In this document: positions 1-25,108 of the stretch, in pieces
Layout: every line of letters begins with the position of its first letter
How positions within the stretch are numbered: position 1 is the first letter of the stretch
Virus record (IMG/VR): IMGVR_UViG_2778261181_000003
Source: a virus
Taxonomy: Duplodnaviria > Heunggongvirae > Uroviricota > Caudoviricetes
Length of the DNA: 25,108 nt
Direction: 5' to 3' (one strand)
Notes under the pieces: generated by a model
What the model was told of the DNA's origin: nothing
Databases searched by the model: none
What the model saw: only the letters and a program-made list of their open reading frames with translations
Made by a program: the position numbers and the translations under genes

Positions 1-1032
1 TCAAAAACTTGCTATTGATGTTGGTAGTGTTGCCAGCGGATTAAACCGTAATGCAGTTTCCAGGTGATCCGGTGCCAGATGTGCGTAACGCATAGTCATT
101 TTTATATCGTGATGCCCGAGAATTTTTTGTAAGGCCAGGATATTTCCACCCGACATCATGAAGTGCGCCGCAAACGTATGGCGCAGAACGTGTGTCAGTT
201 GACCGCGAGGGAGCACGATAGACGTTTTTTCCATCACGGATAAAAATTGAAAATAGCAGTCTGTAAAGAAATTGAACCCATCAAGCGCCATGATCTCTTC
301 GTAAAGCTCTTTACTGATAGGGATGCTTCTGTTTTTCTTCCCCTTCGTTCTTACAAAGGTAATTCGGTATTTGGTCACCTGTGAGCGGGTAAGATTTACG
401 GCTTCACGCCAACGTGCGCCTGTGCTTAAGCATATCTTAACTACCAGTGCCAGAATTGGGTCCTGACGTTTGCAATCAGCCAGCAATTCAACAATCTGCT
501 CATGGGTAAGCCATGCCATCTCTTTTTCTGCGATGGTGAATTTTCGCATGTTCTCCAGTGGGTTTGGATACGACCATTCGCCCAGGCGGGATAGTTCGCT
601 AAAAACACTACTTAGATAGCTTTGCTCCAGGTTAATGGTGACCGGGCTGGCTCCTTTCTTCCATTTCTCGCTGAAGTAGATCTCACCTGTCAGGCGTTTA
701 TCTCGATAGTGGGCAAACATTTTAGAGGTGAGATTGGTTGCAAGAGGATTGCCTAGAGCGTCAACCATCAGCAGCAATTTGTCATAGACATGCTGCCCAG
801 CAGTCAGAGATTTACCATGTAATTTGAACCATAGCTCAACCACGTCTTTCAGGGTTCGACGATCCACTGATTCGCCCAGCCAGGGCTTTGATTCGGTTTC
901 TTCCATCGTGTGACGCTCAAAAGCCAGAGCTTCGCCTTTGGTGGCGAATTGTTTACGCACACGACGCCCACTTCTTCCGGCGGGGTAACATTCGCAAAGC
1001 CATTTCCCTGTGGTGAGTTTTCGTACTGCCAT
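1..1032 (-). CDS. int: Phage integrase, tyrosine recombinase (P2/186 Int-like); ATG at 1030-1032, stop at 1-3
   Basis: 343-aa product from the internal ATG with GGAGGG RBS 8 nt upstream; C-terminal tyrosine-recombinase motifs visible (LSTGARW, HVLRHTFAAHF, LGHHDIKMTMRYAHL); sits leftmost next to the repressor as in P2/186 prophages. The 395-aa track ORF starts at an upstream non-ATG codon and is probably over-extended. Confidence 0.9.
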   Translation of the reverse strand: MAVRKLTTGKWLCECYPAGRSGRRVRKQFATKGEALAFERHTMEETESKPWLGESVDRRTLKDVVELWFKLHGKSLTAGQHVYDKLLLMVDALGNPLATNLTSKMFAHYRDKRLTGEIYFSEKWKKGASPVTINLEQSYLSSVFSELSRLGEWSYPNPLENMRKFTIAEKEMAWLTHEQIVELLADCKRQDPILALVVKICLSTGARWREAVNLTRSQVTKYRITFVRTKGKKNRSIPISKELYEEIMALDGFNFFTDCYFQFLSVMEKTSIVLPRGQLTHVLRHTFAAHFMMSGGNILALQKILGHHDIKMTMRYAHLAPDHLETALRFNPLATLPTSIASF

Positions 1033-1220
1033 AAAAAATGCCCTCCAGTAGAGAGCATTTTTACTGTATGTATAACCAGTGTCAATGTATGAAATCCTAC
1101 GACCATACATCTCACTGAAGCCATAATGAAGTTGGCTATTCTTTTTGCTATGTGAGCATGTAACTTTTGCGGTTAACCTGCGGCTCATTTTTATTTTAGA
1201 CGCAGATATAAAAGCAAAAG

Positions 1221-1412
1221 TTATCGTGAGTTTTTAGTACAGATTTTTTTGGATTTACTAATAGTTCCATCATTGCAAACGAATTTGCCATCTGAGGTAC
1301 AGTGAGAAACACCTCCCTTTTTCCCTGAGCAGGGATAATTTCTAGCATAGGTAGTTAGTGGGTTTAATAACAAAGAACATGACAAAACCACAAAAAATAC
1401 CTTACCAAGCAT
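1221..1412 (-). CDS. Small predicted secreted cysteine-rich protein (63 aa), function unknown
   Basis: ATG at 1410-1412 preceded by GGGAGG RBS, only 15 nt downstream of the CI stop (same strand, looks translationally coupled); N-terminal hydrophobic signal-like segment then about 40 residues with 4 Cys. No family recognised. Confidence 0.5.
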
Positions 1413-1427
1413 AGTTTCCTCCCGGTA

Positions 1428-2084
1428 CTATTTAACATACTTGACTGTTAAACTTATAATTTTACCAATTATTTCAATGTCTTCTATCTTGCATTCGAAG
1501 GCTCTGTTTCCACCCTCGACGAAGATTCTTCCACCGGGTAAACGAGTAATGTCACGGATCGTTATTTCGCCATCAATACTTATTACCCATTTACCATCAC
1601 GTATATCATCAAATTCTTTATCACAAATAAATTCAGAATTGTTATCTGTGATGACAAAAGGTTTTTTAAACGTAGAGGGTAGAAATCCCTTATCAAAAAT
1701 ATAAAAACCGTCTTTCTGCAATGCTCCATCAGACAATAAATATTTTTCTACTTCTATAGTATTTGTATTTGCTGATGCTTGCTTTGAACCATGCCCTGTT
1801 GTTAGCCAATTAAGCGAGGTGCCCGTTTCAAGGGCGCACTGGATTACCCAATCTGCTGGAAAAATATCACGCATATAGCGCGTTGCCATGGTGCTCTTAG
1901 AAACACCTAAATGATCACAGAGAGCCTGACGGGTACCGAACCCATATGCTTCAACTAAACGTTCTATGGCTTTCTTACCGCCGCTATTGAAATCCACAAG
2001 TCCTCCAAAGAAATCCAAAATTCGTTGACAGATTCCAAAAGCGATCTTAAAGTTGAACCAGAAGTGTTCTTTTGGAGCCTTCAC
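1428..2084 (-). CDS. cI: Phage 186 CI-type immunity repressor (HTH DNA-binding N-terminus)
   Basis: Segment IERLVEAYGFGTRQALCDHLGVSKSTMATRY ... CALETGTSLNWLTTGHG resembles the N-terminal HTH region of 186 CI as I recall it; transcribed divergently from apl/cII toward int. True start uncertain: no in-frame ATG near the N-terminus (GTG at 2082-2084, TTG at 2016-2018 or GTG at 1995-1997 are candidates). Confidence 0.75.
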   Translation of the reverse strand: MKAPKEHFWFNFKIAFGICQRILDFFGGLVDFNSGGKKAIERLVEAYGFGTRQALCDHLGVSKSTMATRYMRDIFPADWVIQCALETGTSLNWLTTGHGSKQASANTNTIEVEKYLLSDGALQKDGFYIFDKGFLPSTFKKPFVITDNNSEFICDKEFDDIRDGKWVISIDGEITIRDITRLPGGRIFVEGGNRAFECKIEDIEIIGKIISLTVKYVK

Positions 2085-2142
2085 TACTAATCACGACAAA
2101 CAACGGCTCGCCACAAGCCATATCTAGAAGGAATGTTGCCTT

Positions 2143-2346
2143 ATGACACCTAACATTTCAATTACTCTGAATACACCACATGTCACAATCGAACGTTATA
2201 GCGAACTGACTGGCCTTTCTATTGATACGATTAACGACATGTTGGCTGATGGCCGACTACCTCGTCATCGTCTTCGTAAAGACAAAAAACGTGAAAAGGT
2301 AATGATTAACCTGGCTGCTCTGACTGTTGATGCTTTGTCTGCTTAA
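2143..2346 (+). CDS. apl: Apl/Cox-like excisionase and switch regulator (67 aa)
   Basis: Small basic protein, first gene of the rightward operon divergent from cI and directly upstream of cII, matching the 186 apl position. Confidence 0.65.
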
Positions 2347-2410
2347 TAGACGTCTATTTTCACAATAAGACGCTGAGTTCGATTTTGCGATAAGTTCGGA
2401 GTTGAAAACC

Positions 2411-2920
2411 ATGTTTGATTACCAAGTTTCCAAACATCCACATTTTGATGAAGCCTGTCGTGCATTCGCACTGCGCCACAACCTGGTGCAACTGGCAGAA
2501 CGTGCAGGCATGAATGTGCAGATTCTGCGGAACAAGCTGAACCCAGCTCAACCTCATTTATTAACCGCACCAGAAATCTGGCTGCTTACCGATCTGACTG
2601 AAGATTCAACGCTGGTAGACGGTTTTCTGGCACAGATTCATTGTCTGCCATGTGTACCGATTAATGAGGTGGCAAAAGAGAAACTGCCACATTACGTCAT
2701 GAGTGCAACCGCAGAGATCGGGCGTGTTGCTGCAGGTGCGGTATCTGGCGATGTAAAAACCAGTGCAGGTCGTCGTGATGCCATCAGCAGCATTAACTCT
2801 GTAACACGACTGATGGCACTGGCTGCTGTTTCATTGCAGGCCCGTTTACAGGCTAACCCTGCGATGGCGAGTGCAGTTGATACCGTAACTGGCCTCGGTG
2901 CTTCATTCGGTTTGCTGTGA
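2411..2920 (+). CDS. cII: Phage 186 CII-like lysogeny establishment regulator (169 aa from ATG 2411)
   Basis: Position immediately after apl; length from the first ATG matches the 169 aa I recall for 186 CII; GGAG upstream. Track ORF begins at TTG 2402. Confidence 0.7.
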
Positions 2921-2927
2921 GGTGCTT

Positions 2928-3224
2928 ATGCTGACGAAAGAACCATCATTTGCATCGCTGCTGGTAAAACAAAGCCCGGCAATGCACTACGGTCACGGCT
3001 GGATCATGGGTGAGGATGGTAAACGCTGGCATCCATGTCATTCACAAGATGAATTGCTGTCTGAATTGACCACGAGGAAACGGAGAAAGTCAAAATGTAT
3101 GCAGCGGAAAGTGAAGTGGTTTATCAGTTTCGTTACAGAGGGGAAAGTTATTCAGTACCTGAAGATGATTTGCTCTGTTGTTATCCGTCGTTGTCGGGCG
3201 ATGGCAGTTACTTTTTCACGCTAA
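2928..3224 (+). CDS. Hypothetical early protein (possible fil/dhr-region gene); 3' extent uncertain
   Basis: ATG at 2928 with GAGGTG RBS overlapping the cII stop; N-terminal 55 aa look protein-like, but the 3' third overlaps ORF 3095-3319 in another frame and looks like out-of-frame sequence. Confidence 0.35.
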   Translation: MLTKEPSFASLLVKQSPAMHYGHGWIMGEDGKRWHPCHSQDELLSELTTRKRRKSKCMQRKVKWFISFVTEGKVIQYLKMICSVVIRRCRAMAVTFSR

Positions 3225-3319
3225 GGGATGGGACGTTTTTACGGGGAGAGCAGGTTAAAGAAACGATACGAAAAAATGTATCTCCTCTTGAACGTTACCG
3301 TAAGAACAAAGAACGATAG
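3095..3319 (+). CDS. Hypothetical early protein (74 aa)
   Basis: ATG at 3095 preceded by GAGGAAACGGAG RBS; well-formed charged small protein; overlaps the previous ORF by about 130 nt. Confidence 0.45.
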   Translation: MYAAESEVVYQFRYRGESYSVPEDDLLCCYPSLSGDGSYFFTLRDGTFLRGEQVKETIRKNVSPLERYRKNKER

Positions 3320-3341
3320 TTGCGTTTTGGGGATATGAATT

Positions 3342-3683
3342 ATGGCAATTAATGGCGCTGCGGCGACTGTTCCATTAAGCCCCGGTGAACGCCTGAATGG
3401 ACTTAATCACATTGCGGAGTTAAGGGCGAAAGTATTTGGCCTGAATATTGAGTCAGAGCTTGAGCGGTTTATTAAAGATATGCGTGATCCACGGGATATC
3501 AATAACGAACAAAATAAACGAGCACTGGCTGCCATATTCTTTATGGCAAAAATTCCAGCTGAACGTCATAGCATCAGCATTAATGAGCTGACCACTGACG
3601 AAAAGCGGGAGTTGATTAAAGCAATGAATCATTTTCGTGCAGTGGTGAGCTTATTTCCCAGACGGCTAACCATGCCGAATTAA
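3342..3683 (+). CDS. Hypothetical early protein (113 aa)
   Basis: ATG with upstream GGGGA; clean ORF in the early operon between cII and the replication gene. Confidence 0.55.
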   Translation: MAINGAAATVPLSPGERLNGLNHIAELRAKVFGLNIESELERFIKDMRDPRDINNEQNKRALAAIFFMAKIPAERHSISINELTTDEKRELIKAMNHFRAVVSLFPRRLTMPN

Positions 3684-3750
3684 CCAATAAATAAAATTCA
3701 TGGCGTAAACCCGCCGGGCATCCCTTTATCTAAATTCAGGAGAATTGATT

Positions 3751-3984
3751 ATGCGTAATATTGAAACCCTCACGACTAAAACCGGACCGGATGATGCAGG
3801 TCTTAATCTTTTACTGACAGAGGCCCGACTTGAAGAACGTCGGGCAAGGGCTGAGGCAATGGCTGCCCGCCTTGATAGCCTGGCGTGTCATATCACATCC
3901 CGCCAGCTAAACCACGTCGAAGCAGCAGAACTGCTGCGTGTGACCGCTGAAGCAATCCAGAACGAAGCGCAGGAGATCCACTAA
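3751..3984 (+). CDS. Hypothetical early protein (77 aa from ATG 3751)
   Basis: ATG at 3751 with CAGGAGA RBS 7 nt upstream; stop overlaps the start of the next gene (TAATG). Confidence 0.55.
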   Translation: MRNIETLTTKTGPDDAGLNLLLTEARLEERRARAEAMAARLDSLACHITSRQLNHVEAAELLRVTAEAIQNEAQEIH

Positions 3985-4211
3985 TGGCTGATGCAATGGA
4001 TCTCGTACAGCAGCGCGTTGAAGAAGAACGCCAGCGCCATATCCGTGCTGCCCGTGCCAAAACACCGGGCGTGTCTCGCGTGCTTTGCATTGAATGTGAA
4101 GCACCAATTCCGCCAGCACGCCGCCGTGCCATTCCTGGAGTGCAGCTTTGCATTACCTGTCAGGAAATCGCAGAGCTGAAAGGCAAACATTACAACGGAG
4201 GTGCTGTATGA
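3984..4211 (+). CDS. TraR/DksA-family C4 zinc-finger protein (75 aa)
   Basis: Four-cysteine pattern CIECE ... CITCQ with Arg-rich linker typical of phage TraR/DksA-like proteins; stop overlaps the dam ATG (ATGA). Confidence 0.7.
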   Translation: MADAMDLVQQRVEEERQRHIRAARAKTPGVSRVLCIECEAPIPPARRRAIPGVQLCITCQEIAELKGKHYNGGAV

Positions 4212-5065
4212 GCACCATCCTGAAATGGGCGGGAAATAAAACCGCAATTATGTCCGAACTGAAAAAATACCTACCTGCTGGCCCGCGACTGGTTGAACCT
4301 TTCGCGGGTTCCTGTGCTGTGATGATGGAGACGGATTACCCCAGCTATCTGGTTGCGGATATTAATCCTGATTTAATCAACCTCTATAAAAAGATTGCCG
4401 CTGATTGCGAGGCGTTTATATCGCGGACCAGAACTTTGTTTGAGGAAGCAAACAGTGACCTAGCTTATTACAACATAAGGCAGGAGTTTAATTACTCAAC
4501 TGAAATTAATGATTTCATGAAAGCGATATATTTCCTGTATCTCAATCGTCATGGTTACCGTGGGTTATGTCGCTATAACAAGAGCGGGCATTTCAACATT
4601 CCCTACGGTAATTATAAAAATCCGTATTTCCCTGAAAAAGAAATTCGCGCATTTGCAGAAAAAGCCCAGCGGGCAACGTTTATCTGCGCCAGCTTTGATG
4701 AAACGCTGGCGATGTTGAAGGCGGGGGATGTGGTGTATTGCGATCCGCCGTATGACGGCACGTTTTCCGGTTATCACACTGACGGCTTCACTGAAGATGA
4801 CCAGTATCACCTGGCATCCGTTCTTGAATATCGATCATCAGAAGGTCATCCGGTCATTGTTTCTAACAGTGATACATCCCTGATCCGTTCGCTGTATCGC
4901 AATTTCACTCACCACTACATCAAGGCAAAACGCAGCATCGGCGTGTCAGCTGGCGAGAGTAAATCTGCAACAGAAATCATTGCTGTTTCCGGGTCGCGCT
5001 GCTGGATGGGATTTGATCCTTCGCGTGGCGTGGATAGTTCTGCTGTGTACGAGGTGCGTGTATGA
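4208..5065 (+). CDS. dam: DNA adenine methyltransferase, Dam family (N6-adenine MTase)
   Basis: N-terminal LKWAGNK motif (AdoMet binding) and catalytic DPPY motif in the translation; ATG at 4208 overlapping the upstream stop; 3' end overlaps the A gene start. Confidence 0.85.
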
Positions 5066-7476
5066 GTCATGACGATATGAGCAACTCTAGCGGCTTTAAC
5101 GAGGCTGCCGCAGCATTTTCATGGAACGGCCCGAAAAAGGCCATTAACCCTTATCTGGATCCGGCGGAAGTTGCGCCGGAGTCTGCACTTTCAAACCTGA
5201 TCACTCTGTACGCTGCCGATAACGAGCAGGAACAACTGCGCCGCGAGGCACTGAGTGAGCAGGTCTGGGAGCGTTATTTCTTTAATGAATCCCGTGATCC
5301 TGTCCAGCGCGAAATGGAGCAGGATAAGCTCATTAGCCGGGCAAAGCTGGCGCATGAGCAGCAGCGTTTTAACCCGGACATGGTCATTCTGGCAGATGTC
5401 AGCGCCCAGCCTTCTCATATCAGCAAGCCGCTGATGCAACGTATCGAATACTTCAGCAGCCTGGGCAGGCCAAAGGCTTATTCCCGCTATTTGCGTGAGA
5501 CGATTAAGCCATGTCTGGAGCGACTGGATTGTGTACGTGACAGTCAGCTATCTGTTTCTTTCCGTTTTATGGCAAGCCATCAAGGGCTGGAGGGGCTGCT
5601 GATCCTGCCTGAAATGAGCCAGGATCAGGTGAAACGCCTGTCCACCCTGGTAGCAGCGCATATGAGCATGTGTCTTGAGGCCGCTTGTGGTGATTTGTAC
5701 GCCACCGATGACGTTAAGCCAGAAGAAATCCGCAAGACATGGGAAAAGGTGGCTGCGGAAACCCTGCGTCTGGATGTTATCCCGCCTGCGTTTGAGAAAC
5801 TTCGTCGGAAAAGAAACCGCCGCAAACCTGTGCCCTATGAACTCATACCGGGTTCGCTGGCACGTATGCTTTGCGCCGACTGGTGGTATCGAAAATTGTG
5901 GAAGATGCGTTGCGAATGGCGGGAAGAGCAGTTGCGTGCTGTCTGTCTGGTCAGCAAAAAAGCATCTCCCTATGTCAGCTATGAAGCAGTGACGCATAAA
6001 CGTGAGCAGCGCCGCAAGTCGCTGGAGTTTTTCCGTTCTCATGAACTGGTGAACGAAGACGGAGACACGCTGGATATGGAAGATGTGGTAAACGCCAGCA
6101 GCAGCAACCCGGCACATCGCCGCAATGAGATGATGGCCTGCGTTAAAGGTCTGGAGCTTATCGCGGAAATGCGCGGTGACTGCGCCGTTTTCTACACCAT
6201 CACCTGTCCGTCACGTTTCCATTCCACGCTCAATAACGGCAGACCAAACCCGACCTGGACAAATGCGACGGTAAGACAAAGCAGTGATTATCTGGTCGGC
6301 ATGTTTGCTGCATTTCGTAAGGCGATGCACAAAGCCGGATTGCGGTGGTATGGCGTGCGGGTGGCTGAGCCGCATCATGACGGTACTGTGCACTGGCATC
6401 TCATGTGCTTCATGCGTAAAAAAGACCGCCGCGCCATCACTGCATTACTGCGTAAGTTTGCCATCCGTGAAGACCGCGAGGAACTGGGCAATAACACGGG
6501 GCCACGCTTTAAGTCTGAGCTGATTAACCCGCGCAAAGGAACGCCGACAAGCTACATCGCGAAATACATCAGTAAGAACATTGACGGGCGTGGTCTGGCT
6601 GGCGAGATCAGCAAGGAAACGGGTAAATCCCTGCGTGATAACGCTGAATACGTTAATGCCTGGGCGTCTCTGCATCGTGTTCAGCAATTCCGCTTCTTTG
6701 GCATTCCGGGGCGTCAGGCTTACCGTGAACTGCGATTGCTGGCTGGTCAGGCGGCAAGGCAGCAGGGTGACAAAAAAGCAGGTGCGCCGGTACTGGATGA
6801 TCCGCGTCTTGATGCCATTCTGGCTGCTGCTGATGCTGGCTGTTTTGCCACCTACATTATGAAGCAGGGCGGCGTGTTGGTTCCCCGCAAATATCACTTG
6901 ATCAGAACCGCTTATGAAATCAACGAAGAGCCGACCGCCTATGGTGATCACGGTATTCGTATTTATGGCATCTGGTCACCCATTGCAGAGGGCAAGATCT
7001 GCACTCATGCAGTGAAGTGGAAAATGGTTCGTAAGGCCGTTGACGTTCAGGAGGCGGCAGCCGACCAGGGCGCTTGCGCCCCTTGGACTCGTGGCAATAA
7101 CTGTCCCCTTGCTGAAAATTTGTACCAACAAGGGAAAGACAAATCAGCTGATGGAGATACCAGAACGGATATCACCCGTATGGATGACAAGGAGTTGCAC
7201 GATTACCTGCACAGTATGAGCAAAAAAGAGCGCCGGGAACTGGCAGCAAGGTTACGCCTGGTGAAACCGAAACGGCGTAAAGACTACAAACAGCGAATTA
7301 CAGATCATCAGCGACAGCAGCTCGTGTATGAACTGAAGTCCAGGGGATTTGATGGCAGCGAGAAAGAGGTCGATTTACTCCTTCGCGGCGGCAGTATTCC
7401 GTCAGGAGCAGGCCTGCGTATCTTCTATCGGAACCAGCGTTTGCAGGAAGATGATAAGTGGCGGAACCTGTATTAA
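5062..7476 (+). CDS. A: Replication initiation endonuclease A (rolling-circle initiator, P2 gpA-like)
   Basis: 804-aa protein with HUH-type motif ([13 protein letters not shown]) and paired-tyrosine motif ([10 protein letters not shown]) as in the phiX174 A / P2 A superfamily; position after the early genes matches P2/186. Confidence 0.85.
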
Positions 7477-7545
7477 TTACGCGGGTTAACAATTCGTGCT
7501 CTTAATAATACCAGGCATTTCTGGCTGATGAACGTAAAAAAACGT

Positions 7546-7588
7546 TTTACATCAGTAAGATTATTATATACTGTAAATATAAACAGTG
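7546..7588 (+). promoter_or_regulatory. SOS-regulated promoter: LexA box tACTGTaaatataaACAGtg (7569-7588) overlapping a sigma70-like -35 TTTACA / -10 TATACT
   Basis: CTGT-N8-ACAG with AT-rich spacer, mismatches to the consensus TACTGTATATATATACAGTA at only three positions; about 40 nt upstream of the RBS and ATG of ORF 7629. Confidence 0.65.
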
Positions 7589-7628
7589 GTTATGTATACA
7601 GTATCGCTTTGGTGTCATAGGAGGAAAG

Positions 7629-7817
7629 ATGCAGGACTATTTTTTGGAGTCTTTGAAGCTCCAGCGCATTGATTTTTTTCTTAAGCTTGTAGCGGCTAGT
7701 GAGTGTAGTGATGAAGAGAAGGGGCTGGCTCTGCAGTGGGTTTCTGAATTGACTGATGAACTCATGGCAAAAATCAGAACCCACGAATACAACCGCTCAA
7801 TGGATGTCATCAGTTGA
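7629..7817 (+). CDS. Small protein downstream of the LexA box (62 aa); possible Tum-like antirepressor N-terminal module
   Basis: Strong RBS AGGAGGAAAG before the ATG; the location after gene A and under a LexA box matches the 186 tum locus. Sequence identity to Tum not verified. Confidence 0.5.
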   Translation: MQDYFLESLKLQRIDFFLKLVAASECSDEEKGLALQWVSELTDELMAKIRTHEYNRSMDVIS

Positions 7818-7827
7818 GGTGACTTTT

Positions 7828-8061
7828 ATGCGCATTGAAATAATGATCGATAAAGAGCAGAAGATTAGCCAGTCTACCCTGGACGCCCTTGAATCCGAGC
7901 TTTACCGCAATCTGCGCCCCCTGTATCCCAAAACGGTAATTCGTATCCGCAAAGGTAGCTCTAACGGTGTGGAACTGACCGGACTGCAACTGGATGAAGA
8001 AAGAAAACAAGTGATGAAAATTATGCAGAAAGTGTGGGAAGACGACAGCTGGCTGCATTAA
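7828..8061 (+). CDS. DinI-family protein (77 aa)
   Basis: Resembles E. coli DinI in length and pattern (MRIE..., acidic C-terminus ending WEDDSWLH versus DinI ...WESADDWF); GAGGTGA RBS; same operon as the LexA-box promoter. Confidence 0.75.
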   Translation: MRIEIMIDKEQKISQSTLDALESELYRNLRPLYPKTVIRIRKGSSNGVELTGLQLDEERKQVMKIMQKVWEDDSWLH

Positions 8062-8205
8062 GAAACGTTGCCTCCAGGAGGATTCATTCTGATGGGGGCT
8101 AGTTTGGGCAACGAGTGAAACGAGGCGTAAGGTGGGCGGGCATTTTGATAAGTGATCGTCCGCTTTGTGCTAGAAGCGGTCGTTACCGCTTCAGCACTTT
8201 GTTAA

Positions 8206-10065
8206 TTAGTGAGGGCTGGTTATTACGTAGTCGCTCTGGTCATCCTCTCCCAGCCTCTCAGGTATTAAATCGTTGAAGGAAATAGTATTACTCTTAGGTT
8301 TTTCTTCAATTGGAAGTTCAGCTACCCTTAATTTGAGCGGCATGGGGCAGACGATACCACTAAAAATACAGGTTCCTGTAGATAGCGTTGGAATCGACTC
8401 TTCAGTCAGTCGATCTATATATGATACTGATTTTTCAATTGCGTACAGATCATTCTGATTAATAAGGCGATGAATAAAATAATTGTGTGCTTGGGATATG
8501 ATTGTCGACGATATATCATTAGGGCGTTGACTGGAAATTGTGATAAAAACTCCAAATTTTCTCCCCTCCTTTATGATTTCCTCAAAAGTTTCCAGACGAT
8601 AATCTCTCCAACTTTCCGTTTCCCGAAAAGAAGTATTAGACAAAATATTGTGGGCTTCATCTATAATGATGTGCAGTGTAGATTTCTCTGTAGACATTTT
8701 CTTCATATTGTAAGCCCACTTGGCTATCAAAAGAGGAAGCGTTTTTTTCATGGTTATATTAACCATATTTAGATTCACAACCGTGAAATTATGTTCACCC
8801 CAAAAGTCAGACTGTCCGGAAGTATCAAATATTTTGGCTATATCTTTACGGTTAGCACTCATTCTATTTATAACTGGTGAAATATGTTCAGGGTTAGACT
8901 TGTTAGATAAATATTCCTGTATTAACTGTAAGTACATAAAGTCCAACAGTTCTTCAATCATATCAGTTTTAAATGAAAAATTGCTTGCAAGACTGAATAG
9001 ATAGGAGCGCTCAGTATCAGCTTCTGTATTGAAAATACTACCACCCCTCAATTTCCATTTATATGCAGTTGAATGATACTCAAGATCAGATATAAGTTCT
9101 GGGTCATCTTTGAAAATTGGGCTAAGAAACTGATTTATAGTATCGCATTTGGGTTTGTCGCTACTAAAGAGATTTTGTCTGACTTTTTTCTTCAGGATAT
9201 TGCGCATAAACTCAAGAGGATTATCAGCAGTCATCACTTTCTTGCGAAACTCAAGAACTCTCTTCAGGAAAGGTTTCTGTGTTTTGTCTGTTGCATCGGT
9301 TAGAACTGAGAGCATATCATGCTCAAGTAGAACCTCTCTGGGTAGAGGAAGTTTGTCACCATTTGCATGGTGCGTGTTGAGATTATAAACCGTCTTCTCG
9401 TCAGTAATACAGCGTGGGGCAGTATATTCTCCATTAAAGTCGAATAGAATAAATTTGCATCTTTCACTAAAGTGGTTGCCGAGAATATGTTTAACTTGGG
9501 CAATACCTGCTTTGTATAGCGCGGCTAGGGTATTTGACTTTCCGCTGCCTGTATTACCGAAAATGGCAATGTGGGAATTAATAAGACCATTGATTGGTAG
9601 TGCAATTTCAATATCTTCAAGATCTGTACGAGTAAACCTCATTACAGTTTCGTCTGCATCAGCTATCTGATGAACCGTCTGTATCATCTCTTCAGTTACC
9701 ACGAAGACTTCATTGCCGATGAGAGGTAGTTCACGCGAACCACCAATGAAGCAACCAGTACGATCAATGTAACCCGTAAGAGTAGAGGTCAGGTATCGCC
9801 GATATCGCCAGGCATCACTGCCGCTCCCAGCGAGATGTTTTTCCTCAATGATTCGTTCCGCTTCAACCTTGCCGATCAGGCTCATGAAACCTTTTTTGAT
9901 CTCAATGAAGCTACCCACTGATACATTTCTTAGAACTTTTCCCTGATAAAACAAGTCACTGAGATTTTTGTTTTTATCGACCAAAATTGTCACAGCGCGT
10001 CCAGAAACCTCACAGACTTCGCCTATACGGAGCACCGCTTCCTCTTCAGTAAAATGCCTGCTCAT
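8206..10065 (-). CDS. HerA-like ATPase (FtsK/HerA superfamily), partner of SIR2 in a SIR2-HerA anti-phage system
   Basis: Walker A GNTGSGKSNT and Walker B HIIIDEAHNI in the translation; ATG at 10063-10065 overlaps the SIR2 stop (ATGA) with GGGAGG RBS; AT-rich relative to the phage backbone. Confidence 0.8.
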   Translation of the reverse strand: MSRHFTEEEAVLRIGEVCEVSGRAVTILVDKNKNLSDLFYQGKVLRNVSVGSFIEIKKGFMSLIGKVEAERIIEEKHLAGSGSDAWRYRRYLTSTLTGYIDRTGCFIGGSRELPLIGNEVFVVTEEMIQTVHQIADADETVMRFTRTDLEDIEIALPINGLINSHIAIFGNTGSGKSNTLAALYKAGIAQVKHILGNHFSERCKFILFDFNGEYTAPRCITDEKTVYNLNTHHANGDKLPLPREVLLEHDMLSVLTDATDKTQKPFLKRVLEFRKKVMTADNPLEFMRNILKKKVRQNLFSSDKPKCDTINQFLSPIFKDDPELISDLEYHSTAYKWKLRGGSIFNTEADTERSYLFSLASNFSFKTDMIEELLDFMYLQLIQEYLSNKSNPEHISPVINRMSANRKDIAKIFDTSGQSDFWGEHNFTVVNLNMVNITMKKTLPLLIAKWAYNMKKMSTEKSTLHIIIDEAHNILSNTSFRETESWRDYRLETFEEIIKEGRKFGVFITISSQRPNDISSTIISQAHNYFIHRLINQNDLYAIEKSVSYIDRLTEESIPTLSTGTCIFSGIVCPMPLKLRVAELPIEEKPKSNTISFNDLIPERLGEDDQSDYVITSPH

Positions 10066-11105
10066 CTCGAGCCTCCCAGATAGCACGTGATAATGTTATT
10101 CATTACCGGAAAATCAACATTTCTTCCCGGCCGATAAATAATCTCTACGTTTGAGTAATCCCGAAATTTCTCCATAAAGCCGTTAACACTGGCCTCATCG
10201 AAAGCAAAGATCAGTAGCTTCAGGGTGGCGTTGCGCAGGGCTTTTTTAGTTATCGTTTCAATGTGCTCATCAGCAAACGAGAACCCAAAGACAATTAGTA
10301 AAGTTGCTTCTTTATCAAGCTCGTTGGAATAGGTTCTCAGTAAATCATAATAAACGTTCTGTAGTAGAGTCTCTTTAAACTTCTCCTTACGTGGAAGAAT
10401 AAGTGCATGAGCAAGTACCCATCCTTTCATTTCGGCTAGGGTGGGAAAGTCAAGCGGCTTAATATCTGCAATACGATAAATGATTTTCCCTTTAGAATGC
10501 TGCCAAGAGAGCGAACCATGAAGTTTTATAAGGTTAACAGTAGGAAGCTCAACTTTATAATTATACAGATTTCCGGTTGCACTTACAGAATGATTAAAGC
10601 TACCCGCATCAAATTCCGCATCTCCCAAAATACTTGCTCTTCTATTGAATCCATCATTAAAAAGAATATTGTTATTACGTGTGGCAGCTTCTTCGATGAA
10701 TAAATCATAATTAGTTGTAAAAACGTTAATACGCCTCGGAAGTAGGCCAGTTCGGCGGCGGGTCAGTATCTTTTCCAGTGAAGACATAAATGCATCATAA
10801 TTTGCACGGGTACATTCCAAATCGGTGATCACCTGAGGTGCGAAGGGGGTGCCGTAGCCGCGCTTCAACATGCATTCATGAGGTAGCCAAACATCTGACA
10901 AAAAGTCAGCTGCCATCCTTAAGTATTCATCTTCCTGTTCATCATTAATAAGCTGCTGAAGATCCGTTTCGATTGTCCCCAGTACTTTAATCGCTGGGAG
11001 GGATGCACCTGATCCGATGAGAAAGTTAATGTTAGCTGACTGAAATATCCGCTCTAAGTAGTCTCGGTCACTATCGTTACCGTAGTATGCGCGCTTGACT
11101 GCCAT
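10062..11105 (-). CDS. SIR2-domain protein (predicted NADase effector) of a SIR2-HerA anti-phage system
   Basis: Translation shows glycine-rich NAD-binding loop FLIGSGAS, the SIR2 TNYD motif (VFTTNYD) and a downstream KLHGS histidine; ATG at 11103-11105 with AAGGA RBS; immediately upstream of and coupled to the HerA gene. Confidence 0.8.
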   Translation of the reverse strand: MAVKRAYYGNDSDRDYLERIFQSANINFLIGSGASLPAIKVLGTIETDLQQLINDEQEDEYLRMAADFLSDVWLPHECMLKRGYGTPFAPQVITDLECTRANYDAFMSSLEKILTRRRTGLLPRRINVFTTNYDLFIEEAATRNNNILFNDGFNRRASILGDAEFDAGSFNHSVSATGNLYNYKVELPTVNLIKLHGSLSWQHSKGKIIYRIADIKPLDFPTLAEMKGWVLAHALILPRKEKFKETLLQNVYYDLLRTYSNELDKEATLLIVFGFSFADEHIETITKKALRNATLKLLIFAFDEASVNGFMEKFRDYSNVEIIYRPGRNVDFPVMNNIITCYLGGSR

Positions 11106-11529
11106 CTTATCCTTCCACAAAACATTGGATTAGTCTGTAATTTATTTAATCTTAACGCCGAGCTCAATACTTTAACATCACTTCTTCTGGCGATTGCTAT
11201 GAGCCCTTCTTGATAAAAAGTTCGATCGGGAAACTGATCCTTTATGCCACAAGTTTTCTAGCTATCCTCAAAAAATTGGTGTTAAAACTGTGCCAACAAA
11301 GTTGCAAGGTTCGCTTCTCGCTCACAGCGAACTTTCATCTTTGTAAACCCGTATGATTCGCTTTTCAGCAGTCATTCAGATACGGATTTACGCTTCCCTT
11401 GGCAGCGCATGACTATGACGCATGAGATCGCATGATCGTTTGAGGATCGTTTTTGCTGAAGTCAGCCAGAACTGGCGTGCTTTTGCTTATGTCATGCAGG
11501 TGCATGAAAACCACTACATAAAGCGGGCA

Positions 11530-11549
11530 GGCGTGGCGGGGATACGAGC
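11530..11549. other. Candidate cos (cohesive-end) site of the P2/186-type phage
   Basis: GGCGTGGCGGGGATACGAGC: the first 13 nt match the 186 cos overhang as I recall it (GGCGTGGCGGGGAAAGCAT; P2 GGCGAGGCGGGGAAAGCAC). Lies in the non-coding gap between the right-end cargo and the portal side, where cos is expected in a prophage. Confidence 0.4.
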
Positions 11550-11674
11550 GCGCGCTTAAGGATAAATTGAAGTTGATTTAATTTTTCGACATGGATAATC
11601 TTAACTACGTATGATTATTGATAAAAAATAAACATAAACAATTGTAGCGGATCTTAAAACTTATTAGGATTAGT

Positions 11675-12736
11675 ATGCTTAAAACAAATAAGGTATTTAT
11701 TGACACACAAACGTACGTAAAGGCTGGTCTTCATTTTGAGGGGGTAGCATTTAAAGCTTTCCATGAATTATGTGCGAAAGGTGATTTAGTCTTAATTACA
11801 ACTACAGTTGTAGAGAGAGAAGTAAAAGGTAAAATAGAGGAATCAATAAAGGATGCTCTGCAGGCTATAAACACAGTACAAAGAAAAGCTAGGCTTTTGA
11901 ATAGTATTGATAATGGACCGCTCCATGGTTTTTTTCAGCAATTTAACGAACATGAAATTCACGAAGCAGCACAAAAAGTTTTTGATGATTTTTTGAAAGG
12001 ATGTCACGCCAAATTAGCTACAATAGAAGTGATAGATCTTAATGAGGTTTTAGATAAATACTTTGGCAAAGAACCACCATTTGGGCAAAATAAGAAAAAA
12101 AGTGAGTTTCCTGATGCAATCACTTTAGCTGCGGTAGAGCGATTTGTTAATGATGAAGATGTGTATATCATTTCTGAGGATAGTGACTTAAAAAATTATT
12201 GTGATGGTAAAAACAATCTTCATCAAATTGATTCACTTGATAAGTTTCTAGGTGAATACAATACGCATACAAACGAATTAAGTAATAAATTGATGCAGTT
12301 TATCGAAAGCAAACGTGAAGACATAAGAGCGGACGTAATTGCCCAACTCAATGATGCCGATGGATATAACGTTTCAACTTGGGAAGACGCTGAATTGGAT
12401 TCATTTGAAGTCGTCAATATTGATGACTTTGAACCATCAATAATTAAGATTGACAATAATTATTGTCTAGCGACCTTCTCTGTTTCTGTAGATTTTGAAG
12501 TTACTGTTTCTGGTCCAGACTTTAATAATGGGTATTGGGATAGCGAAGATAAAGTAATGATTCCAATGGAGACAACCACACGAACTGAAGTTCAAGAGAT
12601 TAGTTTCGATATTGAAATTGAAGTTATGTATGAAATCGAGGATGGTGAATTAACAGATATCGCATTTGATGTGAATATTGATAAGTTATCCCGAGGGATT
12701 GAGTTCTCTATTGAAGAAAATAATTTTGAATATTAA
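11675..12736 (+). CDS. PIN-like nuclease-domain protein with acidic C-terminal domain of unknown function (353 aa); candidate defence or abortive-infection gene
   Basis: N-terminal half has a PIN-type acidic-residue pattern (KVFIDTQTY, VVEREV, EFPDAITLAAVERF, VYIISEDSDL); C-terminal about 170 aa is D/E-rich and beta-like; very AT-rich gene with its own 550-bp upstream region and a strong downstream terminator. Confidence 0.7.
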   Translation: MLKTNKVFIDTQTYVKAGLHFEGVAFKAFHELCAKGDLVLITTTVVEREVKGKIEESIKDALQAINTVQRKARLLNSIDNGPLHGFFQQFNEHEIHEAAQKVFDDFLKGCHAKLATIEVIDLNEVLDKYFGKEPPFGQNKKKSEFPDAITLAAVERFVNDEDVYIISEDSDLKNYCDGKNNLHQIDSLDKFLGEYNTHTNELSNKLMQFIESKREDIRADVIAQLNDADGYNVSTWEDAELDSFEVVNIDDFEPSIIKIDNNYCLATFSVSVDFEVTVSGPDFNNGYWDSEDKVMIPMETTTRTEVQEISFDIEIEVMYEIEDGELTDIAFDVNIDKLSRGIEFSIEENNFEY

Positions 12737-12745
12737 TTCGTTCAT

Positions 12746-12777
12746 AACGGCATCATTGTGATGCCGTTGGGTTTTAT
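12746..12777 (+). terminator. Rho-independent terminator after the PIN-like gene
   Basis: Perfect 10-bp stem AACGGCATCA / TGATGCCGTT with 3-nt loop, followed by GGGTTTTAT; overlaps the stop codon of the convergent portal gene. Confidence 0.6.
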
Positions 12778-13799
12778 AATGTATATATTTCAAAATTTAT
12801 AATTTCATGACCAAGCCATCTGTTTATTTCCATGAATCTTTTTTGAAGTGGTAATAGTTCATTTCTTACGAAGACGCAGCTCGCCTTCTCCACATCACCA
12901 AAACCCCCAACATTATTCGGCAAAATTCCCATCATCTGAGGCGGTACGCGGTGTGCCGCCATCATGTCATCACGGCTGACGTTCTTGATGTTCAGAAATT
13001 CATCCTTCGCCGCGACTTCTGACAACGGGATGATCTGAAGCCCGTCCTTTTTGCCGTTAGGCGAGTACATAAACAGGTTGCGGAAGTTGCCAGGGCCTTT
13101 GGCGCTTTTCATCGCATTGCGGAGGTTGTTCACATCCTCCTGGTTCTGCGCGGCATCGGTCATGTACATGATGAAGCCTGCATGGCTGCCGTTAATGTAA
13201 TACTTCCGGCGGAACAGCGTGGCGGACTCGTTGAGCAGGGCTGACGGAATGGCAGAAAGATAACCTGGTAGGCCGTAGATCTCCTGGTTGATGTCAGGTT
13301 CCATCAGATGAAAAATGCTGCCTTTCGTGAACTGATACGGCTGGGTTGTCATACCGTATTGCACAAACCAGTAGGTATCCAGGTCTAACCCGCGTCGGGT
13401 GTATTTTGCCAGAGCAGGCTCAAGGGCGATAACTTCACCGAAGCGGTTCGTGCGTTTCTCCAGGTAGGCGTTACCAAATACCAGATAGTCCTGCACAAAA
13501 CGTGAAAAAGCCTGCTGGCTGAGCAGCGGGTGAGGGATGTAGGTACTGGTCAGAATGTTGCATTTCACCGCAATTGGTGAGCTGTGATGCACGGCGGCGC
13601 GGAAGGTTCGTGCCAGTCCGTCAAAGCTGACGGGCGGCTCATACCAGCGATCCATCTGTACGCATTCCACATAGTCCAGCAGTTCACGGCGGTCCAGAAC
13701 AGGAACGGGATCGCCAAAGCTGAATGCTTCGGCTGAAGTTTGGCTTTTATGCTTGAGCTGATTCGTCGCCGCAGCGCGGTTTTTCTTACTCTTTCCCAT
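12774..13799 (-). CDS. Q: Portal protein (P2 gpQ-like)
   Basis: 341 aa from ATG 13797-13799, which overlaps the terminase stop (ATGA); size and position match P2 Q, transcribed leftward after P toward cos. Confidence 0.85.
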   Translation of the reverse strand: MGKSKKNRAAATNQLKHKSQTSAEAFSFGDPVPVLDRRELLDYVECVQMDRWYEPPVSFDGLARTFRAAVHHSSPIAVKCNILTSTYIPHPLLSQQAFSRFVQDYLVFGNAYLEKRTNRFGEVIALEPALAKYTRRGLDLDTYWFVQYGMTTQPYQFTKGSIFHLMEPDINQEIYGLPGYLSAIPSALLNESATLFRRKYYINGSHAGFIMYMTDAAQNQEDVNNLRNAMKSAKGPGNFRNLFMYSPNGKKDGLQIIPLSEVAAKDEFLNIKNVSRDDMMAAHRVPPQMMGILPNNVGGFGDVEKASCVFVRNELLPLQKRFMEINRWLGHEIINFEIYTL

Positions 13800-15565
13800 C
13801 AAAAAATCTCCACAATATTGCTGGTATTGGCGGACTCGCCCTGCAGCGGTTCATTAAACAGTGCGTGCATTGTTGCCCAGGCCAGATCGGCGTGGCTGGC
13901 TTCTTCGCTGCGGCTGGCTTCATAGGTCGGGCGGTTGCCGCTGGCAGTGGTGGCGCGACGGATTGCCATAAAGGACTGCGCTATGTCGGTGTGCCCTGCG
14001 TCAAACTCCAGGCGGCGGTGGCTAATAATGTCGTAGGCCTTGAGTACCAGGGCGTTTTTAACGTTGGGGTTGTAGACAAACTCCCGGACGGCAGGAAAAA
14101 ACGCTTTCACGTTCTCGTAAACCCCGTGACCGACGCCGGTTGAGTCGATACCGATGTATGTCACGTTGTACTGTTCGGTCAGTTTTTTGATGGCGTCAGC
14201 CTGGGCGCGGAAGTCCATCCCGCGCCACTGGTGACGTTCAAGAATGCGAAACTTACCGCCTGGCACGGCTGGCGGTGCCACCACCACGCATCCGGCGCTG
14301 TCGCCGTTCTGCGTACCTTTTGCCGGGTCATAACCGATCCACACTTCGCGCCAGCCAAACGGGCGCAGGGCCAGTGCATGAAAGTCGCTCCAGACTTCCC
14401 AACTGTCCACCATGCACGCCTGCAGCTCGCTGAGCGGGAACACGGACGCGAGATCGTCCACAAACTCGCACATCAGCAGGTTCTGGTATTCGTCCGGGCT
14501 GTACTCCATGCGCAACTGATCGAGGTCGAAAAGGTTACATCCGCCGCGCACTGCATCTTCCACGGTGACTATCTGGCGGTATTGCCCGTCTGCGCACAGC
14601 AGGCCGGGGGCCAGATTGCTGTGGGACAGGTCGATGTCCACCTTATCGGCTTTGTTGCGCCCACGGTTGAACAGCGCACCAGACCAGAACGGATAAGCAC
14701 TGTGTGTCAGGCTGGATGGCGTGGAAAAATAGGTTTGTCGCCATTTTTTGTGAATAGCCATACCGGAAGCCACTTTGCGCAGCTCCTGGAATTTCGGTAT
14801 CCAGAAATATTCATCCAGATACAGGTTGCCGTGATAACTCTGGGCAGTGCGGGCATTGGTGCCGAGGAAGTAAAGCGTGGCCCCGTTAGGAAGCACCATC
14901 GGATCGCCTTTCAGCTCCACCTCGACTTCTTTGGCGAAGTCGATGATGTATTGCTTAAAGACGTGAGCCTGTGCCTTACTGGCAGAAAGGAAAATCTGGT
15001 TACGTCCGGTAAGCAGGGCGTCAATCAGGGCTTCACGGGCAAAGTAAAAGGTCGCGCCGATCTGGCGTGACTTCAGCAGATTACGGATGCGGTTGGTTTT
15101 TCCAGCTTCCCACCAGTGGCGCTGGTAGTTGAACATGGAGGAATGGAAGATTTCTTCCAGCTTCTCAATCTGTTCATCGGTGAAAACATTCTTTTCCGGC
15201 TGACGGCGCGGCCCTTTGTTGCGGTTGGCGACGTTAGGGTTTAAGTCGGCTTCGTTGCCGCCATTGTTAAACTTGCCGATCCGCGCGTGGCGCTCCGACT
15301 GGCGTGCCAGCAGGTCAATTTCTTTGAAATCTTTCCCTTCTTTGTGCTCCTTCATAATGAGCTGGCAATAGCGTGCGGCGGTGGTGAGCTGCATCTGATC
15401 CAGCGGCCCATAGTCACCCCACTTGTCGCGTTTTTTCCAGCTGTGAACGGTTGCAACTTTCTCGCCCAGCATTTCAGCAATGCGGGCTACGCGGTATCCC
15501 TGAAAGTACAGCAGCATGGCCTGCCGACGGGGATCGAGATCTGCGGGTGTCAGTGTGGTGTTCAT
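13799..15565 (-). CDS. P: Terminase large (ATPase) subunit (P2 gpP-like)
   Basis: 588 aa (P2 P is about 590); ATG at 15563-15565; divergent from the O gene as in P2. Confidence 0.9.
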   Translation of the reverse strand: MNTTLTPADLDPRRQAMLLYFQGYRVARIAEMLGEKVATVHSWKKRDKWGDYGPLDQMQLTTAARYCQLIMKEHKEGKDFKEIDLLARQSERHARIGKFNNGGNEADLNPNVANRNKGPRRQPEKNVFTDEQIEKLEEIFHSSMFNYQRHWWEAGKTNRIRNLLKSRQIGATFYFAREALIDALLTGRNQIFLSASKAQAHVFKQYIIDFAKEVEVELKGDPMVLPNGATLYFLGTNARTAQSYHGNLYLDEYFWIPKFQELRKVASGMAIHKKWRQTYFSTPSSLTHSAYPFWSGALFNRGRNKADKVDIDLSHSNLAPGLLCADGQYRQIVTVEDAVRGGCNLFDLDQLRMEYSPDEYQNLLMCEFVDDLASVFPLSELQACMVDSWEVWSDFHALALRPFGWREVWIGYDPAKGTQNGDSAGCVVVAPPAVPGGKFRILERHQWRGMDFRAQADAIKKLTEQYNVTYIGIDSTGVGHGVYENVKAFFPAVREFVYNPNVKNALVLKAYDIISHRRLEFDAGHTDIAQSFMAIRRATTASGNRPTYEASRSEEASHADLAWATMHALFNEPLQGESANTSNIVEIF

Positions 15566-15611
15566 GGCACAAACCTACAGTCTTGAATGAAGGCTTTCCC
15601 CGCCTGCGGTT

Positions 15612-15629
15612 TGTGTGGTTGTCGGTACA
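15612..15629. promoter_or_regulatory. Candidate late-activator (Ogr/B-type) binding site TGT-N12-ACA in the P/O divergent late promoter region
   Basis: TGTgtggttgtcggtACA lies about 80 bp upstream of the O start codon in the 142-bp P-O intergenic region; P2-family late promoters carry a TGT-N12-ACA element near -55. Confidence 0.4.
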
Positions 15630-15707
15630 AATACCGCGCATTGTTTCACTGCCCTCATCACCGCAACCATAAGGCTCCAGTAAGTTTTTTCTAACGGAGC
15701 ACGGCTC

Positions 15708-16541
15708 ATGACAGTGAAAGCAAAGCGTTTTCGCATCGGGGTGGAAGGTGCCACCACCGACGGACGCGAAATCCAGCGTGAATGGCTGGAACAGATGGCA
15801 GCCAGCTACAACCCCGCAGTGTATACCGCGCTGATTAACCTTGAGCACATCAAGTCTTATCTGCCGGACAGCACCTTTAACCGCTACGGCAAGGTGACGG
15901 CGCTGTTTGCTGAAGAAATCACGGAAGGCCCGCTGGCAGGCAAGATGGCGCTGTATGCCGACGTTGAGCCAACGGAGTCCCTGGTGGAGCTGGTGAAAAA
16001 AGGCCAGAAATTATTCACCTCTATGGAAGTCAGCCCGAAGTTCGCTGATACGGGCAAAGCCTACCTGGTTGGCCTGGCTGCCACTGATGATCCAGCCAGT
16101 CTGGGTACGGAAATGCTGACATTCAGCGCCAGTGCAGCCCATAACCCGTTGGCAAACCGCAAGCAGAATCCCGCCAATCTTTTTACCGCTGCAGAGGAAA
16201 CGGTGATCGAACTGGAAGAAGTCCAGGATGACAAACCATCCCTGTTTGCCCGCGTCACGGCGCTGTTCACCAAAAAAGAGCAGTCAGACGATGCCCGGTT
16301 CTCTGATGTGCATAAGGCCGTGGAGCTGGTCGCCACTGAGCAGCAGAACCTGAGCACACGCACCGAAAAATCCCTGGCTGAACAGGAAGAACGCCTGTCT
16401 GAGCTGGAGACTGCTCTGCAGGAGCAGCAAACCGCCTTTAAAGAACTGGTGAATAAGCTGAGTCATGAAGACAGCCGCCAGGACTACCGCCAGCGTGCAA
16501 CAGGCGGTAACGCCCCCGCTGACACTCTGACCAATTGCTGA
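15708..16541 (+). CDS. O: Capsid scaffolding protein (P2 gpO-like)
   Basis: 277 aa (P2 O about 284), first gene of the rightward late operon, immediately followed by the major capsid gene. Confidence 0.85.
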   Translation: MTVKAKRFRIGVEGATTDGREIQREWLEQMAASYNPAVYTALINLEHIKSYLPDSTFNRYGKVTALFAEEITEGPLAGKMALYADVEPTESLVELVKKGQKLFTSMEVSPKFADTGKAYLVGLAATDDPASLGTEMLTFSASAAHNPLANRKQNPANLFTAAEETVIELEEVQDDKPSLFARVTALFTKKEQSDDARFSDVHKAVELVATEQQNLSTRTEKSLAEQEERLSELETALQEQQTAFKELVNKLSHEDSRQDYRQRATGGNAPADTLTNC

Positions 16542-16557
16542 TGGAGCACAAAACCTG

Positions 16558-17616
16558 ATGAAGAAGAATACCCGCTTTGCTTTTAACGCTTACCTGCAGC
16601 AGCTGGCGCGTCTGAACGGTGTGGCAGTTGAAGAACTGTCCAGCAAGTTCACCGTGGAGCCGTCTGTACAGCAGACGCTGGAAGACCAGATCCAGCAGTC
16701 CGCCGCTTTCCTGACGCTGATTAACGTCACGCCAGTGACTGAGCAGTCCGGTCAGCTGCTGGGCTTGGGTGTTGGTAGCACCATTGCCGGAACCACTGAC
16801 ACCACCGCGAAAGAGCGTGAACCTGTCGATCCTACGCTGATGGTCGATGTGGAATACAAATGCGAGCAGACCAACTTTGACACGGTACTGACCTACGCGA
16901 AGCTGGACCTGTGGGCGAAGTTTCAGGATTTCCAGGTGCGTATCCGTGACGCCATCGTGAAACGTCAGGCACTGGACCGCATCATGATCGGCTTTAACGG
17001 CGTGAAGCGTGCGAAAACCTCCAACCGTAGCGAAAACCCGCTGCTGCAGGATGTGAATAAAGGCTGGCTGCAGAAAATCCGTGAGGATGCACCGGATCAC
17101 GTCATGGGCAGCACCACCACGGGTGGTGAAACCACACCGGGTGCGGTGAAAGTCGGGAAAGGTGGCGAATATGCCAACCTGGACGCCGTAGTGATGGATG
17201 CCGTCAATGAGCTTATCGACGTGGTTTACCAGGACGATGACGATCTGGTGGTGATTTGCGGGCGTGAACTGCTGTCTGACAAGTATTTCCCGCTGGTCAA
17301 CAAAGAGCAGGAAAACAGTGAAAAACTGGCTGCCGATATGATCATCAGTCAGAAACGCATGGGGGGCCTGCAGGCCGTGCGTGCGCCGTTCTTCCCGCCG
17401 AATGCGCTGCTGATCACCCGTCTGGATAACCTGTCCATCTACTGGCAGGAAGATACCCGCCGCCGTTCAGTTATTGACAACCCGAAACGTGACCGGATTG
17501 AAAACTTTGAATCTGTTAACGAAGCCTATGTGGTTGAGGACTACCGCTGCGCCGCACTGGTGGAAAACATCCAGATTGGCGATTTCAGCACCGCTGCAGC
17601 AGAAACCGGAGCGTAA
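16558..17616 (+). CDS. N: Major capsid protein (P2 gpN-like)
   Basis: 352 aa (P2 N about 357); N-terminus ...TRFAFNAYLQQLARLNGV resembles my recollection of P2 N; conserved O-N-M order. Confidence 0.9.
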   Translation: MKKNTRFAFNAYLQQLARLNGVAVEELSSKFTVEPSVQQTLEDQIQQSAAFLTLINVTPVTEQSGQLLGLGVGSTIAGTTDTTAKEREPVDPTLMVDVEYKCEQTNFDTVLTYAKLDLWAKFQDFQVRIRDAIVKRQALDRIMIGFNGVKRAKTSNRSENPLLQDVNKGWLQKIREDAPDHVMGSTTTGGETTPGAVKVGKGGEYANLDAVVMDAVNELIDVVYQDDDDLVVICGRELLSDKYFPLVNKEQENSEKLAADMIISQKRMGGLQAVRAPFFPPNALLITRLDNLSIYWQEDTRRRSVIDNPKRDRIENFESVNEAYVVEDYRCAALVENIQIGDFSTAAAETGA

Positions 17617-17619
17617 TTC

Positions 17620-18270
17620 ATGAGCCTGAGTCCCGCACGGCAGCATCGCCTGCGCGTTCAGGCTGAACAGGCCGCCCGCGAGGGCGGCAGTGTTCGCCAC
17701 GCGTCGGGCTATGACCTGATGCTGCTGCAACTGGCGGAAGACCGCCGCCGTCTCAAGGGCGTTCAGTCCACGGTCAAAAAAGCGGAAATCAAGGTGGAGC
17801 TGCTGCCGAAGTACGCCGCCTGGGCGGAGGGTGTCCTGGCTGCCGGAGGCGCGCAACAGGATGACGTGCTGATGTACGTGATGCTGTGGCGCATTGATGC
17901 CGGAGATTATGCCGGGGCGCTGGAGATCGGGCGTCATGCCCTGCGTCATGGCTGGGTGATGCCGCTGGGTAACCGCAACGTGCAGACCGTGCTGGCAGAG
18001 GAAATGGCAGACGCAGCCCAGAGCGCAATGCTTGCCGCCACCGGCTTTGATGCCGATCTGTTGCTGCAGACGCTGGAGCTGACAGACGGTCTGGATATGC
18101 CGGACCAGTCACGGGCACGTCTGCATAAAGCGATTGGCGCGGTCCTGAGTGAAAGCAATCCGGCGTCCGCCCTTAATCATCTCAACCATGCGTTACAGCT
18201 CGATCCCCGCTGTGGCGTGAAAAAAGACAAACAGCAGCTGGAGCGCAGACTGCGCAATGACAGCCGCTGA
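17620..18270 (+). CDS. M: Terminase small (endonuclease) subunit (P2 gpM-like)
   Basis: 216 aa, directly after N as in P2. Confidence 0.8.
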   Translation: MSLSPARQHRLRVQAEQAAREGGSVRHASGYDLMLLQLAEDRRRLKGVQSTVKKAEIKVELLPKYAAWAEGVLAAGGAQQDDVLMYVMLWRIDAGDYAGALEIGRHALRHGWVMPLGNRNVQTVLAEEMADAAQSAMLAATGFDADLLLQTLELTDGLDMPDQSRARLHKAIGAVLSESNPASALNHLNHALQLDPRCGVKKDKQQLERRLRNDSR

Positions 18271-18365
18271 CAGAACGTGCCCCCGCGCACGGGCGGCACG
18301 GGGTGGCGAAAGGCACTGCCACATCAAAATCCCGTCCACCGCCCTCTATTTCAGGAGAAAGCAGC

Positions 18366-18830
18366 ATGAAGTTTGTTGCGCCAGAACAGGCACCGGAACA
18401 GGCGGAAATCATCAGAAATACGCCGTTCTGGCCTGATGTGGACCTGTCGGAGTTTCGCAGTGTGATGCGCACTGACGGCACGGTGACGCAGCCGCGTTTA
18501 AAGCAGGTTGCGCTGTCGGCAATTTCGGAGGTCAACGCAGAGCTGTATGAGTTTCGCAGGCGCCAGCAGGTGCTGGGGTATGCCTCGCTGGCAGAGGTTC
18601 CGGCGGAACAGCTGGACGGCAAAAGTGAGCGCATTCAGCACTATTTCAACGCGGTTTACTGTTGGGCACGCGCCATGCTCAACGAACGATACCAGGACTA
18701 TGACACCACGGCATCCGGTGTGAAGCGGGGCGAGGAACTGGCAGAAGCCAGCGGTGATTTGTGGCGTGACGCCCGCTGGGCCATCAGCCGGGTACAGGAC
18801 GCGCCGCACTGCACAGTGGAGCTTATCTGA
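18366..18830 (+). CDS. L: Head completion/stabilisation protein (P2 gpL-like)
   Basis: ATG at 18366 with AGGAGAAAG RBS (the track ORF starts upstream at a non-ATG codon); 154 aa; stop overlaps the X start. Confidence 0.8.
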   Translation: MKFVAPEQAPEQAEIIRNTPFWPDVDLSEFRSVMRTDGTVTQPRLKQVALSAISEVNAELYEFRRRQQVLGYASLAEVPAEQLDGKSERIQHYFNAVYCWARAMLNERYQDYDTTASGVKRGEELAEASGDLWRDARWAISRVQDAPHCTVELI

Positions 18831-19033
18831 TGAAAGTGCGTGCGCATCAGTATGACACGGTGGACGCGCTTTGCTGGCGTCATTACGGGCGCACGCAGGG
18901 TGTCACGGAGCAGGTACTGAAGGCAAATCCGGGGCTTGCCGAATACGGCCCCTTTTTACCTCACGGGCTGCAGGTGGAGCTGCCGGACATTCCGACTACC
19001 ACCACTGTGCAGACCGTCCAGCTATGGGACTGA
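18830..19033 (+). CDS. X: Tail protein X (P2 gpX-like, 67 aa)
   Basis: 67 aa, identical in length to P2 X and in the conserved position between L and the lysis genes. Confidence 0.8.
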   Translation: MKVRAHQYDTVDALCWRHYGRTQGVTEQVLKANPGLAEYGPFLPHGLQVELPDIPTTTTVQTVQLWD

Positions 19034-19036
19034 ATT

Positions 19037-19252
19037 ATGACGCTTGAGCGAATCAGCGCCTTTATCACGTATTGCATCGCCGTCGTGCTGGCCTGGCTGG
19101 GCGATTTGTCCATCAAGGATGCCTCAACGCTGGGCGGCCTGATGATCGGTGTGCTGATGCTGGCTATCAACTGGTACTACAAACACAAAGCCTACCAGCT
19201 TCTGCGCGACGGGCAGATCTCGCGGGAGGACTATGAATCCATCAATCGTTAA
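19037..19252 (+). CDS. Holin (71 aa, two predicted transmembrane helices; pinholin-like)
   Basis: Two hydrophobic segments (ISAFITYCIAVVLAWLG and LGGLMIGVLMLAINWYY) followed by a charged C-terminus; immediately upstream of and overlapping the endolysin gene. Confidence 0.65.
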   Translation: MTLERISAFITYCIAVVLAWLGDLSIKDASTLGGLMIGVLMLAINWYYKHKAYQLLRDGQISREDYESINR

Positions 19253-19745
19253 ACGCTGCCTTGTCGGGGCCGTGCTGGCTATTGCTGCCACGCTGCCGGG
19301 GTTTCAGCAGCTTCACACCTCCGTGGAGGGGCTGAAACTGATCGCCGATTACGAAGGCTGTCGTCTGCAGCCGTATCAGTGCAGCGCGGGTGTCTGGACC
19401 GACGGCATTGGTAATACGTCGGGCGTCATTCCCGGCAAAACTATTACGGAACGACAGGCAGCAGAAGGGCTGATCTCCAACGTACTACGTGTGGAGCGGG
19501 CGCTGGAAAGGTGTGTGAAGCAACAGCCGCCGCAGAAGGTGTATGACGCTACGGTGTCGTTTGCCTTCAACGTGGGGACGGGCAATGCCTGTAGTTCCAC
19601 GCTGGTGAAATTGCTCAATCAGCGGCGCTGGGCGGATGCGTGCCGACAGTTGCCGCGCTGGGTTTATGTCAAAGGTGTGTTTAATCAGGGGCTGGATAAC
19701 CGCCGTGCGCGGGAGATGGCCTGGTGTTTACAGGGAGCAAACTGA
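19233..19745 (+). CDS. Endolysin, T4-lysozyme-like (GH24) with SAR-like N-terminal segment
   Basis: Catalytic-region pattern EGLKLIADYEG ... GVWTDGIGNT typical of lambda R / T4 E type lysozymes; N-terminal weakly hydrophobic Gly/Ala-rich stretch CLVGAVLAIAATLPG. Confidence 0.8.
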   Translation: MNPSIVKRCLVGAVLAIAATLPGFQQLHTSVEGLKLIADYEGCRLQPYQCSAGVWTDGIGNTSGVIPGKTITERQAAEGLISNVLRVERALERCVKQQPPQKVYDATVSFAFNVGTGNACSSTLVKLLNQRRWADACRQLPRWVYVKGVFNQGLDNRRAREMAWCLQGAN

Positions 19746-19746
19746 A

Positions 19747-20124
19747 ATGAAAAAGAAAGTAATTAGCGGGCTGTTTCTGATGTTATGGATGGCGCTGTTA
19801 ATCGCAGCAATGGTGTATCCGCAGGGGATTTTTCCGGTACTGGCAGCGTCCGGCGTTTGGGTAGCCTGTTTGCTGACATGGGCGGTAATTCCGGTAGCAC
19901 TGGCTGCGTTAATTAAGAATGGCCCGCTCTGGCAGGAGTTAAGGGCATCTTTACTGAAGACAATTACCCGAAAAGAAAACGTATTTATCAGTTGGGTGAT
20001 GCGATTGCTGATTGTTGTAAGTCTCGCCTGGACGGGGTGGGCTATTACCCTGGTCTTTTATCTGCTGACCGTTATTGCCTTCTGGATCACCCGTAATCAG
20101 ATGGCGCAACAGGTAGCAGCATGA
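19747..20124 (+). CDS. lysA: LysA-like membrane protein (lysis timing), 125 aa
   Basis: ATG at 19747 with GGGAG RBS; multiple hydrophobic helices; position equals P2 lysA. Track ORF 19636 starts further upstream inside the endolysin gene. Confidence 0.6.
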   Translation: MKKKVISGLFLMLWMALLIAAMVYPQGIFPVLAASGVWVACLLTWAVIPVALAALIKNGPLWQELRASLLKTITRKENVFISWVMRLLIVVSLAWTGWAITLVFYLLTVIAFWITRNQMAQQVAA

Positions 20125-20549
20125 ATCGGTTGCTGCTGGTTGTGCTGGCGTTATTACTGGCTGCGCTGGGCTGGCAGACGTGGCGGCTGGCTGATGCCAG
20201 CCAGACCATCAGCACGCAGGCAGACGAGCTTCGGAGCAAAAGCCAGGCACTGGCAAAGAGCAACAGCCAGCTGATCAGCCTGTCCATTCTGGCTGAAACC
20301 AATAACCGGGAGCAGGCGCGGCTCTATGCCAAAGCAGAACAGACCAGCGCACTGCAGAGACAACGACAACGCCGGATCGAGGAACTGAAACGTGAGAACG
20401 AGGATTTACGCCGCTGGGCTGATACTCCTTTGCCTGCTGACATTATCCGGATGCGGGAACGCCCCACACTCACCGGAGGTGCAGCTTACCGTCAGTGGTT
20501 GTCCGCGAGTGACGCCGTGTCGGCTGGATCAGGCAACGCTGCGCACTAA
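20121..20549 (+). CDS. lysB: LysB, Rz-like inner-membrane spanin
   Basis: N-terminal TM helix then a coiled-coil-like region rich in Q/R/E/L; ATG overlaps the lysA stop (ATGA). Confidence 0.7.
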   Translation: MNRLLLVVLALLLAALGWQTWRLADASQTISTQADELRSKSQALAKSNSQLISLSILAETNNREQARLYAKAEQTSALQRQRQRRIEELKRENEDLRRWADTPLPADIIRMRERPTLTGGAAYRQWLSASDAVSAGSGNAAH

Positions 20550-20682
20550 CGGTGATCTGAACGCGTTGCTGGATGAAACGGAGGCCGCCTGGGCGGTCTG
20601 TGCAGACAAAGTAGACATGATTATTGCGTGTCAGGAGCGAAACAGTGAACAAACCACAATCCCTGCGCCACGCCATCAATAA
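20392..20682 (+). CDS. lysC: LysC, Rz1-like outer-membrane lipoprotein spanin (overlaps lysB in another frame)
   Basis: Lipobox-like LLTLSGC signal sequence; begins inside lysB in the +1 frame and extends past it, as with P2 lysB/lysC. Start is GTG at 20392 as given in the track, so the start is uncertain. Confidence 0.5.
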   Translation: MRTRIYAAGLILLCLLTLSGCGNAPHSPEVQLTVSGCPRVTPCRLDQATLRTNGDLNALLDETEAAWAVCADKVDMIIACQERNSEQTTIPAPRHQ

Positions 20683-21076
20683 AGCGGTGCCTTATGTCCG
20701 CAATAACCCGGACAAACTGCATCTGTTTGTGGAGAACGGTTCGCTGGTTGCTACGGGGGCCAGCTCCATGTCATGGGAGTACCGTTACACCCTGAACGTG
20801 GTGATCGAGGATTTCAGCGGCGACCAGAATCTGCTGATGGCTCCGGTTTTGCTGTGGCTGCGGGATAACCAGCCCGATGCCATCAATAACCCGACGTTAC
20901 GGGAAAAGTTATTCACCTTTGAGGTGGATATTCTGCGCAATGATGTCTGTGATATCAGCCTGAACCTGCAACTGACGGAGCGTGTGCTGGTCAGCACTGA
21001 CGGAAGTGTGTCGAGCGTTGAAGCGATAACGGAACCCGATGAACCTGAAGAAATGTGGACGGTGAAACGTGGCTGA
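20645..21076 (+). CDS. R: Tail completion protein (P2 gpR-like)
   Basis: GTG at 20645 preceded by AGGAG 8 nt upstream (the track ORF starts at TTG 20624); position after the lysis genes as in P2. Confidence 0.7.
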   Translation: MNKPQSLRHAINKAVPYVRNNPDKLHLFVENGSLVATGASSMSWEYRYTLNVVIEDFSGDQNLLMAPVLLWLRDNQPDAINNPTLREKLFTFEVDILRNDVCDISLNLQLTERVLVSTDGSVSSVEAITEPDEPEEMWTVKRG

Positions 21077-21515
21077 ACTGCAGAAAGTGGACGACTGGCT
21101 GAGTGCCTTGCTGGCGAATCTGGAGCCAGCCGCAAGAATTCGCATGATGCGTCAGCTGGCGCAGGAAATGCGCCGGACACAGCAGCAAAATATCAGGATG
21201 CAGCGCAACCCTGACGGCAGCAGCTATGAACCGCGCAGGGTAACAGCACGCAGCAAGAAGGGGCGCATCAAACGTCAGATGTTTGCAAAGCTGCGCACCA
21301 CAAAATACCTGAAAACTGCCGCCAGCGCCGACTCTGCCAGCGTACAGTTTGAAGGCAAGGTGCAGCGTATTGCCCGTGTTCACCATTACGGCCTGCGTGA
21401 TCGCGTCAGTCCCAAAGGACCGGAGGTCCGTTACGCAGAGCGCCGCCTGCTGGGTGTAAATGATGATGTTGAGGCAATGACCCGCGACATGATTCTGCAA
21501 TGGCTGGCGGGGTGA
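21069..21515 (+). CDS. S: Tail completion protein (P2 gpS-like)
   Basis: 148 aa (P2 S about 150), GTG start overlapping the R stop; followed by the V-operon promoter region. Confidence 0.7.
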   Translation: MAELQKVDDWLSALLANLEPAARIRMMRQLAQEMRRTQQQNIRMQRNPDGSSYEPRRVTARSKKGRIKRQMFAKLRTTKYLKTAASADSASVQFEGKVQRIARVHHYGLRDRVSPKGPEVRYAERRLLGVNDDVEAMTRDMILQWLAG

Positions 21516-21519
21516 TCTT

Positions 21520-21537
21520 TGTATCAGCACTGATACA
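21520..21537. promoter_or_regulatory. Candidate late-activator binding site TGT-N12-ACA upstream of V (near-perfect dyad TGTATCAGCACTGATACA)
   Basis: Inverted repeat TGTATCAG / CTGATACA centred about 55 bp upstream of the V start codon, in the 68-bp S-V intergenic gap. Confidence 0.45.
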
Positions 21538-21583
21538 AGTTACAGCACTGCCGCCTTTCTTCCCCTGATGGCAACCTTTCCCT

Positions 21584-22162
21584 ATGAACGCACAATTAAC
21601 CGAAATCATGCGCCTTATCACCAACCTGATCCGCACAGGGGTAGTCACCGAAGTGGACAGGGAAAACTGGCTTTGCCGGGTGAAAACGGGCGAGCTTGAA
21701 ACCAACTGGATCAGTTGGCTGACGCTGCGTGCCGGGAATGCCCGCACATGGTGGCGACCATCAGAAGGTGAGCAGGTGGTGCTGCTGAGTCTGGGAGGAA
21801 ATCTGGAAACCGCCTTTGCGCTGCCCGCTGTCTATTCGAATCAGTTCGCGCCACCGTCGACGTCGGCGGAAGCCTGCGTGACAGAACATCCTGACGGTGG
21901 CTGGTTTGAATACGAACCAGCCACCGGGCGCTGGTATGTCAGGGGCATCAAATCCATGGTCATTGAGGCTGCCGACAACATCACCCTGAAAACCAGTGAG
22001 TTTGTGCTGGAGGCTGACCACACGCGTATTAACAGCGAAGTAGTGATCAATGGTGGCGTTACCCAGGGCGGCGGTGCAATGAGTTCTAACGGAATTGTGG
22101 TTGATGCACATCAGCATACTGGCGTCCTGAAAGGCGGCGACACAACCGGAGGACCGGTATGA
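21584..22162 (+). CDS. V: Baseplate spike/assembly protein (P2 gpV-like)
   Basis: 192 aa, first gene of the V-W-J-I-H operon; stop overlaps the W start. Confidence 0.85.
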   Translation: MNAQLTEIMRLITNLIRTGVVTEVDRENWLCRVKTGELETNWISWLTLRAGNARTWWRPSEGEQVVLLSLGGNLETAFALPAVYSNQFAPPSTSAEACVTEHPDGGWFEYEPATGRWYVRGIKSMVIEAADNITLKTSEFVLEADHTRINSEVVINGGVTQGGGAMSSNGIVVDAHQHTGVLKGGDTTGGPV

Positions 22163-22518
22163 CGCTTTATAGCGGGATGAACAATACCAGCGGCAAAGCC
22201 ATTACTGATATTGACCATCTGCGCCAGTCGGTGCGGGACATTCTGCTGACACCGCAGGGTAGCCGCATTGCCCGTCGGGAATATGGTTCCCTGCTGTCGG
22301 CACTGATAGACCAGCCACAAAATCCGGCATTACGCCTGCAGGTCATGTCGGCAGTGTATGTGGCGCTGAGTCGCTGGGAGCCACGGCTGACGCTGGATTC
22401 CATCACCATCAACAGCAACTTTGACGGTTCTATGGTGGTGGAGTTGACCGGGCGGCGGAATAACGGTGTGCCTGTGTCCCTTTCCGTATCAACAGGAGCA
22501 GAGAATGGCAGTGATTGA
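22159..22518 (+). CDS. W: Baseplate protein (P2 gpW-like, T4 gp25-like)
   Basis: 119 aa (P2 W about 115); conserved V-W-J order. Confidence 0.85.
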   Translation: MTLYSGMNNTSGKAITDIDHLRQSVRDILLTPQGSRIARREYGSLLSALIDQPQNPALRLQVMSAVYVALSRWEPRLTLDSITINSNFDGSMVVELTGRRNNGVPVSLSVSTGAENGSD

Positions 22519-23413
22519 CCTTTCGCAGTTGCCTGCGCCGCAGATTGTGGATGTGCCGGACTTTGAGACGCTGCTTACCGAACGCAAGGCAGAATTTGTG
22601 GCGCTTCATCCGAAAGATGAGCAGGAAGCAGTGATCCGCACGCTGGAACTGGAATCTGAACCCGTCACCAAATTGTTGCAGGAGAATGCTTACCGTGAGT
22701 TGCTTCTGCGCCAGCGCATTAACGAAGCCGCGCAGGCTGTGATGGTGGCTTACGCGATGGGCGGCGATCTTGACCAGCTCGCTGCCAACTACAACGTGAA
22801 ACGCCTGACGGTGACGCCTGCTGATAATGACGCTGTGCCGCCCGTTGCGGCTGTGATGGAAAGCGATGAAGCGTTACGCCTGCGTGTGCCCGCAGCCTTT
22901 GAAGGGCTTTCAGTTGCGGGGCCAACTGCAGCTTATGAATTTCATGCACGAAGCGCCGACGGTCGGGTGGCGGATGCCAGTGCAACCAGCCCGGCACCTG
23001 CAGAGGTGGTGCTGACTGTTCTTAGCCGCGAAGGCGATGGAACTGCAGAAAAAGACCTGCTGGATGTGGTGGAGAACGCCCTGAACAGTGAGAACGTCCG
23101 CCCGGTGGCTGACCGTCTGACGGTTCGCAGCGCAGAAATCATCCCGTATCGCGTGGAAGCCACCATTTTTCTCTATCCGGGGCCGGAAGCAGAGCCGGTA
23201 ATGGCAGCGGCAAAAGCCAGCCTGCAGAGGTACATCGCCAGTCAGACGCGGCTGGGTCGGGATATTCGCCGTAGCGCCATTTTTGCCGCTCTGCATGTTG
23301 AGGGTGTGCAGCGTGTGGAGCTGGCTTCCCCGCTGGCGGATGTGGTTCTGAACAAAACGCAGGCGGCATCATGTACGCAGTGGAGCGTGACCAACGGAGG
23401 AACGGATGAATAG
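22505..23413 (+). CDS. J: Baseplate wedge protein (P2 gpJ-like)
   Basis: ATG at 22505 with CAGGAGCAGAG RBS gives 302 aa, the size of P2 J; track ORF starts upstream at 22466. Confidence 0.85.
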   Translation: MAVIDLSQLPAPQIVDVPDFETLLTERKAEFVALHPKDEQEAVIRTLELESEPVTKLLQENAYRELLLRQRINEAAQAVMVAYAMGGDLDQLAANYNVKRLTVTPADNDAVPPVAAVMESDEALRLRVPAAFEGLSVAGPTAAYEFHARSADGRVADASATSPAPAEVVLTVLSREGDGTAEKDLLDVVENALNSENVRPVADRLTVRSAEIIPYRVEATIFLYPGPEAEPVMAAAKASLQRYIASQTRLGRDIRRSAIFAALHVEGVQRVELASPLADVVLNKTQAASCTQWSVTNGGTDE

Positions 23414-24011
23414 TCTGCTGCCACCGGGTTCAACTTCACTGGAGCGACGACTGGCGCAAACCTGCAGTGGGATTTCTGATCTGCAGGTGCCGCTGCGTGA
23501 CTTGTGGAATCCGGCAACCTGTCCGGTCAGTTTCCTGCCTTATCTCGCCTGGGCGTTCTCTGTGGATCGCTGGGACGAGAGCTGGACAGAAAGCGTCAAG
23601 CGCCAGGTGGTGAAGGATGCTTTTTATATTCATCAGCATAAAGGGACCACCAGTGCCGTGCGGCGGGTGGTGGAGCCGTTCGGCTTTCTGATCCGCATTA
23701 TTGAGTGGTGGCAGACCGGAGAGGCACCGGGCACGTTTCGCCTGGATATTGGCGTGCAGGACCAGGGCATTACTGAAGATACCTATCTGGAACTTGAGCG
23801 ACTGATAAGCGATGCCAAACCATGTAGCCGCCACATGATCGGCATGTCCATCAATCTGCAGACCAGCGGCCCGCATTGGGTGGGAGCCGCCAGCTATCTT
23901 GGCGAAGAAATCACGATCTATCCGTATATCAACGAAACGATTATTTCCGGTGGCACCGCGCATGAAGGCGGGGCGGTCCATGTTATTGACACAATGAGAG
24001 TGAATCCATGA
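23406..24011 (+). CDS. I: Baseplate/tail protein (P2 gpI-like)
   Basis: 201 aa; start overlaps the J stop, stop overlaps the H start (ATGA). Confidence 0.8.
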   Translation: MNSLLPPGSTSLERRLAQTCSGISDLQVPLRDLWNPATCPVSFLPYLAWAFSVDRWDESWTESVKRQVVKDAFYIHQHKGTTSAVRRVVEPFGFLIRIIEWWQTGEAPGTFRLDIGVQDQGITEDTYLELERLISDAKPCSRHMIGMSINLQTSGPHWVGAASYLGEEITIYPYINETIISGGTAHEGGAVHVIDTMRVNP

Positions 24012-25108
24012 GCACAAAATTTTATACCCTGCTGACGGATATTGGCGCGGCGAAACTTGCCAGCGCCGCCGCGCTCGGTGTGCCGCTAAAAATTACCCAT
24101 ATGGCGGTGGGCGATGGCGGCGGAGCATTGCCGACGCCGGACGCAAAGCAGACGGCACTGGTAAATGAGAAACGCCGGGCTGCGCTGAATATGCTCTATA
24201 TCGACCCGCAGAACAGCAGCCAGATTATTGCTGAACAGGTGATCCCTGAAAACGAGGGCGGTTGGTGGATACGTGAAGTGGGCCTGTTTGATGAGTCAGG
24301 GGCATTGATTGCCGTGGGGAACTGCCCGGAAAGCTATAAACCGCAACTGGCTGAAGGCAGCGGGCGTACCCAGACCGTGCGCATGGTGCTGATTACCAGC
24401 AGCACGGACAATATCACCCTGAAAATCGACCCTGCCGTAGTGCTGGCAACCCGCAAGTATGTGGATGACAAGGTACTGGAGCTGAAGGTGTACGTGGATG
24501 ATCAGATGGCAAAACATCTTGCCGCACCGGACCCGCATTCACAGTATGCACAGAAAGAAAGTCCGACGTTTACCGGGACACCAAAAGCGCCAACGCCAGC
24601 GGCAGGGAATAACACCACGCAGGTTGCGACCACCGCGTTTGTTCAGGCGGCACTGACGGCCCTTATTAATGGTGCTCCAGCCACGCTGGACACGCTAAAA
24701 GAAATAGCCGCAGCCATTAACAATGATCCGAATTTCAGTACCACCATTAACAATGCGCTGGCACTGAAAGCGCCGTTGTCGAGTCCGGCACTCACCGGAA
24801 CGCCAACAGCACCTACTGCGGCACAGTCGGTCAACAATACACAGATTGCCACTACGGCTTTTGTGAAATCGGCGATTGCGGCAATGGTAGGTTCTGCACC
24901 TGCGGCACTGGATACACTGAACGAACTGGCGGCGGCGCTGGGGAATGACCCAAACTTTGCCACGACAATGCTTAATGCACTGGCAGGTAAACAACCGCTG
25001 GACAATACGCTGACTAATTTGAGTGGAAAGGATGTAGCTGGTCTTCTCACATACCTTGGTTTGGGAGAAGCGGCAAAACGGGATGTGGGGACAGGGGAAA
25101 ATCAGATA
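24008..25108 (+). CDS. H: Tail fibre protein (P2 gpH-like), 3'-truncated by the window edge
   Basis: Open frame from ATG 24008 to the window end with no stop (367 codons; absent from the ORF track for that reason); glycine-rich N-terminus (MAVGDGGGALP) resembles P2 H; contains tail-fibre repeat units. Confidence 0.8.
   Translation, partial: MSTKFYTLLTDIGAAKLASAAALGVPLKITHMAVGDGGGALPTPDAKQTALVNEKRRAALNMLYIDPQNSSQIIAEQVIPENEGGWWIREVGLFDESGALIAVGNCPESYKPQLAEGSGRTQTVRMVLITSSTDNITLKIDPAVVLATRKYVDDKVLELKVYVDDQMAKHLAAPDPHSQYAQKESPTFTGTPKAPTPAAGNNTTQVATTAFVQAALTALINGAPATLDTLKEIAAAINNDPNFSTTINNALALKAPLSSPALTGTPTAPTAAQSVNNTQIATTAFVKSAIAAMVGSAPAALDTLNELAAALGNDPNFATTMLNALAGKQPLDNTLTNLSGKDVAGLLTYLGLGEAAKRDVGTGENQI
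24560..25000 (+). repeat. Two tandem in-frame repeat units of about 220 bp (about 73 aa each) within the tail-fibre gene
   Basis: Protein-level units TGTPxAPT ... NNTQ(V/I)ATTAFV ... APA(T/A)LDTL(K/N)E(I/L)AAA ... NDPNF(S/A)TT ... NALA occur twice in succession. Confidence 0.6.

Follow-up and report, generated by a model that had tools for sequence, protein, structure and literature searches.

The stretch of DNA analyzed here (25,108 nucleotides of IMG/VR record IMGVR_UViG_2778261181_000003; hereafter the window) is a P2/186-like prophage of E. coli in which a short open reading frame (orf) lies between the CI repressor gene and the integrase gene. This arrangement raises the question of whether the orf is a true gene and, if so, what its product would do in a lysogen. 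The orf is located at 1221–1412 on the minus strand and consists of 63 codons and a stop codon (1221–1223); it starts with ATG (1412–1410) and is supported by the ORF list, the NCBIfam model NF007463, phrog_6000, RefSeq, and dN/dS. A Shine–Dalgarno sequence, GGGAGG (1418–1423, minus strand), can be read 5 nt (AAACT) before the start codon, and the TAG stop codon of cI (1430–1428) is followed 15 nt further on by the ATG. A first-pass annotation had described a 63-aa orf with a GGGAGG ribosome-binding site 15 nt past the CI stop, and the minus-strand sequence confirms that description. It had also called the orf coupled between cI and int, which holds for the tight junction with cI (15 nt) and fails for int, as a structured spacer of 188 nt lies between them.

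Coding status and family of the 63-aa orf

Across 14 distinct DNA versions of a 32-codon core from prophages, pN was 0.073 versus a pS of 0.539, giving a dN/dS of about 0.08. A second set of 34 DNA versions gave a pS of 0.78, at which synonymous sites are saturated, versus a pN of 0.145. The copy carried by BL21(DE3) differs from the window orf at 12 nucleotides, with only one amino acid change (R24K). The conservation in related prophages that the first-pass annotation had left to be checked is borne out by the first of these data sets: the orf is kept there under strong purifying selection. One alternative is that the orf is a chance or merely regulatory frame that couples translation or spaces cI from int, with a functionless peptide, and in some prophages the orf is indeed translationally coupled to int across a gap of 2 nt. 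However, the amino acid sequence is strongly conserved despite saturated synonymous change, the family to which the protein belongs also occurs in unrelated settings, namely on plasmids, among tail genes, and in chromosomes, and the threshold of a curated hidden Markov model (NF007463) is passed. The chance of such a reading being correct appears negligible, and the NF007463 score, the dN/dS, and the BL21(DE3) comparison effectively refute it. Judged from these comparisons, the 63-aa orf is a genuine protein-coding gene, and strong purifying selection acts on its protein.

The first-pass annotation had not recognized a family, a statement that has to be revised. The window protein matched NF007463 (the PRK10040/YdcA group) over residues 5–63 with 115.8 bits versus a cut-off of 93 (E = 5e-34), which makes it a member of this group, whereas the sister models NF007462 and NF007464 were matched below their cut-offs (68.5 vs. 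118 for NF007462, the model of chromosomal YdcA proper). It also matched phrog_6000, a PHROG of unknown function (E = 2e-34), and PF27300, the Pfam family named YdcA, is precomputed on the representative of its 90%-identity cluster. The identical RefSeq protein, WP_000900883.1, is already annotated as "YdcA family protein", and YdcA of E. coli K-12 (b1419) shares 57% identity with the window protein over the core. The family is YdcA (PF27300, NF007463). The 63-aa protein is of a kind already catalogued: RefSeq lists an identical protein, NCBIfam has a dedicated model, and both PHROG and Pfam contain its family. In a Pfam scan using a copy of the library without PF27300, the sole match to the window protein was a sub-threshold one to GULLO2. 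The UniRef cluster name "Conjugal transfer protein" was rejected as an automatic, unsupported label.

Like K-12 YdcA and the family as defined by PF27300 and NF007462, NF007463, and NF007464, the phage protein consists of a predicted Sec leader and a basic core of about 35 aa with four cysteines. The two genes differ in their settings: K-12 ydcA is chromosomal and located beside rydC and hokB, whereas the window gene resides in a prophage immunity operon and falls under the subfamily model NF007463. A domain-only profile search of a large protein collection returned 903 clusters, and the 120 listed are all single-domain. K-12 YdcA has been described as a predicted periplasmic protein of 57 aa that bears a signal sequence and has no known function (bioRxiv 10.1101/2024.02.12.579971), and the YdcA family was termed "poorly characterized" in a 2026 paper (PMC13541209). 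Our literature search for the phage copy, its accessions, and "YdcA family protein" found no functional study.

Placement of the gene in the lysogeny operon

Upstream of the ydcA-like gene is the gene for a 186-type CI repressor (1428–1997, minus strand; Phage_CI_repr, 3e-31; Phage_CI_C, 5e-29), given here from its RefSeq start, with the mechanical ORF extending to 2084. Downstream is the tyrosine integrase gene int (1–1032, minus strand; Int_N, 2e-32; Phage_integrase, 6e-22; "phage integrase" in RefSeq), the last gene of the lysogeny operon in the window, which begins at the int stop codon. The identical RefSeq protein is encoded in an E. coli prophage integrated next to rcdA, where its gene stands between "phage repressor protein CI" on one side and "phage integrase" on the other. 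Beyond the switch, the window contains a Cox/Apl-like gene, cII (Phage_CP76, 3e-42), fil, and replication genes. A promoter scan revealed a pR-like sequence, TTGACA-17-TAAAGT (2025–2053, plus strand, 10 of 12 matches), which faces the apl/cII early operon and corresponds in position to pR of phage 186; by analogy, this site marks the switch region where the leftward cI–ydcA transcript should start. The same consensus scan did not locate a pL equivalent, and it found no promoter-like site upstream of the ydcA-like gene on the minus strand. Between 1412 and 1997, the minus strand contains no terminator-like site except weak hairpins within cI (approximately 1868–1883). The ydcA-like gene is thus on the same strand as cI and int with no terminator between it and cI, as expected of a gene in a 186-type lysogeny operon.

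The 188-nt spacer from the stop codon of the ydcA-like gene to the int ATG (1033–1220, minus strand, 37% G+C) is predicted to be highly structured, with an RNA folding energy of -55.5 kcal/mol (z = -4.7) that none of 200 shuffled sequences equaled. It includes a hairpin with a 13-bp stem, present in both the minimum free energy and the centroid structures and followed by a U run (1034–1062, minus strand), that may act as a terminator or attenuator, and the Shine–Dalgarno sequence of int, GGAGGG (1041–1046), is inside the 3' arm of this hairpin. Yersinia-type prophages have an analogous hairpin before int with a different sequence. An Rfam scan of the whole window gave no match. The G+C content of the ydcA-like gene is 35% versus 50% for the window. 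The lysogeny-operon site and this low G+C content are in keeping with the placement that the first-pass annotation regarded as typical of a moron; of the features of a moron, the deviant G+C content and a terminator-like hairpin downstream (1034–1062) were seen, and no promoter of its own was found upstream.

The locus resembles phage 186 in its CI with the Phage_CI_repr and Phage_CI_C domains, its Apl/Cox-like gene, its CII (CP76), and its Fil. It differs from the cI-int-orf69 operon of phage 186, which is transcribed from pL and the CII-dependent pE, lacks ydcA, and has cI and int overlapping by 1 base, in that the window adds the gene and the 188-nt spacer. Given the phage 186 operon and the synteny described below, cotranscription of the ydcA-like gene with cI is probable. 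In Enterobacter-type prophages, int cannot be reached without transcribing ydcA, which supports the same conclusion. In the mechanism that we propose, a 186-like prophage acquired a low-G+C accessory gene between cI and int. Following the phage 186 pattern, ydcA would be transcribed together with cI from a pL-type promoter in the lysogen and from pE while lysogeny is being established. Temperate coliphages carry a number of accessory genes that are expressed in the lysogen, such as bor, lom, and rex of lambda and old, tin, and fun of P2. The window gene is similar to these in being an extra low-G+C gene in or beside the immunity region, for which expression in the prophage state and an action for the host or against other phages would be expected; it differs in having no sequence relation to them, in its phenotype being putative, and in that it seems to ride the cI transcript.

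The ydcA-like gene is present in 630 of 5,426 complete E. coli genomes, among them BL21(DE3), where it lies at the same attachment site, and relatives occur on several hundred viral contigs of IMG/VR (493 and 331 confirmed in two scans). We analyzed the gene context in a sample of 80 viral loci retrieved with a distant query and representing 36 distinct proteins. The order cI–ydcA–int with cII/apl on the opposite strand was found in 35 of the 80 loci; a CI gene was directly upstream of ydcA in 43 and within two genes upstream in 49, and int was at most two genes downstream in 44. This order recurs in P2/186-like prophages of Escherichia, Yersinia, Enterobacter, and Haemophilus with different spacing: in Yersinia-type prophages, ydcA begins 47 nt after cI and a spacer of 97 nt separates it from int, and in Enterobacter-type prophages the ydcA stop codon is 2 nt ahead of the int ATG. 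In Haemophilus phages HP2 and S2, we found a 60-aa homologue (2920–3102 in locus L001) that is absent from the record annotation. It belongs to the same family, has a leader and core, and comes directly after a cI of the 186/HP1 type within the leftward lysogeny operon; it differs in that its start overlaps the cI stop and that an exported OB-fold-like protein (orf1(S), PF12869) stands before int. Our literature search found no description of the conserved cI–ydcA–int placement across Peduoviridae, including the unannotated orf in HP2 and S2.

Relatives of ydcA also occupy other accessory-gene positions. In Mu-like phages they lie in the early region, in lambda-like phages between the tape-measure gene and minor tail genes, and in Acinetobacter prophages between the tail tube and tape-measure genes, beside HicAB and SocA/Panacea genes; they also occur in Moraxella phages and on small (3.9 to 5.4 kb) mobilisable plasmids. 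Judged by these contexts, the ydcA-like gene is mobile cargo that, in the phages sampled, resides most often in the immunity operon of P2/186/HP1-like phages. A conserved downstream partner was considered and rejected: orf1(S) of HP2, the DUF4236 protein of Acinetobacter, and the plasmid proteins of 243–319 aa are mutually unrelated and all absent from the window. The placement behind cI means that the peptide is probably made in every such lysogen, and the gene is common in E. coli.

Predicted export and a probable remote relative in Legionella

Residues 1–23 of the window protein (1344–1412, minus strand) are predicted by heuristic rules to be a Sec signal peptide. They comprise MLGK, with one Lys in the n-region, a 12-residue hydrophobic core, and NPLTTYA, with Pro at position -6 and T-Y-A at -3 to -1, so that the cut is predicted after Ala23. 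The Kyte–Doolittle hydropathy of the leader reaches its maximum of 2.4–2.7 over residues 5–17. Among 84 relatives, residue -1 is Ala in every one and residue -3 is A, S, T, V, or G in 74. Alignments of 30 and 47 relatives showed that the N-terminal 20–25 residues are hydrophobic but divergent and that the sequence varies very little from about residue 25 onward. The signal-peptide-like N-terminus noted in the first-pass annotation is well supported by the fit of the leader and by an Ala at -1 that is retained in all 84 relatives while the remaining leader diverges.

The predicted mature peptide, R24–R63 (1224–1343, minus strand), has 40 aa, a mass of about 4.3 kDa, a net charge of about +7, and four conserved cysteines (C28, C38, C46, and C58), and it is rich in Lys, Ser, and Gly, which agrees with the mature part of about 40 aa with four cysteines and many Lys, Gly, and Ser residues proposed earlier. 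Exactly four cysteines are found in the mature part of 79 of the 84 relatives, whose mature domains carry a mean net charge of +6. In the alignment of 47 sequences, P27, K32, C38, F44, C46, G49, S52, S54, K55, and C58 are invariant, and A23, N25, C28, S29, G30, K31, G33, G34, V35, H37, and D48 are conserved in at least 90%. The family core can be written as P-C-S-G-K-K-G-G-[VI]-S-H-C-x(3-5)-F-[VI]-C-x-D-G-x-x-S-x-S-K-x-x-C, and the window protein agrees with it, including all four cysteines. AlphaFold2, supplied with the family alignment, predicted a helix at residues 3–15 in the leader and a short beta-hairpin at residues 35–38 and 44–46, with pLDDT values of 85–92 over residues 31–60.

These features strongly suggest that the peptide is exported by Sec. 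The leader also contains V-L-S-C at residues 9–12, which loosely resembles a lipobox, and one homologue carries the UniRef name "Lipoprotein", so that a lipoprotein anchored via Cys12 might be envisaged. However, Cys12 is too near the N-terminus, hydrophobic residues run on after it, 65 of the 84 homologues have no cysteine in the leader, and the conserved Ala at -1 sits further downstream. The lack of conservation of Cys12 argues against a lipoprotein, no invariant Cys at +1 of a lipobox is found among the homologues, and such an anchor seems extremely unlikely. With the evidence for a real gene, for its family, and for Sec export considered jointly, the lysogeny operon very probably encodes an exported YdcA-family mini-protein. 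After export by Sec and cleavage behind Ala23, the peptide would be oxidized, presumably via DsbA, into a beta-hairpin peptide of about 4.3 kDa pinned by two disulfides, and it would remain periplasmic, close to the outer membrane.

[quoted passage not shown] The match was obtained with a full-length family profile that included the leader (E = 2.6e-5) and with the mature window peptide (E = 2.2e-4), and it was marginal with a domain-only profile (E = 0.016). Dis2 also took the top two ranks in Foldseek, in structure searches that did not reach significance. A truncated Dis2 orthologue carries a precomputed PF27300 assignment, and hhalign gave a probability of 76%. Dis2 is located in the periplasmic outer-membrane cap and has two lobes and five disulfides (PMC8486379); it touches DotK, DotC, and DotD, secretion does not require it, and it has been reported to have no obvious homologues outside Legionellales (PMC12716638).

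Dis2 and the YdcA family have in common the motif C-x-K-x-GG-[IV]-x-x-C...G-x-x-V-C-N-[DN]-G-x-x-S, and Dis2 is exported, disulfide-pinned, and periplasmic, as predicted for the phage protein. They differ in build: the two tandem lobes of Dis2, with five disulfides, are part of a secretion machine, whereas the phage protein consists of one four-cysteine lobe. No type IVB secretion genes were seen in the window, a P2/186-like prophage. With moderate statistical support, a remote homology between YdcA and Dis2 is probable, in which Dis2 would be a tandem of YdcA-like lobes. If true, this relationship would support export and disulfide formation of the fold and would provide the first experimental structure for the YdcA family. 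We did not find it described in the literature.

Association with exported nucleases and candidate roles

When 1.84 billion representative proteins were searched with a profile, 445 family clusters were obtained at E ≤ 0.001, and we examined the 26 longest proteins of the top 150. In 5 of these 26, the leader and the YdcA domain precede a nuclease domain: SNase (staphylococcal nuclease homologue, 5e-24) in one, Endonuclease_NS in three (down to 8e-33), and PLDc_2 in one (5e-19). These fusions are rare metagenomic singletons. A second line of evidence came from 80 species-level genome loci, in seven of which an exported SNase is either fused to the YdcA protein (L234) or encoded by the neighbouring gene on the same strand (L224, L226, L227, L246, L250, and L252); these cases span at least four lineages. 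If there is one SNase per several thousand genes, about 0.04 SNase neighbours would be expected in 80 loci, a rough figure and not a computed background. On one viral contig (L089), genes for a repressor, a membrane protein, an exported SNase, and YdcA follow one another consecutively. Most family members, including the window protein, stand alone, and no nuclease gene lies near the window orf. We found no description of the association between YdcA and nucleases in the literature.

That three nuclease folds unrelated to one another share an N-terminal YdcA module speaks for substrate binding or localization and against a fold-specific inhibitor, and the strongly basic, Ser/Lys-rich surface fits polyanion binding. 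In the proposed mechanism, the basic mini-domain would bind a polyanion, most probably DNA, or assist extracytoplasmic nucleases, and the peptide made by the lysogen would form an envelope barrier against incoming foreign DNA. We advance a DNA- or nuclease-related activity tentatively, because the domain is repeatedly fused or adjacent to exported nucleases of three unrelated folds, and a role in exclusion or as an envelope barrier in vivo is more doubtful. A search of PADLOC-DB (the 2023 library, which contains few superinfection-exclusion proteins) gave no family match at E ≤ 0.1. The chain as a whole, from an exported YdcA-family peptide to a polyanion- or DNA-binding periplasmic mini-protein of the lysogen, falls a little short of an even prospect. 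Even so graded, the recurrent link with exported nucleases makes it possible to frame a testable idea for a hypothetical protein, that of prophage DNA handling in the periplasm.

Other roles can be proposed for the exported peptide. The phage copy may do for the lysogen what chromosomal ydcA reportedly does, so that envelope or acid-stress tolerance would be conferred by lysogenic conversion with no DNA role. Deletion of ydcA sensitizes E. coli W to 300 mM 3-hydroxypropionate, a phenotype that is overridden by deletion of yieP, and acid induction of ydcA through YdcI is cited second-hand in the same study (PMC7642389). Both observations favor this reading, as do the 57% identity between the phage protein and K-12 YdcA and the position of K-12 ydcA next to rydC, whose sRNA is tied to membrane acid resistance. 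However, the phenotype comes from a single study of a chromosomal paralogue, has no mechanism, and is lost from view when yieP is deleted; moreover, the recurrent nuclease fusions and neighbours and the concentration of the family on phages and small plasmids would be left unexplained. We regard stress tolerance as unlikely; together with the adaptor considered next, it is the main rival of the DNA-related reading. If the peptide were only a stress-tolerance factor or had no phenotype, the gene would be an ordinary accessory gene.

A still less likely role is that of an outer-membrane-proximal adaptor, in which the domain docks onto lipoproteins or envelope complexes as Dis2 does, tethers the nucleases in the fusions, and, in the lysogen, could hide or alter the receptor or entry complex of a phage. 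It is favored by the top rank of Dis2 in three PDB sequence searches (E = 2.6e-5, 2.2e-4, and 0.016) and in the first two Foldseek ranks, by the Dis2 orthologue fragment with PF27300, by the contacts of Dis2 with DotK, DotC, and DotD near the outer membrane (PMC12716638), and by one YdcA-family member that is fused to a T6SS VasL domain. A secreted cationic toxin or bacteriocin-like antimicrobial peptide would agree with the small size, the charge of about +7, the cysteine-stabilized fold, and a weak motif likeness to Pin-II proteinase inhibitors (E = 0.07–0.7). Against it, there are no immunity, processing, or export genes near the window orf, a peptide with a Sec leader only should stop in the periplasm, single-copy chromosomal paralogues exist in E. 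coli, and the Pin-II match is not significant and leaves the second Cys unaligned; we consider a toxin very unlikely. Pin-II itself was rejected as a relative, given these E values, the second Cys being out of register, and the eight cysteines of Pin-II inhibitors, and matches to LDL-receptor class A and lysozyme were rejected as noise from cysteine composition.

The polyanion- or DNA-binding reading of the exported peptide has a broader form, in which the YdcA domain would be an unrecognized extracytoplasmic DNA-binding or nuclease-partner module, its stand-alone periplasmic form, made by phages and small plasmids, would intercept foreign DNA, and Dis2 would be its tandem duplication. This form is speculative and unlikely to hold in full. 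If it is true, the targets would be superinfecting phage genomes and transforming or conjugative DNA, possibly in concert with host nucleases such as EndA; P2/186-like prophages would gain a constitutive exclusion function wired to the repressor transcript; and Dis2, described as Legionellales-specific, would be a tandem duplication of a widespread domain. Two observations point away from DNA: the only phenotype found for a family member, that of the ydcA deletion, is sensitivity to 3-hydroxypropionate, indicating stress tolerance, and Dis2 contacts the lipoproteins DotK, DotC, and DotD and not DNA (PMC12716638). The synteny, the nuclease link, and the Dis2 relation amount to a cheaply testable lead, as BL21(DE3) carries the gene, and not to a surprising discovery. 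Further domain combinations are seen among the long members of the family: beside the one fused to a T6SS VasL domain, several carry a C-terminal Cys-rich "GPRGG" segment that scores as PBCV_basic_adap.

Spacer upstream of int

The spacer that separates the ydcA-like gene from the integrase gene int (1033–1220, minus strand) has an unusually stable predicted RNA fold (−55.5 kcal/mol, z = −4.7). At its end, RNA folding placed a 13-bp hairpin followed by a U run (1034–1062, minus strand), immediately 5′ of the int AUG, and the int Shine-Dalgarno sequence is buried in this structure. The hairpin may act as an attenuator of int on the lysogenic transcript. A promoter scan also revealed a promoter-like site on the same strand (TTGACA-17-AAAAAT, 1085–1057); a transcript from this site would start within the 5′ arm of the hairpin, and the int ribosome-binding site would therefore be freed. 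Yersinia-type prophages have an analogous hairpin, whose sequence differs from that of the window.

Start of cI and the cI/ydcA junction

The mechanical orf of cI, the 186-type repressor gene, extends over 1428–2084 (minus strand, 218 aa) from a GTG start at 2084 and spans a pR-like promoter at 2025–2053; the RefSeq start at 1997 (189–190 aa) is plausibly the better choice over this GTG. At the cI/ydcA junction lies a near-consensus sigma70 promoter-like site on the plus strand (TTAACA-17-TATAAT, 1432–1460, 11 of 12 matches), which is directed antisense into cI. This site could be an antisense promoter or could have arisen by chance, given the AT-rich DNA.

YdcA-like genes at other loci and probable YdcA-like lobes of Dis2

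The int-ydcA-cI arrangement of the window recurs in E. coli BL21(DE3) (locus L173, 5001–5192; NC_012892.2, 873696–873887), in a P2/186-like prophage that is defective, occupies the rcdA site, and also has a retron St85 effector gene; this prophage offers an easy experimental system. In Acinetobacter baumannii prophages (L168–L172, about 5001–5600), a DUF4236 gene comes after the YdcA gene in every case; the two lie in an accessory-gene island that also contains HicAB, SocA/Panacea, and YedD genes and has tail-tube and tape-measure genes on either side. In several alpha- and gammaproteobacterial genomes, a gene for an exported staphylococcal-nuclease-type protein is fused to or directly adjoins the YdcA-like gene (L224, L226, L227, L234, L246, L250, and L252). 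The same pairing is found in a phage contig (L089, 2084–2761), where both lie downstream of a repressor gene.

Dis2, a Legionella Dot/Icm secretion-system component, is described as having no homologues outside Legionellales (PMC12716638). Dis2 (PDB 7MUC chain AN) nevertheless seems to consist of YdcA-like lobes in tandem; of two orthologue fragments (P0339 and P0340), one has a precomputed match to PF27300, the YdcA family.

Defence pair and nearby genes of the window

An anti-phage defence pair of 40% G+C occupies 8206–11120 (minus strand) and consists of SIR2 (10062–11120, PADLOC E = 6e-211) and HerA (8206–10086, PADLOC E = 6e-267). It resides in a variable region, with the replication gene on one side and the portal and terminase genes on the other. 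Adjoining the pair is a gene for a 353-aa PIN_12-domain protein (11675–12736, plus strand, PIN_12 E = 1.5e-25), for which comparison with PADLOC gave no match. The replication gene is followed by a gene encoding a DinI-like protein (7756–8061, plus strand, E = 1.3e-22).

Follow-up and report, generated by a model that had tools for sequence, protein, structure and literature searches.

Why do temperate phages of enterobacteria carry a second GATC methylase beside the Dam enzyme of the host? The selective benefit of such an enzyme is not obvious, because enterobacterial hosts already have Dam. Phage-carried orphan GATC adenine methyltransferases include T4/T2 Dam, P1 Dam (Dmt), HP1 Dam, and VT-2 Dam (PMC7556043). 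Here the question is raised by a dam-like gene in a stretch of viral DNA of 25,108 nucleotides, which was analysed as a whole and is called the window in the following. The reading that we regard as likely is that the gene encodes an orphan phage Dam that acts on GATC, that it is optional cargo in a CI-repressed early lytic operon, and that its product keeps replicating phage DNA methylated.

A dam-like gene in the early operon of a 186-like prophage

The window represents a 186-like (P2-like, Peduoviridae) E. coli prophage with integrase, CI, CII, Fil, gpA, cos, portal, terminase, and capsid genes. Pfam matches were obtained for integrase, CI, CII (CP76), DUF2732, TraR, GPA, DinI, and portal, and the synteny is that of 186/P2-like phages, i.e., int-cI / apl-cII-fil-...-zinc finger-(cargo)-A, followed by a DinI/Tum-like gene, cos, portal, and terminase. 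The initial annotation had described the gene as phage-borne and had placed it in an early/replication operon, between a TraR-like zinc-finger gene and the replication initiator A. All of this was borne out, as integrase, CI, CII, Fil, gpA, cos, and structural genes are present, and dam lies in the unit equivalent to apl-cII-fil-...-A of phage 186. The features of this unit are:

2025..2053, + strand: candidate early lytic promoter, pR-like, TTGACA-17-TAAAGT (consensus scan, 10/12 match)
3984..4211, + strand: TraR/DksA-type C4 zinc-finger gene, conserved left border of the slot that contains dam (PF01258, E=3e-11; TIGR02419)
4197..4201, + strand: GGAGG Shine-Dalgarno motif of dam, within the 3' end of the TraR-like gene (read from the sequence)
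4208..5065, + strand: dam-like gene, N6-adenine DNA methyltransferase with GATC as predicted target (PF02086, TIGR00571, EcoDam PDB match, AF2 fold)
5062..7476, + strand: gpA rolling-circle replication endonuclease, right border of the slot (PF05840, E=3.5e-128)

The dam-like open reading frame extends on the + strand from ATG 4208 to TGA 5063-5065 and encodes 285 aa (ORF listing and reading of the sequence). The spacer between GGAGG (4197-4201) and ATG 4208 comprises 6 nt. A longer version that begins with TTG 4148 was rejected, because 105/105 aligned family members share the N-terminus that begins at ATG 4208, which is therefore taken as the real start. The upstream zinc-finger protein scores 65.8 bits with TIGR02419, versus a cut-off of 59.7. 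The start and stop codons overlap on both sides of dam, as had been claimed: ATG 4208-4210 of dam overlaps TGA 4209-4211 of the upstream gene 3984..4211, and ATG 5062-5064 of A overlaps TGA 5063-5065 of dam, in both cases within the sequence ATGA. The GC content of dam is 46.5%, versus 53-55% in its two neighbours.

The candidate pR-like promoter is located between the divergent genes for CI (1428..2084, - strand) and an apl-like ORF (2143..2346, + strand), as is the case for pR of 186. Judged by this position, it would drive the apl-like gene, cII, fil, ..., traR, dam, and A. A promoter and terminator scan of the region 1900-8400 yielded fewer promoter-like sites than were found in shuffled sequence and gave no convincing candidate for a dam promoter inside the operon, and an Rfam scan of the whole window gave no match to any RNA family.

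A variable slot between the zinc-finger gene and A

At position 4214, i.e., at the start of dam, the nucleotide homology with phage 186 breaks off. The slot between the DksA-like gene and A has a different content in each of several relatives. In 186 it contains orf82-orf84, which encode an exonuclease-like protein, a DUF5405 protein, and a PAPS reductase and are all annotated as "not essential"; in P2 it contains only DUF5405 (orf83). In a relative from Kluyvera it is occupied by Dam together with a C5-cytosine methyltransferase, and in the relative L077 it is empty and TraR abuts A directly. The genes of 186 and P2 share with dam the operon, the slot, and the overlap of the last gene with the start of A, but the proteins are unrelated to Dam, so that the slot content has been swapped and is not homologous. 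Dam is thus optional cargo in a variable, non-essential slot between the zinc-finger gene and A, and, because relatives have an empty slot or unrelated genes at this place, it is dispensable for this type of phage. HP1, one of the phages known to carry a Dam, is itself a P2-like phage.

The close packing raises the possibility that dam is a passenger of little enzymatic importance, retained chiefly as an open reading frame from which ribosomes pass on to the essential gene A, the start of which it overlaps. The ATGA overlaps on both sides would fit such a function, as would the location of the GAGG ribosome-binding site of A within the last dam codons and the statement in the phage 186 record that A apparently cannot be translated unless orf84, upstream of it, is translated to its end. 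In addition, the C-terminal 25 aa, which EcoDam lacks, show partial conservation (W266, G268, D270, G274, D276, V283). However, the catalytic and cofactor-binding residues are invariant in family members down to 70% identity, which would be unexpected for a spacer, and L077 manages with TraR abutting A and without any cargo. We regard this explanation as extremely unlikely and favour an active enzyme.

The presence of swappable DNA-modification genes next to the replication initiator suggests that the slot might serve P2-like phages as a small self-protection or anti-restriction locus, which would be distinct from the known defence hotspots of these phages near cos.

The gene encodes an orphan Dam-type adenine methyltransferase

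The dam protein matches PF02086 with E=4.5e-76 and 256.4 bits over profile positions 1-253/253 (cut-off 22 bits), and it reaches 320.7 bits with the TIGR00571 "dam" model, versus a cut-off of 114.85. The sequence matches in the PDB include EcoDam (1e-72), DpnM (6e-34), and T4Dam (4e-17), all three of which are GATC enzymes. By its sequence, the gene is a real and intact gene for a Dam-type (D12, alpha-class) N6-adenine DNA methyltransferase, an assignment far beyond chance. The proposal that it belongs to the Dam family was thereby confirmed, and both motifs on which it had been based were found:

4220..4240, + strand: N-terminal LKWAGNK motif, aa 5-11 (EcoDam alignment; invariant in 106/106 family sequences)
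4556..4615, + strand: target-recognition hairpin, aa 117-136 (residue mapping onto EcoDam)
4742..4753, + strand: catalytic DPPY (motif IV), aa 179-182 (sequence, family alignment)

DPPY represents the catalytic motif IV, (D/N)PP(Y/F), and aligns with D181-Y184 of EcoDam and D171-Y174 of T4Dam. The AdoMet-binding elements K6, W7, F32, G34, and D51 correspond to K9, W10, F35, G37, and D54 of EcoDam and are invariant in the family; the first two belong to LKWAGNK, and K6 is the equivalent of the residue that contacts the first G:C pair. D51 is the acidic residue of ADIN. Motif I (FxGxG-like) has the sequence FAGSC, with Cys in place of the second Gly, a position at which T4Dam has Leu. The codons GAT CCG of the DPPY motif themselves include a GATC site.

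The fold expected of the Dam family, a Rossmann-like core with an inserted helical/hairpin DNA-recognition domain, was recovered in an AF2 model of moderate confidence (mean pLDDT 69, pTM 0.69), in which the hairpin region of aa 121-140 reaches a pLDDT of only 51-61. A foldseek comparison of the model with known folds retrieved EcoDam (E=4e-25, TM 0.83), DpnM (1.5e-17), and T4Dam (2e-14).

The protein shares 45% identity over 264 aa with the Dam of E. coli K-12 (M.EcoKDam; PDB 2G1P, 4RTJ), including DPPY, the AdoMet-binding residues, and the GATC contacts K9, Y119, L122, R124, P134, and Y138, and both are orphan enzymes. It differs from E. coli Dam by the replacements N120 to R and R137 to N, a deletion of five residues after DPPY, and an extra conserved C-terminal tail of about 25 aa. 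The genomic contexts are also different: the host gene is part of the chromosomal damX-dam-rpe region, whereas the window gene lies in the early lytic operon of a phage. The score of 284.6 bits with the Dam equivalog model NF008152 is below the cut-off of 441, and therefore the protein is not the housekeeping Dam orthologue. Other phage enzymes are more distant. T4Dam can be aligned over the whole length, with F111, M114, R116, and P126 as hairpin equivalents, but the identity is only about 21-23% (foldseek), and its first G:C pair is read by R130 and not by K9 (PMC4417163). The P1-like Dmt has about 36% identity to the window protein.

In PADLOC the protein is matched best by the orphan-methyltransferase model PDLC03729 (E=5.5e-110). 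The initial annotation had noted that a cognate restriction gene is missing from the neighbourhood, and indeed dam is flanked by the TraR-like gene and A, and no restriction endonuclease gene was found in the window. It follows from the lack of an adjacent restriction gene that dam encodes an orphan enzyme. Apart from a SIR2-HerA pair and a PIN-domain gene, located 3-7 kb away from dam, the window contains no defence genes. The arrangement TraR-like gene / dam / A is likewise annotated in E. coli and Klebsiella prophages.

Residue conservation and predicted GATC specificity

The contacts of EcoDam with its recognition sequence are known: R124 reads the G of base pair 4, L122 and P134 are responsible for pair 3, Y119 intercalates, K9 and Y138 recognise pair 1, and N120 makes a base contact (PMC4417163). 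Six of these seven residues are conserved in the window protein, i.e., R122, L120, P132, Y117, K6, and Y136, while the seventh, N120, is replaced by R118. Except for K6, the six are located in the hairpin of aa 117-136, which also harbours R118. Conservation was analysed with a family alignment of 106 sequences with 70-100% identity, in which the equivalents of K9, Y119, L122, R124, P134, and Y138 are 97-100% conserved; L122 (97%) and P134 (99%) are the only ones that are not invariant. Further conserved residues are, in EcoDam numbering, DPPY, D54, W10, R95, N126, N132, and R249. This conservation strongly suggests GATC specificity, and the dam protein most probably methylates GATC.

Two DNA-facing differences from EcoDam are found throughout the family, namely N120 to R and R137 to N or H. 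They might permit methylation of extra, non-GATC sites and thereby a broader anti-restriction cover than that of host Dam. A relaxed or shifted specificity would be in line with the presence of R118 in 106/106 family members, at a position where EcoDam has a base-contacting Asn, and with the attraction of the slot for other DNA-modification genes, such as the C5 methyltransferase in Kluyvera and the PAPS reductase in 186. Precedents exist as well: T2/T4 Dam and some prophage enzymes methylate non-GATC sites too, and some prophage adenine methyltransferases are non-specific (PMC7556043; M.EcoGI-type, PMC4659465). On the other hand, the residues for GATC base pairs 1, 3, and 4 are all conserved, the three closest solved structures are those of GATC enzymes, and in the alignment the N120 position of T4Dam, which is also GATC-specific, is occupied by a third residue, Ser. 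The N120 position therefore varies among GATC enzymes. Taken together, a relaxed specificity seems decidedly improbable, and GATC is retained as the predicted target.

Proposed role of a GATC-specific phage Dam

The initial annotation had offered three possible roles, namely protection of phage DNA from restriction, a change in host regulation, and the timing of replication or packaging. In the explanation favoured here, both the timing of expression and the benefit for the phage are inferred. Transcription of dam from the pR-like early promoter would begin only upon infection or induction. Via the two ATGA overlaps its translation would be coupled to that of its neighbours, and the enzyme would appear along with gpA as rolling-circle replication begins. 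When host Dam becomes limiting, the extra Dam would keep the fast-accumulating phage DNA fully methylated at about 100 GATC sites per 25 kb. Progeny genomes would thus exit the cell protected from restriction enzymes that cut unmethylated GATC, and their DNA would not linger in the hemimethylated state that is recognised by host MutH and SeqA. Full GATC methylation of fast-replicating DNA is our best guess for the benefit to the phage and represents the weakest step of the explanation.

The window contains 99 GATC sites, compared to 98 expected from a mononucleotide model or 119 from a Markov model, and GATC is mid-table among the palindromic tetramers. There is neither avoidance nor enrichment of GATC in the window. 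That GATC is not avoided fits protection by methylation rather than by loss of sites.

A different role, in line with the change in host regulation suggested initially, would be a lysogenic conversion, in which Dam expressed from the prophage raises the total Dam activity and alters mutation rate, phase-variable promoters, and replication timing of the host. In enterobacteria all three are affected by Dam dosage, which gives this idea a general plausibility. However, dam lies in the middle of the counterpart of the CI-repressed early lytic operon of 186, the scan of 1900-8400 revealed no internal promoter on the dam strand, and host Dam already methylates host GATC sites almost fully. Moreover, a different Dam-like prophage gene is transcribed at a very low level in the lysogen (PMC4659465). 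Effects of host Dam on prophages have been reviewed (PMC7380047). A conversion of the lysogen by this gene is very unlikely, and methylation of replicating phage DNA remains the preferred role.

GATC sites at the replication origin and at cos

The sites of interest for replication timing and packaging were mapped as follows:

7070..7100, + strand: predicted ori (gpA nick region) inside gene A (from the ori positions of P2, 29892, and 186, 28576, via gpA protein alignment)
11530..11548, + strand: cos site, GGCGTGGCGGGGATACGAG (matches 186 cos GGCGTGGCGGGGAAAGCAT)
11426, 11434, and 11445 (within 11426..11448), + strand: three GATC in the conserved cos-left arm, possible Dam targets (-104, -96, and -85 from cos)

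The predicted ori, with the conserved core ...GGACTCGTGGCAATAACTGT, maps to about position 7084. The GATC sites closest to it are those at 6996 and 7303, and none is present within about 85 bp. Four GATC sites are found at 6799-6996, a grouping that chance produces about once per window. There is thus no GATC cluster at the mapped ori and no support for an oriC-like control or for replication timing.

The cos site sits in a conserved non-coding patch (11312..11556). In phage P1, TGATC(A/G) repeats have to be methylated by Dam for pac to be cleaved; this role of Dam methylation has been demonstrated for P1 and is not known for P2-like phages. A similar control in the window would mean that terminase recognises or cuts cos efficiently only if the cos-left GATC repeats are methylated, so that packaging is coupled to methylation. 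The GATC sites at -104, -96, and -85 adjoin GCATG repeats, which are present in 186 too. Two to four GATC sites are found in the arm in 62/63 dam-positive loci of the portal lineage of the window, in contrast to zero or one in 49/50 dam-minus loci, most of which belong to the 186 portal lineage. Loci of the 186 lineage have no GATC at -96/-85, and P2 has none. In addition, the pair GATCGTT-N4-GGATCG is invariant in 9/15 species-level dam-positive loci, despite an arm identity of about 68%.

Nevertheless, the arm is devoid of GATC in six of the 15 species-level dam-positive loci (Tatumella, two Erwinia, two Kosakonia, and Winslowiella), and L077, which has no dam, keeps the full GATC pattern. 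The contrast is essentially one between two or three lineages and hence does not provide independent evidence. Several further blocks of the cos region are invariant like those that contain the GATC bases, so that these bases may be just part of a protein-binding repeat, and host Dam would methylate the cos-left GATC sites anyway. The association between dam and cos-proximal GATC sites is therefore striking within two lineages, but it becomes weaker when the species-level dam-positive loci and L077 are included; it is incomplete and confounded by lineage, and it offers weak support for a link to packaging. A P1-like control of packaging is unlikely. By analogy with P1 pac, the phage Dam and the direct repeats GATCGTT-N4-GGATCG, which are one helical turn apart and 85-96 bp left of cos, might in particular form a methylation-sensing packaging checkpoint, which appears quite improbable. 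If the GATC pair near cos were indeed methylation-sensitive, dam would be linked to packaging, and a checkpoint of this type would add a novel level of control to cos-type packaging in the P2 family.

Occurrence and known relatives

An identical protein is already present at NCBI (WP_089641409.1, "DNA adenine methylase"), and the gene was found in 1239/5426 complete E. coli genomes. It is a common and already annotated prophage gene, ordinary and already known, and the finding as it stands, that a prophage gene of very wide occurrence was correctly annotated, matters little.

A protein of 285 aa with 93% identity has received the name "retron EC67 DNA adenine methylase" from its source, an annotation and not a test. 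A Dam methylase function of the retron-Ec67 element is reportedly announced in the title of an article by Hsu, Inouye and Inouye in PNAS in 1990. The Ec67 element and the window thus have in common a 186-like prophage and a Dam of 285 aa, a likeness that is drawn from the source annotation and a secondary citation and not from the original Ec67 sequence. They differ in the cargo region next to cos, where the window has SIR2-HerA and not a retron. In the passage of PMC7826664 that cites Hsu et al. (1990), retron-Ec67 is described as a 34-kb, 186-related prophage element reported to encode a Dam methylase function. The same article describes a Klebsiella prophage with an 858-bp DNA adenine methylase gene after TraR/DksA, in the same gene order, and relates it to the Ec67 element (PMC7826664).

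Another candidate relative was M.EcoMIV, a prophage "Dam homolog" of E. coli EC958 with a recognition site that had not been determined (PMC4659465). Its identity with the window gene was rejected, because the P2-like prophage of EC958 does not contain dam. The adenine methylase gene of the Mu-like prophage of EC958 has 765 bp (254 aa); it is most likely M.EcoMIV, which is hence not the window gene.

Position and Reading Frame of the dam Gene

The window is a 186-like (P2-like) prophage with the following layout:

1..1188, minus strand, integrase
1428..2084, minus strand, CI repressor
2025..2053, candidate pR-like consensus promoter, assigned purely by its position equivalent to 186 pR
after CI, an apl-like ORF, followed by CII, Fil, DUF5347 and DUF2732
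3984..4211, TraR/DksA zinc-finger gene
4208..5065, plus strand, dam, from the ATG at 4208 to the TGA at 5065 (285 aa)
5062..7476, gpA
3' of gpA, a DinI/Tum-like gene, then the cargo region with the SIR2-HerA defence pair, then cos
8206..10086, minus strand, HerA, anti-phage defence pair with SIR2
10062..11120, minus strand, SIR2, anti-phage defence pair with HerA
11312..11556, conserved non-coding patch that includes cos
11426, 11434 and 11445, three GATC sites, 85-104 bp left of cos
11530..11548, cos
11675..12736, plus strand, PIN_12-domain protein (353 aa; PF16289, E=1.5e-25), between cos and the portal gene
beyond the PIN-domain gene, portal, terminase, capsid, lysis and tail genes

The assignment of dam to an early/replication operon in the initial annotation is in agreement with the gene order, which places it between the TraR/DksA gene and gpA and matches apl to A of phage 186; the 186 record describes the counterparts as an early lytic operon that is repressed by CI and has pR as its promoter. 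The reading frame of 4208-5065 and its two overlaps were likewise recovered from the sequence: the dam ATG forms an ATGA overlap with the TGA of the upstream gene, its TGA a second one with the ATG of the downstream gene. A GGAGG ribosome-binding site can be read six bases 5' of the dam ATG, and that of gene A is carried by the last codons of dam. A longer reading from TTG 4148, present in the ORF list, was rejected because all 105 relatives begin with one and the same N-terminal sequence. One GATC, at 4742, lies inside the DPPY codons (GAT CCG), and another, at 2043, in the spacer of the pR-like promoter, within the CI/operator region.

Protein Family and Predicted Specificity

The proposed membership of the product in the Dam family of adenine methyltransferases was substantiated at several levels. 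The D12-class N6-adenine methyltransferase domain PF02086 is covered over its full profile (E=4.5e-76), the curated Dam-family model TIGR00571 scores 320.7 bits (cut-off 114.85), and both motifs named initially are present, LKWAGNK at residues 5-11 and DPPY at residues 179-182. The best sequence matches among solved structures are E. coli Dam (EcoDam, E=1e-72), DpnM (6e-34) and T4 Dam (4e-17), all three GATC-specific, and a fold search with a moderately confident AlphaFold model (pLDDT 69) retrieved the same enzymes (TM 0.83 for EcoDam). The identity to K-12 Dam is 45%, and the score of 284.6 for the housekeeping Dam orthologue model is below its cut-off of 441; therefore, the protein is a Dam-family enzyme, not the chromosomal Dam. 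About 25 C-terminal residues that EcoDam lacks are partly conserved within the family.

In EcoDam, R124 reads the G of the fourth base pair, L122 and P134 the third pair, and K9 and Y138 the first pair, while Y119 intercalates and N120 forms a base hydrogen bond (PMC4417163). In the comparison with characterised Dam enzymes suggested in the initial annotation, the equivalents of R124, L122, P134, Y119, K9 and Y138 are all kept; among 106 family sequences these positions are 97-100% conserved (L122 97%, P134 99%, the others invariant). The exception is N120, which is replaced by Arg in every one of the 106 sequences. T4 Dam has Ser at this position, and thus it varies among GATC-methylating enzymes. 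The position of R137 is Asn or His in the family. AdoMet-dependent N6-methylation of adenine in GATC is a prediction with good support from homology.

A Variable Slot Upstream of Gene A

Judged by comparison with 186 and P2, dam fills a variable slot between the zinc-finger gene and A. Phage 186 has three genes there (L006, 24890-26747), for an RNase T-like exonuclease, DUF5405 and PAPS reductase, all annotated as not essential, whereas P2 has only DUF5405. In L077, a close IMG/VR relative, the slot is empty and TraR adjoins A. In a Kluyvera sichuanensis prophage (L176:9103-11874), Dam and a C5-cytosine methyltransferase are accompanied by two small genes, and a DUF3850/ASCH protein is encoded there; an Atlantibacter prophage has Dam and a gene of unknown kind. 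The nucleotide match to 186 breaks off at position 4214 of the window, in the first dam codons, and dam is less GC-rich (46.5%) than the genes on either side of it (55% and 53%). According to the 186 record, translation of A apparently needs translation to the end of the preceding gene, and the ATGA overlap suggests the same coupling in the window. The slot is a small swappable locus, and it may represent a cargo site for DNA modification or self-protection, apart from the published P2 defence hotspots.

Prevalence and Earlier Descriptions

The exact protein is deposited as WP_089641409.1, "DNA adenine methylase [Escherichia coli]". Among 5426 complete E. coli genomes, 1239 carry dam at an identity of at least 80%, and in nearly all of them the same two neighbours are annotated. 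The gene also occurs in 56 phage records of the databases, for the most part P2-like prophages of Klebsiella (~95% identity); relatives of 70-94% identity occur throughout Enterobacterales. A 93%-identical member of 285 aa bears the source name "retron EC67 DNA adenine methylase". Haemophilus phage HP1 is also P2-like. Phage-encoded Dam enzymes have been reported for P1, T-even phages, VT-2 and HP1 (PMC7556043). The retron-Ec67 element is a 34-kb 186-related prophage, reported in 1990 to encode Dam methylase function (Hsu et al., as cited in PMC7826664); a Klebsiella prophage with identical gene order includes an 858-bp adenine methylase gene (PMC7826664). The initial annotation was correct and its interpretation sound; dam of the window is a commonplace prophage gene that is annotated widely and has been described before.

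The 90%-identity cluster holding this Dam contains both Dam and gpA sequences and is represented by a gpA of 804 aa. Databases also contain Dam fusion entries of 472-496 aa with PF05954 and of 414 aa with PF06891 and PF05840, which probably stem from read-through at the ATGA overlap, by frameshift or in assembly, and from prophage rearrangement. Cluster and fusions are artefacts of the databases, and annotations transferred from them could be misleading.

Possible Role of dam

Because of its operon position and overlaps, dam would be expressed during lytic growth only, co-translated with the replication initiator. The additional Dam activity would keep phage DNA generated by rolling-circle replication fully methylated when host Dam is limiting; this would shield the DNA in progeny particles from enzymes cutting unmethylated GATC, and would also let it escape host functions acting on hemimethylated DNA. 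This benefit is the role we favour, and it is the weakest link of the interpretation. Consistent with it are the lack of GATC avoidance (99 sites in the window versus 98-119 expected), the other DNA-modification genes in the slot of relatives, and the orphan status of dam. The latter, proposed initially, agrees with the best PADLOC match, an orphan-methyltransferase model, and with TraR/DksA and gpA as flanking genes. As to replication timing, the origin was placed via the gpA alignment at ~7084, where the core of the P2/186 ori can be made out; no GATC is present within ~85 bp of it, and no significant cluster was found.

The GATC sites near cos raise the question of packaging. The conserved cos patch is present in 1277 of 5426 E. 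coli genomes, mostly unannotated, and its three GATC sites are interleaved with GCATG repeats, which also occur in 186. Of 63 loci in the window's portal lineage that carry dam, 62 have two to four GATC in the cos-left arm; of 50 loci without dam, most of which belong to the 186 portal lineage, 49 have none or one. 186-lineage loci have no GATC at the window's positions, and P2 has none in this arm. The direct-repeat pair GATCGTT-N4-GGATCG at -96/-85 is invariant in 9 of 15 dam-carrying prophages of different species; the other six species-level loci have no GATC in the arm, and L077, a dam-lacking relative of the window's lineage, has kept all sites. Overall, most relatives with dam have the pair, and neither 186 nor P2 does. 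The GATC bases sit in invariant blocks, like other blocks of the cos region, and therefore their association with dam is partial and largely explained by shared ancestry. Methylation-linked packaging via these sites, by analogy with the Dam-dependent cleavage of P1 pac, is a hypothesis to which we assign a low probability.

Cargo Genes and Immunity Region

The SIR2-HerA pair (PADLOC E=6e-211 and 6e-267) is flanked by the DinI-like gene and cos and lies in a cargo region that is the known P2 hotspot near cos (PMC9122126, PMC13586616). Retron Ec67 has the same place in its own element, whereas L001, a closely related prophage of E. coli 65COLEC, carries other cargo there, ImmA/IrrE and a hypothetical protein. 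The PIN_12 gene has a very low GC content (33.7%; GC3 25%), and its product had no match in PADLOC or PHROG; it may occupy a second sub-slot of this hotspot, as a defence or toxin gene not yet characterised.

The immunity region (1090..2107, CI and apl-like genes) is wholly different in L001; outside of it the two prophages are 96-98% identical, with dam and the rest of the early operon in common, a pattern typical of immunity modules swapped between mosaic genomes. Between integrase and CI, at the position of 186 orf69, a 63-aa ORF (1221..1412, minus strand) encodes a hydrophobic, signal-peptide-like N-terminus and several cysteines, and may be a moron gene for a small secreted protein or lipoprotein.

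Follow-up and report, generated by a model that had tools for sequence, protein, structure and literature searches.

The closest described counterparts of the locus analysed here are the tum regions of the phages 186, PSP3 and Fels-2. The mechanism of 186 Tum has been described (PMC7708051). In 186, the p95-tum unit follows gene A, a LexA box lies over the -10 and the immunity repressor is the 186-type CI; the DinI-like part of the fused 146-aa Tum is also made separately from an internal GTG start, and the short Tum products carry the annotation 'modulates SOS induction' in the 186 record. According to Lemire et al. (2011), Fels-2 and PSP3 both have a tum gene interrupted by a stop codon, and in PSP3 the upstream gene of the split tum is the antirepressor (PMC3121763). 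In Fels-2, a prophage of Salmonella LT2, the counterparts of the two genes analysed here are STM2728 and STM2726.1 (STM2727 in LT2 genome numbering). In the Fels-2 operon STM2726-2728, which is responsive to the mutagen MX, STM2727 was induced 5.5- to 14.8-fold among the LexA-regulon genes (PMC2225428).

We compared with these systems a window (the whole stretch of DNA analysed, 25,108 nucleotides) that represents an E. coli prophage of the Fels-2-like kind (Peduoviridae). An earlier note had placed a LexA-controlled Tum-like/DinI-like SOS module 3' of gene A in this DNA, and the proposal was borne out: the LexA core, the ribosome-binding site (RBS), the 62-aa ORF, the junction and the DinI ORF all lay where the note had put them (Table 1), and the segment comprising the end of gpA, the operator, the 62-aa ORF and the DinI-like gene was 97.4% identical in nucleotide sequence to the locus of Salmonella phage Fels-2. 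The order after gpA (operator at 7569-7603, then the 62-aa ORF) is the layout annotated in 186 and PSP3. Thus the module very probably serves a Fels-2/186-like prophage as its SOS-induction operon, consisting of a LexA-repressed antirepressor gene and a DinI-like gene. Its SOS inducibility is predicted from the operator sequence together with the induction reported for the near-identical operon of Fels-2, while damage induction and antirepressor activity would carry over from published work on Fels-2, PSP3 and 186.

The module region was matched by 1125 of 5426 complete E. coli genomes (~21%). The prediction is of a common E. coli prophage type that would be induced by DNA damage via an antirepressor and not via repressor cleavage, which would bear on how quinolones and other SOS-inducing drugs induce prophages and on cross-talk among co-resident prophages.

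Table 1. Features of the SOS module and of the loci connected with it (positions in the window).
Feature	Position	Strand	Basis or remark
cI, 186-type immunity repressor, predicted target of the 62-aa protein	1428..1997	-	Pfam, 2FJR
Replication gene A (gpA)	ends 7476		Pfam Phage_GPA, 3.5e-128
Putative -35 hexamer TTTACA of the SOS promoter	7546..7551	+	conservation, 186 p95 analogy
LexA box 1, TACTGTAAATATAAACAGTG	7569..7588	+	overlaps putative -10 TACTGT; core CTGT-N8-ACAG at 7571-7586
LexA box 2, CAGTGGTTATGTATACAGTA	7584..7603	+	overlaps box 1; core GTGG-N8-ACAG at 7586-7601
RBS AGGAGG of the 62-aa gene	7619..7624	+	read from sequence; invariant in diverged relatives
tumA-like gene, 62 aa, predicted antirepressor of 186-type CI (helical hairpin)	7629..7817	+	
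RBS GAGGTG of the DinI-like gene	7816..7821	+	read from sequence; overlaps tumA stop codon
tumB-like gene, 77-aa DinI-family protein	7828..8061	+	Pfam DinI
Probable intrinsic terminator	8167..8203	+	13-bp interrupted hairpin, then TTTGTT

Promoter and LexA operator

The LexA boxes were judged by counting mismatches to the consensus and by comparison with shuffled sequences. The bare 16-mer core CTGT-N8-ACAG is by itself weak evidence, with 0.37 matches expected in the window and at least one found in 27 of 100 shuffles. At the level of the 20-mer, however, box 1 matched 17 of the 20 consensus positions while none of the 100 shuffles did as well, and it was kept in all relatives. The single box of the earlier note turned out to be only part of the operator, as a second, overlapping box had been missed. 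Box 2 matched 15 of 20 consensus positions, its left half-site being GTGG and not CTGT; the two 16-nt cores share one base, and together they span 31 nt (7571-7601). The exact pattern CTGT-N8-ACAGTGG-N8-ACAG had no match in 100 shuffles and occurred once per locus in 71 of the 80 loci that carry the same 62-aa gene, but in none of the 186-type loci, where a single LexA box takes the place of the overlapping pair.

A generic sigma-70 scan yielded no promoter at its threshold, the TTTACA promoter scoring below it. The hexamer itself was found in 60 of 61 unique upstream sequences and was unchanged in seven relatives down to 75% overall identity, in which the flanks diverge. Moreover TACTGT follows TTTACA at a distance of 17 nt, the arrangement annotated for 186 p95, whose -10 is likewise the TACTGT that opens its LexA box. 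Because TTTACA is conserved in every diverged relative and has this analogue in 186 p95, we infer a promoter here. Taken together, the -35, the two LexA boxes and the RBS stand out as a phylogenetic footprint when relatives with as little as 75% identity are compared.

The operator appears to consist of two overlapping LexA boxes, an arrangement typical of colicin promoters. The operators of colicins N and R are in register with the 31-nt double box (84-88% identity over ~41 nt), and the second box of colicin N shares 19 of 20 positions with box 2. At the colicin promoters the regulated gene is a bacteriocin and not an antirepressor, and the -35 region and leader differ too; the likeness is one of operator design and is not evidence of common function. 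Colicin double boxes have been reported to bind two LexA dimers, with tight repression and delayed induction (PMC2994835).

It is conceivable that only box 1 is functional, as in the single-operator promoter of 186, and that box 2 owes its conservation to something else, for instance the transcription start or the mRNA leader. Its deviation from the consensus, above all in the left half-site, would fit such a reading, as would the sufficiency of one box at 186-type loci. We consider it unlikely on several grounds: i) the register with the colicin operators and the near-identity of box 2 to the second box of colicin N; ii) the distribution of box 2 substitutions among the 61 unique sequences, which cluster in the centre and spare the half-sites; iii) the survival of the double-box pattern in relatives with diverged flanks; and iv) the two LexA dimers reported on colicin double boxes. 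Two functional LexA boxes are thus the preferred reading.

The 62-aa protein and its predicted target

The 62-aa ORF has the strong RBS that had been ascribed to it. Its product belongs to phrog_698 (E = 3.6e-38), which RefSeq and PHROGs label 'hypothetical protein', and no Pfam or NCBIfam model matched it. Whether the first ORF resembles Tum-type antirepressors had been set as the test that could refute the proposal, and the answer depended on the method. BLASTP gave no alignment of the 62-aa protein with either 186 Tum or PSP3 TumA. Profiles, on the other hand, did connect them: the protein also matched phrog_8554 (2.4e-8) and phrog_1993, to which PSP3 TumA belongs (0.0022), both of which were matched by 186 Tum and PSP3 TumA as well; residues 7-44 of 186 Tum matched phrog_698 positions 7-44 in register (2.4e-5); and hhalign of the 62-aa family against the 186 Tum N-terminal family gave E = 0.0014 over columns 3-43 on both sides, at a probability of 17%. 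Intermediates found by the 62-aa profile were matched by the Tum-N HMM at 1e-12 to 1e-5, and the alignment formed a graded continuum. With pairwise BLAST blank and the profile-profile probability at 17%, the Tum homology therefore rests on these intermediates, which support placing the 62-aa protein in one family with the N-terminal antirepressor domain of Tum (PSP3 TumA). The annotation of phrog_698 could accordingly move from 'hypothetical protein' to TumA-type antirepressor.

No relative of known structure was found for the 62-aa protein. Its AF2 model (pLDDT 89.6) has helices at residues 5-22 and 28-61, and Foldseek searches of the PDB and BFVD with this model returned generic helical hairpins only, all at E > 0.5. 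A resemblance of the model to the phage anti-activator Aqs1 was considered and set aside as not significant (E = 1.5).

The predicted target is encoded on the opposite strand. The CI of this prophage matched Pfam Phage_CI_repr (2.5e-31) and Phage_CI_C (3.4e-29) as well as the 186 CI structure 2FJR (E = 1.5e-31), while Peptidase_S24 stayed under its cut-off (16.7 vs 23.3 bits). The repressor is thus a CI of the 186 type, putatively of the non-cleavable class. Among loci with an identical 62-aa protein, CI identity ranged from 38 to 100% overall, from 65 to 100% in the N-domain and from 26 to 100% in the C-domain. The CI N-domains found here were 35-54% identical to those paired with 186-type Tum, and no CI cluster was common to Fels-2-type and 186-type TumA loci. 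Because an identical 62-aa protein is paired with CI C-domains that are only 26-100% identical, the comparison points to the CI N-terminal domain as most likely the target of the 62-aa protein. Linkage is a confounder of the match between TumA and the CI N-domain, since the backbone of these loci is near-identical throughout.

The same spread of CI sequences could be turned into the argument that one identical protein cannot be specific for such differing repressors. On this argument the operon would be SOS-controlled but the 62-aa protein would not be a CI antirepressor; it would have some other damage-related role, and induction would proceed via something else. Its 'hypothetical protein' label and a generic hairpin fold that lacks a significant structural match would agree with that. 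We regard this alternative as improbable, since the CI variability sits in the C-terminal domain while the N-domains stay alike, unlike those of the 186-type partners, since the homology to the Tum N-terminal domain is reached via intermediates, and since position, size, promoter logic and DinI partner are all shared with PSP3 tumA, a reported antirepressor. Bunny et al. (2002) also reportedly name the Fels-2 tum homologue as the cause of lexA null lethality.

With the 62-aa protein taken as a CI antirepressor, a tentative extension suggests itself, to which we give less than even credence: Fels-2-type TumA may be a 'master key' that sees the conserved CI N-domain and leaves the C-terminal oligomerisation domain free to diversify in phages that are near-identical in other respects, and the double operator may raise the damage threshold relative to 186. 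If so, one SOS-induced 62-aa protein could induce several co-resident Fels-2-like prophages that lack mixed CI oligomers, and the CI domain touched by a Tum-family protein, as well as the range of cross-induction, would be new information.

The DinI-like gene, the gene split and the downstream DNA

The DinI-family gene lies in another frame 10 nt after the first ORF, as had been proposed, with its start at 7828. Its 77-aa product matched Pfam DinI (PF06183) along the full length of the model (positions 1-63 of 63; 81.3 bits, cut-off 24.2; 6.6e-23) and the E. coli DinI structure 1GHH over residues 1-75 (E = 2.7e-6). It shared 78% identity with PSP3 TumB and 41% with the C-terminal half of 186 Tum (E = 3e-24), so that the DinI kinship of that half, put forward in the earlier note, proved right. 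In the equivalog model for the chromosomal orthologue (NCBIfam NF007893) it reached 42.7 bits against a cut-off of 111. The protein is thus best classed as a phage paralogue of the TumB type and not as chromosomal DinI; from its family membership we infer that it may bind RecA filaments and modulate the SOS response.

Two readings of the junction had been offered, a natural two-gene arrangement and a frameshifted tum. The fused 146-aa Tum of 186 is not what is found here: the first ORF ends with a TGA stop at 7815-7817, followed by a 10-nt spacer containing GAGGTG and a change of frame. The first ORF was 62 aa long in all 89 related loci, every one of which kept the split, and relatives at 75-80% nucleotide identity retained the stop codon, a purine-rich Shine-Dalgarno (SD) spacer of 10-11 nt and the ATG. 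Both ORFs are under purifying selection (dN/dS ~0.08; 0.07-0.08 for the tumA-like and 0.07-0.09 for the tumB-like gene). Moreover, in phage Cartapus tumA is near-identical (four synonymous and no non-synonymous differences) while tumB has diverged (pS 0.57), so that each gene is a recombination module of its own. None of the 86 representatives at E <= 1e-3 had the length of a fusion to DinI, whereas 78 of 81 loci of 186 type carried the fused 146-aa form. The split is thus a natural two-gene arrangement in which each gene has its own RBS. That the two ORFs are instead a fused Tum interrupted by a frameshift or nonsense mutation (a pseudogene or a sequencing error) could be argued from the single polypeptide of 186 and its relatives and from the apparently frameshifted tails of some 'stand-alone' 186-type sequences in databases, but the conserved junction, the constraint on each frame taken separately and the divergent histories of the two genes leave this reading with practically no probability, and for the phrog_698-type family it is already refuted.

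A hairpin flagged by the terminator scan at the junction (7806-7823, followed by TTTTAT) might have served as an internal terminator or in translational coupling; both readings were rejected, as its stem is not conserved in diverged relatives and its fold is unexceptional (z = -1.5; 15 of 200 shuffles folded equally well).

Beyond the module, the cargo DNA holds a probable intrinsic terminator, GUGCUAGAAGCGGU...ACCGCUUCAGCAC followed by UUUGUU, which adjoins the stop codon of the convergent HerA gene. The region 8055-8215 folded with z = -4.7, no shuffle being equally good; a simple terminator scan made no call at 8167-8203. As for the third gene of the known operons, Fels-2 STM2726 was considered as a homologue of 186 orf97 (both 243 aa), but BLASTP detected no similarity between them; STM2726 being unrelated to orf97, the third position is therefore a variable cargo slot.

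Proposed switch and comparison with known systems

We propose that in the undamaged lysogen two LexA dimers would sit on the overlapping boxes downstream of gene A, covering the -10 and the transcription start. Upon DNA damage, active RecA would bring about LexA self-cleavage and the promoter would fire, giving one transcript and two small proteins. The 62-aa helical hairpin, as a stand-alone homologue of the 186 Tum N-terminal antirepressor domain (PSP3 TumA), would bind the 186-type CI, most likely at its N-terminal DNA-binding domain; CI would leave its operators, the lytic promoter would be derepressed and the prophage induced. The 77-aa TumB-like DinI protein may in turn act on RecA filaments and tune how strong the SOS signal is or how long it lasts.

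Among more distant systems, the Gifsy-type dinI-gfoA/gftA operons are likewise LexA-repressed and combine a DinI homologue with a small antirepressor directed against a non-cleavable repressor, but their gene order is reversed (dinI first), they belong to lambdoid and not P2-like phages, and their antirepressors were likened to Tum by function and size only (Lemire et al. 2011; PMC3121763). In 186, the N-terminal domain of Tum is homologous to the 62-aa protein and its C-terminal half to the DinI-like protein; on the other hand, the domains are fused, the LexA box is single and near-perfect, the downstream gene is orf97, and the 186 CI is only ~33% identical to the CI here. PSP3 is closer in design, since tumA and tumB are also two genes after gene A behind a LexA box and TumA is of equal size and of a common superfamily, yet TumA identity is ~20%, the LexA box is single and cI is larger (861 nt) and different.

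Fels-2 is the nearest system. Its operator has two differences only, both in the centre of box 2, its 62-aa protein differs in one residue and its DinI-like protein is identical. The host is Salmonella instead of E. coli, and homology stops exactly at the DinI stop codon, after which Fels-2 continues with STM2726 while the prophage here carries a convergent SIR2-HerA system. The DNA-damage switch of Fels-2/186-like prophages had thus been described before, and studies of 186, PSP3 and Fels-2 had already established its mechanism; the present result is right but unremarkable and confirms rather than extends that knowledge, and the only new leads relative to these systems are the double LexA operator and the pairing of an invariant TumA with hypervariable CI C-domains.

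Layout and operator of the SOS module

Re-reading of the sequence confirmed the coordinates of the module proposed in the earlier note (7540-8061) and supported its central claim of a LexA-controlled Tum-like/DinI-like SOS module, which is the already known split tum operon of the Fels-2/PSP3 type, within an E. coli prophage. The present analysis adds the homology of the 62-aa family, a colicin-type double LexA operator, and an invariant TumA accompanied by a hypervariable CI C-terminal domain.

Features of the SOS module and of the associated loci in the window
Feature	Position	Strand	Basis or remark
63-aa ORF	1221-1412	minus	RefSeq hypothetical
CI repressor, 186-type helix-turn-helix and C-terminal domains	1428-1997	minus	domain matches
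cI codons 83-189, C-terminal oligomerisation domain	1431-1751	minus	
Gene A, P2/186-type replication endonuclease	3' end at 7476		Pfam Phage_GPA 3.5e-128
TTTACA, inferred -35	7546-7551		sequence reading
LexA box 1, TACTGTAAATATAAACAGTG	7569-7588		sequence reading
LexA box 2, CAGTGGTTATGTATACAGTA, overlapping box 1	7584-7603		sequence reading
RBS, AGGAGG	7619-7624		sequence reading
62-aa ORF	7629-7817		sequence reading
10-nt spacer with GAGGTG	7818-7827		sequence reading
77-aa ORF, in a frame different from the 62-aa ORF	7828-8061		sequence reading
Hairpin followed by TTTGTT	8167-8197		beside stop codon of convergent gene
SIR2-HerA anti-phage pair, convergent to the SOS operon	8206-11120	minus	PADLOC
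PIN_12-domain protein	11675-12736	plus	after SIR2-HerA, ahead of portal gene

The motif CTGT-N8-ACAG alone is not rare (0.37 expected matches; at least one match in 27 of 100 shuffles). In the 20-mer, 17 of 20 positions fit the LexA consensus, a level reached by none of 100 shuffles, and the 31-nt double-box pattern appeared in none of 100 shuffles. In an alignment of seven upstream sequences down to 75% identity (Fels-2, Cartapus, two Klebsiella phages, SopEPhi, SEN8 and the window), TTTACA, both LexA boxes, the RBS and the start codon were kept and the flanks diverged. Among the 61 unique upstream sequences from 89 loci, TTTACA was retained in 60, the exact box 1 core in 55 and the exact double-box pattern in 50, with changes concentrated in the centre of box 2, i.e., the least constrained part of a LexA site. 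At one of the 89 loci (from IMG/VR), the LexA-controlled promoter of the 62-aa gene has been lost: unrelated GC-rich sequence stands in place of the -35, of box 1 and of the left half-site of box 2, and adjoins what remains (...TATACATACAGTG).

The promoter ahead of the 62-aa gene is itself a prediction by analogy, because a generic scan found no sigma-70 promoter above threshold and TTTACA-17 nt-TACTGT scored only 8/12, while the arrangement resembles that annotated for 186 p95, whose -10 also coincides with the TACTGT that opens the LexA box.

The two proteins and the division of tum

The earlier note had left open whether the two ORFs were a frameshifted tum or a natural two-gene arrangement. 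Several lines of evidence support two genes and led us to reject a sequencing frameshift or broken tum: i) the first ORF is 62 aa long in all 89 loci of the family; ii) the stop codon, a purine-rich spacer of 10-11 nt and the ATG are kept in relatives at 75-80% nucleotide identity; iii) dN/dS against diverged relatives is low in both frames (first ORF, 0.07-0.08; second ORF, 0.07-0.09; pS reaching 0.65); iv) between Cartapus (locus L009, 1730-2162) and the window (7629-8061), tumA shows four synonymous and no non-synonymous differences, whereas tumB is strongly diverged (pS 0.57; 14.5 non-synonymous differences). Thus the two genes recombine as separate modules, with a breakpoint in or near the 10-nt spacer. 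Among 186-type loci, by contrast, 78 of 81 have the fused 146-aa form. Even so, the protein database holds many stand-alone "186-type" Tum proteins of 63-78 aa (among P0121-P0240, relatives of the 186 Tum N-terminal half), which share 74-96% identity with that half and in several cases are named "Tum protein" by NCBI; domain separation therefore occurs inside the 186-type lineage too. The tails of some of these sequences look frameshifted and may be assembly errors.

Similarity of the 62-aa protein to Tum-type antirepressors, as anticipated in the earlier note, was not apparent by BLASTP (no match to 186 Tum or PSP3 TumA), a result that by itself would have counted as a refutation in the terms of the earlier note; profiles and a graded alignment overturned it. 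Pfam and NCBIfam hold no model for the protein. It belongs to phrog_698 (3.6e-38), with further matches to phrog_8554 (2.4e-8) and phrog_1993 (0.0022); PSP3 TumA belongs to phrog_1993 (2.7e-32), and the N-terminal 70 residues of 186 Tum match phrog_1993 (2e-23), phrog_8554 (3e-12) and phrog_698 (6.7e-6), residues 7-44 pairing with profile positions 7-44. Alignment of the 62-aa and 186 Tum N-terminal families by hhalign placed columns 3-43 on 3-43 (E = 0.0014), with a match probability of only 17% owing to the shallowness of both profiles. When 1.84 billion representatives were searched with the profile, 86 proteins were recovered, nearly all of 50-100 aa and none of DinI-fusion length, whose more distant members were also matched by the HMM of the 186 Tum N-terminal family (1e-12 to 1e-5). 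The joint alignment forms a graded series with the common motif (L/E)(Q/E)R(I/V)-x-(F/L/M)-x2-(R/K)L-x5-C-x3-(D/E)(K/R)-x-(L/I)A-x2-(W/L)(I/V)(A/S)E(L/I). These profile matches and this series lead us to place the 62-aa protein in the Tum N-terminal (TumA) superfamily, as a diverged member that stands alone. Its AlphaFold2 model, of high confidence (pLDDT 89.6), is a hairpin of two helices (5-22 and 28-61) joined by a loop that bears the conserved Cys26, and fold searches with this model returned generic hairpins only.

The 77-aa protein scored 81.3 bits against Pfam DinI (cut-off 24.2), matched the E. coli DinI structure 1GHH (E = 2.7e-6) and is 78% identical to PSP3 TumB. Its 41% identity to residues 71-145 of 186 Tum (E = 3e-24) bears out the earlier note's statement that the Tum C-terminal part is DinI-related. 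Under the NCBIfam equivalog for chromosomal DinI it fell below the cut-off (42.7 vs 111); the gene, judged by these scores, is a phage paralogue and not host dinI.

The CI repressor and the variable loci

The window CI matched the 186 CI structure 2FJR (E = 1.5e-31), and its S24 peptidase match stayed under threshold, in keeping with 186 CI, a repressor inactivated by Tum and not by cleavage (PMC7708051; PMC3121763). We compared two sets of 80 viral contigs, the first with a 100%-identical 62-aa gene and the second with a 186-type Tum, and no CI cluster mixed both locus types at 90, 70 or 50% identity. In the former set, median identity to the window was 99% for CII, 97% for gpA, 97% for Apl and 100% for DinI; the CI N-terminal domain was 65-100% identical (median 83%, MAFFT alignment) and the C-terminal domain 26-100% (median 41-42%). 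Therefore one identical TumA occurs with very different CI C-terminal domains. These co-occurrence data argue against the C-terminal domain as the TumA specificity determinant and are compatible with TumA binding the DNA-binding domain at the N-terminus, as the 186 annotation "inhibits CI DNA binding" would suggest, although conservation of the entire backbone means that linkage confounds this reading.

Codons 83-189 of cI were hypervariable in 70 prophages (among L014-L093, the contigs with the 62-aa gene) on a near-identical backbone. The pattern suggests that cI contains a hotspot of recombination or diversification, which may prevent mixed CI oligomers between co-resident prophages. Between int and cI lies a 63-aa ORF with a hydrophobic N-terminus and five cysteines, found at 97-100% identity in only 27 of 80 related loci, which may encode a secreted moron product.

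On the other side of the module, the DinI stop codon marks the exact point at which homology to Fels-2 ceases. The 150 nt 3' of the DinI gene are strongly structured (z = -4.7), and the hairpin with TTTGTT is a probable terminator. The convergent gene and its neighbour form a SIR2-HerA defence pair (HerA 6e-267 and SIR2 6e-211), which together with the PIN_12 protein fills a variable slot from tumB to the portal gene. Cargo in this slot differs among Fels-2, 186, PSP3, Cartapus and Klebsiella phages; E. coli E189, identical over 7400-8200, carries an AIPR-family gene in place of the PIN gene, and Fels-2 STM2726 (locus L001, 4720-5451) and 186 orf97 (locus L004, 5605-6336), both 243 aa, share no detectable similarity. 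The third position of the SOS operon is thus a cargo slot, not a conserved gene.

Comparison with known phages and colicin operators

The window is a Fels-2-like prophage: positions 7402-8059 are 97.4% identical to Salmonella phage Fels-2. Several E. coli chromosomes are 100% identical over region 7400-8200, which was matched in 1125 of 5426 complete E. coli genomes; gene order in E189 is int, cI, apl-like gene, cII, fil, several small genes, dam and A, then the module. The Fels-2 tum homologue reportedly causes the lethality of lexA null mutations in Salmonella, according to the abstract of Bunny, Liu and Roth from 2002. The corresponding Fels-2 genes carry the annotations "hypothetical" (STM2728) and "DinI family; similar to TumB of PsP3" (STM2726.1), and PSP3 shares this layout, with tumB preceded by tumA ("similar to 5' end 186 tum; UV induction of prophage"). 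Lemire et al. describe tum as interrupted by a stop codon in both Fels-2 and PSP3, and identify the upstream gene of PSP3 as the antirepressor (PMC3121763). In contrast, 186 has one 146-aa tum downstream of the LexA-controlled p95 promoter, with nested shorter tum products annotated as modulating SOS induction. In a microarray study of Salmonella TA100 (Fels-2+), the operon STM2726-STM2727-STM2728 responded to the mutagen MX, which raised STM2727 5.5- to 14.8-fold, among the most significant LexA-regulon genes (PMC2225428).

A 51-nt query across the operator matched many small mobilisable plasmids at 84-88% identity, and in three of these plasmids, taken as examples, the match sits directly 5' of colicin R, colicin N and pore-forming colicin genes. 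The colicin operators align with that of the window in register over both boxes, and 19 of the 20 bases of box 2 are the same in the second box of colicin N. Double boxes of colicin genes are reported to be bound by two LexA dimers (PMC2994835). Of 80 loci of the window's type, 71 have a single copy of the exact double pattern ~59 nt 5' of the start codon, and the pattern is also present in Fels-2, SopEPhi, Cartapus and a Klebsiella phage; it is absent from all 80 loci of the 186 type examined, which have a single LexA box with one to three mismatches. Repression would accordingly be expected to be tighter and more cooperative than in 186, and the colicin-type double LexA operator, as read from these alignments, sets the window's lineage apart from 186.

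Follow-up and report, generated by a model that had tools for sequence, protein, structure and literature searches.

The window, a 25,108-nucleotide stretch of DNA, carries two unrelated cargo cassettes, a SIR2-HerA operon and a PIN_12 gene, on the two sides of a predicted cos site. We interpreted the region as a cos-proximal accessory (defence) hotspot of a P2-like prophage, with two exchangeable slots around a conserved cos core, and assigned a probability of roughly 80% to this interpretation, including the roles in packaging, cargo swapping and defence proposed below. The host element was a P2-like (Fels-2/SEN8-like, Peduoviridae) E. coli prophage, in which int, CI, gpA, DinI, portal, terminase and capsid genes were arranged in P2 order.

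The hotspot was located between the gpA replication endonuclease (5062-7476; Phage_GPA, 3.5e-128) and the portal gene gpQ (12774..13802, minus strand; Pfam Phage_portal, 1.2e-16), and adjoined the cos site at 11530-11548, which was placed by homology to P2, 186 and SEN8. The last conserved backbone gene on the left was the DinI-like gene (7828..8061, plus strand; Pfam DinI, 1.3e-22), and RefSeq relatives have a 77-aa DinI-like protein annotated at the equivalent place. The first on the right was gpQ, with its stop codon at 12774-12776 and a product 100% identical to the portals of PIN-carrying E. coli prophages. Between these near-identical flanks the cargo was hypervariable, as dozens of distinct cargos were found in a spread sample of approximately 1300 E. 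coli genomes.

Composition and borders of the two cassettes

The initial annotation had described 8062-12773 as one AT-rich island. The GC content of this interval was indeed sharply lower (0.391) when compared to that of the structural genes at 13000-25108 (0.563); that of gpA was 0.531. Codon usage was likewise non-uniform, with GC3 values of 0.365 for HerA, 0.397 for SIR2 and 0.251 for the PIN gene versus 0.57-0.70 for gpA, portal, terminase and capsid. All 300-bp windows of the right cargo were below the lowest backbone window in GC, which was 0.235 in 11556-11674 and 0.337 in the PIN gene. Both cargos were foreign in composition. The low-GC stretch was, however, not continuous, being interrupted by a spacer behind the DinI-like gene (8062..8179; GC 0.51) and by the cos core (11403..11555; GC 0.53), both of which are conserved backbone. 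The AT-rich parts were two separate cassettes, at approximately 8183-11336 and 11556-12776, rather than one island.

The alignment to relatives that had been suggested for mapping the cargo breakpoints placed the breaks at the edges of the cos core (11306-11407 and 11555-11576), and at 8071-8179 and 12777. In prophages sharing only the PIN gene, homology broke at 8071-8179 and resumed at 11306-11407; the blastn endpoints in relatives with a different left cargo were 8071-8073 or 8177-8179. In prophages sharing only SIR2-HerA, homology ran to 11555-11576 and resumed at 12777. A prophage combining SIR2-HerA with AIPR lost homology at 11576 and regained it at 12777, and the homology to SEN8 stopped at 11555.

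The identical PIN protein was paired with at least eight different left cargos, and the SIR2-HerA cassette (at least 99.8% identity) with five different right cargos. None of the 5426 complete E. coli genomes contained both cargos together, while many contained one alone. These comparisons indicated that the SIR2-HerA and PIN cassettes assort independently. The earlier proposal of two independent insertions into a cos-proximal hotspot was thus upheld as to separate acquisition, on the basis of assortment, breakpoints and GC3, but replacement by recombination describes the event better than insertion.

We also considered acquisition of SIR2-HerA, the cos segment and the PIN gene as one block from another P2-like phage, in which case the apparent split would reflect only where cos happens to lie. 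Several E. coli assemblies (L009, L010, L013 and others) have exactly this combination of SIR2-HerA and PIN, indicating that the pair now travels together in one lineage. A single composite island was nevertheless judged very unlikely, as each cargo occurs at 99-100% identity with many other partners across cos, the breakpoints lie at the cos-core edges, the cargos are unlike in codon composition (GC3 of 0.25 versus 0.37-0.40), and the complete genomes carried one cargo or the other but never both.

The cos core and its two flanking slots

The predicted 19-nt cohesive end GGCGTGGCGGGGATACGAG (11530..11548, plus strand) had a single match in the window, where 0.02 would be expected by chance. 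It agreed with the putative cos of SEN8 at 19/19 positions, with 186 cos at 15/19 and with P2 cosL/cosR at 14/19, which bore out the cos call made at 11530 in the initial annotation. The identity to the putative cos annotated in Salmonella phage SEN8 extends over the next seven bases, and the SEN8 record ends exactly at window position 11529 and restarts at 11530. The site has the 19-nt GC-rich form of the P2/186 type, GGCG(A/T)GGCGGGGA..., with conserved flanks, and its left arm (...TGCATGAAAACC...AAGCGGGCA) is common to the window, 186 and P2. Its place, a short way downstream of the portal gene, is also that of cos in P2 and 186.

The conserved core (11403..11555) measures approximately 153 bp, of which approximately 127 bp lie left of the predicted cut and 26 bp right of it. 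In a column-conservation profile of 53 prophages from different Enterobacterales species, conservation collapsed outside -127 to +26 of cos, and blastn aligned SEN8 to 11407-11529 and 11530-11555. The core region was common to approximately 1300 of the 5426 complete E. coli genomes, and is presumed to be the region recognized and cleaved by terminase.

It could be argued that the GGCGTGGCGGGG motif is a relic, that the call is wrong or the site non-functional, and that packaging starts elsewhere with neither cargo at a genome end. The last six bases of the 19-mer are unlike those of P2 and 186, the SEN8 cos itself is annotated only as putative, and many relatives of the prophage are degraded. 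We regarded this explanation as highly improbable, since the 53 prophages hardly vary in cos and the surrounding approximately 150 bp, and have unrelated sequence on either side, a pattern that points to strong purifying selection on a cis-acting site. A relic was also argued against by the absence of any second match in the window and by the placing of the motif with respect to the portal and terminase genes, which is that of P2 and 186.

Among the 53 prophages, 19 had cargo in both slots, 24 in the right slot alone and eight in the left slot alone, and two had none. The cos-to-portal slot was thus filled in 43 of them, and is empty in P2 and 186. Of the ORFs of at least 90 aa in this slot, 79/83 point away from cos. 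In other species, PD-T4-9, bSEFIR, AbiLi, AriA, Old and TIR were among the cargo of the right slot. Several carriers of the SIR2-HerA and PIN pair were structurally deleted prophages, so that packaging may no longer occur in many hosts. These alignments indicated that the hotspot is split at cos into two slots, each sharply bordered and exchanged separately from the other.

SIR2-HerA and PIN_12 as candidate defence modules

Profile matches at 8206-11105 (PADLOC) and 11675-12736 (Pfam PIN_12) agreed with the initial assignment of SIR2-HerA to one side of cos and of a PIN-like gene to the other. The left cassette (8183..11336, minus strand) moves as a unit: a 91%-identical copy spanning exactly 8183-11336 was found in a non-P2 island of E. 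coli 873.10 (H44), and copies of at least 99.8% identity were present in 13 complete E. coli genomes. It encodes a HerA-type ATPase/helicase of 619 aa (8206..10065, minus strand), matching PADLOC PDLC04097 over its full length (6e-267; profile positions 3-616 of 618) and Pfam DUF87 (3.9e-19), and a SIR2-family putative NADase of 347 aa (10062..11105, minus strand), matching PADLOC PDLC04080 (6e-211; positions 1-347 of 347) and Pfam SIR2_2 (1.4e-12). The adjacent, co-oriented genes form an operon with a 4-nt overlap between the SIR2 stop codon and the HerA ATG; the HerA start was chosen as in the RefSeq models of relatives. A sigma-70-like promoter for this operon was not found by a consensus scan. 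The motifs TTNYD and KLHGS of SIR2, and GNTGSGKS (Walker A) and IIIDEAH (Walker B) of HerA, were read in the translations and, by analogy, would be intact catalytic motifs.

The organization resembles that of the SIR2-HerA system (Gao et al. 2020; PDB 8yhx, 8j4u/8su9, 8wld), a two-gene operon with SIR2 upstream of HerA and overlapping stop and start codons, and the window proteins are full-length PADLOC matches bearing the SIR2 N/H motifs and both HerA Walker motifs. SIR2 matched that of PDB 8yhx at 3e-21, and HerA matched the complexes 8wiv, 8yho and 8j4u at 1e-27 to 2e-20. In contrast to this shared organization, similarity to the solved systems reached only 1e-11 to 3e-21 for SIR2 and 1e-20 to 1e-27 for HerA. 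Both proteins also scored far below the NCBIfam equivalog cut-offs (99.8 vs 500 for SIR2; 138.7 vs 800 for HerA), and by these scores the pair is a divergent subtype. The relationship of SIR2 and HerA to the biochemically characterized systems is remote, so that any mechanism is transferred across a large distance.

The right cassette (11556..12776, plus strand), delimited by the homology breaks and GC, comprises a putative promoter region, the PIN_12 gene and a putative terminator. The gene (11675..12736, plus strand) encodes a PIN_12/DUF4935 protein of 353 aa (PF16289, 1.5e-25), with 91.0 bits over residues 7-171 against a gathering cut-off of 32. A VapC-like PIN nuclease domain makes up the N-terminal part, with the conserved acidic metal-binding residues of the PIN fold, and residues from approximately 230 to 344 form a conserved beta-rich C-terminal domain (approximately 120 aa), for which no convincing structural match was found. 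A promoter-like site, TCGACA-18-TATGAT (11586..11615, plus strand; 10/12 consensus match), lies within the cassette 60 bp upstream of the ATG; such sites were not enriched over shuffled sequences in the consensus scan (16 found vs 13.5 expected). After the stop codon, a scan detected a terminator-like hairpin with an 11-bp stem followed by TTTTAT (12745..12769, plus strand), which belongs to the cassette, as it lies to the left of 12777, where backbone homology resumes.

VapC-type PIN ribonuclease toxins differ from the window protein, which has long helical inserts and the additional C-terminal domain, and whose gene is monocistronic without an adjacent antitoxin gene; no co-oriented ORF of at least 30 aa was found beside it within 11556-12776. 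DUF4935 has been described as monocistronic (Matelska et al. 2017), and the PIN_12 family was found as a single full-length gene outside P2 phages in Vibrio, Pseudomonas, Aeromonas and others.

We plausibly assigned the PIN_12 gene as a candidate single-gene defence, a role suggested by guilt by association. It might instead serve in anti-defence, in RNA processing for the convergent late operon, or as a prophage-stabilizing toxin. Searches of PADLOC, NCBIfam and PHROGs gave no match to the protein, the gene and the portal/terminase operon converge, and partition systems and toxins are among the non-defence cargo noted in the gpA-gpQ hotspot (Rousset et al., PMC9122126). Its retention in deleted, non-inducible prophages fits an addiction-like or host-beneficial role equally. 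Such functions appeared somewhat unlikely, however, as the equivalent slot in other species carries recognized defence genes, the spread of the family outside P2 phages makes it independent of P2 biology, the gene has no antitoxin-like partner ORF, and the PIN12-domain integron protein Cosus/Brc24 blocks T7 (bioRxiv 10.1101/2024.07.02.601719). In that study, the T12A, D14A and D96A mutants lowered protection from complete to approximately 100-fold, and homologues were reported in Vibrio and Escherichia marmotae. Cosus, an integron phage-defence cassette, shares with the window gene its single-gene form, a PIN_12-type domain and conserved catalytic acidic residues, and Vibrio is represented among the relatives of both. 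In contrast, the residues mutated in Cosus (D6, T12, D14, E42, D96...) map to the window protein by no single offset, and Brc24 is at most a putative orthologue of the window protein.

Relation to the published hotspot and proposed mechanism

A defence hotspot of P2-like phages between gpA and gpQ, beside cos, has already been described (Rousset 2022; Vassallo 2022; Moura de Sousa 2026), and the region is an instance of it. The published hotspot is adjacent to cos and has PIN_12 among its listed arrangements (PMC9122126), with PIN_12 and KAP_NTPase+PIN_12 given in Rousset Table S5A (PMC9122126). As in the old/tin locus of P2 (Odegrip 2006; PMC9122126; PMC9519451; PMC13586616), the region is bounded by the replication endonuclease with DinI and by the portal gene, and adjoins cos; its cargo is hypervariable, AT-rich and defence-enriched, and the left cargo, like P2 old-tin, reads away from cos. 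In P2 and 186, cargo is confined to the A-proximal side, with cos 187-196 bp from the portal stop, whereas in the window and in 43/53 relatives the stretch from cos to the portal gene is a cargo slot as well. The published accounts that were consulted treat gpA-gpQ as one locus, unsplit at cos. The locus is thus largely ordinary, an expected instance of a well-described hotspot, to which the two-slot division, right-slot occupancy and polarity are modest additions.

In this arrangement, the SIR2-HerA operon of the left slot is transcribed leftwards, away from cos, and the self-contained PIN_12 gene of the right slot, with its own candidate promoter and terminator-like hairpin, rightwards from cos and convergent with the portal gene. 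Terminase would cut at 11530/11548, placing PIN within approximately 1.2 kb of the Q-proximal (left) end of virion DNA and SIR2-HerA within approximately 3.4 kb of the other end. Cargo is probably swapped by recombination anchored in the conserved DinI/gpA, cos core and portal sequences, and the double-strand ends made at cos may stimulate this swapping, as proposed by Rousset et al. (PMC9122126). Defence loci at the gpA-gpQ hotspot are swapped rapidly, by a recombination mechanism that is still to be elucidated (Moura de Sousa et al. 2026, PMC13586616). In a lysogen, SIR2-HerA would protect through NAD+ depletion by HerA-assembled SIR2 (abortive infection), as in characterized SIR2-HerA systems, and the PIN_12 protein may act as a stand-alone, infection-activated nuclease with the C-terminal domain as sensor or regulator.

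A broader generalization is offered tentatively, and we consider it somewhat more doubtful than probable. The gpA-gpQ hotspot as a whole would consist of two slots that are mechanistically separate, with the cos core as their hinge; the slot between cos and the portal gene, absent from P2/186 but the more often occupied of the two in Fels-2-like prophages, would have genes reading strictly away from cos; and PIN_12/DUF4935 would be a widespread single-gene abortive-infection system, so far uncatalogued, in which a nuclease detects infection through its conserved C-terminal beta domain.

A single small prophage would thus hold two immunity modules of unrelated kinds, each exchangeable without the other, and the PIN_12 gene offers a low-cost candidate for a new defence system consisting of one gene. 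The two-slot finding bears on the recombination mechanism at P2 hotspots, for which the borders at -127/+26 of cos and the polarity of the right slot provide simple testable constraints.

Prophage gene order and base composition

The ORF map and domain scans identified the window as a P2-type prophage with the canonical gene order. The integrase (1-1188, minus strand), CI-type repressor (1428-2084, minus strand) and replication endonuclease gpA (5062-7476) are followed by a 62-aa ORF, DinI (7828-8061), the portal gene gpQ (12774-13802, minus strand) and the large terminase gene gpP (13799-15565, minus strand), after which come the scaffold, capsid, small terminase and tail genes. The nearest phage records were Fels-2/SEN8-type Peduoviridae of Klebsiella, Salmonella and Escherichia, and near-identical prophages in E. 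coli chromosomes adjoin ybjL/ybjM/grxA.

The region 8062-12773 had been described in the initial annotation as an AT-rich cargo island split by a putative cos site. The sharp drop in composition was borne out by calculation, with a GC content of 0.391 compared with 0.563 in 13000-25108 and 0.531 in gpA, and GC3 values of 0.365 in HerA, 0.397 in SIR2 and 0.251 in the PIN gene compared with 0.57-0.70 in backbone genes. In the right cargo, all 300-bp windows fell under the lowest backbone window. The continuity of the island did not hold, as conserved backbone sequences were located inside the low-GC tract at 8062-8179 (GC 0.51) and about 11403-11555 (GC 0.53). The AT-rich parts are two cassettes, not one island.

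The interval between the integrase and the repressor is likewise AT-rich (1001-2100, GC 0.35), and was previously noted as a minor int-proximal hotspot in a 2026 NAR paper. Its sole ORF in the window encodes a 63-aa YdcA-like protein (1221-1412), and genes for OLD-like ATPase/TOPRIM, KAP NTPase, SNIPE/T5orf172 or DUF4747 proteins were found there in four related prophages (L012, L014, L017 and L018, at 1-2300).

The cos site and its conservation

The sequence GGCGTGGCGGGGATACGAG at 11530-11548 was the single match in the window, with 0.02 expected by chance. It agreed with the annotated cohesive ends of P2 (GGCGAGGCGGGGAAAGCAC) and 186 (GGCGTGGCGGGGAAAGCAT) at 14 and 15 of the 19 positions, respectively, and was identical over 26 nt to the start of the Salmonella phage SEN8 record, a putative cos. 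The final 123 nt of the SEN8 record aligned with 11407-11529. These matches agree with the earlier designation of the sequence as cos-like, and we infer from sequence that the terminase probably cleaves here.

Portal-containing loci were surveyed with one genome per species, and 53 Enterobacterales prophages having gpA, the portal gene and the cos motif were kept. The cos context ...TGCATGAAAACC.....AAGCGGGCA/GGCGTGGCGGGG.TACGAGCGCGCGC (the slash marking the cut) was almost invariant among them, and the column-conservation profile was high from about -127 to +26 of the cut with an abrupt drop to background on both sides, indicating a cis-acting site under selection within unrelated DNA. The survey consensus of the left arm (11403-11529) contained short conserved symmetric elements, GCATGATC...GATCG, CGCCAGnACTGGCG and CATGCAnnTGCATG, which are candidate binding sites for the terminase small subunit. 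A repeat finder detected only a GCGCGC palindrome at 11543-11558 in the cos region.

Exchange of cargo on the two sides of cos

Comparison with related prophages located the cargo breakpoints. In L001, carrying SIR2-HerA with AIPR, homology to the window extended up to 11576 and came back at 12777. In the prophages carrying the PIN gene with other left cargo (L002, L003, L011, L012 and L014-L018), homology extended up to 7818, 8071-8073 or 8177-8179 and came back at 11306-11317 or 11399-11407. One and the same 353-aa PIN protein was accompanied on the left side by SIR2-HerA, ASCH+IS+Mrr, KAP NTPase, DUF6694, DUF8087, an HNH endonuclease or several hypothetical-gene pairs, and the SIR2-HerA cassette (at least 99.8% nucleotide identity) was accompanied on the right side by AIPR, retron Ec67 RT, a hypothetical+HIRAN pair, a 469-aa hypothetical protein or PIN. 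Of 5426 complete E. coli genomes, none contained the two cargos together, though several other assemblies did (L009, L010 and L013). A 91%-identical SIR2-HerA copy in a non-P2 island spanned exactly 8183-11336, defining this span as a mobile unit. This copy, in E. coli 873.10 (NZ_CP061754.1, 1193522-1203674), was neighbored by genes for a restriction endonuclease, a TPR protein, an ankyrin-repeat protein and DUF6387.

The partner swapping and breakpoints on both sides, along with the difference in GC3 between the cargos, supported two independent acquisitions. The initial proposal of two independent insertions thus stands with respect to independence, while replacement of cargo by recombination, which would be anchored in the flanking conserved sequence, fits better than insertion. 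Site-specific insertion at the cargo borders was rejected because the outer breakpoints are not fixed, lying at 7818, 8071 or 8179 on the left side and at 12777, 12801 or 12879 on the right side, and no repeat or att-like motif was found at these breakpoints. Rousset et al. (PMC9122126) speculated that the cohesive ends of cos serve as recombination substrates, and very rapid swapping at this hotspot was documented by Moura de Sousa et al. 2026 (PMC13586616).

From position 3342 on, the three prophages sharing the SIR2-HerA and PIN pair (L009, L010 and L013) matched the window at 98-99% identity, but at only 89% in the repressor/cox region (1391-3059), indicating that the immunity region was swapped independently of the cargo. 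Four carriers of the identical PIN gene in E. coli assemblies (L009, L013, L015 and L017) were deleted prophages, in which gpA through cos was kept along with the cargo and either the portal, terminase and capsid genes or most structural genes were missing. The phage appears to have been outlived by its defence cargo.

Cargo genes and the defence slot

The SIR2-HerA pair was verified by full-length matches to PADLOC subtype models (6e-267 for HerA and 6e-211 for SIR2). SIR2 (347 aa, motifs TTNYD and KLHGS) lies upstream of HerA (619 aa, Walker A GNTGSGKS and Walker B IIIDEAH), and the two genes overlap by 4 nt. Both proteins scored under the NCBIfam equivalog cut-offs and were only distant relatives of the solved SIR2-HerA complexes; the pair represents a divergent subtype. 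The usual mechanism involves a HerA-scaffolded SIR2 assembly that depletes NAD+ on infection, and by family analogy the window pair would act in the same manner. The mechanical ORF of HerA starts with GTG at 10086 (626 aa), and RefSeq relatives start at the ATG at 10065. As this ATG overlaps the SIR2 stop codon (ATGA), translational coupling was suggested. SIR2 more likely starts at the ATG at 11105, preceded by AAGGA, than at the TTG at 11120. The consensus scan gave no promoter candidate for this operon; TTGAGC-17-TAAATT, seen by eye on the minus strand at roughly 11140-11170, is a weak possibility.

The third cargo gene, noted initially as a PIN-like gene on the other side of cos, indeed matched Pfam PIN_12 (1.5e-25). 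The protein had no match in PADLOC, NCBIfam and PHROG scans and nothing significant in a PDB sequence search. The PIN_12 family (about 355 aa) is widespread, occurring in Vibrio, Pseudomonas, Aeromonas, Pantoea and others, and D10, E49, D147, D169, D171 and several C-terminal residues are invariant. The cassette had a promoter-like site (11586-11615, consensus scan) and a terminator-like hairpin (12745-12769), with no partner ORF; promoter-like sites overall were not enriched in the consensus scan compared with shuffles. Matelska et al. 2017 described DUF4935, the same family, as PIN-like and monocistronic, with no known function, and PIN_12 is among the hotspot arrangements of Rousset et al. 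(PMC9122126), who reported no test of it. Cosus (Brc24), a PIN12-domain integron cassette, was reported to block T7, and its T12A, D14A and D96A mutations to lower protection from complete to about 100-fold (bioRxiv 10.1101/2024.07.02.601719). Cosus and the window protein share a PIN_12-type domain, and a comparison by the residue numbers of the Cosus mutants gave no match-up that would establish orthology. The PIN_12 protein is probably a stand-alone infection-activated nuclease.

Among the 53 prophages, the cos-to-portal interval was 175-3514 bp (median 1690 bp) and exceeded 700 bp in 43, whereas P2 and 186, with 187 and 196 bp between the portal stop and the cohesive end in their records, are devoid of the portal-side slot. 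The A-side slot, from DinI/gpA to cos, was occupied in 27; both slots were filled in 19, only the right in 24, only the left in 8 and neither in 2. The mean GC was 0.371 in right cargo, 0.433 in left cargo and 0.572 in the backbone. Right-slot proteins included PD-T4-9 (CmdTAC), bSEFIR, AbiLi, AriA (PARIS), Old-like, TIR, KAP NTPase and AbiC families, which makes the cos-to-portal slot a defence slot by content. Right-slot ORFs of at least 90 aa pointed away from cos in 79 of 83 cases; left-slot ORFs were distributed on the plus (20) and minus (19) strands. The outward ORFs, in 43 prophages (survey loci L019-L082) and in the window (11556-12776), were convergent with the portal gene. Possible reasons for this polarity are insulation against read-through from the late operon or the avoidance of transcripts that cross cos.

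The locus corresponds to the P2 old/tin locus, generalised by Rousset et al. 2022 (PMC9122126) as a hotspot between gpA and gpQ adjoining cos and confirmed by Vassallo et al. 2022 (PMC9519451) and Moura de Sousa et al. 2026 (PMC13586616). The split at cos, the missing portal-side slot in P2 and 186, and the polarity bias were not in these three papers, and are refinements and no new kind of thing. The initial observation was confirmed and its interpretation supported: the region is a known hotspot with one known system and one catalogued gene, PIN_12, of putative defence function.

Follow-up and report, generated by a model that had tools for sequence, protein, structure and literature searches.

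A probable SIR2-HerA anti-phage system carried as accessory cargo beside cos in a 186-like prophage of the P2 family

We analysed a window of 25,108 nucleotides, the whole stretch of viral DNA held under IMG/VR record IMGVR_UViG_2778261181_000003. The carrier is a 186-like phage of the P2 family, and a gene pair encoding a SIR2-family protein and a HerA-type ATPase forms its right-end accessory cargo. The pair lies between the replication gene A and the portal gene Q, adjoining cos (Table 1). The gene order is SIR2 followed by HerA, both genes are co-oriented, and their adjacency was kept in all loci examined.

Table 1. Features of the locus (positions in the window; a dot marks features given without strand)
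Feature	Position	Strand	Evidence or remark
Gene A, replication	5062-7476		On the tum/DinI side of SIR2-HerA
DinI/tum-like left neighbour (phage backbone)	7571-8061	+	LexA box, two ORFs
LexA box CTGTAAATATAAACAG	7571-7586	+	
62-aa ORF of the DinI/tum-like operon	7629-7817	+	
77-aa DinI-like ORF	7828-8061	+	phrog_189 DinI, 1.5e-29
Strongly structured spacer separating HerA from the convergent DinI/tum-like operon	8062-8205	.	RNA fold z-scores -4.45 (+), -3.85 (-)
Mobile cassette carrying SIR2 and HerA	8180-11336	.	Homology breakpoints
HerA-type ATPase gene	8206-10065	-	619 aa; ORF, Pfam DUF87, PADLOC HerA, PDB sequence matches
ATGA overlap, SIR2 stop/HerA start	10062-10065	-	Sequence read
SIR2-family NADase gene	10062-11105	-	347 aa; ORF, Pfam SIR2_2, PADLOC SIR2, RefSeq identity, predicted fold
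Non-coding region 5' of the operon	11106-11399	-	Includes SIR2 Shine-Dalgarno AAGGA, 11110-11114
Conserved cos block	11400-11556	+	Alignment with P2 and 186 genome ends
Portal gene (Q)	12774-13802		Beyond cos

The SIR2 gene starts at the ATG at 11105, which is served by an AAGGA Shine-Dalgarno sequence, making a longer ORF from the TTG at 11120 unnecessary. The classical Pfam SIR2 family did not match the protein; Pfam SIR2_2 (PF13289) matched instead, at 48.3 bits over a cut-off of 24.5 (E=1.4e-12), and the PADLOC SIR2 model PDLC04080 was covered from position 1 to 347 of 347 (698 bits, 6e-211). The NAD-binding loop (G31, G33 and S35) lies in FLIGSGAS at residues 28-35, and the catalytic residues N132 and D134 (TNYD) and H196 (LHGS) lie in VFTTNYD at 128-134 and KLHGS at 194-198, respectively. 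All six residues were invariant in a 38-sequence homologue alignment reaching down to 40% identity. The NAD-binding and catalytic site is intact. When a Zn-ribbon with two CxxC pairs was sought in the SIR2 sequence, three cysteines only and no CxxC were found, and a canonical sirtuin protein deacetylase was rejected on this absence. An AlphaFold2 model of SIR2 (pLDDT 83.4, pTM 0.85) was compared with the PDB using Foldseek. Ranks 1-37 were all SIR2 subunits of three solved SIR2-HerA complexes (8yhx, 8su*, 8ua*, 8j4u, 8sxx, 8wld, 8woc and 8w9l; E 1e-15 to 4e-10), with other defence sirtuins (ThsA, DSR2, SPARSA) at E 2e-7 or weaker. SIR2 is 100% identical to RefSeq WP_028985770, and homologues are widely spread across Enterobacterales with the length kept at 347 aa.

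HerA begins with the ATG at 10065, preceded by a GGGAGG Shine-Dalgarno sequence at 10072-10077. It matched Pfam DUF87/HerA (70.1 bits, cut-off 23.2, E=3.9e-19) and, over its full length, the PADLOC HerA model PDLC04097 (885 bits, 6e-267). Both nucleotide-binding motifs are intact: Walker A, GNTGSGKSNT, occupies residues 170-179 (K176) and Walker B, HIIIDEAHNI, residues 465-474 (D469/E470). A conserved aspartate, Asp209 in FDFNGEY, follows the Walker A lysine by about 33 residues. In the PDB its sequence matched HerA from three SIR2-HerA complexes, 8wiv (Paenibacillus), 8yho (S. aureus) and 8j4u (E. coli). The protein agrees with WP_086482717 at 618 of 619 residues (99.8%), the sole substitution being D136N.

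At the junction the minus strand reads ...CTCGAGATGAGC, such that the SIR2 TGA (10062-10064) overlaps the HerA ATG (10063-10065). RefSeq homologues are annotated with equal lengths and the same 4-bp overlap, and the arrangement is consistent with translational coupling within one SIR2-HerA operon. A sigma-70-like promoter was sought 5' of SIR2; the best candidate, TTGAGC-17-TAAATT at 11167-11139, agreed at 8 of 12 positions and was not convincing, and promoter-like sites in this region were no commoner than in shuffled sequence. Compared with a 91%-identical copy, dN/dS was 0.119 for SIR2 and 0.112 for HerA, which points to strong purifying selection on both genes. The sequence-only reading had described two minus-strand genes joined by an ATGA overlap, had quoted all five motifs given above and had placed the pair in the SIR2-HerA family. 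Both ORFs and the junction were found where it had put them, and every motif was present. Its family assignment was borne out by the profile searches it had proposed, in which both proteins gave Pfam and PADLOC matches far beyond chance. The predicted SIR2 fold and the conservation of the catalytic and Walker residues bear it out as well.

To the left of the pair, the DinI/tum-like operon corresponds to the tum SOS operon of phage 186. Between its end and the HerA stop codon lie 144 bp, and within this spacer a hairpin, GAAGCGGT-CGTT-ACCGCTTC at 8173-8192, sits on the left boundary of the cassette and is likely to act as a terminator for both directions. On the right, the slot holding SIR2-HerA stops at the cos block. 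The cos 19-mer GGCGTGGCGGGGATACGAG at 11530-11548 is followed by CGCGCGC, and its first 13 bases are those of phage 186 cos. The exact 26-mer was found in more than 120 viral contigs. Across 121 cos-anchored loci, conservation extended only from about -130 to +27 around the cos start.

Base composition sets the pair apart from its surroundings. The GC content is 41.8% for SIR2 and 39.3% for HerA, against 53.1% for gene A and 56.0% for the late genes, placing the cassette (about 40%) 13-16 points under the phage backbone (53-56%). Homology to related loci breaks sharply at about 8180 and about 11316-11336, where the cassette-specific part of the 5' region also stops. In a locus with a different cassette (L002), homology ends at 8179 and restarts at 11317, and a 91%-identical copy in a non-prophage chromosomal defence island spans exactly 8183-11336, among type I R-M genes, a restriction endonuclease and a TPR protein. 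The cassette was present in 18 of 5426 complete E. coli genomes. Most sister prophages whose flanks are 96-99% identical lack it, and KAP NTPase or HEPN genes fill the same slot in such prophages instead. At megablast level none of 50,697 deposited phage genomes contained it, only a 97-bp cos flank being matched. The cassette is mobile between P2-like prophages and defence islands of the chromosome, and is kept in two unrelated genomic contexts.

A defence hotspot of P2 near cos has been described previously (Rousset 2022, PMC9122126; Vassallo 2022, PMC9519451), and the present locus shows the variable content among syntenic prophages and the atypical base composition of such a site. The sequence-only reading had called the pair AT-rich relative to the flanking phage genes, had located it between the replication/tum module and cos at the position of P2 old/tin, and had regarded this position as a cargo hotspot. 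The GC values agree with the first point, and position and strand agree with the second. The third is upheld by the published hotspot together with the low GC content, the sharp breakpoints, the other systems in sister prophages and the non-prophage copy.

The likeness to P2 old/tin is one of place and role. Both pairs lie on the minus strand and read away from cos, in the slot bounded by the replication module and cosR, and old and tin, too, are dispensable lysogenic-conversion genes through which other phages are excluded. In contrast, the Old and Tin proteins are unrelated to SIR2 and HerA. Old belongs to the OLD family of ATPase-nucleases and Tin stops T-even phages from growing; to our knowledge neither uses NAD+ chemistry.

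The locus holds a real, intact SIR2-HerA pair in a P2/186-like prophage hotspot, in an arrangement already present in public catalogues. The pair is not new, because its SIR2 is WP_028985770 and Rousset et al. 2022 lists the same arrangement. Their Table S5A entry NZ_QRLO01000001 concerns the same hotspot (gpA to gpQ), the identical SIR2 accession and the gene set seen here (SIR2_2, hypothetical, DinI, DUF87 and PIN_12). The PADLOC PDLC04080/PDLC04097 subfamily and the RefSeq pair are essentially the same proteins, only HerA D136N differing, and RefSeq labels them simply 'SIR2 family protein' and 'ATP-binding protein'. A literature search by accession found no publications naming these proteins, and no phage-challenge data were found in the literature that could be tied to this SIR2-HerA lineage. 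The SIR2 + HerA representative of system 14 in Table S5B of Rousset 2022 is a different lineage. Its HerA is Nezha-type (E=1e-202 to 8j4u), and the HerA described here is 28% identical to system 14/Nezha HerA over 135 residues only, so that at least two SIR2-HerA lineages occur in the P2 hotspot. Neither was tested in that study (PMC9122126).

Among the characterized systems, E. coli Nezha (8J4U, 8SU9, 8SUB) shares with our pair the two-gene architecture, the SIR2 fold (TM 0.59-0.67), the catalytic N and H and the Walker motifs. However, Nezha SIR2 has 415 aa compared with 347 aa here, and the two are 18-19% identical by structure alignment (sequence E=1.5e-11). With the NCBIfam equivalogs NF042942 and NF042943/NF042944, SIR2 reached 99.8 bits (cut-off 500) and HerA 138.6 and 117.4 bits (cut-offs 800 and 850, respectively). 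A Gao/Nezha-type assignment was rejected on these scores, all far under the cut-offs, which place the pair in a lineage of its own inside the broad SIR2-HerA family rather than among the Nezha orthologues. The nearest solved SIR2 is that of S. aureus Sir2-HerA (8YHX/8YHO; PMC11514289), with a sequence E of 3.5e-21 and a fold E of 1e-15. The SaSir2 motifs TTNYDLF, K(L/I)HGS and GF.F.DEHI align with the present protein, although SaSir2 has 428 aa and is about 21% identical to it; its partner SaHerA is without ATPase activity (PMC11514289). Structure alignments put the SIR2 identity to characterized systems at 16-22% overall. The key residues of the E. coli type III system (Zhang et al. 2026) are Sir2 N238 and HerA K188 and D218, as compared with N132, K176 and D209 here. 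By numbering only, our SIR2 is about 100 residues shorter at the N-terminus, and type III membership was set aside by residue numbering alone.

We consider it probable that the two genes form a SIR2-HerA anti-phage system, an accessory cargo in the slot that runs from the SOS-controlled tum/DinI operon to cos. The SIR2-HerA operon is transcribed away from cos, as is old-tin of P2. By analogy with solved systems, a HerA hexamer would dock on a SIR2 ring (a dodecamer, or a tetradecamer as in Paenibacillus) to give a complex of about 1 MDa. Assembly into a complex that activates the NADase is known for the S. aureus, E. coli and Paenibacillus systems. A complex of 12:6 stoichiometry has been described, in which SIR2 is active only when bound to HerA (PMC11514289), and in Paenibacillus complex formation switches on NADase, nuclease, ATPase and helicase activities (PMC11472057). 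Infection would trigger the SIR2-HerA complex, whereupon SIR2 would hydrolyse NAD+; HerA-linked ATPase and DNA-nicking/nuclease activities may contribute to the response or gate it. The infected lysogen would then halt growth before the invader's cycle ends, so that sister cells carrying the prophage would be protected by abortive infection. We infer NAD+ depletion and phage protection from the characterized relatives (E. coli Nezha, S. aureus, Paenibacillus and E. coli type III). In relatives NAD+ fell 7- to 17-fold (PMC13464706), and four E. coli subtypes showed a growth collapse fitting abortive infection (PMC13434337). Because the lineage is distant from all characterized systems, its stoichiometry, trigger and balance of NADase and nuclease could differ.

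How the immunity is apportioned between the subunits is one point on which another reading may be weighed. The system could be a genuine SIR2-HerA whose immunity comes mainly from HerA nicking/nuclease activity and ATP consumption, the NADase being secondary or gated, as reported for type III. There, the HerA D218A nickase mutant lost defence while its NADase could still be stimulated (PMC13434337), and the nuclease and helicase activities awakened by complex formation in Paenibacillus (PMC11472057) point the same way. The spacing of HerA D209 (FDFNGEY) from the Walker A lysine resembles that of type III K188/D218, although the equivalence of D209 and D218 follows from numbering only. However, the S. 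aureus system has NADase activity without ATPase activity (PMC11514289), and the SIR2 catalytic residues are invariant subfamily-wide, so NADase activity is clearly under selection. On balance we find a mainly HerA-driven immunity rather unlikely. To the same limited extent we would credit an intact but cryptic pair, which gives no measurable protection against common laboratory coliphages or may instead have narrow targets, such as other P2-like phages or P4-like satellites. Zhang et al. 2026 (PMC13434337) defined eight E. coli Sir2-HerA clusters and tested representatives, of which four were active; a cryptic pair would belong to the four clusters inactive in the 110-phage panel. The activity of only half of the clusters, the rarity of the cassette in complete genomes and the ability of P2 hotspot systems to act on P2-like relatives (Rousset 2022, PMC9122126) are in keeping with this. 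Against it stand the strong purifying selection on both genes, the wide Enterobacterales spread at a fixed SIR2 length and the retention in two unrelated contexts.

Readings outside defence fared far worse, and both were rejected on the evidence counted against them. An addiction module resembling toxin-antitoxin systems, in which SIR2 would be the toxin, HerA its restraint and the prophage thereby stabilized, would draw on the auto-inhibition of apo SIR2 and the HerA-dependence of its activity in relatives (PMC11514289, PMC11472057), and on the partition systems and HipA-like toxins carried by the same hotspot. But HerA activates and does not neutralize SIR2 in the characterized systems (PMC11514289, PMC11472057), a small labile antitoxin is lacking, and an integrated prophage hardly needs post-segregational killing; we regard such a module as very improbable. 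A function in the phage life cycle, for example HerA as a translocase for replication or packaging with SIR2 as a regulator, is less probable still, to the point of being barely credible. HerA/FtsK ATPases are DNA pumps, and HerA gave a weak PHROG match to terminase large subunits, confined to the P-loop region. However, the phage has its own terminase and portal, and the cassette is missing from most sister prophages and, at megablast level, from deposited phages; it also occurs outside prophages and is 13-16 points lower in GC than the backbone.

Returning to the SIR2-HerA defence system, this lineage, whose identity to each solved system is below 22%, may use a trigger and gating of its own, tuned to the life of a P2-like prophage, an idea we hold to be a long shot. 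The trigger might, for example, be a protein from rival P2-like phages or P4-like satellites, and the system might be silenced during prophage SOS induction by the convergent LexA-controlled tum/DinI operon. Silencing through convergent transcription is weakened as an explanation by the structured, terminator-like spacer between the two units. If true, either an own trigger or SOS silencing would answer how a prophage-borne abortive infection system spares its carrier phage.

The locus does not represent a new kind of system: its proteins are in RefSeq, dedicated PADLOC models exist, the arrangement has a 2022 catalogue entry and the family mechanism has been dissected structurally. It offers a clean textbook case of a temperate phage that would carry an abortive-infection system to the benefit of its lysogen, and such cargo is recognizable by a reader from raw sequence.

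As a separate observation, a cargo slot lies on each side of cos within the hotspot. The left slot here holds an uncharacterized PIN_12 gene, which had no PADLOC, NCBIfam, PHROG or PDB sequence match; in a fold search its N-terminal half resembled VapC-like PIN only and its C-terminal half gave nothing significant. From this locus the P2 hotspot is seen to consist of two cargo slots that flank cos and assort independently, a point of modest value.

The SIR2-HerA pair consists of two minus-strand open reading frames lying exactly where the sequence-only reading had placed them, and every SIR2 and HerA motif it had quoted is present in the translated proteins. On the minus strand the junction reads CTCGAGATGAGC, in which stop and start codons share ATGA as claimed, and both genes have a Shine-Dalgarno sequence rated good (AAGGA, 4 nt 5' of the SIR2 start; GGGAGG, 6 nt 5' of the HerA start). 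Gene lengths and overlap are the same in homologues annotated in RefSeq. SIR2 and HerA form an intact operon with translational coupling. Its AT-richness was also borne out, GC content being 40.2% as against 53.1% in gene A and 56.0% in the late region.

When both proteins were searched against profiles, the family assignment held. SIR2 matched Pfam SIR2_2 (E=1.4e-12) and HerA matched Pfam HerA/DUF87 (E=3.9e-19), while the PADLOC SIR2-HerA models PDLC04080 (SIR2, 698 bits) and PDLC04097 (HerA, 885 bits) covered the proteins end to end. RefSeq WP_028985770 is identical to SIR2 (100%), and WP_086482717 differs from HerA by one residue. The AlphaFold2 model of SIR2 (pLDDT 83.4, pTM 0.85) was compared with the PDB using Foldseek, and the best 37 matches were all SIR2 subunits of three solved SIR2-HerA complexes (E 1e-15 to 4e-10, TM 0.5-0.67): those of S. 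aureus (8YHX), E. coli Nezha (8SU9, 8SUB, 8J4U, 8SXX) and Paenibacillus (8WLD, 8W9L). The next group, comprising KomBC, DSR2, ThsA and SPARSA, starts at E=2e-7. The HerA sequence matches the HerA subunits of the same three complexes. A classical Zn-ribbon deacetylase was rejected as an identity for SIR2, since the protein has only three cysteines and no CxxC pair.

Both the catalytic and the Walker residues of the pair are conserved. G31, G33 and S35 of the NAD loop and N132, D134 and H196 of the catalytic site do not vary across an alignment of 38 SIR2 sequences with identities as low as 40%. When 5.8 billion proteins were searched, the 347-aa SIR2 turned up at 60-90% identity across many genera (Serratia, Citrobacter, Photorhabdus, Hafnia, Pantoea, Enterobacter, Erwinia, Salmonella, Proteus, Yersinia, Klebsiella and Xenorhabdus). 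Between the window copy and one of 91% identity in another genome, dN/dS was 0.119 for SIR2 and 0.112 for HerA; both genes are therefore maintained by purifying selection.

The interpretation of the pair as anti-phage defence is supported, and it probably is a functional SIR2-HerA system that works broadly as its relatives do. Its trigger and the balance of nickase to NADase may differ from theirs, and common laboratory phages may not be affected by it. By analogy with these (PMC11514289, PMC11472057), HerA would hexamerise on a SIR2 double ring, and SIR2, inactive alone, would become an NADase once in the complex. Infection would then lead to NAD+ loss and growth arrest. In the E. coli type III system the phage proteins Gp2.5 and Gp5.9 set off both a nickase activity of HerA and the NADase of SIR2, and an ATP checkpoint separates the two (PMC13434337).

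The window represents a 186-like phage of the P2 family. Its gene order runs from integrase, 186-type CI repressor, CII, Fil and a Dam-like methylase to gene A and, beyond the cargo region, continues with portal, terminase, scaffold and P2-type capsid genes. The 62-aa and DinI-like open reading frames look like the counterpart of the tum SOS operon of phage 186, split into two genes. The cos 19-mer is followed by CGCGCGC, whereas TGCGCGC follows the cos sequences of 186 (GGCGTGGCGGGGAAAGCAT) and P2 (GGCGAGGCGGGGAAAGCAC). The right ends of both phages can be aligned with the ~130 bp on the left of the window's cos. The minus-strand SIR2-HerA pair thus sits at the packaged genome's right end, flanked by tum and cos. 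Old and tin of P2 have exactly this position and orientation; the cos site and end alignments show that the earlier placement was correct.

Features of the window (window positions)
Feature	Position	Strand	Details
D12-class N6-adenine DNA methyltransferase gene	4148-5065	+	Pfam E=5.6e-76
Gene A	5062-7476		replication gene
LexA box	7571-7586	+	CTGTAAATATAAACAG; ahead of 62-aa and DinI-like ORFs
62-aa ORF	7629-7817	+	behind LexA box
DinI-like ORF	7828-8061	+	77 aa; separate gene, convergent with HerA
DinI-like/HerA spacer	8062-8210		144 bp
Spacer hairpin	8173-8192
HerA	8206-10065	-	619 aa; ATG 10063-10065
SIR2	10062-11105	-	347 aa; ATG at 11105, TGA stop 10062-10064
Conserved cos block	11400-11556		~155 bp
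cos site	11530-11548		GGCGTGGCGGGGATACGAG, then CGCGCGC
PIN_12/DUF4935 gene	11675-12736	+	353 aa, 33.7% GC
Portal stop codon	12774	-

The D12-class methyltransferase gene sits directly 5' of gene A, overlaps its start by 4 bp and is conserved among the sister prophages. Its product could shield the phage from restriction.

That P2-type hotspots carry SIR2-HerA is already known. The cos-proximal gpA-gpQ region of P2-like phages, between replication gene A and portal gene Q, was defined as a defence hotspot by Rousset et al. 2022 (PMC9122126) and also described by Vassallo et al. 2022 (PMC9519451), in agreement with the recognised cargo hotspot invoked earlier. In Table S5A of Rousset et al. 2022, NZ_QRLO01000001 is entered as 'SIR2_2 + hypothetical + DinI + DUF87 + PIN_12' with WP_028985770 as its SIR2, and Table S5B gives hotspot system 14 as 'SIR2 | DUF87' with 188 occurrences, under the name 'SIR2 + HerA (Gao et al., 2020)'. 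For that system the table prints a HerA of the Nezha type as representative (E=1e-202 to 8J4U); it shares 28% identity with the window HerA, over 135 residues only. Both window proteins also miss the NCBIfam equivalogs for Gao-type proteins by a wide margin. By these sequence comparisons the hotspot therefore hosts a second lineage of SIR2-HerA, to which the window pair belongs. Among eight Sir2-HerA clusters of E. coli, each tested through one representative, Zhang et al. 2026 (PMC13434337) found four active: Nezha and types I, II and III. Type III identity was ruled out for the window lineage by key-residue positions, compared by numbering (Sir2 N238 and HerA K188 and D218 in type III; N132, K176 and D209 here); the lineage may correspond to type I, type II or one of the inactive clusters.

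Homology breakpoints delimit the cassette. A sister prophage carrying a KAP NTPase instead matches the window at 96% identity as far as 8179 and at 99.6% from 11317 onwards, and such exchange among sister prophages supports the cargo status proposed for the pair. Outside any prophage, the chromosome of E. coli 873.10 (NZ_CP061754.1) carries a 91%-identical copy that spans exactly window 8183-11336 (locus positions 9001-12153). The island holding it lies near ypjA and also contains a restriction endonuclease, a TPR protein, type I R-M genes and insertion sequences (IS1, IS3). The cassette has therefore moved between prophage hotspots and defence islands. Of 5426 complete E. coli genomes, 18 carried it: 13 copies with at least 99.8% identity in P2-like prophages, three at 91% in the 873.10-type island and two at 75%. 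An index of the public assembly collection places the exact HerA in 1391 blocks. GCA_027273855.1 and one metagenome scaffold share the window's order of portal, PIN_12, SIR2, HerA, DinI and A. The spacer between the convergent DinI-like and HerA genes is unusually structured (RNA fold z of -4.45 on the plus and -3.85 on the minus strand), and its hairpin falls on the left breakpoint of the cassette.

The gpA-gpQ hotspot is in fact two cargo slots on either side of the conserved cos block. Across 121 loci with the exact cos 26-mer, the conserved stretch ran only from approximately -130 to +27 relative to the cos start, and outside it both flanks dropped to the majority-base frequency of unrelated sequence. 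The 79 loci with both flanks fell into 44 right-end-side and 62 left-end-side sequence clusters in 74 different combinations, so that reassortment of the two slots is close to free. Homology to the window stops at 11555-11560 in six sister prophages and resumes only within the 3' end of the portal gene. Where left-slot cargo differs between sister prophages, megablast homology returns only at 12811-12883, indicating that the last ~12-36 portal codons are exchanged along with it.

The left slot, which runs from cos to portal and lies at the packaged genome's left end, is occupied by the PIN_12/DUF4935 gene; P2 and 186 have only ~190 bp here. Its protein had no matches in PADLOC, NCBIfam, PHROGs or PDB sequences, and the only literature found terms the family uncharacterised (PMC5499597). 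A confident AlphaFold2 model (pLDDT 89) predicts a VapC-like PIN domain in the N-terminal half and a beta-sheet domain in the C-terminal half, for which a fold search returned no significant solved counterpart. Homologues occur in two further accessory settings, a lambdoid Aeromonas prophage and a locus of P. aeruginosa, where the gene adjoins AbiTii and a Pf-like filamentous prophage. A single-gene defence or toxin-like accessory function can reasonably be proposed for it.

Follow-up and report, generated by a model that had tools for sequence, protein, structure and literature searches.

A PIN_12 (DUF4935) gene as candidate anti-phage cargo between cos and the portal gene of a P2/186-like prophage

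The region between the replication gene A and the portal gene Q (gpA-gpQ) of P2-like prophages is a defence hotspot (Rousset et al. 2022; PMC9122126), and the hotspot table of that study contains arrangements labelled 'PIN_12', including WP_063106696, the protein of our comparison locus L002 (PMC9122126). Among the supplementary files examined, 'PIN' is found in this table only, and there is no sign that PIN_12 was among the tested systems (PMC9122126). DUF4935, the family that Pfam names PIN_12, has been described as comprising proteins of ~350 aa that begin with a PIN-like domain of the VapC group, into which a long helical segment is inserted, and continue with an uncharacterised alpha/beta region with no fold or function assigned; the gene is usually monocistronic (Matelska et al. 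2017; PMC5499597).

Brc24 (Cosus), encoded by a cassette of a mobile integron and reported to contain a 'PIN12 domain', confers complete resistance to T7 (bioRxiv 10.1101/2024.07.02.601719). Eleven of its residues were mutated, and only T12A, D14A and D96A were reported as defective, with protection reduced more than 10^5-fold; D153A and D177A are not among the reported defective mutants. One escape mutation alone was obtained, by selection on the D14A mutant, and it lies in the T7 tail protein gp12; the authors propose that injection is disturbed and that the activity may be dual. For Cosus, a hexameric assembly has been predicted. High expression of brc24 carries a fitness cost of 11% (bioRxiv 10.1101/2024.07.02.601719).

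The PIN_12 domain and its acidic partner

We analysed a 25,108-nt stretch of DNA from a virus of the Caudoviricetes (IMG/VR record IMGVR_UViG_2778261181_000003), referred to here as the window. According to its ORF list, a 353-aa ORF with an ATG start occupies 11675-12736 (+), exactly as described in a first-pass annotation of the sequence. That annotation had left the product in an unassigned family; the family can be named, since residues 7-171 match positions 1-171 of the 172 in the Pfam model PF16289 PIN_12 (DUF4935) (91 bits, gathering cut-off 32, E 1.5e-25). The N-terminal domain (residues 1-199; 11675-12271, +) has the three-layer alpha/beta/alpha sandwich that marks the PIN fold of the VapC group, in keeping with the PIN-like fold first suggested, and carries the four conserved acidic active-site residues, D10, E49, D147 and D169 (plus D171), which are its predicted catalytic residues. 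All of these are invariant in an alignment of 53 sequences, as are the Lys-rich loop K140-K142, F145-A148 (FPDA) and G280-P281 (GP). The motifs singled out at the outset, D10 (FIDTQ), E49 (VVERE), D147 (PDAIT) and S167/D169/D171 (ISEDSD), fall on invariant columns.

A search of 5.8 billion proteins gave 160 relatives at E up to 1e-5. PF16289 was found in all 120 of these that were listed, mostly full-length proteins of ~352-358 aa and mostly from gamma-proteobacteria, and homologues of 353-357 aa can be aligned with the 353-aa protein over the full length. The protein fits the DUF4935 description on every point (size, PIN-like N-terminus, alpha/beta C-terminus, single gene) with no structural difference, the C-terminal region being modelled here as an acidic roll. 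NCBIfam and PHROGs yielded no usable match, and a sequence-profile search of the PDB returned only chance matches to kinases with E above 0.4. PADLOC-DB 2.0, which matches the neighbouring SIR2 and HerA proteins strongly, returned 0 families for the 353-aa protein at E up to 1.

For the comparison with Cosus, the Brc24 sequence was rebuilt from the scanned supplementary primer table and Table S3, giving an error-ridden, frame-stitched protein of ~375 aa. In this sequence ITIDNATYKGEG aligns with VFIDTQTYVKAG of the 353-aa protein, which places D14 on D10; KDKKNEFPDAIALLAL aligns with NKKKSEFPDAITLAAV, which places D153 on D147; and VSQDKG aligns with ISEDSD, which places D177 on D169. D153 and D177 are the equivalents of canonical PIN catalytic residues, and yet D153A and D177A are absent from the list of defective mutants, which is odd for a simple nuclease mechanism. 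Against the family profile the approximate, error-ridden Brc24 scored 56.5 bits (single-target E 1.3e-19) and was collinear at positions 7-70 and 130-339, and its C-terminal half alone, from the same error-ridden sequence, gave 3.1 bits, no significant similarity. None of 1770 homologue sequences matched Brc24 at 7 or more of its 11 mutated positions, and no integron-borne copies were present among the plasmid matches, which are PIN_12 and AbiH cassettes. Since the profile match is only a distant one and the C-terminal half is not significant, Cosus appears, on profile evidence, to be a distant member of the same family and not an orthologue.

Both are encoded by single genes with an N-terminal PIN_12 domain (~375 aa for Cosus), in which ITID-N-ATY, KKxEFPDA and VSxD of Cosus align with FIDTQTY, KKSEFPDA and ISED here; both are stand-alone mobile cargo, and mutations in the PIN domain of Cosus weaken defence. 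They differ in that Cosus is an integron cassette with an attC site, whereas the 353-aa gene sits in a phage cos-Q slot. The sequences are distant, Cosus having matched none of the close homologues of the 353-aa protein, and the Cosus phenotype is known for T7 only. The view that the gene is no named system and something undescribed has to be given up, since PIN_12 is already catalogued in the P2 hotspot and Cosus is a member with proven anti-phage activity. The 353-aa protein is a phage-borne member of PIN_12/DUF4935, located in the hotspot for which it is already on record, and probably a single-gene anti-phage nuclease.

The C-terminal domain (residues 200-353 and the stop codon; 12272-12736, +) models as a cystatin/NTF2-like roll, with two helices and a long curved antiparallel beta-sheet. 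The acidity noted for this half from the beginning is pronounced: the pI is 4.05, 39 Asp and Glu stand against 9 Lys and Arg, and the net charge is ~-30 (median -29 across the family, range -37 to -16). A profile of the domain gave 200 matches among 1.84 billion representative proteins, and nearly all of them are ~350-aa proteins with the domain at positions 200-355. Ten matches were sampled: PIN_12 is complete at the N-terminus of all seven proteins of ~365-385 aa, and its C-terminal part is present in two shorter proteins. The pairing of this domain with PIN_12 thus appears near-exclusive, a near-obligate fusion. One further match, the 2545-aa repeat protein P0213, was dismissed as spurious.

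One exception is P0233, of 494 aa: its N-terminal part is an RNase domain of the HEPN_RiboL-PSP/MAE_28990 type, and its C-terminus matches the profile with an hhalign probability of 93.9% as a single sequence and 72% against an alignment of its own family. Its gene follows a GmrSD_N/DUF262 gene (L023:5803-8485). Sharing of the C-terminal domain with a HEPN_MAE_28990 branch is a lead and not a firm assignment. The HEPN_RiboL-PSP/MAE_28990 family of P0233 and its relatives P0270-P0284, with genes directly behind one for GmrSD_N/DUF262, is small and comprises proteins of 483-531 aa that have the motif GxYDSEDKV in common with PIN_12 proteins; shorter HEPN relatives of 377-405 aa do not have the PIN_12-type C-terminal domain.

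The cargo slot between cos and the portal gene

A P2/186-type cos region was located at 11498-11556 (+) by blastn to the P2 cos junction (78% over 59 nt, E 4e-9), and alignment to the circular P2 cos junction places the equivalent of the 19-nt cohesive end, GGCGTGGCGGGGATACGAG, at 11531-11549. A search of the window with the P2 cos pattern and up to 3 mismatches found no match because the cos of the window, a 186-like variant, differs from that of P2 at 5 of 19 positions. The same motif is found upstream of the cargo in loci L001, L002, L012, L013 and L020-L022, and this cos region bounds the cargo slot on the left. To the right, the portal gene Q extends over 12774-13802 with its stop codon at 12774. 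The PIN_12 gene is thus flanked by cos and the 3' end of Q, which is where it had been placed before. The accompanying remark that P2 has almost no DNA there also holds: in the P2 reference annotation cosL is at 1-19, the terminator tQ at 160-181 and the stop codon of Q at 187, an interval of 167 nt from cosL to the Q stop. With the 804-aa ORF at 5062-7476 occupying the position of the replication endonuclease in related loci, the PIN_12 gene lies between replication gene A and portal gene Q, that is, in the gpA-gpQ hotspot; the A and Q ORFs were identified from the ORF list of the window and by comparison with the annotated loci L001 and L002. P2 itself carries old and tin in this hotspot, variable cos-proximal cargo like the PIN_12 gene; however, old and tin are on the A side of cos and the PIN_12 gene is on the Q side.

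The gene differs from its surroundings in composition. The GC content of the ORF at 11675-12736 is 0.337 (33.7%) with a GC3 of 0.25; the complete window has 0.50 and the neighbouring portal Q and terminase P genes have 0.50-0.56, and in a scan of the 25-kb window the lowest-GC windows of 1062 nt all start within 11561-11811, so that it was rightly called the most AT-rich DNA of the window. Its own upstream region was overestimated at ~550 bp: of these 554 nt, only ~118 nt (11557-11674, +) are cassette DNA, an AT-rich 5' leader, and the rest is conserved cos flank. The promoter scan found in the leader a sigma-70-like promoter, TCGACA and TATGAT with an 18-nt spacer (11586-11615; 10 of 12 consensus positions), which is taken as a consensus match only because the count of sigma-70-like sites in the leader region is not above that of shuffled sequence. 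An AGGA ribosome-binding site at 11666-11669 is 5 nt ahead of the ATG. The terminator, likewise claimed earlier, is present at 12745-12769 (+) between the convergent PIN_12 and Q genes, where the terminator scan gave an intrinsic-terminator-like hairpin with an 11-bp stem, 5 G-C pairs and a loop of 3, followed by the T-run GGTTTTAT.

No plausible + strand ORF exists in the leader 11557-11674, and no co-directional ORF adjoins the PIN_12 gene. An antitoxin gene is present neither upstream, in the 118 nt from the conserved cos flank to the ATG, nor downstream before Q. Compared with VapC of type II VapBC modules, the 353-aa gene has no VapB antitoxin gene or other adjacent small antitoxin gene at the locus, and its PIN domain is larger, with a helical insert of ~65 residues and a fused 150-residue acidic domain. 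The only + strand ORF upstream, 11422-11559, spans cos and is part of the conserved flank; this 45-aa ORF, which crosses the cos site, is probably not a gene. A search for Rfam RNA families found zero across the whole window.

Of 5426 complete E. coli genomes, 36 have the cassette 11560-12773, each with one chromosomal copy of at least 99.7% identity that abuts the portal gene Q. What lies left of cos varies among carriers: a SIR2-HerA pair in the window, a PifA-like P-loop NTPase in L001 and nothing in L002. The defence pair of the window (8206-11120, -), on the A-gene side of cos, is a separate system by PADLOC and Pfam. It is complete, consisting of a SIR2 gene at 10062-11120 (-) (352 aa; PADLOC SIR2, E 6e-211; Pfam SIR2_2) and a HerA gene at 8206-10086 (-) (626 aa; PADLOC HerA, E 6e-267; Pfam DUF87), and the two ORFs overlap by 25 nt. 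A continuous match from the SIR2 end through cos to the PIN cassette was found in 0 of the 5426 genomes; with window 11100-11320 compared, the E. coli matches to the window start at ~11312-11407. The differing cargo left of cos and the lack of a match across the SIR2-cos junction show that left-hand and right-hand cargo assort independently of each other. The combination of SIR2-HerA with PIN_12 is absent from the 5426-genome collection.

By comparison of loci, the cos-Q interval is a general cargo site of P2-like prophages. In E. coli and Pantoea it often contains defence cargo of 1.7-3 kb (L020:3166-4934, L021:2236-4946, L022:3128-4980, L012:5073-8109); in three sampled prophages the cos-Q distance is 1.7-2.7 kb, with AbiU, a Septu-like PDC-M01 pair or a KAP-type NTPase inside. 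The cos flank and the 3' end of Q were found together within ~740 nt, both parts in one place with at least 80% of the query covered, in 28 of the 1280 genomes matching either or both. RosmerTA (RmrT, E 6e-92; RmrA, E 7e-196) occupies the interval in a Pantoea and a metagenomic P2-like prophage, followed by a PIN_12 allele with 51-54% identity. A three-gene system of RosmerTA and PIN_12 was considered and rejected, RmrT and RmrA being complete matches and absent from the E. coli cassette. Among viral contigs of IMG/VR, 49 carry a PIN_12 relative, and in 18 of them a gap of 44-64 nt separates it from the 3' end of a portal gene of the P2 type; the alleles in this slot include ones with 52-56% and 41% identity, and their portals are 67-88% identical. 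The PIN_12 cassette is a separately acquired single-gene cargo of a P2/186-like prophage, as had been surmised.

The right-hand junction appears to lie inside Q. The last 60 nt of this gene have 22% GC here and in other cargo carriers versus 50% in P2, the portal C-termini (last ~20-25 codons) vary with the type of cargo (window 12774-12840; L020, L021, L022, L012), and the homology of other prophages to Q starts 4-110 nt inside the gene. From this low-GC, cargo-dependent 3' end (12774-12840, -, the end approximate) the right recombination boundary of the slot is probably within 12774-12840, and the cargo appears to bring along its own portal C-terminus.

Proposed working of the protein and contexts of its relatives

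We propose that the gene is single-gene lysogenic-conversion cargo encoding a PIN_12 member, and that a Cosus-type anti-phage defence protein is its likely product, a reading that we hold with some but by no means full confidence; a defence role as such is reasonable. The gene would be transcribed in the lysogen from its own promoter, convergently with the late Q-P operon, and transcription would stop at the shared hairpin. The N-terminal PIN domain would be a metal-dependent endonuclease, probably acting on RNA like PIN domains of the VapC group, with D10, E49, D147 and D169 holding the metal. Because there is no antitoxin ORF and the fusion to one acidic domain is near-obligate, control would be built into the protein: the very acidic C-terminal domain may keep the nuclease silent or set its assembly state, and may sense infection. 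This role in autoinhibition and sensing is one that we purely infer. On infection by a competing phage the nuclease would be released and phage or host RNA cut, so that the infection stops, by analogy to Cosus and to single-protein abortive-infection nucleases.

If lysogens prove to be protected, a compact single-gene defence of ~1.2 kb from promoter to terminator would be added to the repertoire of the P2 hotspot, and the recently validated Cosus/PIN_12 family would extend from integrons to temperate phages. Invariant predicted catalytic residues, a fused acidic domain and no antitoxin would make a simple system for learning how a stand-alone PIN nuclease stays harmless until infection. Against the literature examined, what seems to be new is that the C-terminal domain has this fold and charge and is paired almost exclusively with PIN_12, with HEPN as a possible second partner, that diverged alleles repeatedly occupy the cos-Q slot and that the junction lies inside the portal gene. 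Independent assortment across cos, and a portal C-terminus that moves with the cargo, bear on the exchange of defence genes among P2-like phages.

A bolder version, which we consider doubtful, would make the acidic domain a built-in inhibitor and sensor, a fused 'antitoxin' or nucleic-acid mimic that masks the nuclease until a phage factor displaces it; with the same module on a HEPN_MAE_28990 RNase, such proteins would constitute a hitherto undescribed class of defence RNases, self-guarded within a single chain. A further element of this version is the cos-to-Q interval as a distinct cargo slot, with a recombination boundary inside the portal gene.

That D153A and D177A are not reported as defective, together with the escape through a tail protein, suggests that there may be more to the mechanism than nuclease catalysis. 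The protein, possibly in oligomeric form, might interfere with injection or early entry of a superinfecting phage, with the PIN domain serving mainly as a nucleic-acid-binding scaffold. The gp12 location of the sole Cosus escape mutation, found on the D14A mutant, and the injection interference and dual activity suggested by the Cosus authors fit such a block. However, the canonical acidic residues are all invariant in the family, which argues for retained catalysis, and no membrane segments are present in the predicted secondary structure of the 353-aa protein; we consider a block at entry unlikely.

A one-genome-per-species scan recovered 227 genomes with a PIN_12 relative, spread over many phyla. 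PIN_12, a small ORF and AbiTii follow in this order beside a filamentous prophage in P. aeruginosa; in Aeromonas PIN_12 lies between the antiterminator and lysis genes of a lambdoid prophage; in Vibrio it is in an island with Pfam domains of the Gabija pair GajA/GajB; and on plasmids distant PIN_12 relatives (25-28% identity) adjoin AbiH. The four nearest ORFs were surveyed at 38 of the 227-genome loci. PADLOC identified among them type I and type III restriction-modification, IetAS, pAgo and AbiO, as well as Nhi, mad3/mad8, PD-Lambda-3 and PDC-S51, and Pfam identified five integrases, several transposases and ordinary metabolic genes. PIN_12 is clearly associated with defence and mobile DNA, though not exclusively. 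The ordinary metabolic neighbours of some homologues count against the defence reading.

These contexts bear on a self-contained addiction or stabilisation module, in which a nuclease and its acidic 'antitoxin-like' domain would retain the prophage or plasmid, for example through selective proteolysis of the C-terminus, with no anti-phage role. The VapC-group PIN domain, the occurrence of the family on plasmids and prophages and the 11% cost of highly expressed brc24 are compatible with such a module; but a separate antitoxin gene is lacking, the neighbours are defence systems and not partition or replication modules, and the one assayed family member, Cosus, has a strong anti-phage phenotype; we consider such a module very unlikely.

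Just as improbable is a counter-defence or phage-lifecycle factor, with an acidic domain that mimics nucleic acid against host or rival systems or a nuclease that serves P2 lytic growth or conflict with P4-type satellites: the family-wide C-terminal net charge of ~-30, the position of the gene beside cos, at the far left of the packaged DNA, and the proximity of distant homologues to ssb, psiA and ParB genes on plasmids, the leading regions of which are rich in anti-defence genes, would suit it, but P2 lacks the gene, as do more than 99% of E. coli genomes, and it is therefore not needed for the phage cycle, the family also occurs in chromosomal defence islands outside phages, and the plasmid copies are paired with AbiH.

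The PIN_12 and AbiH pair was seen on many enterobacterial plasmids, and in the Providencia plasmid pC131 (L015:1892-7556) a cassette of a distant PIN_12 gene, a small ORF and AbiH lies between umuC and umuD, splitting umuDC.

Follow-up and report, generated by a model that had tools for sequence, protein, structure and literature searches.

A lysis cassette in a P2-like late operon

The window (the whole stretch of 25,108 nucleotides that was analysed, from a tailed-phage record in IMG/VR) carries its lysis genes behind a tail gene. The genes and the features discussed below are:

18830-19033, plus strand: gpX tail protein, the upstream neighbour (PF05489 Phage_tail_X, E = 2.2e-34; 61% identity to P2 X)
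19037-19252, plus strand: holin gene, 71 aa, an ORF assigned to class II and to the HP1 holin family
19052-19102, plus strand: predicted transmembrane domain (TMD) 1 of the holin, residues 6-22 (ISAFITYCIAVVLAWLG); strongly hydrophobic by hydropathy and not SAR-like
19121-19180, plus strand: predicted TMD2 of the holin by hydropathy, residues 29-48; small-residue motif S30xxxG34xxxG38, then NWYYK
19233-19252, plus strand: overlap of 20 nt between the holin 3' end and the endolysin 5' end, read directly from the sequence
19233-19745, plus strand: endolysin gene, 170 aa (PF00959), assigned to the T4-lysozyme-family muramidases, P1 Lyz subclass
19251-19304, plus strand: predicted signal-anchor (SAR) segment by hydropathy, K7 R8, then C9-F24 (CLVGAVLAIAATLPGF), including the putative regulatory Cys9
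19353-19400, plus strand: catalytic and regulatory motif E41-G-C43-x6-C50-x5-T56 (Glu-8X-Cys-5X-Thr), from alignment A3
19747-20124, plus strand: LysA homologue, 125 aa, four predicted TMDs (phrog_162, E = 7e-39; NF038378, 123.5 bits; 25% identity to P2 LysA)
20121-20549, plus strand: LysB, i-spanin (Rz-like), 142 aa, N-terminal TMD (TIGR03495 phage_LysB, 169.6 bits; phrog_89; 31% identity to P2 LysB)
20392-20682, plus strand: LysC, o-spanin (Rz1-like) lipoprotein (NF038368 P2_Rz1, 122.7 bits; PF23793, E = 6.9e-15; 42% identity to P2 LysC)

The holin and endolysin ORFs were both found where the sequence-only reading had placed them. The ATG of the endolysin is located 20 nt inside the holin gene and follows a Shine-Dalgarno sequence, GGGAGG, at 19224-19229. 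Annotations of KP12, 500465-1, EtG, the Yersinia phages and HP1 show the two genes overlapping in this way. At the other end of the cassette, lysC is read in the +1 frame relative to lysB, overlaps it and extends into gene R; the alignment with P2 suggests the GTG at 20392 as its start, and its lipobox, LSGC, could be read directly from the sequence. The TIGR03495 score of LysB and the NF038368 score of LysC both exceed the cut-offs, which identifies the two as a P2-type spanin pair.

Many endolysin-LysA fusions of 296 aa are found in the protein database, and a programmed frameshift was considered as their origin. This was rejected, because the shift positions differ (P0013, P0018). A 1-nt deletion anywhere in the last ~110 nt of the endolysin gene joins a frame that is open from 19636, and thus the fusions are indels or pseudogenes.

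The ORF and family assignments of the cassette reflect strong homology and not chance composition. They point to the late operon of a P2-like prophage (Peduoviridae, Wadgaonvirus/Felsduovirus-like) as the host of the cassette. This is in agreement with the sequence-only reading, which had placed the genes in a P2-like late operon together with LysA and the LysB/LysC spanins; the family matches and the identities to the P2 proteins are consistent with it. The first two lysis genes differ. Neither the holin nor the endolysin gave a significant BLASTP match to P2 Y and K, and the holin profile, aligned with P2 Y as a negative control, reached an hhalign probability of 2.9%. P2 Y (93 aa, PF04550) has three hydrophobic segments, i.e. 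it is a class I holin, and P2 K has neither an N-terminal TMD nor a PF00959 match. The canonical module of a PF04550 three-TMD holin and a soluble lambda R-like endolysin is thus not what the window encodes, as had been proposed. In P2 and 186, this slot of the late operon, flanked by X and lysA/lysB, is taken by Y and K. Since the two window proteins are unrelated to Y and K, while X, LysA, LysB and LysC are homologous to those of P2, the first two lysis genes are a module replacement. Going by these relationships, the Y/K module appears to have been replaced by an HP1-family holin and a P1 Lyz-type SAR endolysin, with LysA and LysB/LysC retained.

The endolysin and its N-terminal anchor

The endolysin matches PF00959 (Phage_lysozyme) with E = 4.4e-40 and is, by BLASTP, 37% identical to P1 Lyz and 34% identical to HP1 Lys. 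Its best match by sequence among solved structures is P1 Lyz (1XJT, E = 2e-26), with an alignment that begins at residue 13, inside the anchor. The AlphaFold model of the endolysin (pLDDT 92.7) has its best fold match in the same structure, the active, full-length form of P1 Lyz (TM 0.85/0.82), and the three best fold matches are all SAR endolysins (1XJT, DLP12 RrrD and full-length R21). With 1XJU, the inactive form of P1 Lyz without the SAR domain, the TM score was just 0.58. The alignments with P1 Lyz and R21 that the sequence-only reading had called for, with P1 Lyz ranking first by both sequence and fold, therefore support its assignment of the protein to the SAR endolysins.

E41, C43, C50 and T56 are invariant in our alignment of endolysin relatives (A3) and align with E42, C44, C51 and T57 of P1 Lyz, in the spacing of the E-8X-C-5X-T triad (defined in PMC3556154). 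P1 Lyz (1XJT/1XJU), the prototype of the SAR endolysins controlled by disulfide isomerisation, shares with the window protein the T4-lysozyme fold, this triad, a second Cys two residues past the Glu and a Cys in the anchor. C9, C43 and C50 are the counterparts of its C13, C44 and C51, so that the endolysin possesses the cysteine set which P1 Lyz uses for disulfide-isomerisation control. HP1 Lys, a P1 Lyz-like SAR enzyme, has the same set (C11, C49, C56). In R21, by contrast, the triad has Asp instead of Cys, and regulation is by refolding and not by disulfide exchange. From sequence and model, the endolysin thus appears to be a SAR enzyme of the disulfide-regulated P1 Lyz subclass and not of the R21 subclass. 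It differs from P1 Lyz in having a shorter anchor (KR-C9...L21 compared with T5-G24), with the Cys right at the cytoplasmic boundary, and in lacking the P1 Lyz insertion of ~12 residues, which aligns between window residues 116 and 117.

The N-terminus of the endolysin begins with MNPSIVKR, containing two basic residues, and continues with an uncharged hydrophobic stretch of 13-16 residues, CLVGAVLAIAATL(PGF). About half of this stretch (~47%) is G/A/T, and its best 13-residue Kyte-Doolittle mean is 2.5. Its hydropathy is comparable to that of the P1, HP1 and R21-like anchors, but it is shorter than these. The weakly hydrophobic, Gly/Ala-rich N-terminus that had been described from the sequence was thus recovered. 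In A3, each of the 17 relatives whose N-terminus is intact has a Cys aligned with Cys9, down to 36% identity. In a survey of ECC-motif proteins, sampled as 150 representatives clustered at 50% identity, a Cys was located within the N-terminal TM segment in 26 of the 29 distinct proteins possessing such a segment; the other three appear to be truncated at the N-terminus. A reading of the KRC motif as a lipoprotein signal was rejected, as the residues ahead of Cys9 form neither a hydrophobic region nor a lipobox.

Alternatively, the N-terminus could be a cleavable Sec signal peptide, and the endolysin a soluble periplasmic enzyme kept in check by the C43-C50 disulfide or the energised membrane. 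The hydrophobic core is short (13 residues, C9-L21), signal peptides typically have a basic n-region such as K7, R8, and A16-I17-A18 fits the -3/-1 rule, with A-[IL]-A recurring in relatives. A precedent exists in T4 RI, which was once called SAR and for which a cleavable signal peptide was subsequently reported (PMC9636201). However, the AxA motif lies in the middle of the stretch, the hydrophobic run goes on for 3-6 residues beyond it, and the same AIA motif is present in the SAR domain of P1 Lyz. That domain is reported to be retained, uncleaved, in the mature enzyme (Xu et al. 2004). Furthermore, Cys9 lies inside the segment and yet is kept in all intact relatives that have the C43/C50 pair, which would be hard to explain if the segment were discarded. 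In the AlphaFold model residues 10-26 (pLDDT >90) are packed as short helices on the catalytic domain, and the best match, full-length active P1 Lyz, likewise holds its released SAR domain within the fold. The KP12 homologue ran at its full-length size of 18.6 kDa (PMC9902359), a weak argument given the resolution of SDS-PAGE. We therefore consider cleavage of the N-terminus very unlikely. By analogy with the characterised homologues we infer that the anchor would be Sec-dependent and uncleaved and that the enzyme would undergo disulfide isomerisation.

Family and topology of the holin

The holin scores 36.7 bits on PF16080 (HP1 family, holin superfamily II), above the gathering cut-off of 28.8; HP1 Hol itself scores 84.6 bits. 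With PF04971 (P21 S) it reached 23.2 bits, which is below the gathering cut-off of 26. It matches the holin family phrog_20 with E = 1.9e-26, the source databases label its cluster 'HP1 family phage holin', and a search of NCBIfam gave no match. As the identity to HP1 Hol is 21%, with a BLASTP alignment that is not significant and an hhalign probability of 36%, the relationship between these two proteins rests on profiles. From the profile evidence the holin can be classified as a member of the HP1 class II holin family (PF16080).

The holin ORF has a single ATG. An in-frame start upstream of it is absent because the gpX stop codon sits 3 nt before the ATG, and a dual-start antiholin motif is missing from the window holin. 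The topology was derived with custom hydropathy scripts based on the position-independent Hessa scale and the Kyte-Doolittle scale. They gave two hydrophobic segments, the second spanning 29-45/48 (ASTLGGLMIGVLMLAIN, reaching WYY), and no third TMD in the 71 residues, matching the two TM helices that had been predicted. The loop between the TMDs, DLSIKD, is short and acidic (net charge -1), and the C-terminal tail is charged, with 5 basic and 4 acidic residues. An AlphaFold monomer of low confidence (pLDDT 69.5, pTM 0.37), used solely for helix boundaries, has two helices, 3-21 and 26-57, which are interrupted at 22-25.

The alignment with the phage 21 pinholin S21 that the sequence-only reading had suggested could be obtained at the profile level. 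Using an S21 query that matches the phage 21 record at 100% identity, the holin family profile was aligned with hhalign at a probability of 93.9% (E = 1.6e-7) over 50 columns comprising both TMDs. In TMD2, G34/G38 lie over S44/G48 of S21, and N45 lies over N55. The glycine-zipper residues of S21 are G40/S44/G48. G34 and G38 are invariant in the alignment of holin relatives (A4), and S30xxxG34xxxG38 is a small-residue motif of the glycine-zipper-like kind which TMD2 of S21 also carries (PMC9025707). Both holins have two TMDs and 68-71 aa (S21 68/71), and they have in common an N-terminal (D/E)(K/R)IS motif, the periplasmic loop S-x-x-D/Q, the small-residue spacing in TMD2 and the membrane exit N-(W/L)-Y-(Y/F)-K. 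In phage 21, the holin gene is directly upstream of that of the SAR endolysin R21, as in the window. These similarities suggest that the window holin is a remote homologue of S21.

The difference lies in TMD1. In S21 this is a Gly/Ser/Ala-rich SAR domain that exits the membrane (PMC7278021), with a Hessa sum of +6.2 and 65% G/A/S/T, whereas in the window holin the corresponding values for TMD1 are -0.56 and 35%. It is also 6 residues shorter than TMD1 of S21, and the Gly/Ser/Ala-rich stretch GSAGYW of S21 is missing from it in the hhalign alignment. In HP1 Hol, TMD1 is weakly hydrophobic (+3.88). A second difference concerns the start: S21 has a dual start, one product being the antiholin S21 71, and a single start is present in the window holin. 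Given a TMD1 of such hydrophobicity and without SAR character, we do not count the holin, by mechanism, among the S21-type pinholins. Exit of TMD1 from the membrane, the activating step in S21, is therefore not evident in the window holin, and the S21 mechanism is not simply transferable. Of the proposed pair of pinholin and SAR endolysin, the SAR-type endolysin and the two-TMD holin with probable remote homology to S21 hold up, but TMD1 does not have the character that an S21-type pinholin would imply. Neither a soluble or classically cleaved endolysin N-terminus nor a holin with three TM helices was found.

Linkage to SAR endolysins and the mode of lysis

A genome scan with the holin profile (A4) revealed an EGC...C lysozyme with a KRC/KNC anchor directly downstream of the holin in each of the 30 loci that could be evaluated, which come from different species. 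In IMG/VR the holin was paired with a KRC/KNC-anchored lysozyme at 78 of 80 loci; all of these copies have identical holins, so that they give no information on diversity but demonstrate that the pair is very common. Of the 78, one is frameshift-truncated after the anchor; the other two of the 80 loci yielded no holin or downstream ORF. The pairing extends to divergent lineages with 23-37% holin identity, i.e. the Yersinia Duonihilunusvirus, the EtG/MHG75 Eganvirus group, and the lambdoid YenM_21.09 and mEp515, in which the partner is an R21-type SAR endolysin. HP1 likewise pairs its holin with a SAR endolysin. No member of the holin family paired with a soluble endolysin was found among the 30 species loci and the divergent lineages. 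In every lineage examined, the holins of this family are thus encoded beside a SAR endolysin.

LysA is less constant. In a manual tally of 25 scorable species loci, the holin-lysin pair was followed by a LysA-like ORF in ~14 and directly by LysB in ~11, and LysA is also absent from the Yersinia relatives and phage 186. This bears on the idea that the 71-aa protein is an antiholin and the four-TMD LysA the true hole-former. LysA is a polytopic membrane protein encoded directly after the endolysin, and PHROGs places it in the lysis category. Yet the pair is kept where LysA is missing, and the 71-aa protein has the hallmarks and family matches of a holin. The annotation of P2 lysA describes a nonessential gene with an effect on lysis timing only, and its product is regarded as an antiholin (PMC3091744). 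This arrangement is therefore extremely improbable. By analogy with the antiholin-like protein of P2, LysA would rather be an accessory lysis-timing protein.

Taken together, we consider it quite likely, by analogy with the characterised systems, that a replaced module of an HP1-family holin and a P1 Lyz-type SAR endolysin carries out pinholin-type lysis. The term pinholin for this holin is a likely inference. A SAR partner is no proof of pinholes, because SAR endolysins also work with large-hole holins such as P1 LydA and lambda S/S105 (PMC9025707). Hence the endolysin could be combined with a conventional class II large-hole holin, which aggregates in a raft-like manner with both TMDs staying in the membrane, the endolysin being released upon depolarisation. 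TMD1 of the window holin has the hydrophobicity of a stable TMD and exceeds TMD2 in this respect (-0.56 versus +1.94), the Gly/Ser/Ala-rich insertion that makes TMD1 of S21 releasable is missing, and the PF04971 match is below threshold; canonical holins and pinholins alike cooperate with SAR endolysins (PMC9025707). The low confidence of the heptamer model of the identical holin in the KP12 study (pLDDT 50.8; PMC9902359) also counts against pinholin-type lysis. On the other hand, the probable remote homology to S21 covers both TMDs including the small-residue motif of TMD2, and the HP1 holin, prototype of the family, did not leak beta-galactosidase (PMC7312051). The lack of a soluble partner in any family member examined is what would be expected if cytoplasmic enzymes could not be released. 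We thus regard large holes as unlikely.

A tentative and rather unlikely interpretation is that the holin is a pinholin distinct from S21, with a stable TMD1 anchor and timing by LysA, and that the KR-Cys anchor of the endolysin is a minimal SAR domain whose metastability is based on length. There would then be no S21-style exit of TMD1 at triggering and no dual-start antiholin, the timing being set in trans. LysA, which is common to Y/K-type P2 cassettes, would be a regulator independent of the holin type, and the marginal length of the anchor, not its Gly/Ala content, would make the endolysin metastable.

In pinholin-type lysis by the replaced module, the course of events would be the following, with the steps taken from characterised homologues. 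During late expression, Sec would insert the endolysin as a type II membrane protein with K7/R8 in the cytoplasm and the C9-L21 helix spanning the membrane. In this tethered form the enzyme would be inactive, its catalytic Cys50 being locked in a disulfide with Cys43. Meanwhile the holin, its two termini in the cytoplasm, would build up in the inner membrane and do no harm. At the programmed time it would oligomerise via TMD2 (S30/G34/G38), and the resulting lesions, probably small and of pinholin type, would collapse the proton-motive force. Upon depolarisation the anchor helix would leave the bilayer and Cys9 would attack the C43-C50 disulfide, freeing Cys50; the released N-terminal segment would refold onto the catalytic domain. 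The active endolysin would then degrade the murein all round the cell, and LysB/LysC would disrupt the outer membrane. LysA, if present, would tune the timing.

An experimental parallel is Haemophilus phage HP1 (Peduoviridae, Hpunavirus), a P2-like phage whose Hol and Lys behave as a pinholin and a Sec-dependent SAR endolysin (PMC7312051). As in the window, hol and lys overlap, the holin belongs to PF16080 and there is no dual-start motif; the low holin identity, the weakly hydrophobic TMD1 and the absence of LysA set HP1 apart. In P1, lyz precedes the gene of its pinholin LydD, and the unlinked large-hole holin LydA is also used (PMC9025707). Pinhole assays (lambda R complementation, leakage) have been done for S21, HP1 Hol and P1 LydD (PMC7312051, PMC9025707, PMC9636201).

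The gene pair as such has already been described and is common and widespread in P2-like phages, so there is nothing new in it. All five genes of the cassette occur in unchanged order in contig KP12_3 of Klebsiella phage KP12 (peg.316-320), Klebsiella phage 4LV2017, Escherichia phage 500465-1 (Peduoviridae, Wadgaonvirus) and the Salmonella prophage Fels-2, and the Klebsiella and E. coli phages have 96.8-97.4% nucleotide identity to it over 1.87 kb. In KP12 the holin is 100% and the endolysin 98% identical, essentially no difference at the sequence level. The KP12 paper noted that the P1 Lyz SAR domain is conserved in peg.319, with a model at TM 0.83 to 1XJT; as pinholin candidate its authors preferred peg.280, by the confidence of an AlphaFold heptamer (PMC9902359). 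Phage Midge is annotated with the same reading of holin and endolysin. In Fels-2, the record has '2 transmembrane domains; putative holin' beside an endolysin 'similar to Lyz [phage P1]', the start of which is annotated 13 codons too far downstream, so that the anchor is removed.

No new question is raised by the cassette, the pathway having been worked out in P1, 21 and HP1; the one point of interest concerns triggering, which in HP1-family holins with such a hydrophobic TMD1 may differ from that of S21. The main value lies in a correct annotation: "lysozyme" here would denote a membrane-tethered enzyme with a predicted thiol-disulfide regulation, and the small protein encoded upstream of it in this prophage family, labelled "secretory protein" or "hypothetical protein", would be the holin. 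This affects expression as an enzybiotic, since the anchor and Cys9 of the endolysin would influence toxicity, solubility and activation. The cassette also illustrates the modular exchange of holin and endolysin inside an otherwise conserved P2 late operon.

Lysis genes within a P2-like late operon

The lysis genes of the window form one run directly behind the gpX tail gene, and the endolysin ATG lies 20 nt within the holin gene, preceded by a GGGAGG ribosome-binding site. A sequence-only reading had placed LysA and the LysB/LysC spanins in a P2-like late operon. All three are present, LysB and LysC by their profile matches; only the start proposed for LysA was wrong, the real one being at 19747.

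Features of the window
18830-19033, + strand: gpX tail gene, directly before the lysis gene run
19037-19252, + strand: holin, 71 aa; PF16080 (HP1 family), 36.7 bits (cut-off 28.8); phrog_20
19233-19745, + strand: phage lysozyme (endolysin), 170 aa; PF00959, E = 4.4e-40
19747-20124, + strand: LysA-like protein, 125 aa; phrog_162, NF038378
20121-20549, + strand: LysB, 142 aa; TIGR03495
20392-20682, + strand: LysC, embedded +1-frame ORF; NF038368
within 8206-11120, - strand: HerA, 626 aa; PDLC04097, 885 bits
within 8206-11120, - strand: SIR2, 352 aa; PDLC04080, 698 bits

The 1.87-kb lysis stretch is 96.8-97.4% identical to Klebsiella and E. coli P2-like phages, including 4LV2017, 500465-1 (Peduoviridae, Wadgaonvirus) and KP12 contig 3, and 80-90% identical to Salmonella Felsduovirus phages. 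Compared with P2, identities are 61% for X, 42% for LysC, 31% for LysB and 25% for LysA, whereas P2 Y and K have no significant similarity to the window holin and endolysin (holin family profile against Y in hhalign: probability 2.9%). P2 Y is a 93-aa PF04550 protein with three hydrophobic segments, and P2 K has neither a hydrophobic N-terminus nor a PF00959 match; phage 186 is also of the Y/K type. Since the flanking genes match P2 and the holin and endolysin are unlike Y and K, the first two lysis genes are, judged by sequence, a module replacement within a conserved P2-like operon. The view that the canonical P2 pair is not used here was thus correct. That P2-like phages swap holin-endolysin modules with one another has been described before (PMC3091744).

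Elsewhere in the window, the region flanked by the replication gene (5062-7476) and the portal gene (12774-13802) carries two cargo genes on the - strand (8206-11120), both very strong matches to the anti-phage defence pair SIR2-HerA. The adjoining 353-aa ORF (11675-12736, + strand) gave no PADLOC match.

The endolysin and its N-terminal anchor

The endolysin begins with MNPSIVKR, followed by CLVGAVLAIAATLPGF. Its best match by sequence among solved structures is P1 Lyz (1XJT; E = 2e-26), with the alignment starting within the hydrophobic segment; the identities to P1 Lyz and HP1 Lys are 37% and 34%. In the AlphaFold model built from 20 relatives (pLDDT 92.7), residues 10-26 form short helices packed on the catalytic domain, with pLDDT above 90. 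The top three fold matches of this model are all signal-arrest-release (SAR) endolysins, namely full-length active P1 Lyz (TM 0.85/0.82), DLP12 RrrD and full-length R21, whereas the inactive SAR-less form of P1 Lyz (1XJU) reached a TM of merely 0.58. C43 lies two residues past the catalytic Glu and C9 within the anchor, and the cysteine set has its counterparts in C13, C44 and C51 of P1 Lyz. There the catalytic Cys is disulfide-locked until the released SAR domain provides a thiol that isomerises this bond (PMC3556154, citing Xu et al. 2005).

Among relatives down to 36% identity E41, C43, C50 and T56 never vary, and every relative with an intact N-terminus (17/17) has C9. The best 150 representatives from a search of 1.84 billion proteins included 29 distinct proteins combining an N-terminal hydrophobic segment with the E-C-C motif; 26 have a Cys in that segment, and the remaining three, which have no residues ahead of the hydrophobic part, appear to be truncated. 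Several lines of evidence, i. e. sequence, predicted fold, cysteine set and conservation, place the window endolysin with the SAR endolysins, as had been proposed.

That the N-terminus is instead a cleaved signal peptide appears very improbable. Two points speak for cleavage: the hydrophobic core is short (13-16 residues), and an A16-I-A18 motif obeys the signal-peptidase rule. Yet this motif sits midway through the hydrophobic core, and P1 Lyz has the same AIA in its SAR domain. The strongest argument against cleavage is the conservation described above, although such assignments can be mistaken, as with T4 RI (PMC9636201).

In the Fels-2 record (NC_010463; 15545-16060, - strand) the endolysin is annotated from an internal Met as a 158-aa protein. 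This start leaves out MNPSIVKRCLVV, the basic residues and the Cys by which the anchor takes part in regulation; upstream extension recovers the complete SAR N-terminus. The same record breaks LysA into two small hypothetical ORFs.

The protein database also contains dozens of 296-aa endolysin-LysA fusions and one 235-aa holin-endolysin fusion (proteins P0013, P0018, P0001). A 1-nt deletion anywhere within the final ~110 nt of the endolysin gene opens the frame into lysA (19636-20124, +1 relative to the endolysin). Programmed frameshifting is disfavoured because the shift site differs between P0013 and P0018, and the fusions appear to stem from indels (sequencing or assembly) or from prophage decay. 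Nevertheless, P0013 is found on 30 contigs.

The holin and its partner gene

Residues 6-22 and 29-48 of the holin are hydrophobic, with an acidic loop between these two segments and a charged C-terminus. A low-confidence AlphaFold model consists of two long helices with a break at residues 22-25, and neither this model nor the hydrophobic segments gave a third transmembrane domain (TMD), which bears out the two-helix topology read from the sequence. Identity to HP1 Hol is 21%, not significant pairwise; both proteins match PF16080, and at the level of sequence families the window holin is a distant HP1-family member.

The window-family profile aligned with S21 (query matching the Escherichia phage 21 record at 100% identity) across both TMDs (hhalign, probability 93.9%, E = 1.6e-7). 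Both holins have an N-terminal (E/D)(R/K)IS motif, the loop, an N-W/L-Y-Y/F-K membrane exit and small-residue spacing in TMD2, with window G34/G38 on S21 S44/G48 and window S30 one turn ahead. The glycine-zipper region aligned with G34/G38 is implicated in pinhole formation in S21 (PMC9025707). In TMD1 the two proteins differ. In S21 it is a SAR domain rich in Gly, Ser and Ala (Hessa-scale sum +6.2, 65% G/A/S/T) which exits the bilayer on activation (PMC7278021), whereas in the window holin it has six residues fewer and is strongly hydrophobic (-0.56, 35%), even beyond TMD2 of the same protein. The window holin also has a single start with one Met. Because of this TMD1 and the single start we do not count it, mechanistically, among the S21-type pinholins. 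The pinholin assignment of the sequence-only reading therefore stands as probable, for an HP1-family class II holin with two TMDs and a remote likeness to S21, but without an S21-like TMD1.

Dual-start-like N-termini that recall the antiholin/holin motif of S21 and lambda occur in holin relatives, in the forms MGLKMEK, MKMEK, MMTLER and MMMSIER (relatives' loci L007 1995-2216, L010 2001-2216, L107/L108/L114/L116/L122); YenM_21.09 has MKM and YenM_06.16-2 has MGLKM. Presence of the LysA gene did not correlate cleanly with a missing dual start.

A pinholin can serve solely endolysins that reach the periplasm unaided, and the partner gene was therefore checked wherever the holin family occurs. 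Across different bacterial species, the next gene was a K(R/N)C-anchored EGC...C lysozyme in 30/30 loci that could be evaluated (holin identity 51-100%). The same pairing was found in 78 of the 80 IMG/VR loci, once frameshift-truncated past the anchor; from the other two neither holin nor downstream ORF was recovered. Divergent relatives in Yersinia Duonihilunusvirus and in the EtG/MHG75 Eganvirus group (holin identity 23-37%) have a P1-type SAR enzyme too, as does HP1, and in the lambdoid YenM_21.09 and mEp515 the partner of a related holin is a SAR endolysin of the R21 type. No soluble-endolysin partner was found across the species loci, the IMG/VR loci and the divergent relatives examined. 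One holin 100% identical to that of the window, an enterobacterial prophage holin, lies on a 3.2-kb 'Bacillota bacterium' MAG contig (JAEWTL010000006.1), almost certainly a binning contaminant.

SAR endolysins also function with large-hole holins, e. g. P1 LydA and lambda S (PMC9025707), which favours the main rival explanation, namely that the window holin makes large holes. We consider this unlikely and prefer the pinholin.

LysA, earlier reports and the proposed lysis route

LysA was present in ~14 of 25 scorable species loci by our own tally. Missing from many loci that keep the holin-endolysin pair, it is an accessory protein and not the hole-former, in agreement with the P2 record ("nonessential; affects timing") and with PMC3091744, where it is treated as an antiholin. 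LysA is a membrane protein with four TMDs and no enzyme domain, and the label 'endolysin' in phrog_162 (PHROGs) and derived RefSeq records (window 19747-20124; relatives' loci L008 2709-3140 and L003 1010-1435) is a propagated misannotation.

As an inference from raw sequence the earlier reading was good overall; the cassette itself is ordinary and nothing of substance about it is new. The Fels-2 record lists "2 transmembrane domains; putative holin" adjoining an endolysin similar to P1 Lyz. The 2023 KP12 paper aligned a protein 98% identical to the window endolysin to 1XJT, found the P1 Lyz SAR domain conserved and considered a 71-aa protein identical to the window holin as a possible pinholin (PMC9902359). 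Use of a pinholin and SAR endolysin was shown by experiment for HP1, which is likewise P2-like (PMC7312051), and the annotation of Midge, another P2-like phage, lists a class II holin and a SAR endolysin (PMC12697156).

The KP12 record (OM835953.1, clone KP12_3) is filed under Vequintavirinae. Its contig (34.8 kb), however, is the genome of a P2-like phage (Peduoviridae) and shares 96.8% identity with the window lysis region, and the paper counts 397 genes and describes two distinct lysis cassettes (PMC9902359), suggesting that the preparation was a phage mixture or contained an induced prophage.

The present analysis shows the family membership, the cysteine set, the likeness in structure and the linkage of the pair; the need for Sec, an uncleaved anchor, the exchange of thiols and the size of the holes are carried over from P1, phage 21 and HP1. 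On this basis the most likely route to lysis would be as follows. The endolysin would be exported by Sec, tethered by its short anchor and kept inactive through the C43-C50 disulfide, while the holin builds up. Triggering of the holin would depolarise the membrane, the anchor would leave the bilayer, C9 would isomerise the disulfide and the enzyme would refold. Murein would then be broken down across the whole cell surface, before LysB/LysC disrupt the outer membrane.
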